Part shown: piece by piece, positions 1 through 64,000 of the stretch
Position numbering within the stretch: the first letter of the stretch is position 1
How the letters are laid out: each line of letters starts with the position of its first letter
From: Oikopleura dioica
Lineage: Eukaryota; Animalia; Chordata
Length of the DNA stretch: 64,000 nucleotides
Direction of reading: 5' to 3'
NCBI GenBank assembly: GCA_907165135.1
Contig: OU015567.1
Span: forward strand, 12,152,001 to 12,216,000
Position numbers and translations under genes: made by a program
The notes under the pieces: model-generated
What the model was told of the DNA's origin: nothing
Databases searched by the model: none
The model's input: only the letters and a program-made list of their open reading frames with translations

Positions 1-1280
1 CAAAATCAATTTCTACTGTAGTATCTTTGCTAGGCAATCTTGGAAACCATACATGAGGGATGGTCTTTGAATGCTTATTTTTAGCGGCTTCGTTTTTTAA
101 AAGAGCCGCTATGTGGTTTTGGACCCTCGTCAGACCCGAGATCTTTCGGACCCTGGATCCGAGCCCCTGACTGGACACAGGTTGCCGAGCTAAGACTAAT
201 TTGAAATGGATGAGCGATGAGTACAGGGAAAATTTCGAAATCTGCGGTGTGATTGAACGCATTCTAAAAACTGGCATCGAGCGCATTTCTTACAGGTGTT
301 AACATTCTTCTTATCAGAGTATCCGCGCCTTAAATGACACGAGCGTTTTACGAGGCTACTCAAGCAATGTTGGTGCCTACTTCTTCTGAAGCAATCTGTT
401 TCGTAAGCGAAGTTTTTAAGCATTTACAGACACTTGCGTCATCCTCAAAAAGCGAATATTAAACGTAATTCTCGCATCTCAAGTGCATTTTTGAGGGGCG
501 CTTTAGAAAAATCGCGCAATGTGAGAAAAGAATTGTTTCAAAGCGTCGAGTTTCAAGCAGTACAGCCTCGTAACCACGTGACAGAAATCTCAAGAGTGAG
601 GACATTATAAGGCTGATTTTACAGATTCGATTTCAGAACTGTTCTTTTCCAACCTGTAGCACCGCGATTCTCATTACTAAATGACGAAGTTTTGCTTTTT
701 TTTTGACTCATTGCAGTTTCGAGTAAAAAACGACGTAAACACCACAGAATCGCGGTACTACAACTTTTTCCCTTTATTATGCGCCCTTTCTTTCGGAATT
801 TAAAATTTCAATAATAATAAACCCAGGTAAGAATGACGCTTTTCATTACTTGGTACCGAAGAATCTAAGTAAAGTATGATTCCAAGGGGCAATAAGGAAT
901 AGCCGATGTGACTTCACGTTCGTAATTGAATATTTATCATCAACATGTATCAGTTTTTTATCTCCCGTATTTGACGTAAAATATATAGTTCTTTTATCGC
1001 CTGAAAACATTGTAAGCAGGCAGTATCCGCGAGATGCCAAAATAAGCCAATTTAAAATCTCAAAACACATTTGCAAGACTCCCTTTTCGAAAACAAAGGA
1101 AAGCTTGTCATAATATTGTTGCGAAGTTTACATCGGTTCAAAGCAGACTATTAGACCGTAATTGTGGTTTTACGAAGTTTAGTCTAACAGTAATCGGTTG
1201 TGTGCATTTGGAGTCACGTTTCTGATCAAATAAAGTGATTCTGCACTTGATTCGTTAAAAAAGTCTCGTGCAAGAGAAAA

Positions 1281-1973
1281 ATGTCAAATGCACCAGATAA
1301 AGCGTCGACAGTTGACTGTAGTGAGCTTGACTCCATCAGAACTCCATCAGAGTTTCAAGATAATCAGAGCAATTCCTCTGGACTTTCGGACGATGACGTC
1401 GGGAGAATGATCAAACAAACATTAGATCCGGTTTGGGCCGCTATTCACGAAATTAATAAAGACCGTTTTACAATGATATCAAAAATCAAAGAGCTCGAAG
1501 AACAAGTCAAAAATTTGACGAATGAAAATGCAAATTTGAAGAACGAGGCCGACACTTTGCGTCAGAACGACCGGTATTTTGAAGGCGAATTGGAAAAACT
1601 TGGAGTCGAAAATCAACAGCTAAAGAACCATAGTAAAGAATTACGTTTGATTTCTCAGCAAGAAATAATCAAAACCGAAATATTTGTTGGACCCCTCCCT
1701 CAAGATATGAAAAAAGAAGATATAAAAAGAGTATTTGAGGAATTTGGCGAAGTCCAGCAAATCAAAAGAGATTCCGTCAACAAACGAAACTGTTCAATCA
1801 TTTTCAAATCTGAAGAAAGCGTCGAAAAGGCTCTTCAACGTAGGGTAAGTCTTCAAAATTTTCTGCAGTCTCGTTCTTGTTTTTAGGATCTTATTGTTTG
1901 GAAAAGTCAAAATCTGAATATACAGAGGGCAGTTGATAACAAAGGCAAAGAAGACAAACGACGAACACTGTAG
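1281..1973 (+). CDS. Coiled-coil + C-terminal RRM protein (2 exons; intron 1845-1886)
   Basis: ORF has a heptad-rich segment, then RNP2-like EIFVGPLP..KRVFEEFGEV. A GT-AG intron joins DLIVWKSQNLNIQRAV..TAG (1971-1973), completing the RRM. Confidence 0.75.
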
Positions 1974-2391
1974 AGTCTATTTCCAACAGCTTTGCACAAA
2001 ATTTCAATTGAGGATGAAAGTCAAGTGTATGTTTTATATTAATACCAATTATTGAGATTGCACATCTTTGATTTATTAAGATAAGGCGGTTTTAATAAAG
2101 GTATTTAAAAAAATATGTTATTTTCAAATTAGAAGGCGTAAAAGCGGCGTTTCTTATATACCGAATTCGATTTTTTTAAAGGTTTTTAACTCCAAAATAG
2201 CCATTTTTAGGGCTTTAAGCCTCTCGTATCCCACATTCAATACCAATTGTGCTAAATTTTTGTGGGTGGGGGTTTTTTACCATGCAGCATGGTCCATGCT
2301 GAATTCGGTACTGATGAGAAAAAACGGTTTTAAAATTTTTTTTTTCTGCGTCCGACCCTACTGTAGACTCTTAATTAATAGACTCAATGAA

Positions 2392-2800
2392 GGAAGGTTA
2401 CAATTATCCTGAGGATCATCCTCAGGATACCCTCTAGAAGTGAATCCTGAGGATTGTCCTCAGGATACCTTTCATAAACCTATCCTGAGGATAAGACACA
2501 GGATACACTCTAGAAACGAATCCTGGGTATCAGATCATAAAATTTCTTCGATAAAATTAGTCCTGAGGATAAGAAAAAACTGACAGATTCAGTCCCAGAG
2601 TTAACTACAAGACAGGCGCGGAGCGCACACACGCTCCTTGACTTAGAACCGCGCAAATCTTTTCCTCAGAAATCATCTTTGATAGGTATCCTAGGGTCGA
2701 TCCTCAGGATACGCTTTTAAAAGGTATCCTGAGGATTGTCCTCAGGATTCATTTCTGGAGGGTATCCTGAGGATGATCCTCAGGATAATTGTATACTTCC
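2392..2800. mobile_element. 409-bp MITE with long TIRs (GGAAG..CAATT...) and 8-bp TSD TCAATGAA
   Basis: TCAATGAA at 2384-2391 and 2801-2808. The ~80-bp ends are inverted copies built from TATCCTGAGGAT/ATCCTCAGGATA palindromes. No ORF. Confidence 0.85.
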
Positions 2801-4016
2801 TCAATGAAGCCTCTGAGGGTCTGTCAATGAAATAACTTTTGTTATGAATGTTATGATTAAATTATGCGCATTACCGTAAAATCATCAAATATCCACAGGT
2901 CCACGGAAAAACTCTCACTCTAAGACCCTGACTAAGAATGAAAGTGTTGATTTAACCCCCTGCCGCGTGGCTTAGCCGCACTTAGTATTTGTCGAATTCC
3001 ATGCATCTCTCCGGGAGAAATAACTTCTCATAATTCATGCTCAGCGCTAAATTTCATCACCCGCCGAGCACTGCGAAATTTGAAGGGCGAACAAATCCAA
3101 ATCCACTTTATAAAGCACGGTGTTGAAATTTCAGGAGAAAATAAACGAGCTGAAAATTGAAGTTTGAAAAATTAAAAGATTTGGAAACTACTGCTTCACG
3201 ATTTTTAACAAGAAAACGGCTGATAAGGGGAAATTGAGTTTTACGATCAGCGCTAAGTCGATCAAAATTGTCGATTAGCGTGCGAATTTCAGGAAATCGC
3301 CTTCTTCCCAAAAACACCTGTTACAAGCCGTAACGATCGAGCGAAAATCAGAGGGCGCAAAAACTCGCCCAAGAGAAAGCTATAAAATCAGAAACCGATC
3401 GAATTTGAAAGTACAGTCACTCAGCTTCTGATTTTGAAGAGACGATTGACGGGCAAATATTTGGTAAGAGCAATCAAAAATACAATATTTTTTACTAAGA
3501 AAATAGTCGATTGATAAATCAGAAGTATGATAAAAAGTTAAAAAAAAGTATGTCTCATTTTAACGGGCGAATTCTCCCGGAAAGTCGTTATTTCAACTGA
3601 TTTTAATTAAAATTACAAAAGCTTTTTTAAGAAATCGAATATCAAAATCGGAGTTTTTCATAATCCCCTAGCTTTGAATTTCGGAGATAAAGATAACTTC
3701 ATCCAGTAAGAATTAATGGTCATCTAGTAATCTTAGAATTTCATGGGATGAAAATGAAACTCATAAAATCACTCTATAATTTTCCACTTCTGAGAATTTC
3801 CTTCAGATCTCGAGTATACAAAACTGCAATAACCGAAATCCACCGTGACGATCCTCTTTTGACCCCAAGAGCTGCTCAAAGAGTACTTCAAAAAATCTGT
3901 GCGTTTGGAAGATCAAACAACCACCGCCGCCTGAAATCGCCATCTGCTGAAGCGCCCCCTTCTAAGATCCATTTTTTCCGACTTCCGTTTTGTTCGATTT
4001 TCGAAAAGAATCAGAA

Positions 4017-4873
4017 GATGAAGATTTCGATTTTTTCGACCTTGCTTCAGCTCTCGGCCGTGTTTGGACTGAGAGACTTTTCAGAAGATCGACTCTGGGC
4101 GAAATTGGATCCTCAATGGGTTGAGTCGAGGATTTTGGTGACAGACGCAAAGCAAAATTACTTACTCGGCTATTTTACGGGCAAATACGGCTCTACTTCG
4201 GAGAAAAAGCGATCTTCCGGTACATTAATCGTCTAATTCTAGCCAGTAAACTCGTTTTTTTCAGGATATCTAGTGCCTATCCCTGATATCGAGTCCTCCC
4301 GGCGATACAATTCAGTTTTGGGCCGGGGTTGCGCCAGTCCCGGTGCATACAAATTGACTAAGTGGCGACCGAAAGCCAACCGCCGAAGAGTCAGAAGAGG
4401 CCAGTGGATTGCGCTGCTCTACCGTGGCGGATGCACTTTTCAGGAAAAGATTCGACTTGCAACAAAACTCGGAGCAGCGGGGGCGATCATCATTGACTCA
4501 TCCTCTAACAGGTTAAATAAAATCCAAAACTTCTCTGAAAATCATCAAAAAATTCAGGTCGCCAACATTGATGAACACTCTTGGCACTTCCATCGTCTCC
4601 ACCAGCGTTTCCAAAATCACCGGTGATCGTCTTAAACTCTTATTAACCCGCAACCGGCCTATTCACGTCTCCATCTCCGTTGGAAGAATCGAACTCGATC
4701 ATCCCCAAAGGACCCCTTCAAACCAAACCTATTCCATTTATCTAAGCCAAAATGGGTTTTCTATAACTCGTTTTTCAAAAAGTAGCGCTACGCCCTTATC
4801 ATATTCATCATCTTGTGTATTTATTGTCGTCATGTATTCTGTATTCAATCTATTATCATTGTCGCATTTGTAA
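4017..4873 (+). CDS. Signal peptide + PA (protease-associated) domain + hydrophobic C-tail; Goliath/RNF130-like ectodomain, no RING found
   Basis: MKISIFSTLLQLSAVFG signal; WIALLYRGGCTFQEKIRLA..GAAGAIII PA motif; short introns link three ORF frames; stop at 4871-4873. Confidence 0.7.
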
Positions 4874-5187
4874 ATTGTAAAATCACGAGCTAAAATCTGT
4901 ACAAAAAAACTGCTAGCTCTTTGTATATGTAGACTGAATAAATTATCATAAAGAATCGTATCTATTCAAAAACGTATTTAATTTGAGTATGGAAGCAAAA
5001 AGCTTACCTCACCTTACATAAGAGCAGATCGCTCTTATGGAGCATATCTTGAGCACAGGATTAGATTAATTTAGGTTACGTGAGCTTACATAACCAGCTG
5101 GTATAAAATCGAGCTGAGGATTCTTGCGAACACACACATTTAGGAATTGACAATTTGAGAGTCGATGGTAGATTTTTTCTACAACAG

Positions 5188-5629
5188 GGACTCTTCCAGG
5201 CCCTACAGGTGCACAATGTGCGACCGGTGCTACAAGTACATAAGGTACAAATACAGTTTTCTTCTAGGGTTACGGTTAGGATAAGGGTTAGAGTTGGGAT
5301 TCGGCCAAGATTCTTGTAAAAGCCCCTAAAACTCATTCAGCCGCTTTGAAGAGCATTTCGAAGAAACGCACATGATGCAGTACATGCAAATGCGACTCGC
5401 CAGAAAGCGCGAGGTCGAAAATCAGCACCAAGAAAACATAGTGAATCTACTGACCCCTCCAACCACCCCAGAAGACCCAGAAAATTCGAAACGCGAAAAC
5501 ACCGAAAAAAACAAAAACGAACACGGAGAGCTGAAAATCGATGAAACTGTAGAAAAAATGAATATGAACAAAAACGACGATCATAAACCAGTTCGAATTT
5601 CTGTCATCAAAAGGCGTCAAATAAATTGA
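5188..5629 (+). CDS. C2H2 zinc-finger protein (3' exons; start not resolved)
   Basis: Spliced translation RPYRCTMCDRCYKYI-S-RFEEHFEETH gives C-x2-C-x12-H-x4-H and continues into ORF 5372-5629. Confidence 0.7.
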
Positions 5630-8600
5630 TCTTACTGAATTGCCTGAATAATCGAGTTGTTTCAAATTACTGATGACAAAGTCCAACATGATAATTAATA
5701 GTACGGTGAAACCAATGGTATGAAACAAACAGGAGTATTCCCTTGGCACTGGAAAAGCGTATGATGTTCCCTAAATATATCAATTAGCCAAACACGTATT
5801 GTCGATTCGGTATTAAAAACAAAAGGATCTCTCTTATATCAAACAAAACCTCTTAATTTCATCAATTTTTAAGTATTGAGTAATTTGAAATTATTTTGCA
5901 TATAAGAATTATTACCAATGGCTTATCAGGAATCATAAATTTAATTCGAAGACACGCCCTTAACAACAAAAAACAGTCATCCAGTTGTCTTTCGAAATCG
6001 AAAGATTTAGTTATAATTTATAACTTATAAATCGTTTTGCGTCTTTGTTTATTGTCACTTAGTAACTACAGTTTTTTACTGAAGATATTAATTCCTTATT
6101 TTCATAGTCAATAAAAACGAAAGGTCAAGAGGGATGAGAATTTATTTGAAGCATTTCGCTTCCGCTGAAATGACGAATTGGTGGGTTTGGAGTTGTGAAT
6201 TTGACATTTTGGATGCGACACCGTTTTAACGTTGGAGCAGTCTTTGTTTAATTGAGCCCCACCACGATGAATTAGATTTCCACCTAACGTGCCAGCTTCT
6301 CCGCTATGATAGAATTTGAAACAAATCCGCTAAAGCGACAAAATACAACCTCAAAAGACATGAAATTCTAAGTACCAGACGGCGAATGCTTATTCTAGTT
6401 CTTGGGCTTTAATTTTTGCGCTCTCTTATTAGCGCGGCTTTTTCAAAACAAAGCCGCGAATCGGCTTCCTAAAATTAGCTTTTCAATCTATTTTAAAATA
6501 CTGTTTCTTCAAATGAGCCGCCACTAGGATTTTCAGCAAAGATCTTTCAAACCCTGACTCAGATTTTCTTCACAGGAAACCGAGCCCTGATCGAAATGAC
6601 AGTACCACGTGACCAAAATTTTCGAAGATGAGATTTCTTTTTGAATACGATCGTATAATTGCCCCTTTGTTGATCACTTTCTGGCTTGGATAGAATGCGA
6701 AAGTATACCCCCTGTACGTAATTGTCAGATTCCCCCGGCGCAGGCGGATGAAATTCAGCAATGCGGCCTGTCTTCTAAAAAATAGAAAATGTCCGCTTAT
6801 TTTCCTTCTGCAGCTGATCCCGCTCTTTTACGCGCGGCCGATGTCTCCCAGGCTTGAATTATGTCAGCAGGCGCGTGTGACACTTCGCTCTGATGTGAAA
6901 ATTGCCCTTGTGCTTTTACTAATGGTATCGAGCCAGCGAAAAGCACCGCCGAAATGAATTTTCGCCAAACGCCACGCCTCGGCAAATGTTTAGAAAATTA
7001 TCCGCAAACGACACTGACTTTCTGGAGCAAATTATGATCACAGCTCATCTTTTCAATGTCGATTTATTAAAAGAATCATCCGCAATAAATTTTAAATAGC
7101 CCATTTTGTTTAAAAAAGCACAATTTTTAGACCATGTTTATTTTCTTATTTTTTTAATCGCATTACCTAACATGGATTAAGCTTACAGTAATTTGAACGT
7201 TAGTAGAACGCCCGTCACTTACGATTTAGGCGATAAGGGTTCTCCTGCTCTTCCGCTGCTGCACTCAAGGTTTAGACTACACTTCCCGGCGCTTATCGCT
7301 CTTACAAAACGATCAAATTGTTGTTTTCGCTCCTCGCCTAGGCCTGTTATTTTAAGTGGCGTGTACCCTACCTTAGAATGATTTTTTGACGCTTTAGAAA
7401 ACATTCGAAAAAATCTGTAAATAAGAATTTTCGAAAAGACTATCATTAGCTTCTTTAAAAATGTGTCTTTTTTCGAGTATTGGTGCAAAGGCTCAATAAA
7501 TTTCTTCAAAAATATATCAAATTTGAAGTTCAAAAACTGGAATTTCGAGGAAAATTCTAAGATTTGCTAGAATTCTATAAGTCCTGTAAGAGAAGAAAGA
7601 GGGCTTCTATTATTTTAAAGGACCTTTTGAACGCTTCTTCTTTCTATTTTTCTTTCCAGAAGAGATTATTTGCTTTGATGATGGCATGATGATCTGATCC
7701 TTCGGGCCGTTCGTGCTGAGTCTACCAGTTTAAAGAAATAAAAAGGTCGCTTTGATCTGGATTATCCTTCGGCGTGGTTGGACGTGGTCCCTTGAAAACA
7801 AAGCTTGAGCGCACGCGACTACATCCAAAATATAAAAATATTCAATTCGAGCAAGTGAAGGATAAGTTATGCAAAGAAACGCAATACCCGGACGGATTTC
7901 ACCTCGCGCAGAGGGTTTTCCAATCATTTGAAACTGTAGTTGTCGAATCAATATTCTAGGTTTTGGCCAGAAAAAACGCGAGTTACTGTGGCAATCCTGG
8001 ATTGTCTACCCCCATAGTTTTGCCCGCCATAACTGTAAAATTTATAAGTAAGCTAAATTTCTTTCCGTGGAACTTGAAATTTGCTTTACAAATATTTTCC
8101 CAGAGAGAGGTTCCACCAGATTTTTAGCGAGCATAAAAACAGATTGAATTAGTAAATCAAATCTATCTACCTCGCTGAGAAATTCACAACTGTACTAGCA
8201 GCAGGCATATAATTTAAGAGAAGCTGCAAAAATAAGAAAAATCCAGATTTTATCAAGATTTCCAAATTTAATAAAAAGCTTCTTTGGAGTTCAATTGTAA
8301 ATGTGTTTTGAGGCTCCGACGAGTATTTTTGCCCGGATGCGGTTGTTAGCCGCGATTCCGGGGAAGATTTTGTGACTCAAGGCTAATTCTGAACGGGTTG
8401 TATGGAACAGGGATAAAATGCAGGAAGGGGGAAGCTTTAACTGTTTTTGTGTTTTTGTCTCTGGGTTTAGTATTTTTCGGTTGTTGGACAAGATGTTACG
8501 ACATGCTAAAACGCTTCCCCAGCTGGGAGATAGCGAAGAGTTGGAGAAATTGATAAGCCGAAGAGGGACCGAACGATTAGATGTTGGAAGACTCAAGAAA

Positions 8601-9312
8601 ATACAAGAAGATAAGCAAAATGAAAATACGAACGACTAAGATTGGACTACTGATTTGCCCTCGCGCCAGCTACTGTACAAACGAGCTTTTAGAAATCGCC
8701 TTTTTGTACAAAAATTAGCGATTCTCGAGCCTTTGAATTGAAAAATCCAACTGATGTGCGGCTTTAATACAGTATAAGTGACTCCTTTTCGTTTAAAAAT
8801 TTTTGAAAATTTGTTCCGGATGAGGCTGGATCCGGGGCAAGCCTGACACGGAAGGGCTGATTCGCCTGCTTTTTTCGCCGCGTGCACGTTTCTGCTAAAC
8901 GCGTTTTATATATATTTTGGCTTCTCTGATATATTTTGTCATGCGCTTTCTGTCAAACAATAGAACGGTGTGAGAACTGTTGGGGGTAAACGCGGCGGCA
9001 AACGTAGCGGAAGCAGCAAATTTAATTAACCCATCGACCTTTCTCGCCGATTTGACAATCAACAATGACTAGCTGCTTTTGCGAAATTAACACGATTCAA
9101 ACCCTTCCCGAGAAAGAAATTAGGTTTTCGAGAAGTTTTTCATGACATTATTGTCACAACAGTGTCCTGTTTTACCCTGACTTGCTTTTCGAAAAGTACA
9201 TTTTTACCTGAAGCTTGTACAAATATACAAAACAGTTTTCTTTTCATTTTTATATCTTTTGCTCGACGATACAGAATCGGAGCCAGGACTAGTGTTTCTA
9301 AGGAGAGTGCAG

Positions 9313-10234
9313 CTAATAAATTTTGAAAATCTTGTCTTCAGTGAATTCGGCGCGGCAACTTGGGCATGTCTTCTGGGGAAGAGACGAAAGGCAGTTGAAA
9401 CAAGCTCGGTGACCACATGGGATGACAAGAGCTTCGGGATGCTCGTCGCAGAAAATTTCGAAGCAGACTTTGCATTTAAGTTTGTCATCTGGCTCATCCT
9501 TGACAAGATTCTTGTCTGACTCGTCTGTTGAATCTTATTTATTCTTTTCTAAAAAGGGCCAGAAGACTGAACGTACCTTCAAGATTATTATCCTCTTTCA
9601 TTGCATTTTTTGTCAGAACTAAGGATCGCTTTTGAACTTTTCTACGCCATTCTTTTATCTTTTGCAGTTCCTCATAAGCATTTTCTTTTTCCAACTTTGC
9701 TTCTTCAAGTGCTTTCTCAGCCTCCTCAACTTTTTTCGCTGCATTCGTGTTTCTCTCTTCTGCAAGGCCTTCTTCTTTTCGGGTCTCTTCATATATCTCA
9801 TTGACCACAGCTGCGCGCTCATATCTCACTAAAATAAATTATTTAGTCATATTTCTGTCTGAGGAGAAAATATTTTTTCCTCACTTTTAGGTCTTGTCGA
9901 ATTAGCAGCATTTTCACAGCATGAACCAACATAAAACTCACGATAAGTAAGTTCTTCCGCGCCACAACCTCTATCAATGTTACTCGCATAGCATTTAAAC
10001 TTTGCATCTGTTTCATCATATTTTGGATCCTTCTGTGTAGGAAACTTTTTGATTACACACTTCTTACAGTATCGATGACCATTTATAGCAGCGGTTGATT
10101 TTGGAGCTCTTTAATCTCTTTGATATCATAAATAGTAAAAACACTTACCCTCCACAAGAGAAGCATTTTCCAATCAGACCAGATGAAGTTACATATTTTT
10201 TGCTCACATAGATTTGCTTATCTATGTCCTTCAT
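9313..10234 (-). CDS. Coiled-coil + C-terminal RING-HC (C3HC4) probable E3 ligase, multi-exon
   Basis: Last exon reads LKCKVCFEIFCDEHPEALVIPCGHRACFNCLSSLPQKTCPSCRAEF..IY*. The coiled-coil exon is ORF 9539-9829. Confidence 0.8.
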
Positions 10235-13200
10235 TATCAAAAACGAATCAAAACTCTAAACCACCGAAAATAATAATGTAAAAACTTGATCGGCGTTTGT
10301 TTTTTTCACTTTTCGAACCGGCCACTCAGGAGTCGACTCCCAAAATATCTGCTGATTCAAGATTTGATAAATGTGAAATCACAAAAGAGCTCGATTCTGA
10401 ACATCATGCTCATTGTAAAAACTGTCACGTGACTGAATGCTCCAAAAACTAGTGACAGCTGGACATCCGGGCGCCACGTTTTCGGTTATCAAGAATGAGC
10501 TTGCGCCTTATCAACTGACAGTGGGAGCGATAGTAGTATTAAAATTCACTCCATGTTCATTTATTATCGAATTCGAAAGACCCTATTTCAGCGAAAAATG
10601 ACAAGGAAAGCTGCAGCTGGAACATGATAAGGTCCAAAAAAGCTGCGGAAGATTTGTAAACTTGCTCAACTAAAAACGTGTTTAACAAAAGCCATTTTAA
10701 AAGATGAGATAGAGACGCTCCAAAAATAAATCATCCAGATGCTGCGGCCTCGAGTTTTTCATTTTGGGTTGAAAGAAGCATTTCGCAAAAATAAATCATC
10801 GTAAACTGGCTCAAAATCGAGGCTGTTTTTATTTTAGAATGAAATCTGATTCAATCTGATTACCAGATTTTTAGATTTCCGCCTCGAAAAGTTATGCAAA
10901 GCGGTGGCGTAGAGGTCAGACCTCGAGGTGGACTGGTAATTAAGCGCTGGAGCCGGAAGCTGATCAGGAAGTCGACACGAAAAACCAAACTTGGACTGAA
11001 TAATATACAGTAAGATGGATGGCCAAGACGTGTCCGAGCAAAATCCGTTGCTCAACTTCATCTGCTCAATTAGATTCGATCTCGAACGGCAAAATAAGGG
11101 ATGAACCAGGATTACAGCAACGACTTTTGCAGCTTGGCGAGTCTGATAAGTAGACAGGAAAATTTACGCTAATGGAAATAATAATTTTCCGACAAACAGG
11201 TTCTCCTGAAGTTTTGATAGAAATACCCTTAGTAGATGAGATAATTATGAGAAGCAAAAACTCTGCTTAAAAATACAGTGATTTAGCAAGGCTCAAATAT
11301 TTACGCCGGAAGGAGTCAACCCTGCCAAAATGCAAATATCCACGATTTAAGCCGGGTTGATCCCTTATTTTGCCGCTTGAGATGCGTAATCTGATGTCAC
11401 CTTTAAAAGCTACTGGAAAACCTCTGGCGCACAAGCTGACTGGCTCAGGTGGCGCGTAAAGCCTGGGCTGGGTCGCACCGCCGCCAACAGTGGTCTTCCG
11501 TTGTGGCCAGTGAGTTAATTCTTGAAGCAGCTGCAGAGTTAAATCACTCTCAGTAAACAGATTCGGTCGCCTGTGCCAGTTATTTTCAAGCTGGATCCAA
11601 ACTAGATTCGCCCAGAGCCGATTTGGCCACACGGCTTCACCATCACAAACGTGACTCAATACCGGACAAAGCTGCGAGATTTCAATTTTTTTTCTTAAAA
11701 AGATTTGATTTTGAGCTTTTTTCGTAGATATTTTATTGATTTTCGTGGCCACTATTTTAACACTGTGAAGAATTGAGTTAAGGATGTCTACCCTGTTAAG
11801 CCTAATATTTGAATTATTCTTACAAGTCGTGCAGTCATCAGTTTACGACTGTTTTCATCTCTATTTACAGTTACCCACTTTACTGAATGCCATTCTTTGA
11901 AATTTCGTCAGTAGGACCACAGAATTAGCCTCTACCCTTTAGCACAGCTCAGTACAGTAATAGCGGCTCAGTAGTAATTGGTAGCACACCTCAAAGGTCA
12001 CACGAAAGTGACAGGTTTAGAATAGAAATTGCTTGGAAAAACGCGGCTTGGCATTTTATGCGTCCAGTGCCTAAGCTGTTTACTCTAGAATTGAATTCTG
12101 TGAACGGAATTTAAACGTGTCTCCAAAACGGGATTAATGGTCCAGCATTTTCTTTTTTACCCGTCAGATGCAGGATTCAATAGTTACCTGGACTAGAAGG
12201 CATAAAAGGAAATGCTTTTTCCGCTGCGGCTCCCCGCCACTTGAGCCCTTTTTCTTTGTCTCACCCTTTTGCGCGTGAGACAGGATTAACGCGGCCAGGG
12301 GAGAGCAAGTTCTAACCGTAAACTTGGTGGAAGAAACCAGGCCTAAGAAATGGCACTCTTTCGTCATGCTATGGAACTCGTACCTTGAACGAATTCTGTC
12401 AAGCATGCCGACTTTAAGTCGTCAATAACAAAGGGTACTTTTCTTAAGCTTTATTGACATAAGCCCTTATGAGAAAAACATGTTGTAAGAAAAGTATAAA
12501 ACTGGATCTTTCTGACTCACTGTATGATTTCTAAAGTCTCGAGAAAACAAGCTTTCCAGAAAGATACGTGTCTCTCTATGACCTGGATTTATTTTTGAGT
12601 CGCCCGAGCTAGTCTGTTTCGTTTTCGTCGGTAACCATAAAAACGTGAATTTAAAATTTGGCTCAATTAGAGAAACCAAAATAAAGAAGCCGCGCCGCGG
12701 GTTTATTCACACAACTGCCATTTAGAAAAGCGAGAAGTTTTGGATCAGTCGCTCTAAAGAAGATCCGAAAATAAAGCAATTCACGTGCTTTCGGGGGGTT
12801 TTTAGCAAGTACAAGATCAGCTTCTGTAACCCTAAATAAAGAAATAAGGGAAAATAGTTCTCGATATAGTTGCCCGGGAAAAGATTCTTCGAAACCCACG
12901 TTGACCTCCACCTAGACTTTGATTTTCTCTTTAGACTGGGCGCCGACGACTCTAAATTTATTTTCTTGGATATTGGCCCGAGAACTGGCGAGAACTCGCG
13001 GTGCCCCGTTAGACTCGGCAGCCAAATCGTTTTCACACTTTGCCCATTTGTCACGCTCCGTGATTTAGAATCCGATAATAGGAGAAAGACCCCTTGCAGC
13101 TCACCCGCGTTAACGTGAATCTAAAGACGACTCGCTCAATTTGATTTGCACAATTATTACGTTCTCTAAAATGCTGCTTTTCTAAACCAATTTAATTTTG

Positions 13201-16200
13201 TTCGAAACTTCTTAGAAACACAAAAAACTGTGACTTTAGATGTCGTTAAAAATATTCGCCTTTTACTGAAAAAAGATGGCGCTGTTCGTGCTTTTGGCTT
13301 TCTTATTGGCTGATTGAATCTATCGAATTGACGATGGTTCCCTTAGGTGGTTAGAAGCATGAGAATTTTGGAAATTGGCAGTTCACCGATTAGAAGAACA
13401 GCGATTCAATTTGTATTTTCTATTTTGGGCCGGGCATTGAATATTCGCCACATACGAGGCTGAGAAAATTTGTGCGCATTTAACAAAAAGGGCGAATCTC
13501 TGCCACCCAATTTGCATAAATTTCGCATATTTTCAGAATTGCCAGCTTACTGAGCATCAGTGACAGTATTTCAGCAACTCTTATTAGATTTTACCGAGTC
13601 AAAATTGGACATAGAAGAGATTTGAAAATACAACAAAAAAGAAAGCGCCAAAATCCGCAAAATCAAGGCCTAAAAATTCACCGACTTCCGGCTGAATCTT
13701 GAATTTTATATTTAAGATTCCGGCGACTGTTTCCGGTGCTTTGTGGTAAATACGTGTTCGAATCTTTGTTCCTCGGATTCGGCGCGTTGTTTTTCTGAAA
13801 ACTGATTAATCTAAGCGCTTATTGTCGGTTTCAATATTTGATCTACAACAAAGCGCCTTGTTTTGAACACTGGGCTGTTTCGATTTGCAATAAATTTAAT
13901 TAGACGTGAAAATCTATCTTCGGCTTTGTTTAGAAACAATTTGTAGGAAATGCAAAACAGGAGATTTAACTCGAGAGCCTGAACAAAGAACATGTTGACG
14001 AGAATTAAGCATATTTACGACTGAAATGTCGATTTACGGTTTATTTTATCTGTCACATGAGAATCAAAAGATGCTATTAGTCAGAGAGCCCAGCCGCGGA
14101 ATCTGCTATTCAAATTGAAGTCAGAGATTCGGAGTTAAATTGAGTTGAGTGTCGATTTTAAGCTGTGTTCTTCGAGCTCCTAAATAGGCTTTGAGTTTTT
14201 CTAATCCTGTCAAAGCGAGACAGGGCCTCGACAACATTACAAATTTCGGAAAGCTTTCGGTCGAAATCCCATTTCCACACCTTTTCCATTTTGAAAAAGA
14301 AATCTTTGGTCTACTACGAATTAACCCGGGTTAGAATGATCTCTGTGTGCAGCCCGGCAATCGCAATTCTTGCGGGCGGATTATTCAAGATAACGTTCTA
14401 AATCAATGGAATTTTTCATCATTCAACGTCATTTCATCCCATTCTTCAGACAGGAACAACTCACTTATCACAAGATTACTCAGAAACTTATAAAACGAAT
14501 TTTGAACAGCGAAAATATCGAAATTTTCTTCTCAAAAGAAGGTTACTTGATTGAAGAAGCATTTTGATTGGCTTAGAAATGGTAGAATGGCGCTATTTTT
14601 GACCAACATTTTGATTGGATAAATTTTCTTTCTGGCGACCAATCACAATGCAGAAAATTCTAAACAGCGCCACCACCATTCGAAATGAAGAGCCAATAAG
14701 AGATTTTTGATTCTAATTTTGCAGAAATCAAGCATAGAACGTTTAATTTCTCAAATCGGACAAACTTCCGATAAGCAGAATTATTACCGCTAGACAACGT
14801 CATTATTCATCAAACATCCGAAGCTCCACTAATTGAGTTGTTCATGATGAGCTTATTGCAAGTTCTATTTTCCGCTTCGCCCAGCGTTTTTCCGCGAGCG
14901 AATATTTTTCATTCCAACAGTTGCTGTTTATTTTTTCCACTCCGTCCACATGCTAATTGAGTTTAATGTCAATTTGAATATTGTTGTCAAATAATCGGTT
15001 GCTCATTCAATTAAATCTAATCAAATCAAGGTGGCAAAGTGTATTGTCCGCAGATTTTTTGTAAAGAGAAGCTCAACTTTCTTGAAGAAATAATTGAACT
15101 CTAAAGAGTCGTAGTTTTTCAAACAGAATTAAAAGATGATGTTTGCAAAAAAATAAAGCTGTTCGCCAACGACCTGATCCTTGTCTGATCCTTGCAGATA
15201 ATCTAAAGTCACATGCTCTCCAAGTTCAAATTACGGAAGACCCAATGGTGCTTTTAGGCTGGATTCTTGCCCCGCTCGGTGATTTTGGCGTCTCAAATCG
15301 GCCCGGATTTCCGAGCTTAGCCGGCGAAGCTGAATTTCGACGATGTTCAATGTGCCACGATCAGCTCAACCGGATTAGCGAAATTCGCTCAAGAGGATCA
15401 GACGAGCAACATGACGTTCCAGTTACTGACAATTTAGAAGCGAGTTTAGCCAACATTCGTTGAACGAGATAAATGTGATTATTGAGGATCTACTCGACAG
15501 AAAAATTGGCTAATTTTCTTCGACATACGCTTCAGTGAATAGATACGATCTCTCTTCCCTAAATCAATTCCGATTTACTTGTTTGCCAAGAAGATAAAAT
15601 CTACCACATAACAATAAGCTACTACTCTAAATCTCGATTGTTTTCTTCTCTAACATTTCTTCTATTGCCGGTAGCGGAAGTTCGTTTGAGAATTTTCAAT
15701 TAATCAATATTCATATTCTCAATTCTTTTGTTTTCTGTTGATAAGGAACAGTTTCACCTCTTTTAAATTTTTAACTAATAAAAAAACGAGAATTTTTTTC
15801 AGGAAAAAAACTTCAAAAATGATCAACTTTTTTAGATTCAAAAAATAAAATACGTGAAGTTATTGAAGATAAAAATAGCCTCTTTTGTTGAATTTCGTTA
15901 TCATTCGATCATTTATCGGTAAAATCGTAAAGAGTTATGAGGTGTGTCCCGATTGATGCGAGATGCGAGATTCGAGGAATCTTTAAAACCTGCCCGCGCT
16001 GGTTTGAATCCTTTTTTATTGTTTGTAAAAGAGTCTCAAACGAATACCTCTGAAGAACTGAGTACTGTTATCACTTTTCTCAAAAAAGAATCTCAGAAGA
16101 AGAAAAAAGTGAGTTTGGCTTTTCTCCAGATAGGGGTCAGAGAACTCGTGTCCGTCAGAATCGTGCTTTTTATTACCTCGCTGATTGATTTGATTGGTTT

Positions 16201-16597
16201 TGATAAGCGAGATTAAATAGAGAACTCAGAGCGATTTCTTGATTTTAAGAAGGTCCGTCAATTATAATTTATAAAGTGAGTCAGGGAGGGAAATTTAATC
16301 TTGTAGTTTCTAATGTCTCTTTTTAAAGTTTACCTAATGTCCCCTTGCTATAGATTTTTTGTATTTTGCAATTCTGGCAAGGAAGGTACTGAGATATGAT
16401 CTAATACAGAAATCGGATGGAGGAAGGAAAAGGGAACCTGAGGGAGTATGAAATTGGCGGATTTGGCCCATTCCGGGACAAATCCAAGCCTCCCATTAGC
16501 TGCGCTCAGGAATTTGTTGCGCGTACTGGGGAAGAGCAAAATAAATCCCCGCTTTGCTATAAACAGCACTGAACACGTTCCATTCAGGCCCTGAAAT

Positions 16598-19500
16598 ATG
16601 GCGGGTGGTTTCTTTGAAACGCTTGGCTCTCTGCAAGAGTCGCCGTTTGCAGACTACATGTGGGTCCTGATTCTCGGCTTTATCATTGCCTTTTTCTTGG
16701 CGTTCTCTGTTGGTGCGAATGATGTGGCGAATCCGTTTGGAACTTCTGTTGGATCTGGTGCTTTAACGCTTCTTCAAGGACTTGGTTTGATTTTAACCCA
16801 TTGACGCACGTCGACCAAAAAGTACAAAATGAGTCATTGGAATATTCATTTGCTCCCCCAAGGAATGCAGTGGAAATTTCGAGTCTATGCATATCCGTTG
16901 GCCGATTATCCGGCATAAATATAGACGCTACGGAAATTAAGGGCTCTTGAATTTGTTGAGTTTCGTAGGCTGCGTGGATTCCTTCTAAACAAAACCCCAA
17001 TGACAGTATGCATCGCCGCCACGTTTATGGAGTCACTGGGTGCCTTAACTTTAGGTGCGCTAGTAACAGTAAGAGAAAATGCTTTAATCGTATTCAGGCG
17101 GCGCTGTCTCGGACACTATCCGTAAAAAGATAGTGAACCCCGACCTCTACAACGAAACTATTCCTCAGGAATGGGCAAACAACATTTTTATGCAGAGAGC
17201 TTTAACCATTTACGCAAATTATATAACCGTACTCATCTTATGCTAAGGTTACTAATCAATGACACGAAGGTAGGTTAAGTACACACCCACCTTCTCAAAA
17301 TTTTGTATCATCATAGTAGACAAATAAAAAAATAACGAGGGTCATGAACTAATCATCAACGATTTACAGCTCCCGGTTCGCACAGGTTGAAACCTGTGCA
17401 AAAAATAGTTTTTCTTGCCCCAAAAAAGTTCATGATTGGACAAGCATGCGCGATGTTAGGAGCCGCTTCTTGGCAAATTCTCGCTTCTGTTCTGAAAATG
17501 CCTGTATCTGGAACTCACTCGATCGTCGGAGCTGTTTTAGGAAAGCGTTTAAAATATGAGACAAGTTTCTGAAATGCGGATAATTACAGTTGTGATAAAC
17601 GTGAACAATAAGGTTTCGCCCTTGTTTCGCGCAAAGGGCAAGGCATCTTTTGGACGACAATCTTCAAAATTGTACTTTCGTGGTTCATCTCGCCCATTTT
17701 GGCTGGCATTTCCGCTGTGGTTCTCTATGTTGGTCTCAAATTCCTCATCCTTTCGAGAGGCACGGGTTGTTCAATTCTGTGGCGAGCGGGGGCATTTCAA
17801 GCTGGCTAAAAATTTAAAAATTCGGCTTAATTCTGAACTAAGGGTCTTCCCTCCTTATCTTTGAACAACCAATGTTTCAGAAAATAAGACCGAGAGAGCC
17901 TTAATTCTCTTGCCATTTTTCTACGCTTTCGTGATATTGCTCAATGTGTTTTCGGTTCTGTTCACCGGCAGCAAGAGTATACTTCAAAACACGCTTCCTG
18001 TTTTGACCAAATATTATTCAGTCTATCAATTGGAAGTTCTAAAGACGTGGCACATGCTTCTCATATCGCTCGGCGCCGCGATGGTTGTTTTGATCGTCTT
18101 TTGGATCTTCATAACGCCCAAACAGCGGAAACAGATTCAGAAAATGAGGGAGGGTCCGTAAATCATTAATTGACTGATTGCAAACAGTGCTCGTATTTAG
18201 GAACGATCGAGGCGAAGGAAGGATGCCTGGATAAGCTGGAGAAGAAACTGGGCTGGGATGCAGAGACCAGGAAACAGAAACGATTAGGAAATGGTTTCTA
18301 ATTGAGCATGTAAATACACAATCATGAATTAAGGGAAGTTCCTTTTAGATAACTTTAGGGGTCCTTTTTGGGGTTTTATACTGATCGCCACTCATTGATC
18401 AATTTATATTATGGCTGCGAGACAACGATTTCTGTTCGTGATGAAAGATTACTGGAACATGATTCAAAATTAGAAATGAAAGCTCATGTTTACTAGTAAA
18501 GTTACTGGGGTTTGTAATGCTGAAATTTAGGTTTTAAAACAGCTCACAAATGGTCAAATAAAAAATTAATAATTTACCAATATTTTTTTCGGAAACCTCA
18601 TCACAAGAAAAAGAAGGGTGAGGCCCATTAGGTGTAAATCCCATTAGGTGTAAATACCCATTTAGTGTAATTTTCTAGAAGGTGTAACACACCTAATAGA
18701 TATTTACACCTAATGGGTATTTACACCTAATTGTTCAATATTTTTCAAAATTATTTTGTAAAAAAGGGATCGACACAAGCTGTCACACATTCTCGACGAC
18801 CCCCCAACGAGCATTTTTTTTTGGAAAAATATTTTTTTTTAATTCTTTCTAAATTGCACTCAAGAAACAAAAAACATCTTTTCGAGCAATTTTCGAAGTC
18901 AAAATTTGAAAATCGCGCGCTATCGATGAGTAATCGTGACAAGCTGAAGCGTTTCGTCATTTGCGCTCAATGAATTATCATTTTTCTTTCTTTTTTCAAA
19001 CGAGAAATCTTTCTGCGAAATATGTTTTCTTGCCGACGTTTATTTAGCTGAAGTTTAATCTATTTCCTGCAATTTTTTCTGATAAATTTTTATATTTAAA
19101 ACTAACCCGTAGGACCTTTAATGGTACCTTTTTTGATTACAGATAGATGATCAAATGTATATTCACAAAAGAGAAGAAGAATTGAAGCTTAATGAAAACA
19201 GCCCGGCTGAAAAATGATGAGTCCAGGAGCAGAAGAGAGATGCTACTCCGAATCAAGAGGAAAGTTAATATTCGCAGAAAAAGGAAGACCAGTTCATCAA
19301 ATCGTTGAGAATCTCCCTCGACCGCTGACTCATGAACTTGAGGTAATCTTTTAGAAGGGATTTTTGAAAATAAATTGTAAAATTCTAGCGTCGAACGCGA
19401 AATCCAGGCGGCGCTGATGACCAATTCCTCGAGAGCACGAACGTCTGTCACGAAGAACTTTCCTTCGCGGAAAATGTCGACCTTTTTGGCAAAGTTTTGA

Positions 19501-22500
19501 AGCCGATCCACTCGCTTTCTTGGGACCCGTTCAGCTCGCTTCTGGCGCTGAGTTCGAAGAACGCGACTTTTGTCTAAATCTGGGACTCGGATCGAGAAGA
19601 ACTCGTTCAGCGACAAGTTGGACAAGTTGTGTTGCCTTCGTCGGATTTAGTAACTCGGGAGAGAAACTGGTCGTTTCTGAAAGCGATTCTATCGCCATTT
19701 TTAGGTAAAACTGCGCTCAATTTATGACCAATAAACTGTTCTTTCAGCTGCGTAACCTGGACAAATGAAGGAACCTGGTGCAATTTGGAAGGCCCTGCTT
19801 TGAACGTCTGTTGGTCACATGACGATCAAAAGATCATTTTCGCCATCAAAAACAAGGCAAGTGCTCCGTCCATGTTTACGATTTCTCACCCTCATTTTAG
19901 ATCTTCATCGCGTCTTTCGAAGGAATCATGGGCCCGGACGAAGAAGCTCGCGAAATCGAAGGCTTCGAAGGCGACGTCCTCCAAATGTCCTGGCATAATC
20001 AACGCCTCGCAGTTGCGGTTGAGGGGCTCAGCGATACGCTTTTGTACTCGAAAGTAAATAACTGAATAAATCTCTGTTTCTGATTATGTTTATTTAAGAA
20101 AAAGAAGTACTGGAAAGTAAAATCTTACAGCTGGTTCGCCAAACATCAGGTACCAATCATTAATTCGCCAGTGGATATGCACGCTGCCAAATTTAGTCGT
20201 AAATTTTTGGAGCTCTCCTTGAGTTTTGTTGAATAGTTCTCCAGATTTAGGCACACGATGAAAAATAATCCATACGCCACATTAATGCCGCAGTCCATGT
20301 ATTTTTGTTTTGGGCATTTTTGATATATAGGAGCCCAGTCCTTTTCGTCTTCTTCGAATACTTCAAGAAACACTTAATTAAATTTCCAATTGCGCTTATG
20401 ATACGGTTAATTAATCTAATATTTTTTGAAATTTGCCTTGATAGACATCTCCATAATCTTCGAAATTCAAAGAGTCGTAAATTGTAAATATTTTTTCCTC
20501 TCTATCCGCCTTGACAATTATCCAGTGTCCAACTCGACCAGGGATAAAGACAGGGCAAACAAATCGTTTTATTTCTGATGGATGATAACCAGTACCAGCA
20601 AAATTTTTTCCTTGAAAGACCATTTGTGAGAATTTCGTGTCTTCAAGAATAATATCATTAGTTTGGTGTTGCTGTTGGTAATGTCTCATAATGATGATAA
20701 ACAAGTCCAGAATTTTGTCTTTTGTTTCTGTTCGAAGTTTGTAAAGTGGCAACAGATCTCGGACGCGAACTTCCTCCTTTTCTATTAAATTGACCAGCTG
20801 TCCTTCAGGCCATTTTTGTATATTTTTAGCGATATTTTCTGCTTCAAATGACATCTTGTAGCCATTAAACTTTTCAAACTTGAAAGTTGGAGTTTTGAAC
20901 ATTTTTCTATCAAGCTCGTTTTCGTATTTCATTGCATTTTCAGATTCCTCAAGAAGAATGGAATTGGACGATTCATCGTTGTTTGTTGCTGACTTAACTT
21001 CTGTGTATTCCGCGGCTTCTTCAAGGACATCAATACGACGCTTTTCTTCCTTGATTTCATCTGTTTTCCTCACAAAGGCGCCGCTATGCTCGCCCATTGC
21101 TGGAAGGTTCTCTTCGTTGATTTCATGACCAGGTGAGCCCTTTTTCTTTTTTGCGTTTTCTTCTTTCTTTTCGACCAAATTGAAATTCATTCCAGCGAGA
21201 AAAGTCTCAAACACTGGATTTCTGCGATCCAGGTCACAAAGGAACTTGTCAAGTGCGTCTTTTGAAGAGAGTAATCTTTTTGCCTCGGTCGACGCCCCTT
21301 TTAGATCTTTTGAAGTCGATATTACAAGCTTTTTCAGCTCAGCATGGCTTATTTTTAGAGGCATGGAAGAAGACTGTCGATCCAACTTTCGATAGAATCG
21401 TTGCATAGCGTTAAATTTAACCATCCATGTTGTACCAGTTTTTTGCGTTGTTTTTATTGGCCATTTTCCATCTTCAAGATAGCTCAACTCATCGTTAAAC
21501 GTCGTTTTCTTGCGATTTGTGATCACTTTGCAAAGCTCTTGAACATCAGGCTTAGACTGCAGACCGCGCAAGAGTCGTGCATTTACACTCTCGCTAAATC
21601 TTGGTTCATCGTTGATTTCAAAAGTTAATTGATATTTTAGAAACGAGTCAAGCTGTTGTTGTCGCTGGTCATGAAGCTGATGAGAAGCGCTGCTCAATTC
21701 GAATAAAAATAGAGAGACCGTGGTCGAAATCATGGAGAAAAATTTAGGTAAAAATGATCAAACCAAGCCTGGCGTTATTAGTGCTATCGATTTCCCCAGT
21801 TTTGATCATATTGGATGATTTATCGGCCCATTCACTAGGCTTGAATGTGGCGTCTTCGTTGAAATAGTTCTTGAGGAGGTAGTCGCGATAAGCGATCCAT
21901 CCATTCTTCTTTTTCTTCTTTTCGCCGTCATCAACATCCACCTTTTCTTTCGCGTTTTCGTCATCATCAACATCCACCTCTTTTTTCGCGTTTTCGTCAT
22001 CAACATCCATCGACTCAACAGCATTACCGTCGATTTCAAGATTTTTTTGGCACTCTTCTGTGATGATTTCGATGAAAACAGCCCGAAATTCATCTTGTCC
22101 AACAGGGAAATAAGGCGCAGAATACAGACAATTCCTTATTGATTTTATAAAATGAAATTAACTGACTTTCACAATACTAATCCCCCTTTTAGAAACCCTC
22201 AACGATGATCAATAGATCAGAACAAGAAGCTCAATCAAAAGGAAATGTTGAACATGATCCGTCACGGAGCGAGAAAGATCTTCGCTGGCGAATGCACAGG
22301 AGCTCTCGATGTCAATCTGAACATCGAGGAAGTCCTCAAAGCCGGAGAAAAGAAAAAGCTGAGCAAAACTACAAGTCCTTTATTAAGTCAACCAAGAGCG
22401 CAAACTAGCAACAAAAAAAAAATCAAGTTCATCGATACTATTTGCCAAGGTACGAAAATACGTCAGAATTTGATTTTGTGGACGATTTTTAATTGATTTC

Positions 22501-25500
22501 AAATAATACCCATTCTAAGCGCACAGTTATCAATACACACCTCCAATGAAGACCAAAAGCGCCTGTGTATTCTTCATTTTGAAGCTCAGTCAGAAAAAAT
22601 TCATCTTCCGCAGAAGATTTGCCCGAATGGCAACCGAAACCTCAAGCGAGTCGGAGAGCGGAAACTTATCTACAAATCAGCTGATGCTAAAAGATCAAAG
22701 GTAAAATAGCAAATGTTAGCAATCTCATTTTATAAAACCTTCCTGATGACTTGTGTCCGTTCTTCCTCCCAAGCCTTCAAGAGGCCTTCCTGTCCTGCCC
22801 GGCGTTTCCAGGATTGATACAAGTGGAAGGAACACTTTATATGAATAACGCCGGGCAGGACAGTTTTGTGAGCAGAGATAAAGGATTTCTCCCAGTCACT
22901 GCACACATAGCGAAGATTAGGGAGCCCATTCGTTTGGCTTTTGAAGAATGCCCATAACGCTTCATATGTTTCCGCTTTGTGATCTTTGAGGAGACAAGTC
23001 ATTCGGTCAACGCAATAACCCTTGACAGGTTTTTTAACGCACCGTCGATTTTTGATGATTACCCCGAAAACAAAAGCCCGAATAAGCGACACCAAGCGAC
23101 TTAAATAAAAAAAACCCGACCTTGAATTTGTTCGATTGATCGCGGCAAGGTTCGGTTACCATCACAAGTTGTGGCCACTGTTTTTTGACGGCACTCACGA
23201 CACTCATTATTCCATCTTTTCGAGTTTCATATTTTTTTTCAGATCACGAGCGAACTCACAAACAACCTGTCTCATCTACAATAACAACAACTCAACTGTA
23301 CTCAATAAAGGTAAAAAACTCTTCCTATATTGAGACTTGATGCATATTCACTTCGGCGAGCGTCATGGTCCAAAAAAAACACTATATTGTGGCGCGTGAA
23401 ATCGTTGCTAAGGGAAGGGAGTCGTGAATCCGCCCACCATCGTTGAAACATATATAAGAAGTGGCATTTTGTCGGCACAATTTGTTTTTCCTTGGCAGCG
23501 ACATTTGAGTTTTTAAATCGAAGCGCCGCTTTTTTGGCATTCTTTTTGGCATTTCCACCGAAAATTCGATTTGAAATTTCACTGTCAACGACTTCATCTT
23601 GCAACAATTCAAGCATTTTTCTCGAAGTCCGGGGCTGTGATTCAAGCTCGTTTCGACGGAATCTGTAAACCACATATCTTTTCCAACAATCAATCAGTGC
23701 ATTCAAATGACCACCAAAGCCACAAACTTCAAACGCCACATGAGATTTTCTTGGATCGTAGATTATAAAGTTTTCAACATCGTAAAATTCTTTCGATTTG
23801 TAATCAGAATTTCGTACAAGCACCGATATTTTCGCTTTACAGTTAGATGTTTCCAGATTCTTTCGAACGTGGTGGTTTTGACAGTTGAGATTCATTCTTT
23901 TCCATCCTTTTTAACAGATCTCAAAATGATAATTTTTGATTTCAGCGCACGAAAAAACCGTCACAATTCCAGCATTTTGGCAAGCAACAGTGCCAAAGCG
24001 ATGTCCACAACATGATTTACTCGATTGAGAAGCGTTTTAGGTAAGTTAATGCCCTAAAGATGCATGCCGTATATATTAAAGGGTAAATCATTCTATTTGA
24101 CCTGCTCCTGGATATTTTGCTGCTAGTTCTTTTGGAAGATCTTGAAAATCGTCTTTATTGCGCGGAGTATATGAGAACAATTCATTAGGTCCAAAGCAAA
24201 TAAAGAAAATGAAATTGACCATGCTTGTTGCCAATTGAACTGATATCAACTATTTAGTGCTCTCAAGATTTCAATTTGATGATGAAGAGTTCTCCGCGAA
24301 AGGGTTGCTCATTTCTGACCGAGGCTACTTGGAAGTTTATCCTTACGACAAATTGCAAGGTAATTCAATTATTAATAAAGAGCACTTTTCCTTTGGATCG
24401 GTACTGGTAGAATCATCGATGATTTCTTGAGTTTCAATCATCGTTGGGGGACGTTCAGGCGTAAGCAAGTCTTTGAGCTCAAGTTTAGCTTTTGGCGCTT
24501 TCTTAACCATGTCGCTGACTTCTTTTGTTAATTCCAAATCCTCATTCTTTTCATCATCCTTTTTACGCTTCATTTTTATCTCTAATAATAAGTAGACTCC
24601 TGCAGAAAATCGAGAAGTAAATGTTCAATTTTTATGAAAATATCTGTAGACTTAAGTTCTAGAAGCACTAGAATTCAAATTCATATAGTCAATATAATTG
24701 TATAACAGTGTTTTAAGCAAAACGACAACGCAGCTGCAAATGGATGAAGATCTCAATGAATACGAAAGTACCAGCTCCGAAAGCAGACCTCAACCTCAAA
24801 GATTCGATGGCATATCTTGAGAAATACTACAAGTCCTCCTCAGCAGCTACAGCGATTTCTTTTTTCACAAAGAGCGAGAAACTGACACAGAACTCCCGAC
24901 CACTTCTGCTCACCATGCTTAGTCACAAAGAAAACGACGCGATCGTGATTTAGTGCCTGAAATTGCTCCAATTTGGCTGCGTCACTTCAGAACTACTACG
25001 ACCTTTGTACAGTATTGTGCGCACGTCAAAATGTAAAGATGTCGTTAACGAGTCGATGATTATCCTGTCGCAGCTTAACTCGGAAAAGTCGATTGCAACT
25101 ATTGGCTCGTTAGGATTCATTCATGAGATTTGTCTCTTCATCGAAAAGTACAAATCAGGTACTGTCCTACTTCGTGACGAATTTCCTTCTGTTGTCAATT
25201 ATTTAGAGGGAAGTATTCAAAAACTGTGTAAAGGCATTATGATCGGCTTGTATAAACGAATCAAACGCAGAGCTCGCTTCCAAAGAAAAAGTTCGATGAA
25301 AAAGATTTTGATGGAGCAAGTAAATTCAAGTCCGATGCTTTGGTTCCTGCAGAAGTCGTTTCATTTTATAAAAATAAAGAGGCTTCAAGGACGATATTAT
25401 CAAAGAGCTTCCTTCTTGACCGGTTTTATTGAGAATCTCTTTTATTCGTATTATTTATATTCAGGCAGATCAAGGTTTTTTTTCTTGTTTTTCTTTGTAT

Positions 25501-28422
25501 TTTCTCGTCAGCAGTCGGATTTCGCAGAGTTTTTCGATCGAAAGAAATGAATTCGGCAACAATTTACACCAAATGTCCCAAAACAAAGAATTTTCACCCA
25601 ATAGGTGTAAGTTCCCATTAGGTGTAAATATCCATTAGGTGTGTTACACCTTCTAGAAAATTACACCTAATGGAATTTACACCTAATGGGTATTTACACC
25701 TAATGGGCCCTACTCGAAAAAGAAGAGAAAGAAGCCCTTGAATACTCGGCTGGAATCCCGATGACGGCGTAAGTAGGCCACAGAATGGCAATTTAGTCCC
25801 CCTCAGTAACCTCAGTAGACATTTCTGTTTCTTCTCAGTGACCGACGAAACGAGTCTTCTGGTTCGCTTTCATCACTTGTTTCGAAGATTTCGAACATCT
25901 CCACCGGCAGCAAAACGAGCATCTACGGAGTCGTCAAGAAGAACGACCTGATTCTCGAGGACGACGAAGAAAACGATGAGAGCCTAAACGATGGATCGGA
26001 GGGTGAAGGTGAGAAAAAGTTGCGTTTTACGTTAAACATGGTTCTTGATCAAGTTTTGGGCGATAAAACACAGCTAGCTCAATAGCAACTTTGATCCAAG
26101 AAAATCAACCACTAAAATAACTCGCTTATCAGCCTGAAATTCAAAAAATAACTACCAGATCGCGTAATCGCTTGACAAAATAATTGGATGATTTGCAAAA
26201 ATGAACTAAAAAATTGAACAGCTTGCAATCAGTACGCCAAAATAACCGGTTATAATCAGACGTCGTTCAAAAATTAAAGTACCGTAGACTGTACGGTCCA
26301 TAGAGAAAAGTCATCTTGAATAGACATCGCCTGAACAATTTCTAACCCCTCAAATTGAAGTTCAAAAGCGACCGGTTTGTAATGAACACTCTGACGGTCA
26401 AATAAGCTCTCTCACAAGAAATTATAGGCGCTTTGCCTCGGCACATGCCACAGGAATCTTCTCGCCGAAATTCCACATTATGCACATTCGCAAAAATACC
26501 GGCAGAGCGCTTGTTCTTTCTTCTGAATTCACTTCGCATTCAGTCGAAAAACGCTAAATGTGTTTAACCTATGCTCGGGCGAAAGTGAAATCGGGATTTG
26601 ATTCAACTAACCTCCGGGTTCCCACGCGTGACAGCAGCTCAGTTGCGTGAGGCGACAAATGACTGTAGAAGCTATTTACAATTAACTCTAAGTCTTCTAG
26701 AGATGCGATACATGTTCAGCCACTTACAAGCATTCTCCGCCTGCTTAGACGCATTCGCACACGGCGGCAACGACGTCGGGTAAGCACCACTGTAAATACC
26801 GATTTAAATTTGCTCGTTCGAGAATAAGAACCGGATCAAGACAAAGGGTTCTCACGTTCTCAGTCGCCGGATAAGCTCCAATTGACAAATTTCGCTTTCT
26901 TGAAAGAAATTACACGAGGATTATTTTAACCACTATTTTGTAGGAACTCCATTGGTCCAGTTCTAGCGCTCTGGTCGGCCTTTTCAGCTGGAAATCTTCT
27001 TTTCGGGCAGGGTCATTATTGAAAAACGGGATTATTGAACCTTGCAAAAATTGAGGATGAATATGAGCGAATATTGTGACCCCGAAAAAAGCTGATGCTC
27101 CTGATCCATGGATTATTGCGTACGGTTGTGCTGGCATCGTGTTGGGATTATGGGTGCTCGGGCGACGTGTGATTGAGACTGTTGGAGAAGATATTGCCGA
27201 AATCACCCCTGCAAGGTAAAAACTGCAGTTGCCACTTTTCCCTTGCCGAAATTGCAATGGCTCTAATTTTTAACTCCGGTCGAGCGAGAATCACAAATTA
27301 TTGACACAGGGTTTCATGAAGCCAAACAACCTTCACATTTAAAATCGCGATATGCGCGGCGACCCAATAATTTCGCGAACTTTACGGGCGAATTACACGG
27401 GCACCATCATTCCGAACACGCGCCGACTCCGTTTTTAGAAAAATGACTCGGATCTAAGTAAGCACAAGATTTGAAAAAATGGCTCGACTCAGCAAGTTCC
27501 ATAAATTCCAGAGTCATGACATTTCCATTGACGGAAAAAAGAGGTCCAGTTTTAATTGTACAAAGTTTGTGGGTAGCAATTAATTTCCGTGTGTTGGAAA
27601 TGTAACGTGTAAATTTCGCGTATTGAATTTTCGCCTCTCAAAATGGAAAAACAGCGAAACTGAATCTCTCGTAATCTTCACGTCTTCAGGTGCACTCGGC
27701 GGTACCATACACGGAGTTCACTTTTAGAACTTTGCGCGCCAGACAAAATATTGTTTCTGCACTGACACACATACTTGATAAAGAAATGGCTGAATCTGAC
27801 GTTGTAACCAGGTTTTAGAGGCTTCTCGATCGACATCATGGCCGGGCTGACTGTCTTGTTGGGATCCAACTATGGAATTCCTCTTTCGACAACTCATTGC
27901 AAGGTATAAATTCGGGGCTGCCAGAAAAATTTTAGAGTTTTCGAAAAGCTTTTCTAAAGCTATAATTTTTAAGTTAAGTTAGAGTACAGGCAGAGGTGCT
28001 TTTACTGCGCGAAAATCCTATCTCGCTCTAAAATAAAAGTTTCGTTGGCTTAGCGAACCATTATTATTGCCTGCGTGAAATTTCCAAAAATATTCTAGCA
28101 CTCGCTCGTTTCATTCAAAAGAGATGCAGCATATTTTCTGAATGGAAATCTTTCGCAAGGGCAATTCTAAAGCTCCGGTTTTTATATTTTTCTTAAAATA
28201 AACATGCAACAAAGAAAAGCCCTCCAATTTCGTAATCCTTTCCTCTACCCTTATTTATGTTTAATCAAGGTGGGAGCGGTGGTCGCCGTCTCTTTAATTC
28301 ACAATCGCAATGCAGTTTCATGGAGAACGTTCGGCAACATTGCCTGGGCCTGGATCGTAACACTTCCTGTTTCCGGCGCTATTTCCGCCTTCTTTTACTG
28401 GCTTATCATCAAGTTGCTGTAA
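16598..28422 (+). CDS. SLC20A: SLC20/PiT sodium-phosphate symporter, multi-exon, interrupted by a MULE insertion
   Basis: [16 protein letters not shown] (N-terminal PHO4 signature); [12 protein letters not shown]; [10 protein letters not shown]; GRRVIETVG; [10 protein letters not shown]; [18 protein letters not shown]. All match remembered PiT1/2 motifs. Confidence 0.95.
19390..20056 (+). pseudogene. AAAS: WD40 gene fragment resembling Aladin, inside the MULE
   Basis: [23 protein letters not shown]; [10 protein letters not shown]; [29 protein letters not shown]; [10 protein letters not shown]. In-frame TAA at 19575-19577, one frameshift, intron 19705-19747 retained. The Aladin identity is from memory. 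Confidence 0.55.
20146..22100 (-). CDS. Ulp1/SENP-like (peptidase C48) protease with long charged N-terminal region, carried by the MULE
   Basis: His motif GHW (20522-20530), Asp motif YDSL, and in the next exon [10 protein letters not shown] (Cys 20290-20292), probably joined by a 64-nt GC-AG intron. Confidence 0.8.
22215..22370 (+). pseudogene. ISWI/SNF2H-like fragment (post-helicase region) inside the MULE
   Basis: [35 protein letters not shown] resembles ISWI DQN..KDEMLQMIRHGA..VF..DIDGILERGAKK. A stop lies just upstream; no helicase exons. Confidence 0.55.
22500..24573 (-). pseudogene. Decayed MULE DDE transposase
   Basis: [46 protein letters not shown] (D2 and CxxH motif); [18 protein letters not shown] (D1-like); N-terminal Y.F..C..C.A.I zinc-finger-like part. 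In-frame TAA at 23911-23913 and an apparent frameshift. Confidence 0.8.
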
Positions 28423-29249
28423 ATAGATAGAATAAATGATTAAAATAATCTTAAAATCGAAAGCTGCAAAGGCTTAAAAACAAAGAGAAAACTATCGTGT
28501 AAAACTTCATTTTTTTTCGAAAAATTTTGGCCGCTAAAAATGATCGATCGTTTGAACAGCTGATTTGCGACTCACGAGCTTGATCGTGTTTCGCCGCTCG
28601 TTTGTCTTCATGAGTAGCGTTTAGTTTTTTGTCGCTTTTCACCAAAACAAGTGGCGCTTTTTGATTTTTAGGTGATTATTTGACTGGTATTTTGAATGAT
28701 AACTCTGAGTCTGATACTATTTGGAAATATGATTTTGATAATCTCAATCAATCAGCTTTTGGCCCCGCCCTGGTTACGAAACGATAATTATCGAACTTCA
28801 GTTTTCAAGCTAAGATTTTTTCCAAGAGTTAACCAAGTTGCCAATTACTTTCTCTTTGTCATTCCTTTTATAGAAAATATGCAGATAATAAACTACAAGT
28901 GCTACAAGCAGATGTTTAGACGGGTCAAGAAGTTGTTTACCGCCTCGGAAATGATTAGGTCAGCCGGGAAATGATATTTCCGTGGGTTACCTACCACGAC
29001 CTTTTTCTTTTCCGATGATGCGTGTGTTCTTGCAGCGAAACTTTATTCAGCCTATTTATTCAAGCAGATAAATGGGCCAGGAGATGCGTTTACATTTCGC
29101 ACGGAGTAGGCTCCTCTTGTTCGAACAAGATGGTCTGTGCCGTTTCTAGTGGAAAGACGGGAGCTAAAATGACCATGGCAGATGCTATCCACAGCCACTA
29201 TTTCTTCTGAGCATCTTTTATGGTTTTCTTGGTGCTACTTATAATTACA

Positions 29250-30349
29250 TTATTGCAATTAATGAATGTCAATCATCAAAAAACAGCTTGGATTGAATAA
29301 TATCAAGAAAACCTACGTAAGCCAAGTTATTGCACTGGCCAGTGTTCTTGAGCAAAGGGGAATTCCAACTTCTTTCTCTCGGTATTCACCCACTGTCCAT
29401 CCAGAGACAAGATTCGCTGGAAAATTATCGTTAGGCAATGAATCTATTTCGATCACGCGAAACTCTTCAGACCAAAGAAATCTTGCAGAGTTGTAAGGAA
29501 GATATTCCTCGATGAAGGTCTTGTTGATTCTGAGGACATCGGAAGGAAAGTTATTGCCGTATTGGAAATATACAGTGAAGTTTTCATCTTTGTTGAGTTT
29601 TTTGAGATACTACCATGTTTTCCTGGTAGATTGTTGAGAAACTCTTTCTTTTAGGAAATCGCTCTCACGAAAATAAATCCTTGATAGTCGCACTCCTTCA
29701 ACATCATTTAGCTTGTATAAACAGCCTTTAGCGAGCATATACCCTTAAATTCATTAAACTCGTTAGAAAATTAGGTTATTCAAAATATTACCAAGGTGAT
29801 CATTAGCACCAATGAATTCCTCGAGCAAAGTCGTGATAATTTTTTCGTCTTCGCCAGTCGCAGTTGTATTAACACCAAGTTCAAGCGAGTAAAAAGCATC
29901 AATCCAAAACATGTTATTCTTCTCAATCTCAAGATGCTCAATATCAGGAGTCATCAAAATCTCAAAGCCCTGCTTGGGCAATGTCATATTCCGGCTCAAA
30001 CAGACATCTCGAGCTTCGAAGAAAAAAGTACCGCCCTCGCGTTGATCAATGAACAGTCCGTCGCGAATTTCGCCGTTGATTTTAACTTTGATGTCGTAAG
30101 TTCTCTCCAACGGTTTCTCCAACTTTTCAAAAATCAAAAATAATTTTCTTTATATTTTATGATTTTTTGGCGTTTTTGACATTCCGGAAAATCAAACGGC
30201 AGAGAAATCTCTTCCATGAGTTGATGCACTCCTTCAGTCAAATTCCCTGGCATAAAAAACAAGATAAAAGAGAGCACCATCGTCAGAATGAGTGAAAAAC
30301 CTCCTAAAAGAGTGAAGCCAGGTTTTTTCCAATTCATATTTTCTCTCAA
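29250..30349 (-). CDS. Type II membrane protein with C-type-lectin-like domain (3' end approximate)
   Basis: N-terminal TM (GFTLLGGFSLILTMVLSFILFF); FFEARDVCLSRNMTLP..FWIDA..GCLY pattern of a CTLD. Confidence 0.45.
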
Positions 30350-31308
30350 TAAAATGATAGTTTTTGAAAGTTTTGGAGCTTTTTATGAAGGATTAAATTT
30401 AGGCGAGCGAGTGAGGCGGAACAATTTATTCAAAATTATTCAAAAACATTTTTGCTTCTCAAGAACAGGATAGAACCCCTTATGGGTGATGATTAATAAC
30501 ATATTTTTATGCAAGGCCGGCTCTTATCTTCGTACGAATGGAACATACGCGCTGCACATGGAAATTCTTTGCTTGAGTACTCTGTAATTTCAAAGTCTTT
30601 AGAGTTATAGAAAGTTTCTTCGTTACCAGCTCATTCTTCGTCTTTTCGAAATTTTGAGAAAGAAGCAGCCATCGAAGAAATTTAATGGCTGCTGAAATTC
30701 TTCATTTTGTCTGTTATCGAATATTGAAATTCCTTTGAATTCCGGATTAAAGGACAGATCAAATGCAATAATTTTATAATTTCATGGCCGATTATGGTCA
30801 TTTCTACGTTGCCACGAGCTGTCCACCACAAGTGAGTATGGATTCCGTGGATTTGAGTGGGATTCTCACTCACCACCGCTTTTCTTCGTGCCTTCTTTAA
30901 CAAACCGTAAGCGCTCAATTTTAGAATCATAAATCCACAATCGTGTCTAGTCCCGTTTGTCTCTTCAATACTCAATTTTACGTTAAATGATAAAATCGGA
31001 AAGAAACTGTCTTTTGTAACTAGCGATAAGTTTTTCGAGTTTATGGGCTCGCTGTCGTCAGGAGCATAATCATTTATCGCCGCATTTGTGCTGTAGTTCG
31101 GGTGAAATGCATTTTAGACAGGCCGCCTCGTCCAAATGAACTCCAAAGGTGGCAGCCAGTCACCAGTCCCTGACTTGCCCAGGCATTCCTGACAGGCTCA
31201 ACAAGCTGCAAACGGGCGAGGGTGAGAAGCGTCACTTTAGCTTCCGAATATTCGAACGCTGATTTTTCGCTCAAAAAATCTTTTTCTCAAGAATTCTTTT
31301 TTTTTAAT

Positions 31309-32525
31309 TTATTTTCGTGTGCAAATCATGAAATCAGCTCCAGGAGAGCCCATCAGAATATGTTGCTCCCATTCAACCGCGATCGAACATTGTCGGAACT
31401 CGTCTCCGTTGTCGAAGTAGATCTGCTCGGCTTCATAAGACCCAGCTGGAATTTTGTAAATCTCGGAACCAATCGGCTTTCCATTGAAAAGATGATCTCC
31501 CATGTTCGTTCCTCCGCCAATGAACATGTCGCCAGCTTTGTTCATCCAAATATTGTCATGAACAACTTCCAGGGCGACATTTCGTTTGAAAGTCAAATCT
31601 GAAAATAAGCTTGAAATCATGGAGGACTCTTTTACCTTTGTTGATCGGATCGATTTGGTAGACCGACATGTAGTTCGCCAAACTGAGAGCAACAAACAGC
31701 TCATTTCCTCGCTTTTGAACTCCGTTCGGGAATGCCAAAGTCGGATATGTTTTCAGCTCACAGTTGCTTCCATTACAGTAAGCAATCGAGCCAAGTAACA
31801 TGTGTGAGGTCACCTCAAGTTTTCTCAGCCAGGGGGTGGTTTGTTTAGAATGAAAGTTGTTGGAGACTTAAATTTACGTCTTACGTATGATTTAAAGTAT
31901 TACTGTAGAATTCATCCTCCCCGATGACATTGAGATCATTGATATTTCGGAAAACTTTGTCGTCTGCGAAGGTCTTCATCCAAATCAGCTCCCGTTTGTT
32001 TTCGGCAAGTCTGTACTTTTCAACTGTCTCGCGGCTCATGTTTTCTCCATGGTTGACGATGTATAGAAATATTTGACCCTTTATCTCAAGGATATCAAGT
32101 CCGTGAGGATTAAGGTGAGGGCCACTGAGGCTGAGCTCAGTTAGTTCTGGCGATTTCTTTGATCGAGCTACTACTTTATCTGATTCGAATGATTTCAAGT
32201 TAATTTCAGCTCTAGCCTTAGTCAAATCCATCGAATAAATCTTTCCACCTCCTTCTGAATTCACAAAAGGCGGGTATCTCAGTCCAGAAGTTATAAAAGC
32301 CAACCCATCACTTGAAGTAGCAATATCTTCGGCGCCAACGTCAAACAACAATTTCTTGCAATTATGATCGTCGAAATGCTTGATCTTCAATGTATCTGGA
32401 TTGTGGCGATAGCCGAATAACGTAACAGATTTATTGACATAGAAAGCGACGAAGCAAAGGACGAGAAATTTTATGCTGAAAATGTTGCTCAAGAAGCCTT
32501 TTTTCTCGGTTTTCAAATTTTTCAT
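31309..32525 (-). CDS. PON: Paraoxonase/arylesterase (six-bladed propeller), 3 exons
   Basis: GAEDI..GLAFITSGL, NPHGL, LYIVNH, NINDL, FPNG, DNI, ILMGS motifs of the PON family. Confidence 0.9.
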
Positions 32526-32814
32526 TAAGAATTTCTCTCAAATAAATTGATCTTAAAATGACTAAAAACCGTAGCCATCTTGTACTTCTCTAAAGGTCAC
32601 TCTACTATTTTTGATGCTCGTCTGTTTCTTTCTGCAGCGCCAATATTTGACTAACAAAAGAGTTCACTTTTTACAATGCTGCGCTTGAAAACAAATGGCT
32701 GTAATTTCACTTGAAATAGGACGCTTTTTTCTATAAATATATTTATTTGAAAGGAGCACATAACAAAAAGGAACGTAAGGAACAAAATATTAAGATATAA
32801 ATTCTGATCAGAAG

Positions 32815-33592
32815 TTATTGTGTGATCCACGGACGAAAGGGCCCATTGTCAGGGCTCGAGCGGAAACGCTTGCGAGTCACTCCAATGGTAGCGCTAGAAA
32901 TAGGCACAATCGTTGATTTAGCCCTGGTCAAGGTTTGGTTGACTGGGACAGTAATTTCTACTTCGGGTTCGGAGTCAGAGTTGGGATTGGTTCCGGTGGA
33001 ATTGGATTCGGCGTTGGCAAAGAGAGCCTTTTCGATGTCGGGTTCAAGTTTCGCCCGCTTTGGGTTCTGGTTCATTTGAGCAAGAGCGTAAGGGTAAACG
33101 GGGCTTATTGGTGACATGGGAATTCTACAGGCGGGGATAAACGGAGTGGTGCTCAGCTGACAGGCTGACTTTTGACGAGCTGGGAGACGGGGGCGAACAC
33201 CTTCTCGTGGATTGTACATGTGTGGGCTAGGCAGCATCCCGTAAAAAGCTCGAAGAGTCTTTAGATATTCGACAGCGTTCTCTAGAATATCTGCTTTTTC
33301 AAGCTTCGAGTGACAAGTGACCTGAAGATAGGTTGTAAAGAAATTGTTGAAATCAAGGAAGACTTACGTCGCGGCCCATGACTTCAAGGAGAAGATTTTT
33401 CATTTCATTCAGCGCCTTATTCATTCTCTCTCGTCTTCGTTTCTCCATCAATGGTTTTGTGGCTTGCATCTAGAAATATATGTAAGCTACAGTTTCCCTA
33501 ACTTTGCAAACCTGTCGATCAAAAGAACCAGGAGTAGAGGGAGTCTTCGGAATCGCCTCTTGTGCAAGTGTTGTTTTGCTTACTTGGCTCAT
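32815..33592 (-). CDS. HES: Hairy/E(spl)-type bHLH repressor ending FRPWITQ
   Basis: Spliced: KPLMEKRRRERMNKALNEMKNLLLEVMGRD-VTCHSKLEKADILENAVEYLK; C-terminal ORF 32815-33237. Confidence 0.88.
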
Positions 33593-34078
33593 TTTTTCTT
33601 CAGTTCGGAAAAAAAAAGGATTCCTTTAATTATTTCCTCGTTATTTTCTAAAAAGATCTTCCTCGATGAAACTCGTCGTTATTCGCGCAATAGAGCGCCG
33701 CGTAGTGGCGCTGTTGGATAATTCAAAGAAAGGGAAGCACGCTGGGAATCTGAGACGCGTGTTCTGTCGAGTGGCTTATCTTTATGGCGAACTCGCGAAG
33801 GAAAAAGTGCTCTTTTCAGAATTGTCAAAGGAATACTGCACATGACATTCGGGAGAACTTTTGGGCGGATTCTCTACGTAGAAACATTCTGAAACGATTG
33901 TAACTTCATCGTTAAATTCAAGGAAAAAAATATTAACTGAATTACTCGTATGCCAATTTTATAACTGATAAGGCTTAGAATAATGTTTACTAAAGGAATT
34001 TTGGCAGTTTCAAGAGAACAGTGGGGACGATAAATACTGAAGAAGTCAACCTTGCCTCCAGTGACTCAAGAAAGAGGG

Positions 34079-34118
34079 GTGGGAAGTAAAACGACGCCTG
34101 GAGGCAAGTGGTTCCCAC
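34079..34118. promoter_or_regulatory. Inverted pair of CSL/Su(H) core motifs upstream of HES
   Basis: GTGGGAA 34079-34085 and TTCCCAC 34112-34118, 26-nt spacer; another CGTGGGAA near 35382. Confidence 0.35.
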
Positions 34119-36549
34119 AATCGGGGCACAATGCTCGAGGGCCAGCTACCTCTGACACAAGAGCGAGCTCTGATCAGCCGACCTTCAAGGGCCAGATTAT
34201 CATAAACAAATTTCCTCTTTCGACTTTTATGTCTCTCTATCACGAGCTCTGGAGCTCGAGCTATGATACAGGCACGCAAATGTGTCTTTTTTTCTGTTAA
34301 AACCGTTATGGTAATTATTGGCGAATAAAAAAAGGAGATCATTTGATAATTTCCGTGCGACTTCCGGTCGATCAAATTATGGCTATAAGCTGCCAATTGT
34401 CGTCGCAAAGTATGGCGGGTGAGCGGGATTTTCCTCACTATGAAGCGGATAATCCGCTGACATTTCCGCAATCTCCTTGATTTATCTGCTTTTTCTTCCG
34501 TAAAATAAACTTTCTGGTATTCAAAATGATTATTTTGAAATGTCATTCTATAAACTCGGCACAGTAGCTTGCTGAGTAATAGAAATAAGCTGAGTGCTTT
34601 TAACAAGTTTGTATCTTTTGAAGATACTCTTTTTTCTTCGTTACAGTAATTGTCCTTCATTATACCTTCCTGGGAGCCAGTTAAAAAACGTTTAAACCAG
34701 CAGATAATGGTTTTACAAGTTCTTAAACGCGAGACACGTTCCCGCGGCCATTAAGGGTAGTTTCTAGTTTACTCAGCGCCGCCGCCGGCCCGTCGCAAGA
34801 GCCCTGGGAGCACGAGTGTGCGGCAGACTCGCGACACTTAACACGCCTGGGGGCGGTTCACCATCAATAACATTATCGCAATGTTCCCAGGCATTGTTAG
34901 GCACCCGTGTTTGGCCAAGAATGGGGCTGATTTATGTGAGAGCCCATTCGCCGAACGGCCGCGGGCGAGTGCGACGACAACAACTTTGGGCGGAAATCGA
35001 ATCATTTGTTATTTTGTGATTCTTTCCACTAAAATCTACGTCAAGCTTTTTTGTTAGAAAAAAAGTATGACAGACGAAAAATTCCTCGAGTCTGAAAAAC
35101 TCGTTTGAAGTCATCGTTTCCGCAAATTATCTTCTGAAGTTGTTGGCTTTTTGTAGCGCAACAAGGACTCGCGGCTTCCGGATTTATGGTGGAGCGAGTT
35201 TCAAAGAGTGCCGGAAGAATCGTCGGAAAAGTCATCTGTCAAGGGTGACACGCTTTTTACTCTGTTGATATTTAGGTGCCTATTTCCAGCGCGCATCATG
35301 CCTACCTCCACGTCAATCAAAGCCAGGCGTTTTTCGGCGAGCTCGAGTCAGACCTAAAGTACTCCCTCGAGATAACCACGAGCGTGGGAAGGCCTTCAAA
35401 ACTGCTCATCCGTCAAAAGGACGTCGACATTTCTGGACTGAAACGACTCCTCCATGTTCTCAAATATAAATAGACGCTAAAACAACAAATAATCTGATTT
35501 ATATCAGTAATTGATCTAAAAACTTTAAACTCATCTTTAGCTACCGATATTTATTCCCTTGTTCTATGGAGTCATCAAAATTTGGATGAAATCAAGGAAG
35601 ACGATTTTCGAAAAATCAATCCACTAAACCGCCACTATGGCTCCTTATCCACGCGCGTCGTCCTTTCAAGTCCTGTTGGTTTTATAGCCAATTATCGTAT
35701 TTTAAAAAAGAACTTCCTTGAAAATTGTCGGAAGATAGAAGGCAGTGATCACGCGTGTGCGCCGCGCCGTCGCCAGCTGACAGCTCTGTCCGCTTTGTGC
35801 GTCTCCGGAGTAGCACTTTTTTCGTAAAGGCGAAAACGATTTACGCTGATTTATTGCACCCGCAAAATTACACCCGAAAAAGTGCCGGAAGCTCAAGCTC
35901 CCTGTGGAAGATGACGCGGAGACGCCTGCTCCCTAGATTAACTGAAAAATGTCACAACTGTCGGAATGGATTTGAAGCAGATTTCGATCATCTTCTTCTT
36001 CCTCTTGAAAATGCTAAGGTTGGGAAAAGTCGGATCTGAACGCAATAATGTTTTCAATGAAAAAAATATTGGCTGTTATATACGGCCTTGAATCCGTGGG
36101 AGCAGACTTCGTCGTAAGGACAGCTCGTTTTCTTTTTACAGAGCTCATTACAGAAGTGAGCAGATACTAAAAGTACGATTTGAAACGTCATTCTCACTTT
36201 CAAATTGAAAGTTTTTATATTCAAGTTTATTATTTGAAAAAAAAATTAATAAAGCCAATTTATTTAACTCCAATTATTCAAGTACAAGAAATGATATTTG
36301 AAATTGTTGAATCTTTCAAAAATTTAACGACCACCTGTCAAGCTCATCTTTTCAAAAACTCTTTGTCTCATTATTGAGGACATAAAAATATTTTCCTTCG
36401 TCACAATTATCGAAGAAAATCGAGTTATCAAAGCTCTGGGGAAAACGGCAATGACTGAGGACTTGGCACGCGTATACTGAAATTAATCGATCGACCTCGG
36501 TGGAAAGAGAGAAATCAGCCACGTTATGGCCCACGTATGAGTTTCGGGG

Positions 36550-38747
36550 ATGAGCTCGAAAGAAGTGAGAAAACTTATTCCGTATGAGTCCGCCAGTTTG
36601 AGGATTGAGAGAAGAGGCGATTTTGAAAAGGAGAGAAGGTTTTCTAGGAGAAGAATACGATGCGATAGTGACAGGTCGATTGTACCAATCGTCATTTGTA
36701 ACAAGTCAGAAACGCACATGGGCGACACCGACTTGGAATCACTAAGTTCAGCAAGGTAAAGAGATTAACTGGGCTTGAGGACGTGTTTTTGTATCCATTC
36801 CTTCTTTTAGCATCTGTCAAGATGAAAACATCCTGCTTGATTACGAAGAAAAGATTAGAACTCTCGAAGACCGTCTTTTCGAAGAACAGTCTAAAATCTC
36901 AGCCTTGCTTTCTGAAAATACATCGCTCAAGGAGATATTTAAGCAAGTTCTTGAGGACAAGATCGCAGCAGAAAATGAGCTGGACATTTTGAAACTTGAA
37001 AACGAACGGGTCAAGTTTTCACTTAACGAAAAAGACGACGAAGTTGAAAAGCTCAAAAGTGACTCAGCCAGAGACGATTCTAGAGAAAAGATACTAGAGC
37101 TTGAAGAGGAGCTGGTAAAAGTCTACGGCAAACTTGTCGAAGTCAACGACGAAAGAGACTTTTTCAAAAATCTCTTCGAGTCGCTTTCAACTGAAAAATC
37201 TTCTGAAAACTCGAAAGATGCTCTGAATCAAAAAGAATTGAAACTTGTGACTGAAAAATTCGAAGAGCAAAAAGAGCTAGCCTTCAATCGTTCAGAAAAT
37301 TTGGAGAAAATATCAGTAGAAGCAGAGAGCCTACGGAAAGAGAACAAAAATCTTAAGAGAATTTCATTCGAAAGCAAAATGTTGCTCAATCAACTGGGCA
37401 GAGAAAACGCAGAACTAAAGGACAATATCAGACAAAATCAAGAGAATCTCCTCGTTTTAAAGTCAACACAGCAAAATTGTGCAAAACTCGAGTCTGAAAT
37501 TCAAATCAAAAACGAAAACATCAAAAATCTATTAGATGAAAGTCATCTAGTAAAATCTAAAATGCAAAAAATTGAGCAAGAACTCGAAGAACTAAAAGAA
37601 GAAAGAGAGCAATTTTGCGAGAACTTCGAAATGGCGAAAAATGACCTGCTGATTTGCCGGAGAAGACTCAATAATAGAGAAGAAACAATTCTGGTCCAAA
37701 ATTTAAAGATTGATGCTCTTGAGGACATCGTTCGGAGATTTCCAGCACCTAAATCTAAATTTACCGTCAGTTCTCAAACACCTATCAATCAACTAGTCGA
37801 CTCAGAAGTGCAAACTGAAACAAATGCTTGCGAAGATCAAGATTTTCTTCCACCTGAAATTCATTTTCAACTTCCAGATCAACTCGAAGAAGACTTTGCT
37901 GAGTATCACGAGTACCCAGAAGAACACTTTATAGAAGAGGACGAATTCTCACAAGCAGCTGAATCTCAAGAGTCACCACCATTGCAAATGTCGAGCATCG
38001 AAGAAAGCATTCAACAGTACTTTGATGAATTTTGCGCTCCTGTTTCTCAAGAGCAGGATAGAGGATATCTACTTTCAAATCGAAATATTGCTAGCAGTAG
38101 GTCCTCATCGCGTATATCTGGGTCAACCCTGTGCTCCACCTCTGAAATGAAAGAGGAAGAAAGAAAATACCGTCGGAAGATTCGACAACTGGAAGTTGCT
38201 TTCAACAAAGCTATGAGTTCGAAAAGACGAAAAGCAGAGAAACTTCAAGGTAGGACTTCTCATAAGATATCTAAAACTCGTTTTAGCTTTGGAACACCGT
38301 CTTCTTTCAATTGCTCAAAATGACGAGAAGCTCAAGTTGGAGCTTGAAAAGTCACGTGATCAACTTCATGCATTAGAGATTTCTTCCGCCGTTAAAATTG
38401 AGTCAGTTCTGAATTCAAAAAGGGTGGAAATTGAAAAGATGCGAAAGCAGCACTACGAAGATAGAAGTAGACTTTTTCAGGCTGAAAAACATGCCTCAAG
38501 ATTATTGCGAAGAGCCAAAGATGCAGAGGAAAAAGTGGAAAAGTTCAAAAATCGAAATAACGCTGAAAAATCAGGAAGCGGGTTTTTTTCTTCGTGATGA
38601 AGTTTCCAATAGTCTATTGGCAAAAGAATAGAAATGACCTGCGAGTAAGACATTCTTTCAGAGAAGCTTTCCTGCTTTCGTGCAAAACTTAAACTACTCG
38701 ATCGTCAAGTGGAAAGCTTCTCGACACCGAAGAATTCTCTTCCTTGA
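36550..38747 (+). CDS. Long coiled-coil protein of unknown function (exon ends approximate)
   Basis: 472-aa E/K/L-rich ORF linked by short GT-AG introns to neighbouring ORFs. Confidence 0.65.
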
Positions 38748-38926
38748 TATCTGTCGAAAGAACAATCAATTAAAATTGTAACATAATTGGTAAGCAGTAC
38801 TGTCAATAATCACTGCTTTTCCTTCCATTATAAAGTTTTTGAAAGTTTATTGAAAATCTCGAATAAGAAAAAACGAGGTTGAATGGTACAGCCCAAAAAT
38901 CAAAATCAGGAAAATTTATACAGGAT

Positions 38927-39298
38927 CTATTTGGAAATGATTCTTTGTGCAGAGTTTGGAATATGATTATTATCCTTGTCGACAAGTTGTGTCTTGAATT
39001 TGGAAGTTTCTGGCATTTTGGAAAGGTTGCGGCAGATCTCTTCTATTTTTAGTTTTTTCGTCTTTTTCGTTTTGATATCATCTTGTATTTTTCTGAATTT
39101 GCATTTTCGAATAAATACTGAACACCCGTTTCCCGAATTTTCGGAGTATCCGAAAATTCGAATGGTATTTACGAACCTTTTATCAGCAGGCTTTACTGAA
39201 GTCCAATTGCTACTGAGCTTTCTCAGGGAGAGTCTTATCGTTTCATATTTTACAGGTTTTTCGAAGGTGAGTTCGCTCAGGTCGATTTTACTCGGCAT
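38927..39298 (-). CDS. Hypothetical basic protein downstream of CDC27
   Basis: 123-aa ATG ORF, co-oriented with CDC27; no motif recognised. Confidence 0.35.
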   Translation of the reverse strand: MPSKIDLSELTFEKPVKYETIRLSLRKLSSNWTSVKPADKRFVNTIRIFGYSENSGNGCSVFIRKCKFRKIQDDIKTKKTKKLKIEEICRNLSKMPETSKFKTQLVDKDNNHIPNSAQRIISK

Positions 39299-39700
39299 GC
39301 CACATTTGCATGTTCCTTAATTTTTGCTTGAAATATCGGAATAAAGAAGGAACCCTGACCATCTGTTGTGCAGTACTTCACGATATCATCGGTGTTTCTT
39401 AGAATCGTTCCATCGGGAGCTCGGTAAACAACATGTCCTAATAGAAAATAGTAAAAGAGATTTAAAAATAATTCTTGCCTTGATCTCCATTACGTTCAAT
39501 ATCTTTCTTCAGCCCGGATATCAGTGTCATAATAAATTTCTCGTCATTCTACAAAATTATAATTAAAATCAACAAAGACTCGCCCGGTGAATCTATAATC
39601 TTTTATATTCCGGTGGAAACTGTCCTGAGATATGCAAGTGATGCAGTTATAGTTAAATGATTGAGTTATTATTTATTTTCTTTTTTGGCAGGGTGAGTGA

Positions 39701-42700
39701 CTAAAAATCATCATTGAGCAGATCTTCGAGGTTTTGAAGACTCGTGTCGGTCTCCATTTCGGACGTTTCAATCGCCGTCGGAGTTACAGAAATTGAAGAT
39801 TCCATCGATTGATCCCGCTCGTAGTTGGCAATGTCTGCCAGTTCTGATGAGTCGTGAGCTGAAAATTCAATTGAAACATGGGAAACATCAAAAGCTTCAC
39901 CTTTTTGCTTGTGATTTCCCTTTGGATCGAGCTGATTAGCAATTTGCATATGCTTGTTGCCAAGATATTTCTGCCCTAAATGATGGTATGCCTTTGCCAT
40001 GGTGTAATTGACAAGGGCCAGTTTGGGGTGAATCTTGTCAAGATGTATCAACTCGTTGAGCGCTTTCTGATAGTCGCCGAGGTTATAATACATGTTCGCT
40101 TTCATGAAGAGCGCGTTCGCTTGTGTTGGATCAAACTGCAGCGCCTAGAAACAAACGTACTATATGTAGGGATATCGCACAAATTTTCAGGTACCCAAAA
40201 AAGGGTCCATGCCAATTTTTAGATTGATGATTTAGTAGAACTTTGTACGAGGAGTTCAATGCTGCCAAAATCATCCCATAATAATGAGTCATTTTCGTAA
40301 AAATGACGTTCAAAGAGCTCATTTTTGGATCAGTACGAGAACTCTTATTCAGTAACGATTTTATATTTTTTCCTTATAGATATTGAGCTGAGAAATCTAA
40401 ATCTGCAAAAAAATTCACTGACGCACCTCGCGTTTTGAAAATATGAATTTTTAAAGTTTTCCGAGGTGAATTCTAAGCGGGGTTGCGTCATTTTGGAGGC
40501 GGCCGCCAGGGGGCGCGCGCGCTGCATGGCCAAGCTAGCCCGACTCACATTCTTTTCTCTTCACAATTTTATGCTATTTTTCATAAAATTGCATATTTCT
40601 GGAGCTTTTAAGATGATTTTTTTTCGATGAATAAGGATTTTAATTGATAATAAAAATATTTCATAAAAAATGAGTTTCTAATTATAAATTATAGCTTAAT
40701 TAGATAGTATTTTTCAATTTTTCACAGGTTAAGAATGAGTTTTATCATAAAACTTTTATGAAAATGAACCTAAAGTAACTCTCACGCAAAAGAAATTCCC
40801 CGCAACAAATTACGGCGTCGACGCTGATTGCTTGCGAATTCCGATTTCTTACATAAAATCAACTGACAGCAAGAGCCGAAAACCGAAGGTGCCGACAAAG
40901 CTTCACCTAACGAGTCGAATACTTTTTGTGAGTGAATGAAGGTCTTTACTGGAAGCTCGGTTTTTCCTACTATAAAGTCGAGTAAGACTACTTTCGGAAG
41001 CTATTTTAGAACATTTTCTATCGAATCAGTGGAGAAATCGTGCTACGTTTGATAGTGAGCTCGGAGATAAATGTAATTCCTGGAGCATTTGGTTTGTGAA
41101 TAACGAGCAGTATGGAGTCGATACTGTCAGTTCCTCCTTCAGACTTGAGCGTCAAAGTGTAAACGATTCCAAAAACCTTTGATTTCTACAATTTCTCCGA
41201 CATCATTTTTGACCGCTTAGGTAACTTTGGTACACATCTTTTTCGGCGATTTTTTTTTCGTCAGATGCTTGACCATTTTCTTTTGCAAATCGGACATTTT
41301 TGGATTCAACTGGAGAAAGCCCTGGCCGGGTGTTGGCGCTTTAGCCGCGGCGAGTGCGGCTATGTTGGCTTTTTGCGGCTATTCGGGCTTGTTTATCGGA
41401 GATGGAAGAACTTTGTTCTGGAGCGGGATTCTTTTGGGATTCGGCAGTAGGATCCGGGCATTTGAAATTTGCGAGGGCCGTTTCAGCCCCGTTCCTTCAT
41501 TTTTGAATTTAAGGGGCTTGACGGCCCTTCGGGCCGTTTCAGCCCCGTTCCTTCATTTTTGAATTTAAGGGCTTGACGGCCCTTCGGGCCGTTTCAGCCC
41601 CGTTCCTTCATTTTTGAATTTAAGGGCTTGACGGCCCTTCGGGCCGTTTCAGCCCCGTTCCTTCATTTTTGAATTTAAGGGCTTGACGGCCCTTCGGGCC
41701 GTTTCAGCCCCGTTCCTTCATTTTTGAATTTAAGGGGCTTGACGGCCCTTCGGGCCGTTTCAGCCCCGTTCCTTCATTTTTGAATTTAAGGGGCTTGACG
41801 GCCCTTCGGGCCGTTTCAGCCCCGTTCCTTCATTTTTGAATTTAAGGGGCTTGACGGCCCTTCGGGCCGTTTCAGCCCCGTTCCTTCATTTTTGAATTTA
41901 AGGGGCTTGACGGCCCTTCGGGCCGTTTCAGCCCCGTTCCTTCATTTTTGAATTTAAGGGGCTTGACGGCCCTTCGGGCCGTTTCAGCCCCGTTCCTTCA
42001 TTTTTGAATTTAAGGGGCTTGACGGCCCTTCGGGCCGTTTCAGCCCCGTTCCTTCATTTTTGAATTTAAGGGGCTTGACGGCCCTTCGGGCCGTTTCAGC
42101 CCCGTTCCTTCATTTTTGAATTTAAGGGGCTTGACGGCCCTTCGGGCCGTTTCAGCCCCGTTCCTTCATTTTTGAATTTAAGGGCTTGACGGCCCTTCGG
42201 GCCGTTTCAGCCCCGTTCCTTCATTTTTGAATTTAAGGGGCTTGACGGCCCTTCGGGCCGTTTCAGCCCCGTTCCTTCATTTTTGAATTTAAGGGCTTGA
42301 CGGCCCTTCGGGCCGTTTCAGCCCCGTTCCTTCATTTTTGAATTTAAGGGCTTGACGGCCCTTCGGGCCGTTTCAGCCCCGTTCCTTCATTTTTGAATTT
42401 AAGGGCTTGACGGCCCTTCGGGCCGTTTCAGCCCCGTTCCTTCATTTTGAATTTAAGGGGCTTGACGGCCCTTCGGGCCGTTTCAGCCCCGTTCCTTCAT
42501 TTTTGAATTTAAGGGCTTGACGGCCCTTCGGGCCGTTTCAGCCCCGTTCCTTCATTTTTGAATTTAAGGGGCTTGACGGCCCTTCGGGCCGTTTCAGCCC
42601 CGTTCCTTCATTTTTGAATTTAAGGGCTTGACGGCCCTTCGGGCCGTTTCAGCCCCGTTCCTTCATTTTTGAATTTAAGGGGCTTGACGGCCCTTCGGGC

Positions 42701-45700
42701 CGTTTCAGCCCCGTTCCTTCATTTTTGAATTTAAGGGGCTTGACGGCCCTTCGGGCCGTTTCAGCCCCGTTCCTTCATTTTTGAATTTAAGGGGCTTGAC
42801 GGCCCTTCGGGCCGTTTCAGCCCCGTTCCTTCATTTTTGAATTTAAGGGGCTTGACGGCCCTTCGGGCCGTTTCAGCCCCGTTCCTTCATTTTTGAATTT
42901 AAGGGGCTTGACGGCCCTTCGGGCCGTTTCAGCCCCGTTCCTTCATTTTTGAATTTAAGGGCTTGACGGCCCTTCGGGCCGTTTCAGCCCCGTTCCTTCA
43001 TTTTTGAATTTAAGGGGCTTGACGGCCCTTCGGGCCGTTTCAGCCCCGTTCCTTCATTTTTGAATTTAAGGGGCTTGACGGCCCTTCGGGCCGTTTCAGC
43101 CCCGTTCCTTCATTTTGAATTTAAGGGGCTTGACGGCCCTTCGGGCCGTTTCAGCCCCGTTCCTTCATTTTTGAATTTAAGGGCTTGACGGCCCTTCGGG
43201 CCGTTTCAGCCCCGTTCCTTCATTTTTGAATTTAAGGGGCTTGACGGCCCTTCGGGCCGTTTCAGCCCCGTTCCTTCATTTTTGAATTTAAGGGGCTTGA
43301 CGGCCCTTCGGGCCGTTTCAGCCCCGTTCCTTCATTTTTGAATTTAAGGGCTTGACGGCCCTTCGGGCCGTTTCAGCCCCGTTCCTTCATTTTTGAATTT
43401 AAGGGGCTTGACGGCCCTTCGGGCCGTTTCAGCCCCGTTCCTTCATTTTTGAATTTAAGGGCTTGACGGCCCTTCGGGCCGTTTCAGCCCCGTTCCTTCA
43501 TTTTGAATTTAAGGGCTTGACGGCCCTTCGGGCCGTTTCAGCCCCGTTCCTTCATTTTTGAATTTAAGGGGCTTGACGGCCCTTCGGGCCGTTTCAGCCC
43601 CGTTCCTTCATTTTTGAATTTAAGGGCTTGACGGCCCTTCGGGCCGTTTCAGCCCCGTTCCTTCATTTTTGAATTTAAGGGGCTTGACGGCCCTTCGGGC
43701 CGTTTCAGCCCCGTTCCTTCATTTTTGAATTTAAGGGGCTTGACGGCCCTTCGGGCCGTTTCAGCCCCGTTCCTTCATTTTTGAATTTAAGGGGCTTGAC
43801 GGCCCTTCGGGCCGTTTCAGCCCCGTTCCTTCATTTTTGAATTTAAGGGCTTGACGGCCCTTCGGGCCGTTTCAGCCCCGTTCCTTCATTTTTGAATTTA
43901 AGGGGCTTGACGGCCCTTCGGGCCGTTTCAGCCCCGTTCCTTCATTTTTGAATTTAAGGGCTTGACGGCCCTTCGGGCCGTTTCAGCCCCGTTCCTTCAT
44001 TTTTGAATTTAAGGGCTTGACGGCCCTTCGGGCCGTTTCAGCCCCGTTCCTTCATTTTTGAATTTAAGGGGCTTGACGGCCCTTCGGGCCGTTTCAGCCC
44101 CGTTCCTTCATTTTTGAATTTAAGGGGCTTGACGGCCCTTCGGGCCGTTTCAGCCCCGTTCCTTCATTTTTGAATTTAAGGGCTTGACGGCCCTTCGGGC
44201 CGTTTCAGCCCCGTTCCTTCATTTTTGAATTTAAGGGGCTTGACGGCCCTTCGGGCCGTTTCAGCCCCGTTCCTTCATTTTTGAATTTAAGGGGCTTGAC
44301 GGCCCTTCGGGCCGTTTCAGCCCCGTTCCTTCATTTTTGAATTTAAGGGGCTTGACGGCCCTTCGGGCCGTTTCAGCCCCGTTCCTTCATTTTGAATTTA
44401 AGGGCTTGACGGCCCTTCGGGCCGTTTCAGCCCCGTTCCTTCATTTTTGAATTTAAGGGCTTGACGGCCCTTCGGGCCGTTTCAGCCCCGTTCCTTCATT
44501 TTTGAATTTAAGGGCTTGACGGCCCTTCGGGCCGTTTCAGCCCCGTTCCTTCATTTTTGAATTTAAGGGGCTTGACGGCCCTTCGGGCCGTTTCAGCCCC
44601 GTTCCTTCATTTTTGAATTTAAGGGGCTTGACGGCCCTTCGGGCCGTTTCAGCCCCGTTCCTTCATTTTTGAATTTAAGGGGCTTGACGGCCCTTCGGGC
44701 CGTTTCAGCCCCGTTCCTTCATTTTTGAATTTAAGGGGCTTGACGGCCCTTCGGGCCGTTTCAGCCCCGTTCCTTCATTTTTGAATTTAAGGGGCTTGAC
44801 GGCCCTTCGGGCCGTTTCAGCCCCGTTCCTTCATTTTTGAATTTAAGGGGCTTGACGGCCCTTCGGGCCGTTTCAGCCCCGTTCCTTCATTTTGAATTTA
44901 AGGGGCTTGACGGCCCTTCGGGCCGTTTCAGCCCCGTTCCTTCATTTTTGAATTTAAGGGGCTTGACGGCCCTTCGGGCCGTTTCAGCCCCGTTCCTTCA
45001 TTTTTGAATTTAAGGGGCTTGACGGCCCTTCGGGCCGTTTCAGCCCCGTTCCTTCATTTTTGAATTTAAGGGGCTTGACGGCCCTTCGGGCCGTTTCAGC
45101 CCCGTTCCTTCATTTTTGAATTTAAGGGCTTGACGGCCCTTCGGGCCGTTTCAGCCCCGTTCCTTCATTTTTGAATTTAAGGGGCTTGACGGCCCTTCGG
45201 GCCGTTTCAGCCCCGTTCCTTCATTTTTGAATTTAAGGGGCTTGACGGCCCTTCGGGCCGTTTCAGCCCCGTTCCTTCATTTTTGAATTTAAGGGGCTTG
45301 ACGGCCCTTCGGGCCGTTTCAGCCCCGTTCCTTCATTTTTGAATTTAAGGGGCTTGACAAAGGCTTGGAACTCTGAATTGATCAATCTCAGTTTTGTCCC
45401 CAACCCCGCCCACACCCATTGTTTTAAAAATTCATATTATTTAAGCTCTTTTCTTTTGTTATGGTTTTGTTCTACCCGCCGATCTAGAAGGATAGATGCA
45501 ATATTTTTCGCTTCTTCGGAGCAAAATGAGCTGCGTCTCGTGTTATCAAAGTCTCAGAGACAGAAAATCTTGAGATTTACTGGATGTTAGATTTTCTGGA
45601 AAAGGCGATTTTCTGGAACTTCTTGAAAATCGTATATTCCAGAAAATCTAACTTCCAGAAAATCGCCTCTCTCGGCGCCAATCGGCCAACGACTCCGCCA

Positions 45701-48700
45701 TGAACGTCTCGGTCGACGATTACCCAATGATAAGGGCACTTTTCCGCGTCCATTCTTGAGCACAGCTTTCCATTAGGCATCGGAGCATCGGAGGTGTAGA
45801 AACATTCCACCTGACAAGGATAGAACGTAATCGGAAGACCTTCCCGAAAAGTGAGTCACCCTCATTTGGGCACAATGAGTTCTCGCATCGTCCTCGACCG
45901 CAAAAACAGTTCGGAAAGGATCTTTACTTTCTGCGCGCATTTTTGCCTCGCTGATTCCACAACAGAAAAGAACTTCCAAGATGCGCTTTTATCTCTTGTT
46001 GATTCCTTGAGAGGGCAGTTTTCGAGAAATAGCATGCAAAAATAACGCTTCTTCTACCTCTTGGACAGATGAGCCGCGAAAATCTTGATTTGATGCTTTC
46101 CGAAACTTTGAAGTATTTCACGAAATTCCTAACAAAAAACTTTACACGCAACCTTCAAAAAATCTTTACAGCGTCATCTCCCATAATTTATGAATAGATG
46201 GTAAATAAAGTGGTCTTCAAGGATTATTTTGGTCCAAGAATCATTGATTTTCAAGGTTCCAGTCCCGAGAAATTATCATTTTACTGAACCTGTTTGAGCC
46301 TTTTTGTGAGCAAGGCTCTCAGGAGCGTCCACCAATCAGCGCGCAGCCGAAAACAGAAAAGCGCCACAAGCGTCGAGAGAGAAAAAAACAACTCCCGAAA
46401 GTTCATTTCTAGCGATTGCTAGGTGCGTCAGTGAATTTTTTTGCAGATTTGGAATCCTGGTCCAAATTTATGTTAGTCTATCATTTTCAATTTCCAAACT
46501 TTTGAAGTTTTCGCTCTGATCGAAAAAATCACCCCTTGACACATCATTTTTACGAAAATGACTGATAATTATGAAATGATTTCTACACCATTGGAATCCT
46601 CGTCCAAAGTTCTACTAGTTCATCAATCTAAAAATTACTCAGGACCCTTTTTTCGGGTACCTGAAAATTTGTGCGATATCCCTAACTATATGAGGCTAGA
46701 ATATGTCAGCTTTCATACTTTATTGAAGCATTGGAGAGCTTTATTCAGTTCTCCTTTCTTGTGGCGAATCTGGCCCATGTATGACCAAACAGTAGCGTTC
46801 TTTGGATAGTATCTCAGCGCTAGAAAGCAGTTGTAATTAAGATTCAGTTGTAAATTTCCCAACCTGTTAATAAATAACTCTCTGCAAGGTCGTACTTCTC
46901 TGCATTGATGAAAACATCACCAATGCTCGTCAACGCATTGACAAATCTCGCCTTGTGCTTTATTGCGTTCTTGAAGCACTTGATTGCGCTGTCGTTTTCT
47001 TCCTTCAGAACATACTCGTGTCCCAACAAGTGGAAAGCATAGTGTCGACATTCTGTTTGCTGACCAGCAGCAAAATCGGAATCGCAGATTTGCACAGCGC
47101 GCGAGAAATATGTCGTTGCTTTGTCGCGCCGCTCATTGTACGAGAACAGATTTCCAAGGATGCACATAGTTTCTGGACGGTTTCTGGCCTTGGTAACGAA
47201 GCGATTTGCGAGATGCTCGAGGGATATTTGATCTTTCAAATGTTGACAAAGATAAAATTCATACATATTTATAAAACTATTATTCAACCAGTTCCTTGTA
47301 ATCTATACAAACAGGAAGCATAGAACTCCATTCCAACAACGCGATACGGTTCCAGTTCCAAAAGCTCTTTGTACTGCACCTTAGCTAATTGGAACTTTTG
47401 ATCGTCCATGTATGTTCGGGCAATCTCATTCAGAACCCAGCCTGTTTGTCTCTGCGAAGGTGGAAGAGAGTTGAGCATCGAACGCGCCTAGGGGCAGGTT
47501 GTTCATAATTGACTTGACTTATTATTTTACCTCGACAAATCTCTGTTCTGATCTTGCCAAATACGCATGTCCCATGATTCTGTAATACTTGACCAACTCG
47601 ATGGCCGACCTCTTCGACTTCATGTCGTCCTGTAAGCTCTTGTAAATTGTAAATTAAAATCCTTATTATTTGTCAAAAACAGCGACAAAAGCGTTATGTT
47701 TTTGCAGCTTTGACGGCGGACACTTACGGGTACCTGCTTCCTGAACTCGTCAAATTGGCGGTTTAGTCTTTCACGCGAAAGAGATTTATCAGGATCTTCG
47801 GAAGGCTCCGTCTCTGGTTGATTCTGACTCGTCAAGCGAGGAATACGAGGCGAGGAGGAGCTTGTGTTCACTGATGATCTGGTTACTCTGCGGGTCGGCA
47901 TCTCCGAATTCTCTTTCGACCCCTTTTCGTCGACTTTCATCGTCGATTGACGAGGAATGTTGACGTTTGGACGACTGAAAAGCCTTCTACCAGGCTGCTG
48001 AAGCTCTGATCTTTCTATTCTGCTTCCAGCTGTCTTCTTCTTTATCTTTTTTATTTCTTGCATGTGACTTCTCAATTCTTCTGTATTTTGCCCAAGCGCT
48101 ATAAATTTCCATAAATTTTATAATTAAATGAGGCTTACGAGTTGTTTTATCCGTGTGCATGGCAATTGGAGAAAAGTTATCGAAACTCGTCAGACTTGAA
48201 TGCAGAACAGTCGGGGTAGAGACAGTCCTTTGAATTGGTGTAACCGCATCGGCGCTCGTGGCAGTAGAAGCTCCGACGTTTGTGTTAGTGACTGGTTGAA
48301 GAGCTTGTTTCGCTTGTTTTCGAAAGGGAATGTCCTTTAAAAAACGGTTAGGGAGTGCGAAAAAACGTTTGGCTTACTTTAAGTCTTTGGTCAAAAGCAG
48401 AAGAAGGCTCGCGATAAGGCGATATACAGTCCAAGAGATTAAAGTATTTGTGTGTTGTACAATCGAGGATTTTATCCGGATCGCCACCCTAAATGAAAAT
48501 TGATTGATTCAAAATAGCTCATAAAAAATACCTTTCCCATGTCGCAAAGTTCTTGATACGGCGTAAACAGAAACGGATTGTGTTTCAGTGCCATTTTGTA
48601 GCACTCTGACGCGCGGTCGGCGAGTCCCTGCCTTTTGTGAAGATAACCAGCGAGGGAGAGGGCATAGGCAGCAGAGTCTTCGAACTCGTGCTGAAAGGCG

Positions 48701-49143
48701 GAGACGTTTCTCGTGTGCCGGCCGACGTTTTCGAGATACGGGCCGGACAGCTGGGCAATGGCGTTTTTGGTCTCTTTTAAATCTGCGAGAACTCTTGCGT
48801 ACAGAAATCGAAGTTTTGGCGACTTGAGTTGCGTAGATTCCAAAAACTCACGACACAACCATTTGTTATTCATCAAATAGTGGCAATTTGCGATCTTGAA
48901 AAAGTAATAAGATTGAAAAACGGTTGAAAGACTCACCTGCCAAGCTTCCTCTGGGCCAGGATTGTCGGCAAAAAGGCGCTCCGCCATAATAAGCGCATCG
49001 TCGTATTGGTAGTGCTCCACGGCATGTCTAATGGCGCCATGAACAGGTTCAATCTATCATTGTTCAATTACAGTTAGAAACGAAAAAAGGCTTACCGTTG
49101 TCGTGTACGAGAGAGGAACGCCATTTAACACCGCCGTCGACAT
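39701..49143 (-). CDS. CDC27: APC/C subunit CDC27 (APC3), TPR protein; last intron 40145-46718 holds a transposon
   Basis: EPVHGAIRHAVEHYQYDDALIMAERL; TGWVLNEIARTY..EPYRVVGMEFY; PETMCILGN; YAFHLLGHEY; last exon ALQFDPTQANALFMKA..QLDPKG. All align with remembered CDC27 motifs. Confidence 0.93.
40503..40516 (+). promoter_or_regulatory. CTCF-consensus-like motif
   Basis: CCGCCAGGGGGCGC matches the remembered CTCF core; motif match only. Confidence 0.35.
41475..45358. repeat. Tandem array of ~70 copies of a 55-56 bp unit (GACGGCCCTTCGGGCCGTTTCAGCCCCGTTCCTTCATTTTTGAATTTAAGGGGCTT)
   Basis: Read directly. The only variants I saw are G3/G4 and T4/T5 homopolymer lengths. Confidence 0.98.
45690..45900 (-). 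pseudogene. UVSSA: UVSSA-like C-terminal zinc-finger fragment inside the hAT-like element
   Basis: APMPNGKLCSRMDAEKCPYHWVIVDRD versus remembered UVSSA [27 protein letters not shown]; 49-nt GT-AG intron 45811-45859 retained. Confidence 0.6.
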
Positions 49144-49424
49144 ACCAGACGGTGAACTTTCTCGTTTTCGCTTCACTTTCCCAACTCTGAAGAGGAAAAA
49201 TATTTAATAATATTTAAAGATTCTCTTCTTGTCTAGAATCTCCGTGGCGGTGCATCTTTTGAAAATAAAAGCTTCAACAAATAAAGGAGAAATTGAGGCA
49301 GCTTATAATTTGAAACTGTGAAACAGAAAAGCTGATTTTTAATAGATGCTGTCCGTCCAACAATCACAATACGCGTGGTTTTCGGGTCGGGCGAGCCGTT
49401 GGCTAAGATCCAGGAGGAGATCTC

Positions 49425-51223
49425 TCAGGGGATAACCAGCGCGACACTATGATCATATCCGAGACACAAGTCAAGAATCGTCTTTTCACCGACACCTCTC
49501 GTTACTTTCCACGGAAATGGTTGGTTTTGCTAAAATTGTTTCAATGAACAAACGAAATAGTCCCTTTTCTACCTTCGCCGACGCTTCCTGATAAATACCA
49601 ATACAATTGCTCCTCCCTTGCCCCCAATTAAACAACTCTCCTGTCTCCGTTAGAACCCCGAAAGTCTTATCCCCGGCAAAAACTGCCACTGGCTTTGATC
49701 GACCAAAAAACTGCTGGTCAATTTTCACTGGCAAAGGAGAAGTTTGCGCAGTCATTGCTCCCGAGTGCCCAAGCAGGCCGGTGCCAAAAGTGTACACGCT
49801 CCCTTTCGCCGTTAGAATAATTGCCGCCTGTGTTCCAGCCGCGATTCCAATTGGCTTTGAGTCAAGCTGCTTTGCGACGAGTGAAAGTGAAATCGGTTTT
49901 GTAACAGCTCCGTCGGTGGTGAAAGATCCGAAAATTCCTCCCGAGTTCTCGCCCCAGCCCCAAATGTTCCCAAACAAATCGACTCCTAAATTGAAATCTC
50001 CTCTCGTCGAAAGCTGCGTTAGTGGCGGTACATTAACAATCGAGGGTGCAAGTCTGTCGCTGAAATCGCCAACGCCTAGTTGCCCACTCTCGTTGAGTCC
50101 AAAGCTGAAAATGCGCCAACCAAGCTCGGGCTTCGTCGCCACGTTTTTCGAAAAGACAAGGGTGTGGTTCTCGCCACAGAAGACCTGTTTCGGGCTGTAT
50201 TTTTTTAGAAATTTTTATGAAAGTACTGAAGAGAAACGACCGTTCCTTTACTGGGTTCCAAACTGTTTCAAACTTTTTATTGAAGAATTTTTGAGTATGA
50301 ATAACTTGTTGAAAGCTGTGAAACTCGTGTCCACATTGACCAAAATCGTTATTACCTAGCATAACTAGTAAATTCGGATACTGCGTGACCCTGGAAATAT
50401 TTTCTTGTGGATCGCCGAAGGGATCGTACTCTTCATGACAGAAAACGACCGCAGAATGGCCACCGCCAGATGAAATGTGGCTCGGTCGATAGATATTTGG
50501 TATTCCAAGAGAGGAAAAATCTATTTCGCGAAAAGCTGCGAGAACTTCTTCTTGAATTTCGTCTTCTTCTTGCTCCCCTGTTATTCTGAATCCTCGCTCG
50601 TCGAACTGATTCTTGAGAATATTCCCGTCCATATCACGTGGCGCTGAAACGGTCACATGCTTTCCAAGCTGATTGAAATGATTAAGACCAGAGGCGAAGA
50701 CTCTCCAATCTCTTCTTCCAACTTGTACTCCTCTTCGCCATCCAATCGCCAGGCTATTTTGCCGCCCAGCCGCGATATTGGTAAACTGATAAGGCTTTGT
50801 TTTACGGCCACTTGCTCCAAACGCATTTTCGAATTTTTCTATCTCTCTTGGAACATCTTCGGCGGAGACGAGTTTAAATTGTTGATGCCATTCGTGATTG
50901 CTATCAGCGAGTTTCTTTTGATTTTCTTGAAAACTTGAGCCAAGAGTGTTGTCAACTGGTATTTTTCGAACATCCCTTAGAATGCCACACTGTCCGAATT
51001 GATTAGACCCAACTGTATGAACCTCAACTGGCGCTAGATTACTCTCTCGCGCTTTCAAAATGTCTGCGTGGCGACCTTGATGGAATTTCTCCGGCGAAGC
51101 AGTTTTCTTCACGAAGCCATCATCAACTGGAGGCAAAAATTCATCGTTCATGATTTCAAACGGGTATTTCAGATAAAAGCCCCTTCGAAAATGCATCGCC
51201 CCTGTTTTACAAGCCCGAATCAT
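49425..51223 (-). CDS. RCC1L: RCC1-like repeat protein, probably RCC1L/WBSCR16
   Basis: Repeated G.N..GQ.G RCC1 blades; spliced C-terminus QPFPWKV..LCLGYDHSVAL resembles RCC1L QYFPWRV..CGVDHMV. Confidence 0.7.
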
Positions 51224-51897
51224 TCTAGCGCTTGAGTGAAAAAATTAGACAAATTATCATCCTATATGAAGATTTTTAATATCAATTAGTTGACATGAAT
51301 CGTGAAGATTTCAGCGGAAAAAGGAGGAAAATCAGATGATTGCTGTTGGACGGTAACAGTTACAAGTTTATTGCTACAAAAAGACGAGTTAAATTTTCTC
51401 CAGTATTTTAACGGTGATGAAAAATACGTGTATTATGATCGGTGTGATTTTTTTCTATTCGAAGAGGAGAGATGTTGGTAATTTACAGATCAGATGGAAA
51501 AATCCGAAGATTCAAGATTGAATATGTTGCTAAATATGATGATAGATCAGTTGAGTCAACTGTTATGTTTATAAATAATATTGCATTAGAACATTGGAAC
51601 ATGATTTTTAGTCTCAAATCAATCGAAAGCCAAGTGAGATAGCGAGATAAAATTATATTTCTTCAGCCTTGATGATTCAGTGTAAGATTGTTGTTGAATT
51701 ACTGTTTTATAGAAGGTGCAATTCGTTAGATACTGGTGGATATTGTTGGTGGTAGTTTCTTAGTCTGCTTCTGATGGAGATTTTGGGAGTTACAAGATGC
51801 AACCGATGAAGAATCCTGATCCTGGCTATCCAAACAAACGTAACTCGGATTAAAAAAAACAGAGAAATAGATTTATTGAAAAATATAAAAACGAGGA

Positions 51898-52899
51898 TTA
51901 CATAATGATTATTGCTAAAGCCAGGCCTATCATGAAGGCGACAAAGCACCAGATGATTATTTGTTTCTGTCTTGCTTGAACATCCTCTTCCGATGAATCC
52001 GGAGCCGTGCTAGAGAATGATAATAAGGAGAGCAGGCGATTTCGGTGTACCTGGAGAGCGCTCGGATTTTGTTATTGGCTTCTTCAAGCGCCGCCCTGAG
52101 TCGTTTGATTTCTTCTGCGTCGCGTGGACTGCTAGAACTTGTGCTGGCTGTTCGCGAAGCCGGCTTGGAAGGAGATTTCTCTGGAGTTGCTGCAGCGAGT
52201 TTCTGCTGATGCTGATGGAGGTTTTCTTCTGGAACTTCTCGTACAACGGATTCTTGCGAGACGGGCTCATCTTTGACCTGAATCTTTAAATTAGCCTTTG
52301 CGCGTTTTGAAATAATGATCGCACCTCTTCTTTGACGGGAGAGGACTCAATCTTTTCCTCCACAGGTTTTGTGCTATCTTCCATTCTCACAAACTCACAA
52401 GCGAGCTTTGTATCTGCAGATGGAAGGTACTCTTTGTTACTCCAATCCTTCATCTGCTCTTCTTTTGGCTTGTCCGCGAATTCCATCGGTACTTAGAGAT
52501 TTTTAAAACATAAGCTCGATTTTTCGTTGCCTACCGATAATTGACTGGACCTGAAACTTGTGTTTTTCGTCTGTTGGACCGGGCTGGAGCATCACCACGA
52601 TTTCTTCTTCGCCAGAAGGGCGAACAAAGCCGAAATTTGGCCGAACACAGTATCTGCAAAAATTTATGATAATAATTCTGGATATCATAAAAAAATTACC
52701 GTTTAGGTGCTGTTGTCTTTATCTTGTAAGAGATCATTTTGTCGGTGGGATTCTTCAGCGATATTTTTGATGTAGAAACCCTGAATAATAGTTTTATGAA
52801 TCGTCAAGAAGGAAAAAAATCATACGCGTCGAAGGGTGGTCTGAAGCTTAGCTTATCCGATGGGCTCAGAATGAGAGGTTGCTCCCGTTTCACGCTCAT
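51898..52899 (-). CDS. VAPA: VAMP-associated protein (MSP domain, coiled coil, C-terminal TM)
   Basis: [33 protein letters not shown]; tail anchor IIIWCFVAFMIGLALAIIIM*. Confidence 0.92.
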
Positions 52900-52976
52900 A
52901 CTCTCCGCTATTCTAAAAGAAGACAATTATTAGATTTAGTTCAATTTTCAGTGATATGAGTTGAGGAAAGGTTTTA

Positions 52977-54158
52977 TTAAGTTTCATGAATTAATTCCGC
53001 TAGTTGATCGAGGAAACGCTCTTTTGCATAACGCTGGTCGTAAGCTCTATCAATGATTGAGAAATTGTATTCATTGAAAAATTTTCGAGGAAACATTTTC
53101 TTTCTTTTTCTAACTATTAAAAACTAGTTGAGTTTCTCAAGCATTTCCTGTCATACCAATAGTTCACCGCTATCGTTTTGTCATCTTGGTGAACTTGATG
53201 GAACCAGCCTGCAGGGAGATAGAGAGTTTCCCCTGGATTTACTTCGACTACAATTGGTTCAGAGGCAACTCCATTCACGCCGTTCTCAATCCATTTCACA
53301 AAGTCGATTCCCTTTTCACTCTTCCTCTCCCACTTTCGTAATGACTGGTTGAAATGACATCGAACAACCGGGAACTCTTTGTAAATAATTTTCCCGCGAG
53401 AAGTTGGTGGGAACAGCTTGAAAATTTTCTTTCCGCGAATAACAGTGTAAATGTTTTCGTACGGATCTCGATGAAGGGATGACACTGAAGCTTTGCCACC
53501 TACCCAGATGTTGATCGCATCAGGAGACGCTCCTGGTAGACGGGATCATCAGAATTATTCTACAAAAGTCTGCTAAATTTAGAAAATGAACCCGGAACTC
53601 GAAAGCGGCAGTGGCGAATTCGATTTCGTCTGGAACGTCCTTCGCCAGCTTAGGGTAGTCTTCAGTCAAACAGCTGTTCTGCCGCTGCAAGTAGTAAATT
53701 CCCCCGTCTTCTGGCTGTTTCTTCCCTTCGATAACATCGGCAAAGAATGAGAACTTGACCTTTCGCTCTTCAGGAAGTTGGAATTTTCCGTCTACAACTG
53801 CATCCGCCAGCCCATCCGGCACTTAGAATATCGTTAAGAGCTAAGAAACGAGACAGTTCAATCGACCTACAGATATTTGGCAAATGTCGTCACCTAAAAT
53901 CTGACGCAAGTAATCCAGACTCCATCGTTCCGATGCTTTCCAGTTTCGACTTAGTCCTTGAATTATTACCGGACGGTTCGGAGCTACGTACTCGCGGTGG
54001 AAGGCGAGCGGACAAACAGGCATTCTAGAGAGGAGCTTAGAAATCGAGCAAGGTACGGTTAGTTACTGTAGCCGCCCGACAGAGCCAACAAAAATCCGAC
54101 TTTCTTCTTCTAATTCCTCAAACAACTCGTTTACTCGCGGGAGCGTCAAATCATTCAT
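52977..54158 (-). CDS. JMJD7: JmjC-domain hydroxylase JMJD7
   Basis: PNRPVII, PDGLADAV, SLHRDPYENIY, LYLPAGWFHQV, AVNYWYD; last exon joined through GA-AG intron 53047-53147. Confidence 0.92.
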
Positions 54159-55989
54159 CCTGATCGTTCTTCAAAAATGAATTTAATCAACCAAAGATAG
54201 TTAATATTTATGAAAGAATAATATTTTGAAAAGGAAGTTTGAACTTGAAGACATCGCATTTTCGGGAAAGCAGAAACGTAAAGAGAGAATTTAAGGTAAC
54301 ATCTGTGTTTGAATGGAATTGTTCGTTTGATTTTTAGTTTGTCTGGACACATTTTGTTTGCGAGTTTAGCGCACAGTGGCTAAGAAGCGTTCTGGAGGGT
54401 GCTGTTGGCGTCTGATGAGCAGTTTTCGGAAATGAATCGTTCGCGCTCTTCTGGGACTTGCGAAGACAAACCCTCCATCTTTTAATTAAAAAAATTTTTA
54501 AAACATTCACATTGAATATTATCTAATAGATCTATCGATTTGAATATTGCGAAATATTAACCTTGAGAATCTTTTCCGAAAATGTTGTAAACTGCTGAAG
54601 ACTCAGCGAATTATGAAGCGTCTCGAGCGGGCGAATATTTGGCACTCTGTTGTATCCCTCCACGGCTGAATAACTTTTTAGCACAGCCGAATTTAATGAT
54701 TATAGAAGACTTCATGTATCACAATCACGAAACCATATTGAACATCAAAAGTTAAACTTTTAAAAGCACAAGCATGCAAAAACGCAAAATTTCAGAAGAT
54801 ATTTTTACTTGACGAGCGTTTAGTGTTACTACTGGTAAGAGTCGGCGGATCTCCGGTTGTATCCGATTTGCTGCGCCCTTTTCCTACATAATTATAATCA
54901 AAAAAGCTTCTAGCGAAATCGTTTAACTTTGTTTTCTTTTCATTTTTGATAGAAAGACTGTTTTTTCATAGATAAAGATTTGTTTACTATGGTAATTATT
55001 AGTAGAGGAACGCTCAAATGATTGAATGATTGGTAAAAAACTGCTAAATGAGAACTAAATCCAGCATAAAACTGAATCCAGGGGAGTTAAATGGAACGGA
55101 AGATGATAAATGTGAAGTTTCTCCGCCCGCGAGGATTCTCGCGAAGGAGAATAAGTGAATTTTCGCAACATTGAAAATTACCGTCTTCGTCGTCGCTTTG
55201 CGTCAAGTTGGGGAGGGAACCGAACTTGCCCTGGATTTCCGAGGGAAAAAGGAAATTCGTTCGACTTTGGCAAGGGTGGACAACTGTCTTGTATTTACAC
55301 CGGATTTATGTTGTGATGCCTACTGAAGTTCTAGCTCTATTCTACTCATATTACACTATTTCTATCGCAAATAATGCTTTACACCTTGATTCGCTTATTT
55401 AGTGAAAGAATGGAGTGAGTTTGAAAATGGGTCACCAAATGAGTTTACCCTGCGAAGCAAAGGGATCTCTGACAGAGTGGCTCTGTCTGGAAAGCGAGAT
55501 CGCTCGCCGTCTAAGTGGCGCTACTCGTTCTAAGTTGCTGCTGACAAAATGGAATTGGAAATTCTCGTCGTTTGAAATTGATCGGGAAATCTGTTGGTTT
55601 GCACCCTTGGAACTGAATAGACCTAAAAACTGGCTCAAGCAAATTAGAGTTATATTTTTGACACCTTCTTTTTCGACTTTCCGCAATACTTTTTTGAGAA
55701 AAGCCAAAAAAGAAAGGTGCAAAAATTGATAAATGATTATAAAAGAGACATTCACTATGCAAACTTTGATAATAGAGGAACGATCATAAATGCAAAAGAT
55801 AATTGGATAAATGGGTTTTTGTTTGATAAGTGGGGATAAATAGTTACTTAGACTTAGATTCTACCTTCGACGTTCCCTTGGAGTCGAAGTCTCAGAATGT
55901 TTTCGGCTAATGGAAAACGGGACGAACTCATATCTGTCTCTATGAAAATGCATAGATATACGCTTATCTAGTCTGAAAAGGGTCGAATT

Positions 55990-58900
55990 ACCTAGTCCAG
56001 CGGTTCGGCGGTGGATTGGTGAAGCCTTGGTCTGTTCTTCGTTTGAAGATGGATGAGGGGCAGATCTTAGAAAAGAATCACAAATAGAGAGACGACTCGT
56101 AAGGTCGAATTCTTACTTGTATTTCTTGCTTGTTTTCAGGAATCTTCTGACCTTCTCGTTGGGAATATCGGCAAGCTCCTCGTCCGAGGCCGTGTTTCGT
56201 TCGTTGGCGTCTATTTTTGCTTCCTGAAACAACGTGAGCCCACAAAAAAGGCATCAACAATTCATTCAAGCTGCTTTTCTGCTTTTGCTGATAACGCCAA
56301 AAAGGAAAAGTAGCTAGTAAGTCTAATTGATGGACTTCTAAGTTAATGATTGTGGCCTAAAGGAATCTCATACCGGCTCAGTCGGGAACGTAGGAGAACC
56401 ACAAAGATCTCTTGAGCGCGATTCCAGTCCTCGCTAGATAACAAAACTTTTAATTTTCATTTTAGCAATTACTTCTTGATTGTAAATTAATCATGATAAG
56501 TGTATGTGCGTTTGTGTGTCGAGCAGGCTTCACTTTTAATTCGCGAAAATATGATTGAAATCAACAAAGAGAAGTGAAAATTCCAAATCAAGGAGAAAAT
56601 AATCCAGCTTTAATTTTGAGCATCATGCTAATTTCATAATTTTTGGCGAAAAGTACTTTCAGCCTTTTAGCGTGCGCTACGAAAGGTGCCAAATCTACTC
56701 TTTTGGATCATACCCTCCTACTACTCGATGATCGCATTTTGCACTAAAGGTTAGGGATATTATTCAAGCTAAAAACTCCTAGGCGAGTGATCGTTTTTAA
56801 GAATACTGCGCGAGAGTATTTTGAAATGATTTACTGCTGATTGTCATGGGCCACCCAAATGTGTGATTATAAAACTTATGCTAGGCTACTATTACCAGGG
56901 TAGGCTCTCGGATCTCTTTAGACATCTGAAACATGAAATAAGAAGATTAGTTGGCGCAGAATTTCACTGGTTAAGCAGAATAAAGATAACAATTACCTCG
57001 GGAAGCCGAACTTCTATCGATGGATCTGTTGGAGAGCATTCTTCTGTTCGAGGAGGAGAGACCTAAAATTTGTTAGATGGCGGTCTTTTGCTCGAAAAAA
57101 CGGTTCAAAACATAGAAAATAATAGCTCATTAAACAGCCTAGAGTGGAAATTATGCATCAATTTCCAGCGACAAAACGCACTCAAGAAAACTTGAACTAT
57201 CCCAAAAAGTTTAAAATCAAGAAGAGCTACCAATAATTGTGGACTATTAGAGAGACTGCGAGTGTCGCGAGAAAACGACTGCGATCGCAGTTTCTTCACT
57301 CTCTTAACTTCAGTAGAAATAAGCTGATGGTATCTTTCAACCTCCTAAAACACAGATGAAAACGACTTCTCGAAGTTTTCTTTAAAAAAGAACGGTTAAT
57401 AATGATAATTACATCGCGACTGTTGGGCTTGGAAACAGGACGGAAGCCACCACCGGCAGGGAAATTCGCATCATCCTTGAACATCGGTTAAAATTAATAT
57501 AAATGATTAAACATACTTTATGAGATTTGGCGCCAGGGCTGAAGTGCAACTCAATATGATATCGCTCGTCAGAATCTGCCGGCTTTGTTGGATCTTCGTA
57601 CAGCATGATGACAATTTGAGTCATGTAGTTGAGCTCGGATACACGGGAGATGTAATCCAACGCACGCTGCCATTGATCATCATCGACGTTGCACAAGCCG
57701 CCATATCGAATCAAGGTTAACAGCGAATGGATGTGACTTTCAGAGGTAAAATACAATCTGGTTCGGACATGACGGCCTTAAGAATTGTTAAACAGTTCTT
57801 CTTTCAAAAAGTACCTGGGGAAAGAACATTACTGACAAAACTGGGATCGAGCTTTGTCAACTGTTCCTCTGGGTTGTCAATATTGGCCCGCAAATCTGCC
57901 AAAATCTTCCGTAGAAGCGGGACGCAATAACCATGTGAAATGTTCAGCTTCTCATCTTCCTCAATTCCATACTCTTGAGGAATAACGATGTCGGCGACGA
58001 TCTTCGACGTCTCATAAAGTTCATCGATGATTGGCGATTTGAGGCAAGTATTGTGTTGCGCGTCGTACTTGATGCTGTCGTAGATATCCGGAATTTTAGA
58101 AACGTCGAATTCGCCAGTTTTATGATGCTTGAAATCGCGCTGTAGTTTGCGCCATCGTTCGAGCATCAAACTGATGTCTTCGTTTTGATAGAGTTTCAAC
58201 TTTTCTCCGGAAGTTTCGTGCTCTTCGCTGAGTTCTTCGATGTAGACAATGAGGTTTTCCACAAGTCCGTGGAGCTTATGAAGCCAAGCTAGTGGATTTT
58301 CGGGTATTTTTGAAAGCGAGTTCTTCATCGAAATCGAATTTGTCGGAATCATCCGGTTGATGAACTCGTCTGTACTTGGAGTATCCGTTGATCGGAGCAT
58401 GTCGTGGAGTCGCTTTTTCACCCTGGGAGAAAGTAAAGAACCGTGATTGGTAACTAAAGACAGTAAGAGATCTCAAATTTTGAGACTCAAAAGCAAATGG
58501 TAAGTCCGGGCGGTTGTACAACTTGCAGTAAAGTAAATTCACGAAAATAGATTTTTTGAGAAAAAGGGTGCTTCGAACTTTTTGCAATCGTGAATTTATT
58601 GAACACGAAAACATCAATAGTAAATATATATATCCATTTGCACAAATAATGGAACTTATTAAAATTCTCGTCATGTCACACGATTAATAATCTCAAACGC
58701 TCGGTCTTACGCTAGTTGGGCGACGCTTACTGCGAAATCTTCTTCGCTGTCAAGGCAAAACTCCTCTTTTTGAGGTCTATTGGAATTATCGATTAACTAT
58801 CAGTTCCTGGCTCAGACTGTTCAACTGTCATTTCCAGAGTAATAGCTGATTGTAAGTCATTTGACTGATGTTTTTATTTAAAATGGCAGTTGACAGATAA

Positions 58901-61658
58901 GAGACAATTAATTGAGATTCATGAAATCTTCATGCAATACTTACTCTCCGGAATATTTGTGAAGCTCGTCCGATTCATTGTCCAGCAGACCATTCGTATT
59001 AGCAGACTTGACCATTTGCACAAGAATTGGAGCTAGCTCTCCTTCTAGGGCAAGAAGACCCTTGGCAAAAGCAGCTGCTGTCATTTGAACTCGACCTTCA
59101 TCCGAAGCGTAAATTTTCAGATCGTGACGATATGTCGAATGAAGTCTGAGAAGCCCGCAGCCGGGGAAGCCAGCGTAATCACCTTGGCCACCAGGGTACA
59201 TGCATCTAAAAGCGCGACCAAGTTGCTCAGCCTGGACTTTTCCTGCTGGAGTGAGTTCTCCTCCCCACTTGAGAATTAACTGCAGCGCTCCTGGTTGCTT
59301 CTTTCCAAGAGACTTGAGCTGGATCTTTCTGTTTATTCCCGAAAAGTGACCGTACATCTCCAGCACAACTTTTAATTGCTCCAATTTCGTCATTTTCTCC
59401 TTGATTGGCTCAGTATGCTCTCCTGATTGAAGCTCACTTAGGAGGGTTCGTGCTACGTCCAAAATTTGCTGCAGTTCTTTTGGCTTCTTGAGTTTGATTT
59501 TCCCCAAAGTCGGTCCGTTGTACTTTTTAAAAATATTGAAAAACTCCGGGTGCGAAACCTCCATCTTCATCTTCTGCTTCGGAGTTCTATCGCCGTGTCG
59601 GATGACGGCTACGACGCAACGAAGCTCAAGCATTGTAGAAGCACTTGGAGTCATTCCTGCTTGCACGATTTCAGGAAGCTCCGGATGAAGACCTCTTGGA
59701 ATATTCAACCAGTCGGGTGCTTTTTCCCGGAGAATAATATTACCAAGCATCTTTGCGCAATCATCGTAGTATTTCTGAGAAGTTTTGACAAAACTGAATC
59801 CGTTCACATCGCAAACGTACGATTTTCCATTGGCACGAAGGAGATCAAACCCGCAAACGGTTTGCTTGAAGGCGAGGCATACTTGCCTGGCGATTGCTTT
59901 CTCTTTCGCCGATAAGATGACGGGGTAACGGATTTCTTTGCCTTGGATGTTCAATATTCATCAAATATTTTGCATTACAAAATATTTAAAATATATTATG
60001 AGTACATTAATTGAGCATTTTTCGCGGAAAATTAGCTTAAATTGATAAAAATTGCCACCCTGCCTTTTCCCTCTTTGTCTCGCTCGACTTTTCCGTCTAG
60101 CGCTGGCGATTTTCGAGCTTCTGCGTGAGCATAATCTGGTCCAACAGTGTACACTTTCACGTCAGTTCCATCTGTCGGCATAAAATCTTCATAAATATAC
60201 GAGCCTTCTTTTCGCACTGCCGAGTCCGTACAATACTCGCTCGAACGGTTGAGCACTTTTCTGAAGAGTTTCTGATGCCCGCCACCCGCCGAGCTTGGGT
60301 AGTAAATATTTATGCGGTGGTTCTCCGCCGAAACTGGTTTCTCGACGAATGGCTTTTGAAAGACCTCGCCGTTAATTTCAATGTAGTCGTCGTGTTCTTC
60401 GAATTCAGGGAGGTTCTCGCAATCTGATCTATCACAGACAATGTATCGTGGTGTTTCGATTCCGGCTTCTTTCAGCGTCTGGTAGACTTTTACGCGGTCC
60501 TGGATATCCCACTGCTTCTCTAGGTCATTGATGCAGATGCAGTTCCGCATTTTCGCGTATTCGATTGCTTTTTCCAACGGAAATCCTTTCGAATGAAAGG
60601 AAATCAAGACATCACAGAGAGGCCATTCTTCTACTGGATCGTTTAGGATTTGATTTTCATCGAAAATCTCAATCTTGACGAAGCCAAAAAGAAGCATTCG
60701 CTAAAAAATGAAATGAAACCGATTACCGCGAAACCTAATTAAACCTGGATTATCTCTCCCATCGGCTTCGATTTGGTCTTCTTCGCCATGGCACAGATGC
60801 CGAGCTTAATCGGTGGCGGTCCGTCTTCATCCTCTTCAAATACATCCTCAACTCCGTCGAGATCAACGTTACCCATATAACAAATGGTCTGTCTCCGCGA
60901 AAACGAGTCCCAGTAGCGCTGAAAGAAAATATTGCTTTTTAGAAAATGTCCATTCAAACGTCATCCCAGGTGCTTTTATGAGCCCCGCAGACTGATTTAT
61001 TGCGCCAGAATGATTACAATCTTCCCCTGTAAATAACTACTGCACCTTTATAGTATAAATTATACCGCCCTAAAAGGGGTCCTCTTACACATATAAAGAT
61101 CCTTTATCACCCTTATGAAAACATGTCTTTATTTCAAATTGAAACTCCAAAAGAATAGTTTTCCGTATTATACTTACTACTCAAAAATAATATATTAAAT
61201 AACTGGAGCAAAACAACCTCTTTTGCTCTCACCAATTTAGATCTAGCTCAATAGTATTACGTGCTATCGTGCTAATGACGTCTGGCCTCTATTTTTCCTT
61301 TGCTAGAAAAAGTACCTTGCTTGGACATATCTTGGGTCTTTCTCTAAGTGACAGCTTCGGAAAGCTCTTTCTCATATATTCCTCAGAGGCCAACGTAGAA
61401 AGGCGACAATTTAAAAAGATAAAATGAGAGAAAAATCGACAAGAAATGAACTTTTAATCTGACGAATGTCGTTAAACGAGACGGGTTTTTTCCTTGTAAA
61501 CCCTTTTTATTATTTGTTATTTTTTTCAAAAATGGTCTTTTATGAGTACTTTTATGGAAGATTCCATTGTCGATTGGGGAAAAGTTCATAATCACCTGAG
61601 AGGCGTCTTCTCCCGGAGAATTAATATTTAATGAAGGTCGTCTCCCTCTGAAAGACAT
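55990..61658 (-). CDS. PPIP5K: Diphosphoinositol pentakisphosphate kinase / His-phosphatase (Vip1 family); C-terminal exon ends uncertain
   Basis: [17 protein letters not shown]; [11 protein letters not shown]; [10 protein letters not shown]; [14 protein letters not shown]; LKWGGELT; [15 protein letters not shown]; SKIPDIYD; [12 protein letters not shown]. Confidence 0.96.
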
Positions 61659-62299
61659 GTTTCTCTTTGATTGGGTTCTACTAAAAGAAATTACTGTTAC
61701 TGCCTGCTTGTAACAGCACAAATAATTTCATTTTAGTCATACGAAGAGTCTGGTCTACAATTCATGTGACTTTAGGGGTTGAAAACATTTCTTGAGGTTA
61801 ATTGAACATGATTCTTTCAAAAGCATTAATATTCATTTTGAAACATGCAAATAGGAAAAGATCCTTCATCATTTCTACTATTTCAATAGCGAGAAAACCC
61901 ATCTTTGTATCGTATTTTGTTTCTCTAGGATGCTCCAGAGTTTGAAACAATGGCACTGGGTGTCAACTGAAGGGCAAATCTAGCCAACGCTGGCACGGGA
62001 TTATTTCGCAGATGATAAATTTTAGACTGTTATTTTCTGATTATTCGTTGGTGCTTTAAACCCAGTGCTCTAGTTCTAGTTTCAGTCTGGCGTAATAAAA
62101 TCATAAATTTCCCGGCATAAATTTAGTTTAATTGTTCATGACTTAGAGTTCACAATCTATGGAGGCTCATAAAATAAGAAGGAGAGTTCTATCAATACTA
62201 TCGACTATCGGCAATTTCAGATGGATTTCCATGAATGAAGAGTGTCAATTTTACCAAATACAGAAAGTTCAAATCAAAGATACAGTCAAACAAAAGAGA

Positions 62300-62984
62300 T
62301 CAACTTTGAGCGCTTTCAGGTAAGCCCCCAGTTTGCGATAAGTGCCTGATTAGACAGACCCAGTCGTGTCCTCGTGGCAGCTCTCCATCGACGAGTTTGT
62401 TCGTTGCTCTCGCTTTCTGCCGTTTCGTCAGTTGTTCTTTCTTCTCTTTGACCTTCTTTTCTTTCACTTCAACAGGCTCTTTCACTACTGTCGGGCGTTC
62501 TTTTTGGAATTTTGTTAAATCGTCAATGTTGTCCTTGACTCCTTCGATGAGGGTGTAAATCATGGGGTCTCCTAAATCATCATGGATTTAGCAACTTTTC
62601 AACAACTACTGCCTTGTCTTCAGAGGACAAATCTCTACAGTAATTGATGGAGAGATAGTGTACCTAAGTTTTCTTCTGCTTGATTCTTCAAAAATTCCAA
62701 AATATGTTCCTTCGTCGCATCCGTCAAATGAGTGTTGTAAAAGCTCTCTAGACTGAATTCTGGCGCTTCTTCGGGGTAGTTTTCTCCCCATTTAAAGTCG
62801 ATTTTGACATTTTTACCGGATTCCCTTATCAAATCAAAATCATCACCTCATTCAAACAGTCTTACCCTTCTGGAGTAATTTTATAGCTAAACTCCGTTTC
62901 AGAAACCTTTTCGTAACACTCATCATCTTCAAAAATAGCATCCAAAGCTTCCAGCTCCTCTTCTTGCTGCTCTTTTACCGACAT
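62300..62984 (-). CDS. RWDD4: RWD domain protein 4
   Basis: QEEELEALDAIFE; W..YP..P; MIYTLIE; KEQLTKRQK..GELPRGHDWV..HLSQTG. Confidence 0.88.
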
Positions 62985-63186
62985 CAAGTTCAATTTTTCT
63001 AGTGCAATGAGGAATTTATTTTTGCTGAAATATTATTGCACTATATTTGAAATTTTGAAAGAATCGTTTTTAGAGAGTATTATTTCAGTAAATTTCCCAG
63101 TAGAAAAACGGACTAGTATAGAGAGAATTTGGTATGAGAGAAAAAACAGTAGCTGGAACTTGAATTTGAAAAAGTCGTAAAAGAGA

Positions 63187-63529
63187 CTAGAATCGAAGAA
63201 TGAGATACAGAACGAAGAAGAAGGCGCAAATGAACATGAAGAGCGTGCACCACATTCCTCCGTAGCCCTTGGCCGAGAGTTTCTTTACTTTGGAGAAGGT
63301 CGATCCCAGAAATCCCTGACTCTTGTCGAAGTCGCTATCCTAAAAGATTCGTTTGTAATGAGGAGATGAAGAGGGTTCTGACCATTTTCTTGAGCAAGTC
63401 ATTTTGATATCTTGCTTCGTCGCCAATTTTGATCGCAATTTGCTTCAGTCTGTTTGTTTTTGCGGACAATTCGCTTTCTAGCAGATCGTTTTGCTCCTGA
63501 TACGGGATGTTGCTCCGATGATGAGCCAT
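63187..63529 (-). CDS. BET1: Golgi Qc-SNARE BET1-like, 2 exons
   Basis: EQNDLLESELSAKTNRLKQIAIKIGDEARYQNDLLKKM-DSDFDKSQGFLGST plus C-terminal TM. Confidence 0.85.
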
Positions 63530-63560
63530 TCTAAATGTTCAAAAATGCTAACTATGCCTG

Positions 63561-64000
63561 TTAAATTTCAGAAAATTTCAAACAAGCATCATTTTCAATT
63601 CGTTTGAGTTTATCGCCGTCAGAATCGCTTGAAAAGAGAACAACCGAGTGTCCAATTTTACCAGCTCTTCCCGTTCTGCCTGATTTATGAATGTACTCTT
63701 TCGTTGACTGATTCGCGCAGCCGAGATGAATGACCAAATCAACGTCGGGTAAATCGATACCACGGGAAATAAGCGACGTGCCTGTTTACGAGTTTCAGAA
63801 AATATAGTAACGAAACCTGCCTTAGCCTGTGTTATTATATATTTGTGTCTTGAAAACCAGGCAGTAGTGTTTCTCTCTAAAACCAAGTTCCTATTAGCAA
63901 GCTTTTCGTCGTATCTCTCACTGCCTTCATAATCTTATTTCGCTGATTTTGCTGGAATTCTCCGTGAATCTGAAAGACCGCATTCCAAGGCGCATTCTCT
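63561..64000 (-). CDS. DEAD-box RNA helicase, C-terminal part (runs off the window)
   Basis: IHGEFQQNQR; GTSLISRGIDLPDVDLVIH (motif V); YIHKSGRTGRAG (motif VI); GA-AG intron 63782-63890. Confidence 0.88.

What the first reader, a model, noticed from the sequence alone, without database searches (positions are those of the whole stretch)
18553..25770. Exonic insertion into SLC20 that may splice itself out: the TE end rebuilds an acceptor
Seen: removing the element plus one TSD restores an open exon, [14 protein letters not shown], in phase with both neighbouring exons. The insertion lies 8 nt after the AG (18606-18607), so the TSD duplicates the acceptor G. At the right end, CTAAT (a branch-point-like motif from the TIR repeat), CCCTACTC and C|G give a CG acceptor at 25715-25716 that would restore the protein exactly. 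Canonical AGs at 25721-25722 and 25724-25725 would remove only 2 or 3 codons in frame from the variable loop. Inference: the 7-kb TE may be absorbed into a GT-CG or GT-AG intron, an Introner-like route to new non-canonical introns.
Basis: partly seen in the sequence, partly recalled or inferred. Interest (0 to 1): 0.82.

Follow-up and report, generated by a model that had tools for sequence, protein, structure and literature searches.

The report
Young transposon splitting a phosphate-transporter exon
A 7.1-kb jumping gene sits inside a coding exon of the phosphate-transporter gene of this tunicate. It is on only one of the carrier animal's two gene copies and is missing from another animal. 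It is therefore most simply a recent broken allele hidden by a good copy, and no RNA data could be obtained to show that it is spliced out.

Summary
The sequence observation mostly holds. A 7.1-kb Mutator-like transposon (18616/7-25715) has about 115-nt inverted ends and a perfect 9-10-nt target duplication. It interrupts a coding exon of an SLC20/PiT gene. Removing the element plus one duplication gives an open 534-aa protein, 91% identical to transcript-derived Oikopleura dioica orthologues.

One detail is wrong. The real donor is at 18294, in the same phase.

DNA contigs show the exact empty site in an animal from another study. In the carrier run, filled and alternative haplotypes each have about half the depth, so it is heterozygous. 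The reference comes from one highly heterozygous male with merged haplotypes.

No RNA from a carrier could be laid, so splicing is untested. The native acceptor is intact, and read-through stops after four codons. The element's own GTGAG donor cannot restore the frame. The in-frame AGs follow from the host's Glu/Lys codons. All 14 acceptors in this gene are AG, so a CG acceptor has no support.

The closest known routes are spliceosomal removal of exonic transposons and SOS splicing. The scan has reported similar exonic transposons elsewhere in this genome.

The parts
16598..28422 (+). SLC20/PiT sodium-phosphate transporter gene. It has 15 exons, and exon 9 is split by the element. The empty-allele CDS is 1605 nt (534 aa).
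   Evidence: tblastn of the O. dioica orthologue P0002 finds every exon. The spliced model is open and 91% identical to P0002 and P0151. The orthologues carry Pfam PF01384.
18201..18293 (+). Exon 8 (...[14 protein letters not shown] + G). It is the true upstream neighbour of the interrupted exon, with its donor GT at 18294.
   Evidence: An RNA contig of X20 confirms intron 18154-18200. Transcript-derived orthologues join this exon directly to EKEEKE. The SNP 18292 T/C is synonymous, AAT/AAC.
18294..18607 (+). Intron 8, 314 nt in this haplotype, GT-AG, with 140-230-nt indel polymorphism.
   Evidence: Joints 18340>18538 and 18371>18586 in X3 and 18340>18574 in X1. X3 depth falls to 7.8 in bin 18351-18549.
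18607..18616 (+). Left copy of the target-site duplication, GAAAAAGAA(G). 18607 is the G of the native acceptor, and 18608-18616 are the first 9 nt of exon 9.
18617..25715 (-). 7.1-kb Mutator-like DNA transposon whose genes lie antisense to SLC20. The first base may be 18616 if the duplication is read as 9 nt.
   Evidence: Inverted ends plus the duplication. A partial Pfam MULE domain at 22733-23155(-), E 2e-5, below the curated cut-off. An X1 contig runs 18262-18644 across the left junction with 0 differences.
18617..18745 (.). Left inverted end. It holds the donor-like G|GTGAGG (GT at 18618), the in-frame stop TGA at 18619-18621, three AG|GTGTAA repeats and the acceptor-like TTTTCTAG| ending at about 18677.
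   Evidence: read-through product ends EKEG*.
25586..25715 (.). Right inverted end. It holds the acceptor-like CCTTCTAG| at about 25656, repeated CTAAT motifs (the last at 25700-25704) and the terminal GGGCCCTACTC.
   Evidence: The two ends co-fold at -173 kcal/mol, against -124.5 for the two local hairpins and -82 for a shuffled arm.
25716..25725 (+). Right copy of the target-site duplication. The formal 'CG' is at 25715-16, and AGs lie at 25721-2 and 25724-5.
25726..25768 (+). Remainder of exon 9 (..[15 protein letters not shown]), with donor GT at 25769. Further in-frame AGs are at 25730-1 and 25733-4, and an out-of-frame AG is at 25726-7.
   Evidence: X3 contigs read on from 18616 directly into this sequence.

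Best explanation
This is a very recent, still polymorphic insertion of an active, low-copy Mutator-like transposon. It landed 9 nt inside exon 9 of the apparently single SLC20/PiT gene of an Oikopleura dioica lineage. The animal that carries it has it on one chromosome copy only, with an uninterrupted allele on the other.

By default the carrier allele is a loss-of-function allele. The untouched native acceptor (18607) is used, and the transcript runs into the element. Translation then stops at TGA after Glu-Lys-Glu-Gly, giving 297 aa that lack the second transporter half.

The allele appears in the reference because the assembly was built from one highly heterozygous male and its haplotypes were merged. 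It is not there because the gene tolerates the insertion.

Shown here: the anatomy, the empty allele, heterozygosity, and an otherwise intact gene. Inferred: what the carrier transcript looks like.
For: - Empty site: two X3 contigs from another study read 18616 then AGAAAGAAGCCCTaGAATACTCGGCTGGAA, which is window 25726 onwards.
- Carrier run X1: the filled-junction contig 18262-18644 has depth 171. The alternative-haplotype contig has depth 158.6 and its 43-nt right side ends exactly at 18616. The two sum to 329.7, the summed depth of both alleles at SNP 18292, where each allele lies on one of these two contigs.
- The gene is otherwise intact at 534 aa, and read-through stops at residue 297.
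- The element's GTGAG donor (18618) cannot be joined in frame to any AG near the right end (my enumeration; one search lists the AG positions).
- The reference comes from a single male with about 3.6% heterozygosity, merged with HaploMerger2 (PMC8008620).
- Only one O. dioica-named SLC20 appears among the top hits.
Against: - No RNA from a carrier was seen, so the fate of the transcript is inferred.
- X1 may be the source animal or a culture-mate, so only one carrier is known.
- The X1 empty junction is inferred from where the alignment ends. The matching loose-end row was among the rows not shown.
- Exonic DNA transposons are removed from 90-100% of host mRNAs in C. elegans (PMC12779559). Assuming a null allele may therefore be too pessimistic.
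- The insertion lies in the cytoplasmic loop, where small in-frame scars could be tolerated.
Confidence: 0.66

Rival explanations
1. The element is removed by SOS-type splicing. Its two inverted ends pair in the pre-mRNA, and a spliceosome-independent cut-and-ligate system (AKAP17A, CAAP1, RTCB) excises it at several non-GU-AG sites in or near the ends. This yields a mixture of in-frame and out-of-frame mRNAs with small scars. The in-frame ones would give a working transporter because the site is in the loop.
For: - The ends can pair over about 115-125 nt. Co-folding gives -173 kcal/mol, against -124.5 for the two local hairpins and -82 +/- 4 for shuffled controls.
- The element is exonic, which is the condition under which Tc1, Tc3 and Tc4 are excised. 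Intronic copies are not excised (PMC12779559).
- The system is reported in both worm and human cells.
- Rescue is expected mainly in poorly conserved regions such as this loop.
Against: - There is no RNA evidence here.
- The system has not been shown in tunicates, and its factors were not looked for in this genome.
- The element is 7.1 kb, while the tested elements are a few kb or less (sizes from my own knowledge).
- Each end also folds into its own stable hairpin, which forms first during transcription.
- The insertion is only 9 nt from a 3' splice site.
- Heterozygosity removes any need for rescue.
Confidence: 0.16
2. The spliceosome skips the native acceptor and joins the upstream donor (really 18294) to an acceptor rebuilt at the right end. 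A CG at 25715-16 would give exact restoration. An AG at 25721-2 or 25724-5 would lose 2 or 3 codons. The 7.1-kb element would thus become part of an enlarged intron.
For: - CTAAT fits the branch-site pattern CTRAY, and 25721-2 is the first AG after it.
- AAG| acceptors behind purine runs are used in this gene (CCCCAAAAAAG| at 17428, CCCCGAAAAAAG| at 27091).
- Four of the five nearby AGs are in frame.
- A strong donor-like GTGAGG lies 10 nt after the native acceptor and might hinder use of that acceptor (inference).
- A sister larvacean turned MITE insertions into non-canonical introns (Henriet 2019, via PMC11282704).
Against: - The native intron, its branch region and its AG are unchanged and lie 7.1 kb closer to the donor. 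Median introns are about 49 nt in this species (PMC8008620).
- All 14 acceptors in this gene are AG, and the species' non-canonical class is GA-AG, which varies at the donor (PMC7072748).
- The element offers many competing sites, for example a 60-nt GT...TTTTCTAG mini-intron at 18618-18677 and CCTTCTAG| at about 25656.
- A GT-CG product cannot be told apart from empty-allele mRNA.
- The in-frame AGs belong to the host exon, not to the element.
Confidence: 0.09
3. The insertion is an assembly artefact. A transposon copy was wrongly placed in the exon by a chimeric long read or a haplotype-merging error.
For: The assembly merges two haplotypes of a very polymorphic genome.
Against: - A short-read-derived contig of X1 crosses the left junction with no differences, although only 28 nt of it lie inside the element.
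- The element is flanked by a perfect 9-10-nt duplication of the exact empty-site sequence seen in X3. This is the signature of real transposition.
Confidence: 0.02

Closest known systems
SOS splicing of exonic DNA transposons (Zhao et al., Nature 2025, PMC12779559)
   Same: A cut-and-paste transposon with base-pairing inverted ends sits in a coding exon, within a poorly conserved part of the protein. Any removal would occur at non-GU-AG sites near the ends, and only some products would be in frame.
   Different: Nothing is shown here at the RNA level. The host is a tunicate rather than worm or human cells. The element is a 7.1-kb Mutator-like element, not a Tc1/mariner element. The host factors were not examined.
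Spliceosomal removal of transposons from mutant pre-mRNAs (C. elegans Tc1; maize Ds, Mu and dSpm alleles). Recalled from the literature and cited within PMC12779559 as its refs 6-9.
   Same: Cryptic donors and acceptors in or next to the element's ends, plus host AGs, could remove most of the element and sometimes keep the frame.
   Different: Those cases were demonstrated by cDNA and phenotype. Here the element's best donor (18618) gives only frameshifted products, and rescue would require skipping an intact native acceptor.
Introners, and MITE-derived non-canonical introns of Fritillaria borealis (Huff 2016; Henriet 2019; review PMC11282704)
   Same: The host is a larvacean with a permissive spliceosome. 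The proposal also has the target duplication help to build a splice site.
   Different: Introners are short, occur in hundreds to thousands of copies and are seen spliced. This element is 7.1 kb, autonomous-looking and present in about 3-5 copies. It is polymorphic, and in this gene only donors deviate from the rule, never acceptors.
Other young exonic transposon insertions reported by this scan in the same genome (s1-378087, s1-322901, s1-360581, s1-409160)
   Same: The genome and situation are the same: a transposon sits in a coding exon on the reference haplotype, other animals have the site empty, and no RNA is available.
   Different: Here heterozygosity in the carrier run was seen directly. 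The neighbouring exon model was also corrected with transcript-derived orthologues.

Membership tests
Mutator-like element (MULE) | 9-11-bp target-site duplication | tested here: met
   GAAAAAGAA(G) flanks both ends. The empty site in X3 holds one copy.
Mutator-like element (MULE) | Long terminal inverted repeats | tested here: met
   About 90% identity over about 115 nt, with the termini GGGTGAGG and GAGTAGGG differing slightly.
Mutator-like element (MULE) | MULE/MuDR DDE transposase | tested here: inconclusive
   Pfam PF10551 matches profile positions 31-98 of 99 at E 2e-5 and 25.3-25.8 bits, below the 27.6 cut-off. The rest of the domain lies in other exons.
Introner / transposon-derived intron | Removed from mature mRNA by splicing | not testable with these tools
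   No carrier RNA was available. X24 gave 2 reads and the X20 contig ends at 18265.
Introner / transposon-derived intron | Short, high-copy family found mainly as introns of many genes | tested here: not met
   The element is 7.1 kb. Its depth in X1 is about 470, against about 165 per haplotype, so about 3 haploid copies. Scan notes report 4-5 copies.
Introner / transposon-derived intron | Element or duplication supplies functional splice sites that keep the frame | tested here: inconclusive
   The element's GTGAG donor gives only frameshifts. The in-frame AGs come from host Glu/Lys codons. The 'CG acceptor' has no precedent among the 14 AG acceptors of this gene.
SOS-splicing substrate | Exonic position and inverted ends able to base-pair | tested here: met
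   The insertion lies 9 nt into exon 9. Co-folding gives -173 kcal/mol, against -82 for shuffled controls.
SOS-splicing substrate | AKAP17A/CAAP1/RTCB-dependent excision seen in RNA | not tested
   No RNA was available. No reliable query sequences for the factors were at hand.
SLC20 / PiT (PHO4) transporter | Two PHO4 repeats with GANDVAN-type motifs around a variable loop | tested here: met
   The model contains [10 protein letters not shown] and HGGNDVGNSIG. It is 91% identical to PF01384-bearing O. dioica proteins, including a cluster member named CBY21049.1.

The most novel reading that the evidence does not exclude
In carriers, the 7.1-kb Mutator-like element is taken out of the SLC20 pre-mRNA, giving a substantial share of in-frame transcripts. 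This could happen through pairing of its inverted ends (SOS-type splicing) or through the first AG after the CTAAT motif of the right end. The exonic insertion would then be nearly neutral and would be an intron at the moment of its birth in a chordate.
Probability: 0.15. Interest if true: 0.75.

Novelty: new member of a known kind. Interest (0 to 1): 0.3.

Why it matters
O. dioica and its relatives are the animals in which intron turnover and non-canonical splicing are most extreme, and a sister genus has turned transposon insertions into introns.

This is a segregating exonic insertion in an apparently single-copy, probably essential transporter gene. A synonymous SNP two bases from the donor tags the carrier allele, which makes the insertion a ready natural test case. 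It could show whether a chordate removes DNA transposons from mRNA, and by which route.

As it stands, the locus mainly shows something else. Exonic transposons in this reference genome can be explained by heterozygous alleles kept during haplotype merging. That is a caution for every 'self-splicing transposon' candidate in this assembly.

Tried and rejected
- **Reads on both junctions.** The interval is 7.2 kb, the limit is 6 kb and only one call is allowed, so I laid the left side. The right-end acceptors were therefore not examined in reads.
- **Single-cell RNA run X24.** It gave 2 poorly matching reads and no information.
- **Metatranscriptome run X20.** Its contig confirms two introns but ends 28 nt before the donor.
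- **Okinawa-lineage full-length or fragment gene model or cDNA.** The protein collection holds none, so I could not see how the public annotation treats the locus.
Rejected; see the observation check.
- **An exact 'GG-AG' intron (18617-25725) after a 9-nt micro-exon.** It would restore the mRNA exactly, but a far better GT lies one base further on and gives a +1 frameshift.
- **All joins of donor 18618 to AGs at 25722-25734.** None is in frame.
- **Pfam on the 448-aa ORF (20414-21757, minus strand).** No hit, so the protease assignment made by other notes was not confirmed here.
- **A source for HaploMerger2 keeping the longer allele.** None was found, so this remains my recollection only.
- **Searches of earlier findings by words.** Two searches returned nothing.

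Full report
**What is there**

The window carries an SLC20/PiT phosphate-transporter gene on the + strand, from ATG 16598 to the stop at 28422. A search with exon 1 returned a 537-aa protein, P0002. P0002 comes from cDNA-length contigs of about 1.9 kb. Its 90% cluster contains CBY21049.1, 'unnamed protein product [Oikopleura dioica]'.

tblastn of P0002 finds every exon in the window. With the element removed, the spliced model is an open 534-aa protein, 91% identical to P0002 and P0151. The organism is therefore an O. dioica lineage distinct from the Bergen one. Earlier scan notes name it as the Okinawa reference. I did not verify that directly.

**The element**

- The element runs from 18617 (or 18616) to 25715, about 7.1 kb.
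- Its inverted ends share about 90% identity over about 115 nt. They are built from the 16-mer CCCATTAGGTGTAAAT in both orientations.
- It is flanked by GAAAAAGAAG at 18607-18616 and 25716-25725. This is a 9-nt duplication with 1 nt of ambiguity.
- On the minus strand it encodes a partial Pfam MULE transposase domain at E 2e-5, just under the curated cut-off.
- Together these features indicate a Mutator-like element lying antisense to the host gene.
- Depth in run X1 is about 470, against about 165 per haplotype. The contigs match almost perfectly, which points to about three haploid copies of a young family. Scan notes report 4-5 near-identical copies.

The following hold as described:
- the native acceptor AG at 18606-7;
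- the duplication of its G;
- the CTAAT / CCCTACTC / C|G arrangement at the right end;
- the two in-frame AGs.

I also found two more in-frame AGs, giving exon starts at 25732 and 25735. Four of the five AGs in that stretch are in frame.

This is not a property of the transposon. The upstream exon ends with the first base, G, of a split codon. Every Glu codon (GAA or GAG) that follows a codon ending in A therefore offers A|G as an acceptor, and using it simply regenerates a Glu codon. A Glu/Lys run must behave this way.

The upstream neighbour is wrong.
- X3 contigs join 18340 to 18538, which removes its acceptor.
- X3 contigs also join 18371 to 18586, which removes its donor.
- The second X1 haplotype joins 18340 to 18574.
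- X3 depth in bin 18351-18549 falls to 7.8, against about 150 beside it.

The preceding candidate exon cannot be joined in frame with GT-AG sites to the exon ending at 18293. Ten transcript-derived O. dioica proteins read ...R(R/Q)K(R/K)Q|EKEEKEGLEYSAG. They join the orthologue of exon 8 directly to the interrupted exon.

The true donor is 18294 (GGAAATG|GTTTCT), and intron 8 is 314 nt in this haplotype.

**Population evidence**

X3 is organism A from a different study. Two of its contigs run up to 18616 and continue with AGAAAGAAGCCCTaGAATACTCGGCTGGAA. That is window 25726 onwards with one synonymous change. This is exactly the empty site predicted by removing the element plus one duplication.

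X1 is the best DNA holder, and may be the source animal or a culture-mate.
- A 383-nt contig covers 18262-18644 without a single difference. It crosses the left junction, although only 28 nt of it lie inside the element. Its depth is 171.
- A second contig starts at the same SNP bubble (C instead of T at 18292), with depth 158.6. It carries the short intron variant, and its 43-nt right arm ends exactly at 18616.
- The two depths sum to 329.7, the summed depth of both alleles at SNP 18292, where each allele lies on one of these two contigs.

I read this as one filled and one unfilled chromosome in that animal. The explicit loose-end row for X1 was among the rows not shown, so the 'empty' state of the second haplotype is inferred.

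The published reference was made from one male with about 3.6% heterozygosity, and its haplotypes were merged with HaploMerger2 (PMC8008620). I recall that this program tends to keep the longer allele. I could not find a source for that.

**What the carrier allele should do**

Intron 8, with its branch region and AG, is untouched. Using it gives Glu-Lys-Glu-Gly and then TGA at 18619-21. The product is 297 aa and lacks the second PHO4 half.

The left end of the element starts with a strong donor look-alike, AGG|GTGAGG (GT at 18618).
- No AG near the right end restores the frame from that donor. The offsets are +4, +1, -1, -5 and -8.
- An exact 'GG-AG' excision (18617-25725) is formally possible. 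It would compete with the much better GT one base away.
- The same end also offers TTTTCTAG| about 60 nt further on. That would make a typical 60-nt O. dioica mini-intron and leave the rest of the element in the message.

In its favour:
- Five of the 14 acceptors of this gene are AAG|. Two of them sit behind purine runs much like the right end (CCCCAAAAAAG| at 17428, CCCCGAAAAAAG| at 27091).
- 25721-2 is the first AG after the CTAAT motif.

Against it:
- The native site is 7.1 kb closer, in a genome whose median intron is 49 nt.
- The gene's non-canonical sites are all donors: GA at 16779, 17169 and 17541, GC at 17760 and GG at 27006. They are never acceptors. This agrees with the published GA-AG class of this species (PMC7072748). 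A CG acceptor has no support.
- An mRNA made through GT-CG would be identical to the mRNA of the empty allele.

**A better-founded alternative for non-canonical removal**

SOS splicing was described in 2025 (PMC12779559). In C. elegans and human cells, exonic DNA transposons are cut out of mRNA independently of the spliceosome. Excision occurs at varied non-GU-AG sites in or near the inverted ends.
- It is triggered by pairing of those ends.
- It requires AKAP17A, CAAP1 and RTCB.
- Gene function is rescued only when the product is in frame and the scar lies in a poorly conserved region.

Here the ends can pair. Co-folding gives -173 kcal/mol, against -124.5 for the two separate hairpins and -82 +/- 4 for a shuffled arm. 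The site is also in the cytoplasmic loop. Nothing is known about this system in tunicates, and I could not test for it.

**RNA**

The one same-species RNA run (single-cell, 2026) gave two reads. A metatranscriptome contig confirms introns 17977-18021 and 18154-18200 but stops at 18265. No Okinawa-lineage cDNA or gene model is in the protein collection. The splicing hypothesis is therefore untested.

**Verdict**

This is a real, young, polymorphic Mutator-like insertion in a coding exon. It is heterozygous in its only known carrier. The most economical reading is a recessive loss-of-function allele captured by a single-animal assembly. Rescue at the RNA level remains possible, at roughly one chance in four over both routes, and would be interesting.

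The same situation has already been reported by this scan at several other loci of this genome. The concept is established in other organisms. I rate interest at 0.3.

Noticed in passing
window 16779, 17169, 17541, 17760, 27006: Five of the 14 introns of this SLC20 gene appear to start with GA (three), GC or GG instead of GT. This was deduced by matching the cDNA-derived orthologue exactly. All acceptors are AG. The share is well above the roughly 11% genome average reported for this species.
   Followed up: partly
window 18341-18585: Intron 8 differs between haplotypes by 140-230-nt indels with different end points in X1 and X3. The long form is linked to the transposon-bearing haplotype. Whether the extra DNA is itself a small mobile element was not examined.
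   Followed up: partly
window 21692-21728: A metatranscriptome contig (X20) and two X3 contigs match only these 37 nt inside the transposon, then diverge on both sides (behind 21728: GTTGCGCTTGAA...). This looks like an exon of a host gene from which the element captured a piece.
   Followed up: no
window 18617-18745 and 25586-25715: Each inverted end is itself an internal palindrome centred on TTCTAGAA. On its own, each end folds into a hairpin of -57 to -67 kcal/mol.
   Followed up: partly
window 40145-46718 and just beyond the window end: Earlier notes list two more transposon insertions in or next to genes within about 45 kb of this one. One is a hAT-like element in a CDC27 intron, and the other is an exonic element 1.6 kb past the window. 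Such a density would fit retention of insertion alleles in the merged reference.
   Followed up: no

Follow-up and report, generated by a model that had tools for sequence, protein, structure and literature searches.

Element structure and copies

The window analysed here is a 64,000-nt stretch of the genome of Oikopleura dioica, and within it, at positions 18616–25715, lies a Mutator-like element (MULE) that is confirmed as real and very recently mobile. Between its TIRs are a predicted transposase gene on the minus strand and pieces of several host genes (Table 1). The TIRs (18616 to ~18745 and ~25586 to 25715) align over ~117 nt at ~89–90% identity, and each end is made of a 15–16-bp unit, CCATTAGGTGTAAAT, occurring in both orientations with ~six units per end; 12 of the 13 matches to this unit in the window fall in the two ends (1.65 expected by chance; none of 100 shuffles reaches 13). 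Long TIRs and a TSD of ~9 bp (8–11 bp) characterize the Mutator superfamily, and the element has both, as the original prediction held, with GAAAAAGAA on either side.

Table 1 Features of the element, and of donor blocks outside it, in window coordinates
Feature	Positions	Strand	Remarks
Left TSD copy, GAAAAAGAA, 9 bp	18607..18615	.	Identical to 25716-25724
Left TIR	18616..18745	+	Starts GGGTGAGGCCCATTAGGTGTAAAT; 5 CCATTAGGTGTAAAT units, both orientations; foldback-like shape
Cargo, Aladin (AAAS-like WD-propeller)	19211..20051	+	Two blocks, with start codon and donor intron; ~93% to chr1 (C4):3302943-3304326
Predicted exon 6	20146..20372	-	C-terminal part of Ulp1-like domain, Q..DCG motif, stop codon
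Putative 64-nt GC-AG intron (AG/GCAAAT ... TTAAG/), phase 1	20373..20436	-	Read from the sequence
Predicted exon 5	20437..21593	-	DDE glutamate motif (S-ESVNARLL), linker and Ulp1 His/Asp half (GHW...YDS) in one open frame
Putative 175-nt GC-AG intron, phase 2	21594..21768	-	Removal gives gapless alignment with TNNISESGNASLL of sister L019
Predicted exon 4	21769..22134	-	Acidic repeat; ends IDSTNNA
Cargo block, 608 nt, readable as a GA-AG intron (AG/GAA ... ATAAG/), phase 2	22135..22742	-	2429 nt in 8.9-kb copy
Cargo, ISWI/SNF2	22214..22356	+	97% to chr2 (C5):11268788-11268930; 656-bp match in 8.9-kb copy
Cargo, ZER1/ZYG11-like	22385..22458	+	92% to C5:13012660-13012731
Cargo, CNH-domain gene locus	22493..22715	+	92% to C1:9820932-9821154
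Predicted exon 3	22743..23020	-	Second catalytic Asp (VCSDWEKSF) and CxxH motif (CSFHLYQS); Pfam MULE, E = 1.5e-5
Putative 100-nt GT-AG intron, phase 0	23021..23120	-	Flanked by TCAAG direct repeat; absent from both sister elements
Predicted exon 2	23121..23275	-	First catalytic Asp (KDGIMSVVS); frameshifted in window copy
Putative 44-nt GT-AG intron, phase 0	23276..23319	-	
Predicted exon 1	23320..23895	-	N-terminal 192 aa, ATG at 23895; Cys/His-rich putative DNA-binding part; sister loci match at 25-38%
Cargo, protein-kinase gene, C-terminal non-kinase part	24759..25368	+	86% to C5:13121725-13122396
Right TIR	25586..25715	-	Reverse complement starts GAGTAGGGCCCATTAGGTGTAAAT
Right TSD copy, GAAAAAGAA	25716..25724	.	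Identical to left copy
Outside element, donor exon of TPR/CDC27-like gene	39768..40166	-	90% to cargo of 8.9-kb copy
Outside element, second donor block of same CDC27-like gene	46687..47228	-	93% to cargo of 8.9-kb copy

Across the whole O. dioica OKI2018_I69 genome the family comprises four copies, the window copy among them. The search for other copies, a check proposed with the original prediction, located the entire 7.1 kb at three further, unlinked loci with 99.5–99.9% identity, homology among the four stopping exactly at the ~120–130-bp TIRs. Each copy has its own TSD (9, 9, 10 and 9 bp at the four independent insertions), those of the other three being AAACGTATC, AGCTCTGAGA (10 bp) and GATTATCTT. 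Two of these copies, twins of the window copy, are 7.1 kb long and lie on chr1; the fourth, on the pseudo-autosomal scaffold, measures 8.9 kb. The three 7.1-kb copies are 0–1 substitutions apart and show 0.31% substitution divergence from the 8.9-kb copy, relative to which they lack 1821 bp of the cargo block and one A in exon 2. A nested transposon was considered as the source of the extra 1.8 kb and rejected; the segment is further cargo, and the short copies are therefore deletion derivatives.

In a metagenome scan the 18-nt TIR tip gave 10 matches, all attributable to chance and none accompanied by a second repeat unit, and the reconstructed empty site of the window insertion gave 0 matches, so that no empty site was found there. 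Some of the tip matches apparently lie within ordinary coding sequence.

The transposase gene

The transposase, described as broken in the original prediction, can mostly be read as a six-exon gene on the minus strand. The damage is much smaller than that description suggests: most of the apparent breaks are probably small introns, and the window copy has one frameshift. Database searches were run exon by exon, and the frame compatibility of the joined exons was checked by arithmetic. All six predicted exons are open in the 8.9-kb copy, their lengths totalling 2760 nt or 920 codons, and the product predicted for that copy is a ~919-aa fusion of an N-terminal Cys/His region, a MULE DDE/CxxH transposase and a C-terminal Ulp1/SENP-like domain. 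Exact excision of each putative intron yields a gapless alignment with the sister proteins described below; three of the five introns would have non-GT donors. Within the intron 23021..23120 is a 55–59-nt end fragment (23041–23099) of another multicopy repeat.

The sole defect of the transposase–Ulp1 gene in the window copy is a run of eight A residues (A8, positions 23232–23239) that frameshifts exon 2, where the 8.9-kb copy has A9 and reads through. Because they are situated in homopolymers of a Nanopore-based assembly, this difference and the extra indels of copy C4b could be errors. Taken as it stands, the window copy is probably defective yet mobilisable, and the suggestion that it is mobilised in trans holds as a probable one.

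The motifs D(G), SD(W), C-x2-H and NN-x2-E follow one another in the expected order, with a Pfam score below threshold in the window copy. The MULE DDE/CxxH motif reported earlier is recovered as CSFHLYQS in the ORF 22730–23095 (minus strand), which matches Pfam MULE (PF10551) with E = 1.5e-5 and 25.8 bits, just below the 27.6-bit cut-off; the corresponding sister exon scores 25.0 bits with PF10551 and 22.6 bits with Transposase_mut (PF00872), above the 21-bit cut-off for that family. Exon 1 has no Pfam match.

The same genome contains two sister elements, on the Y-specific region (YSR:1.605–1.611 Mb) and on chr1 (11.753–11.760 Mb), that are only 25–45% identical to the element and repeat its order of transposase followed by Ulp1. 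We refer to the chrY-specific sister (L018+L023) as C3rel; the other is L019. Their transposase genes likewise contain mosaics of single-locus DNA of dispersed origin. A HMMER search of 1.84 billion representatives with a 448-aa ORF returned three matches, namely these two sister elements and one anonymous 1.3-kb Logan contig, with no significant relative outside O. dioica apart from that contig. A 440-aa ORF, looked up exactly in public assemblies, had no record there, and literature searches found nothing on Mutator elements in larvaceans.

The Ulp1/SENP-like domain

The C-terminal part of the DDE/CxxH transposase runs in one open frame into a Ulp1/SENP-like domain, in agreement with the claim of a Ulp1-like protease in the element. 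Its signature consists of GHW...YDS at the end of the ORF 20414–21757 (minus strand) and Q-x4-C-G (KQKYMDCG) in the ORF 20149–20373 (minus strand). When a four-sequence profile of the His/Asp exon was compared with the PDB, the 12 best matches were SENP2, SENP1 and Ulp1 (E = 1.4e-3 to 1.2e-2), and the alignment with SENP2 is colinear over ~105 residues, HW and DS included. Of the catalytic triad that had been proposed, the His (GHW) and the Asp (YDS) each align with their SENP2 counterpart; the Gln and Cys (KQKYMDCG) are found at the expected distance on the next exon, where Q, C and G are invariant with respect to sister L019, but this Cys-bearing exon 6 has no significant database match and gave nothing relevant in PDB searches, alone or with the sister. 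Pfam searches with the separate Ulp1 ORFs of the window copy gave no match; Peptidase_C48 (PF02902) is matched weakly and by the sisters alone (13.8–16.7 bits, cut-off 20.7), and a protein language-model search placed Peptidase_C48 clusters first with a score of 0.89, which is a lead only. The AlphaFold2 model of the four-sequence protease-exon alignment was unusable (pLDDT 44.5). From its family membership, the protease may have a role in deSUMOylation tied to transposition or to escape from silencing.

Host-gene cargo and donor loci

The window copy contains pieces of Aladin, ISWI, ZER1-like, CNH-domain and kinase genes, 86–97% identical to their donor loci, and the 8.9-kb copy adds pieces of CDC27 and CFAP20, giving seven genes in total. 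That the element copies host DNA is borne out by the match of five fragments to other loci of the same genome at the DNA level. The original prediction counted at least two unrelated host-gene fragments with introns; the cargo is real and some pieces do keep donor introns, but there are more of them, at least five here and seven genes in the 8.9-kb copy.

The donor loci are bona fide conserved genes. The Aladin donor ORF matches Pfam Beta-prop_Aladin (E = 2.8e-36), the ISWI/SNF2 donor ORFs match SNF2-rel_dom (E = 5e-83) and Helicase_C, the ZER1/ZYG11-like donor matches ZER1-like_2nd (E = 1e-45), the CNH donor-locus ORFs match CNH (E = 1e-13), and the ORF adjoining the kinase donor match has Pkinase (E = 2e-44). 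The Aladin donor has 534 bp between the two blocks that is absent from the element. Retained in the CDC27 piece is the donor's 48-nt intron, without the 6.5-kb transposon that now lies within that intron of the donor; the cargo preserves, as a dated fossil, the state of a host intron prior to the arrival of another transposon.

All cargo is antisense to the transposase, and its pieces are joined head to tail with junctions of 4–56 bp. Some of it is located outside the coding region, and the rest in a block that splits the transposase frame with no codon lost. Four of the seven donors are within 0.95 Mb of the window copy, one of them at 14–21 kb; the binomial probability of such clustering is ~2.5e-5, or ~1e-4 by arithmetic that allows for the four copies.

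The cargo block as a putative intron

Most of the cargo would lie inside a GA-AG intron of the transposase gene, as judged from the borders of the block at 22135..22742. The block is flanked by an imperfect direct repeat (ATCAGGAAG / ATAAGGAAT) and has 13-nt inverted ends (TTTTATAAAATGA). Its exact excision gives a protein that is gapless against ELRAVLYSLPYYQL, and L019 and C3rel are uninterrupted at this position. A search for a canonical GT-AG splice across the block found none that keeps the frame; only AG/GAA...AG does. AG/GAA is the published O. dioica consensus for GA-AG introns, which are common in that context in this species (PMC7072748). One of the sisters independently has a cargo block with the same properties at another position.

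Alternative explanations

An exceedingly improbable alternative is that the two ends are independent MITEs and the interior ordinary host DNA. Each end, being a hairpin of subrepeats in its own right, does look MITE-like, but the inner edges lack the terminal GGGCC...tip, and no MITE-like derivatives or solo TIRs exist in a genome-wide search. The variant in which the interior is syntenic host DNA, named as a possible refutation of the original prediction, is ruled out by the three unlinked recurrences with distinct outer TSDs. Two remnant arrays of a related repeat unit, on the Y-specific scaffold, were the only other finds of the solo-TIR search. It is also highly improbable, if marginally less so, that the Ulp1-like domain is a recently captured fragment of a host SENP gene and not the transposon's own protein. 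The element demonstrably takes up host DNA, and the Ulp1 of the plant KI-MULE has been discussed as a duplicated protease (PMC8277862). Against such a capture, the domain continues the transposase frame within a single ORF and, unlike all cargo, is in the sense orientation; it has no similar host locus at the DNA level and leads at the protein level to the transposon sisters only, and the same architecture recurs in those distant sisters. Ulp1 is thus an old part of the MULE lineage and not recent cargo.

A weightier alternative, still unlikely in our view, is that none of the four copies is autonomous. In this view the transposase gene has simply been destroyed by the cargo block, which falls between the CxxH motif and the DDE glutamate, and the family is or was moved by an autonomous partner that is missing from the assembly or unrecognised in it. 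The failure of any canonical GT-AG path to keep the frame is in keeping with this, as is the finding that only eight termini genome-wide match the MULE ends. However, insertion of the block cost the gene not one codon and the borders of the block conform to the O. dioica AG/GAA...AG intron type, the independent cargo block of the sister shares these properties, every exon is still open after amplification, and no other element with these TIRs is present to supply transposase.

Mechanism and significance

We consider it quite likely that the locus belongs to a low-copy, very recently mobile MULE that encodes a transposase–Ulp1 fusion and has acquired pieces of at least seven host genes, with the 8.9-kb copy as a candidate master and the short copies as deletion derivatives. 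The transposase would bind the 15–16-bp subterminal repeats and then cut and paste the element. Template switching or gap filling in the course of repair or replication may have brought in the host pieces, mostly from loci near the window insertion site. Removal of the cargo block as a GA-AG intron would allow cargo and coding capacity to coexist. The candidate for the autonomous master is the 8.9-kb copy, situated on the pseudo-autosomal scaffold, and the window copy and its two chr1 twins represent a deletion derivative, probably moving by transposase supplied in trans. Splicing, activity and autonomy of the element are all predictions from sequence.

A broader reading, which we put forward tentatively as possible rather than probable, is that autonomous MULE-Ulp1 transposons form a clade in O. 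dioica whose members regularly acquire host DNA from loci close by and keep it, in antisense orientation, in new spliceable introns of their own transposase gene. Capturing a gene and gaining an intron would then be a single event, and the element would stay autonomous while acting as a Pack-MULE. If true, the recurrence of this pattern in two divergent sisters would mark capture-as-intron as a property of the lineage and not an accident.

Host-gene capture by Mutator-type elements is familiar from plants but has hardly been recorded in animals. The survey of 100 animal reference genomes by Tan et al. 2021 (PMC8277862) found no Pack-MULE, and the capture of genes by MULEs has accordingly been regarded as essentially confined to plants. 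Its mechanism is still unsettled, and the family described here provides a compact example from an animal, a chordate with a 64-Mb genome, in which four copies and at least seven identifiable donors are available and the ancestral form is present beside a deleted one. The clustering of donors within 1 Mb of one copy bears on template switching in cis or by 3D proximity, and the permissive O. dioica spliceosome, by removing the cargo block, may be what makes it tolerable. With this element a tunicate joins the animals that have Ulp1-fused Mutator transposases, and a model organism without transgenesis tools gains a candidate active DNA transposon.

Comparison with known systems

Strictly defined, a Pack-MULE has no transposase gene. 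The element has host-gene fragments between MULE TIRs and a transposase gene as well, so that 'Pack-MULE-like', the label first given to it, is the right wording.

The cargo block resembles introners, transposon-generated introns (Huff et al. 2016, cited in PMC13326754), in that exact removal of the inserted DNA, together with one of the two copies of a short direct repeat flanking it, leaves the coding sequence intact; in contrast to introners, the O. dioica insert, whose splicing is a prediction, is a mosaic of host-gene pieces in a transposase gene and not a multicopy element. As an animal MULE the element is comparable to Muta1 of Aedes aegypti, which is functional (PMC5225508, PMC5499845).

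By description, a Mutator transposase with a C48 Ulp1 domain is shared with KI-MULE of Arabidopsis, CUMULE of melon and the Mutator families of hydra and lancelet. Bao et al. 2010 list the Ulp1-bearing families of hydra and lancelet and align in a figure the Ulp1 domains 'in Mutator TPases' (PMC2836005); no cargo is described for these animal families in that paper, whereas the O. dioica element has it.

Ssk-FB4 of Drosophila, regarded as a Pack-MULE by Tan et al. 2021 (PMC8277862), is likewise a multicopy animal TIR element with 9–10-bp TSDs, long subrepeat-rich TIRs and a captured gene. It is non-autonomous, with an unknown transposase and one gene, whereas the O. dioica element has seven or more gene pieces and a transposase (PMC8277862).

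With the Pack-MULEs of rice and other plants the element shares MULE TIRs, 9–10-bp TSDs, multicopy spread with distinct TSDs, and several intron-bearing genomic fragments of unlinked host genes joined in one element. Unlike these, it resides in a chordate, and unlike in classical Pack-MULEs its cargo rides with a retained transposase–Ulp1 gene, largely inside the interruption of that gene. Its donors are enriched nearby, whereas those of rice Pack-MULEs are described as mostly unlinked (PMC8277862).

A recently mobile element

Inserted into a plus-strand PHO4/SLC20 phosphate-transporter gene, whose PHO4 halves lie at 16.6–17.6 kb and 26.6–28.4 kb of the window, is a 7,100-bp element (the window copy, 18616 to 25715). 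The insertion site coincides with or adjoins a small Lys/Glu-rich variable-loop exon that ends with a GTAAGT donor at about 25770. On either side of the element is the 9-bp target-site duplication (TSD) GAAAAAGAA, and its ends align as inverted repeats over ~117 nt at roughly 89–90% identity, in agreement with the 9-bp TSD and long terminal inverted repeats (TIRs) of the original prediction. Arrayed at each end in both orientations is a 15–16-bp unit, CCATTAGGTGTAAAT, so that each end is able to fold back on itself; 12 of the 13 matches to this unit in the 64-kb window sit in the two ends (1.65 matches expected by chance, with 0 of 100 shuffles reaching 13).

A search of the genome (64.3 Mb, 19 contigs) for the TIR motif, as had been proposed, recovered just eight TIR tips, which pair into four elements. 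These share the whole interior at 99.5–99.9% identity, their similarity ends exactly at the TIR tips, and their TSDs all differ (GAAAAAGAA, AAACGTATC, AGCTCTGAGA (10 bp) and GATTATCTT). Only 0–1 substitutions separate the window copy and two 7.1-kb copies on chromosome 1 (contig C4; C4a and C4b) from one another, and the fourth, an 8.9-kb long copy on contig C1 (by its length probably the pseudo-autosomal scaffold), diverges by 0.31%. The alternative, in which the ends are two independent MITEs with their own TSDs around syntenic host DNA, is excluded by the shared interior of a mobile unit with homology ending at its tips, by the four differing TSDs and by the absence of solo ends, neither these nor MITE derivatives being found in the O. 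dioica genome. The element shows cut-and-paste-type mobility with the hallmarks of Mutator-like elements (MULEs), and its short form has spread very recently.

Features of the element and its surroundings in the window. Exons and introns are inferred with guidance from sister loci; C5, by its length, is probably chromosome 2.
Feature	Window position	Strand	Identity, length or type	Donor locus
PHO4/SLC20 parts	16598–18161, 26598–28422	+
Cargo, Aladin	19211–20051		93%	chr1 3.30 Mb
Cargo, ISWI/SNF2	22214–22356		97%	C5 11.27 Mb
Cargo, ZER1-like	22385–22458		92%	C5 13.01 Mb
Cargo, CNH-domain gene	22493–22715		92%	C1 9.82 Mb
Cargo, tail of kinase gene	24759–25368		86%	C5 13.12 Mb
CDC27-like donor block	46687–47228		93%
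CDC27-like donor block	39768–40166		90%
Exon E1	23895–23320	-
Intron E1/E2			44 nt, GT-AG
Exon E2	23275–23121	-
Intron E2/E3			100 nt, GT-AG
Exon E3	23020–22743	-
Intron E3/E4			608 nt, GA-AG
Exon E4	22134–21769	-
Intron E4/E5			175 nt, GC-AG
Exon E5	21593–20437	-
Intron E5/E6			64 nt, GC-AG
Exon E6	20372–20146	-

Transposase and Ulp1-like domain in one reading frame

The minus strand of the window copy carries a chain of open frames that matches three sister loci piece by piece at 25–45% amino-acid identity, with identical piece order in each; two lie in the Y-specific region (YSR, contig C3; 1.605–1.611 Mb and 0.671 Mb) and one on chromosome 1 (11.753–11.760 Mb). Guided by these loci, we assigned six putative exons. 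Removal of each inferred intron leaves a gapless alignment to a sister protein, as at NKFK/GYCVDRM (sister NKLL/GFSAPRA; slash, junction), at a junction beginning VIR/ (sister ELRAVLYSLPYYQL) and at another aligned with sister TNNISESGNASLL. The 608-nt intron opens with AG/GAA, the context of GA-AG introns, which outnumber GC-AG introns in O. dioica (PMC7072748).

Translated exon by exon, all six are open in the long copy and sum to 2,760 nt (920 codons). In the window copy and C4a there is one defect only, a run of A8 at 23232–23239 versus A9 in the long copy, and C4b carries three further single-base indels. As all these indels fall in homopolymers of a Nanopore-based assembly, some may be assembly errors. 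The transposase, first described as broken, has in the window copy this single apparent frameshift, and is fully open in the long copy. The long copy is a candidate autonomous element, and the short copies would be mobilised in trans.

All protein searches were run on single exons. The CxxH exon matches Pfam MULE (E=1.5e-5, 25.8 bits; cut-off 27.6), and the YSR sister exon scores 25.0 bits for MULE and, for Transposase_mut, 22.6 bits, which exceeds the 21-bit cut-off of that family. Although formally sub-threshold for the window copy, the Mutator assignment, predicted from a DDE/CxxH motif, appears secure in practice, given the Pfam matches together with 9–10-bp TSDs and long TIRs. A single 448-aa ORF (20414–21757) contains first the DDE glutamate motif and then, at a distance of about 330 residues, GHW...YDS; transposase and protease therefore share a reading frame and form one polypeptide.

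The 12 best PDB matches to a four-element profile of the protease part are SENP2, SENP1 and Ulp1 (E=1.4e-3 to 1.2e-2). Of the predicted Ulp1 catalytic triad, His and Asp align in this match, whereas the putative Cys lies on the following exon in a Gln...Cys motif (KQKYMDCG), conserved with one sister, and this exon on its own had no statistical support in database searches. Language-model neighbours of the protease ORF are Peptidase_C48 clusters (score 0.89), a lead only. In HMMER searches of 1.84 billion representatives, the only significant relative beyond O. dioica was one anonymous Logan contig. By sequence, this MULE–Ulp1 lineage is very divergent, and the Ulp1-like domain may have protease activity and a role as such.

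In the sisters at YSR 1.605–1.611 Mb (L018/L023) and on chromosome 1 (L019), a Cys (FFCS[MT]N) aligns with the protease Asp, and these copies may therefore be inactive or have a variant active site. The third sister (L020, YSR 667001–677000) belongs to a third related family, of which it is a remnant. Its TIR is similar (GAGTAGGACTAATCTGGTGTAAAT...), and its Ulp1 His/Asp exon shares 38% identity with that of the window copy; directly downstream are long ORFs (5735–8307 of the locus) that look like retrotransposon reverse transcriptase/RNase H, and gene model YSR.g17053 covers part of the remnant.

The 100-nt intron, flanked by a TCAAG repeat, is lacking in both L018/L023 and L019. Within it, a 55–59-nt stretch (23041–23099) corresponds to the end of a larger multicopy repeat (ACCGATGATTTTTGATGATTGCCCCGAAAAC...TGCCTGGAGGACCCC...) present at at least 25 other loci (for example, L026–L037); just the end fragment is there, antisense to the transposase.

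Capture of host genes

The element has captured host DNA. When its DNA was searched against its own genome, internal segments gave single-locus matches to five donors in the window copy and seven including the long copy, extending the at least two intron-containing fragments first noted; per Pfam, the donors are conserved host genes. Comparison of cargo between copies, also proposed originally, showed that the additional 1,821 bp of the long copy comprise the rest of the ISWI piece (bringing its total to 656 bp), ~900 bp of a CDC27-like TPR gene located in the window itself and 363 bp of CFAP20 (86% identical). A nested transposon as the source of these 1,821 bp was rejected; they are further host-gene cargo, which makes the short copies deletion derivatives. 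Five pieces, head to tail with junctions of 4–56 bp, fill ~92% of a 2.4-kb block in the long copy.

Because they include donor introns, the pieces were copied from genomic DNA. The Aladin piece spans one intron, and the CDC27 piece keeps intact the donor's 48-nt intron, where the donor today has a 6.5-kb insertion. That insertion (window 40145–46718, minus strand) has ends TTAGGG...CCCTA and a flanking CATATAG duplication; the uninterrupted intron in the long copy (L009, ~4770–5670) is a fossil empty site, so that the CDC27 capture is older than the insertion.

All seven pieces are sense on the plus strand and antisense to the transposase (chance ~1/128, our own arithmetic). The window copy has four of the seven donors within 0.95 Mb, one of them just 14–21 kb off (binomial ~2.5e-5, or ~1e-4 allowing for four copies; our own arithmetic). 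This suggests that the captured DNA was linked or physically nearby, the lineage having sat at or near the window locus when it took up those pieces.

A further YSR locus (L016, 270692–270833) matches the kinase-tail cargo over two short stretches, one at 94% versus 86% for the chromosome 2 donor; this locus may be a second paralogue or cargo of a different element. The 1,821-bp deletion made an 83-aa chimeric ORF in the short copies (window 22245–22496, plus strand) from ISWI- and ZER1-derived pieces, probably meaningless in itself, which exemplifies exon shuffling through cargo rearrangement.

A candidate origin for an intron

Downstream of the transposase-gene stop codon is the Aladin piece and upstream of the ATG is the kinase tail, both outside the coding region; the remaining pieces form one block, placed after the CxxH motif and before the DDE glutamate, that breaks the transposase frame. 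At this position the sister elements have no interruption. The block has inverted ends of 13 nt, and an imperfect direct repeat of 9 bp (ATCAGGAAG / ATAAGGAAT) lies on either side of it. The YSR sister has a 2.4-kb block of its own, situated 21 codons upstream of this site, likewise codon-exact (borders CAG/GAA...TAATAG/) and filled with pieces matching at least 10 dispersed loci at 86–97% identity, and the chromosome 1 sister has a long gap similar to it. The transposase-gene gaps of L018/L023 and L019 are mosaics matching many dispersed loci (75–97%), single-locus and multicopy mixed.

Read most simply, foreign DNA would have entered the transposase gene with a short duplication, and the block would be tolerated because it is spliced out. 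Capture may have occurred by template switching or gap filling, and the short form may have arisen by interrupted gap repair.

Relation to known elements

A literature search for Mutator elements in larvaceans found no paper, and the O. dioica OKI2018_I69 assembly paper left 44% of repeats unclassified (PMC8008620). Mutator transposases with Ulp1 domains are on record for hydra and lancelet (PMC2836005), so that the fusion as such has precedents among animals. In its workings the element resembles a Pack-MULE, and that earlier reading holds in that captured host genes lie between the TIRs; in the strict sense, however, it falls outside the Pack-MULE definition, because its transposase gene is retained.
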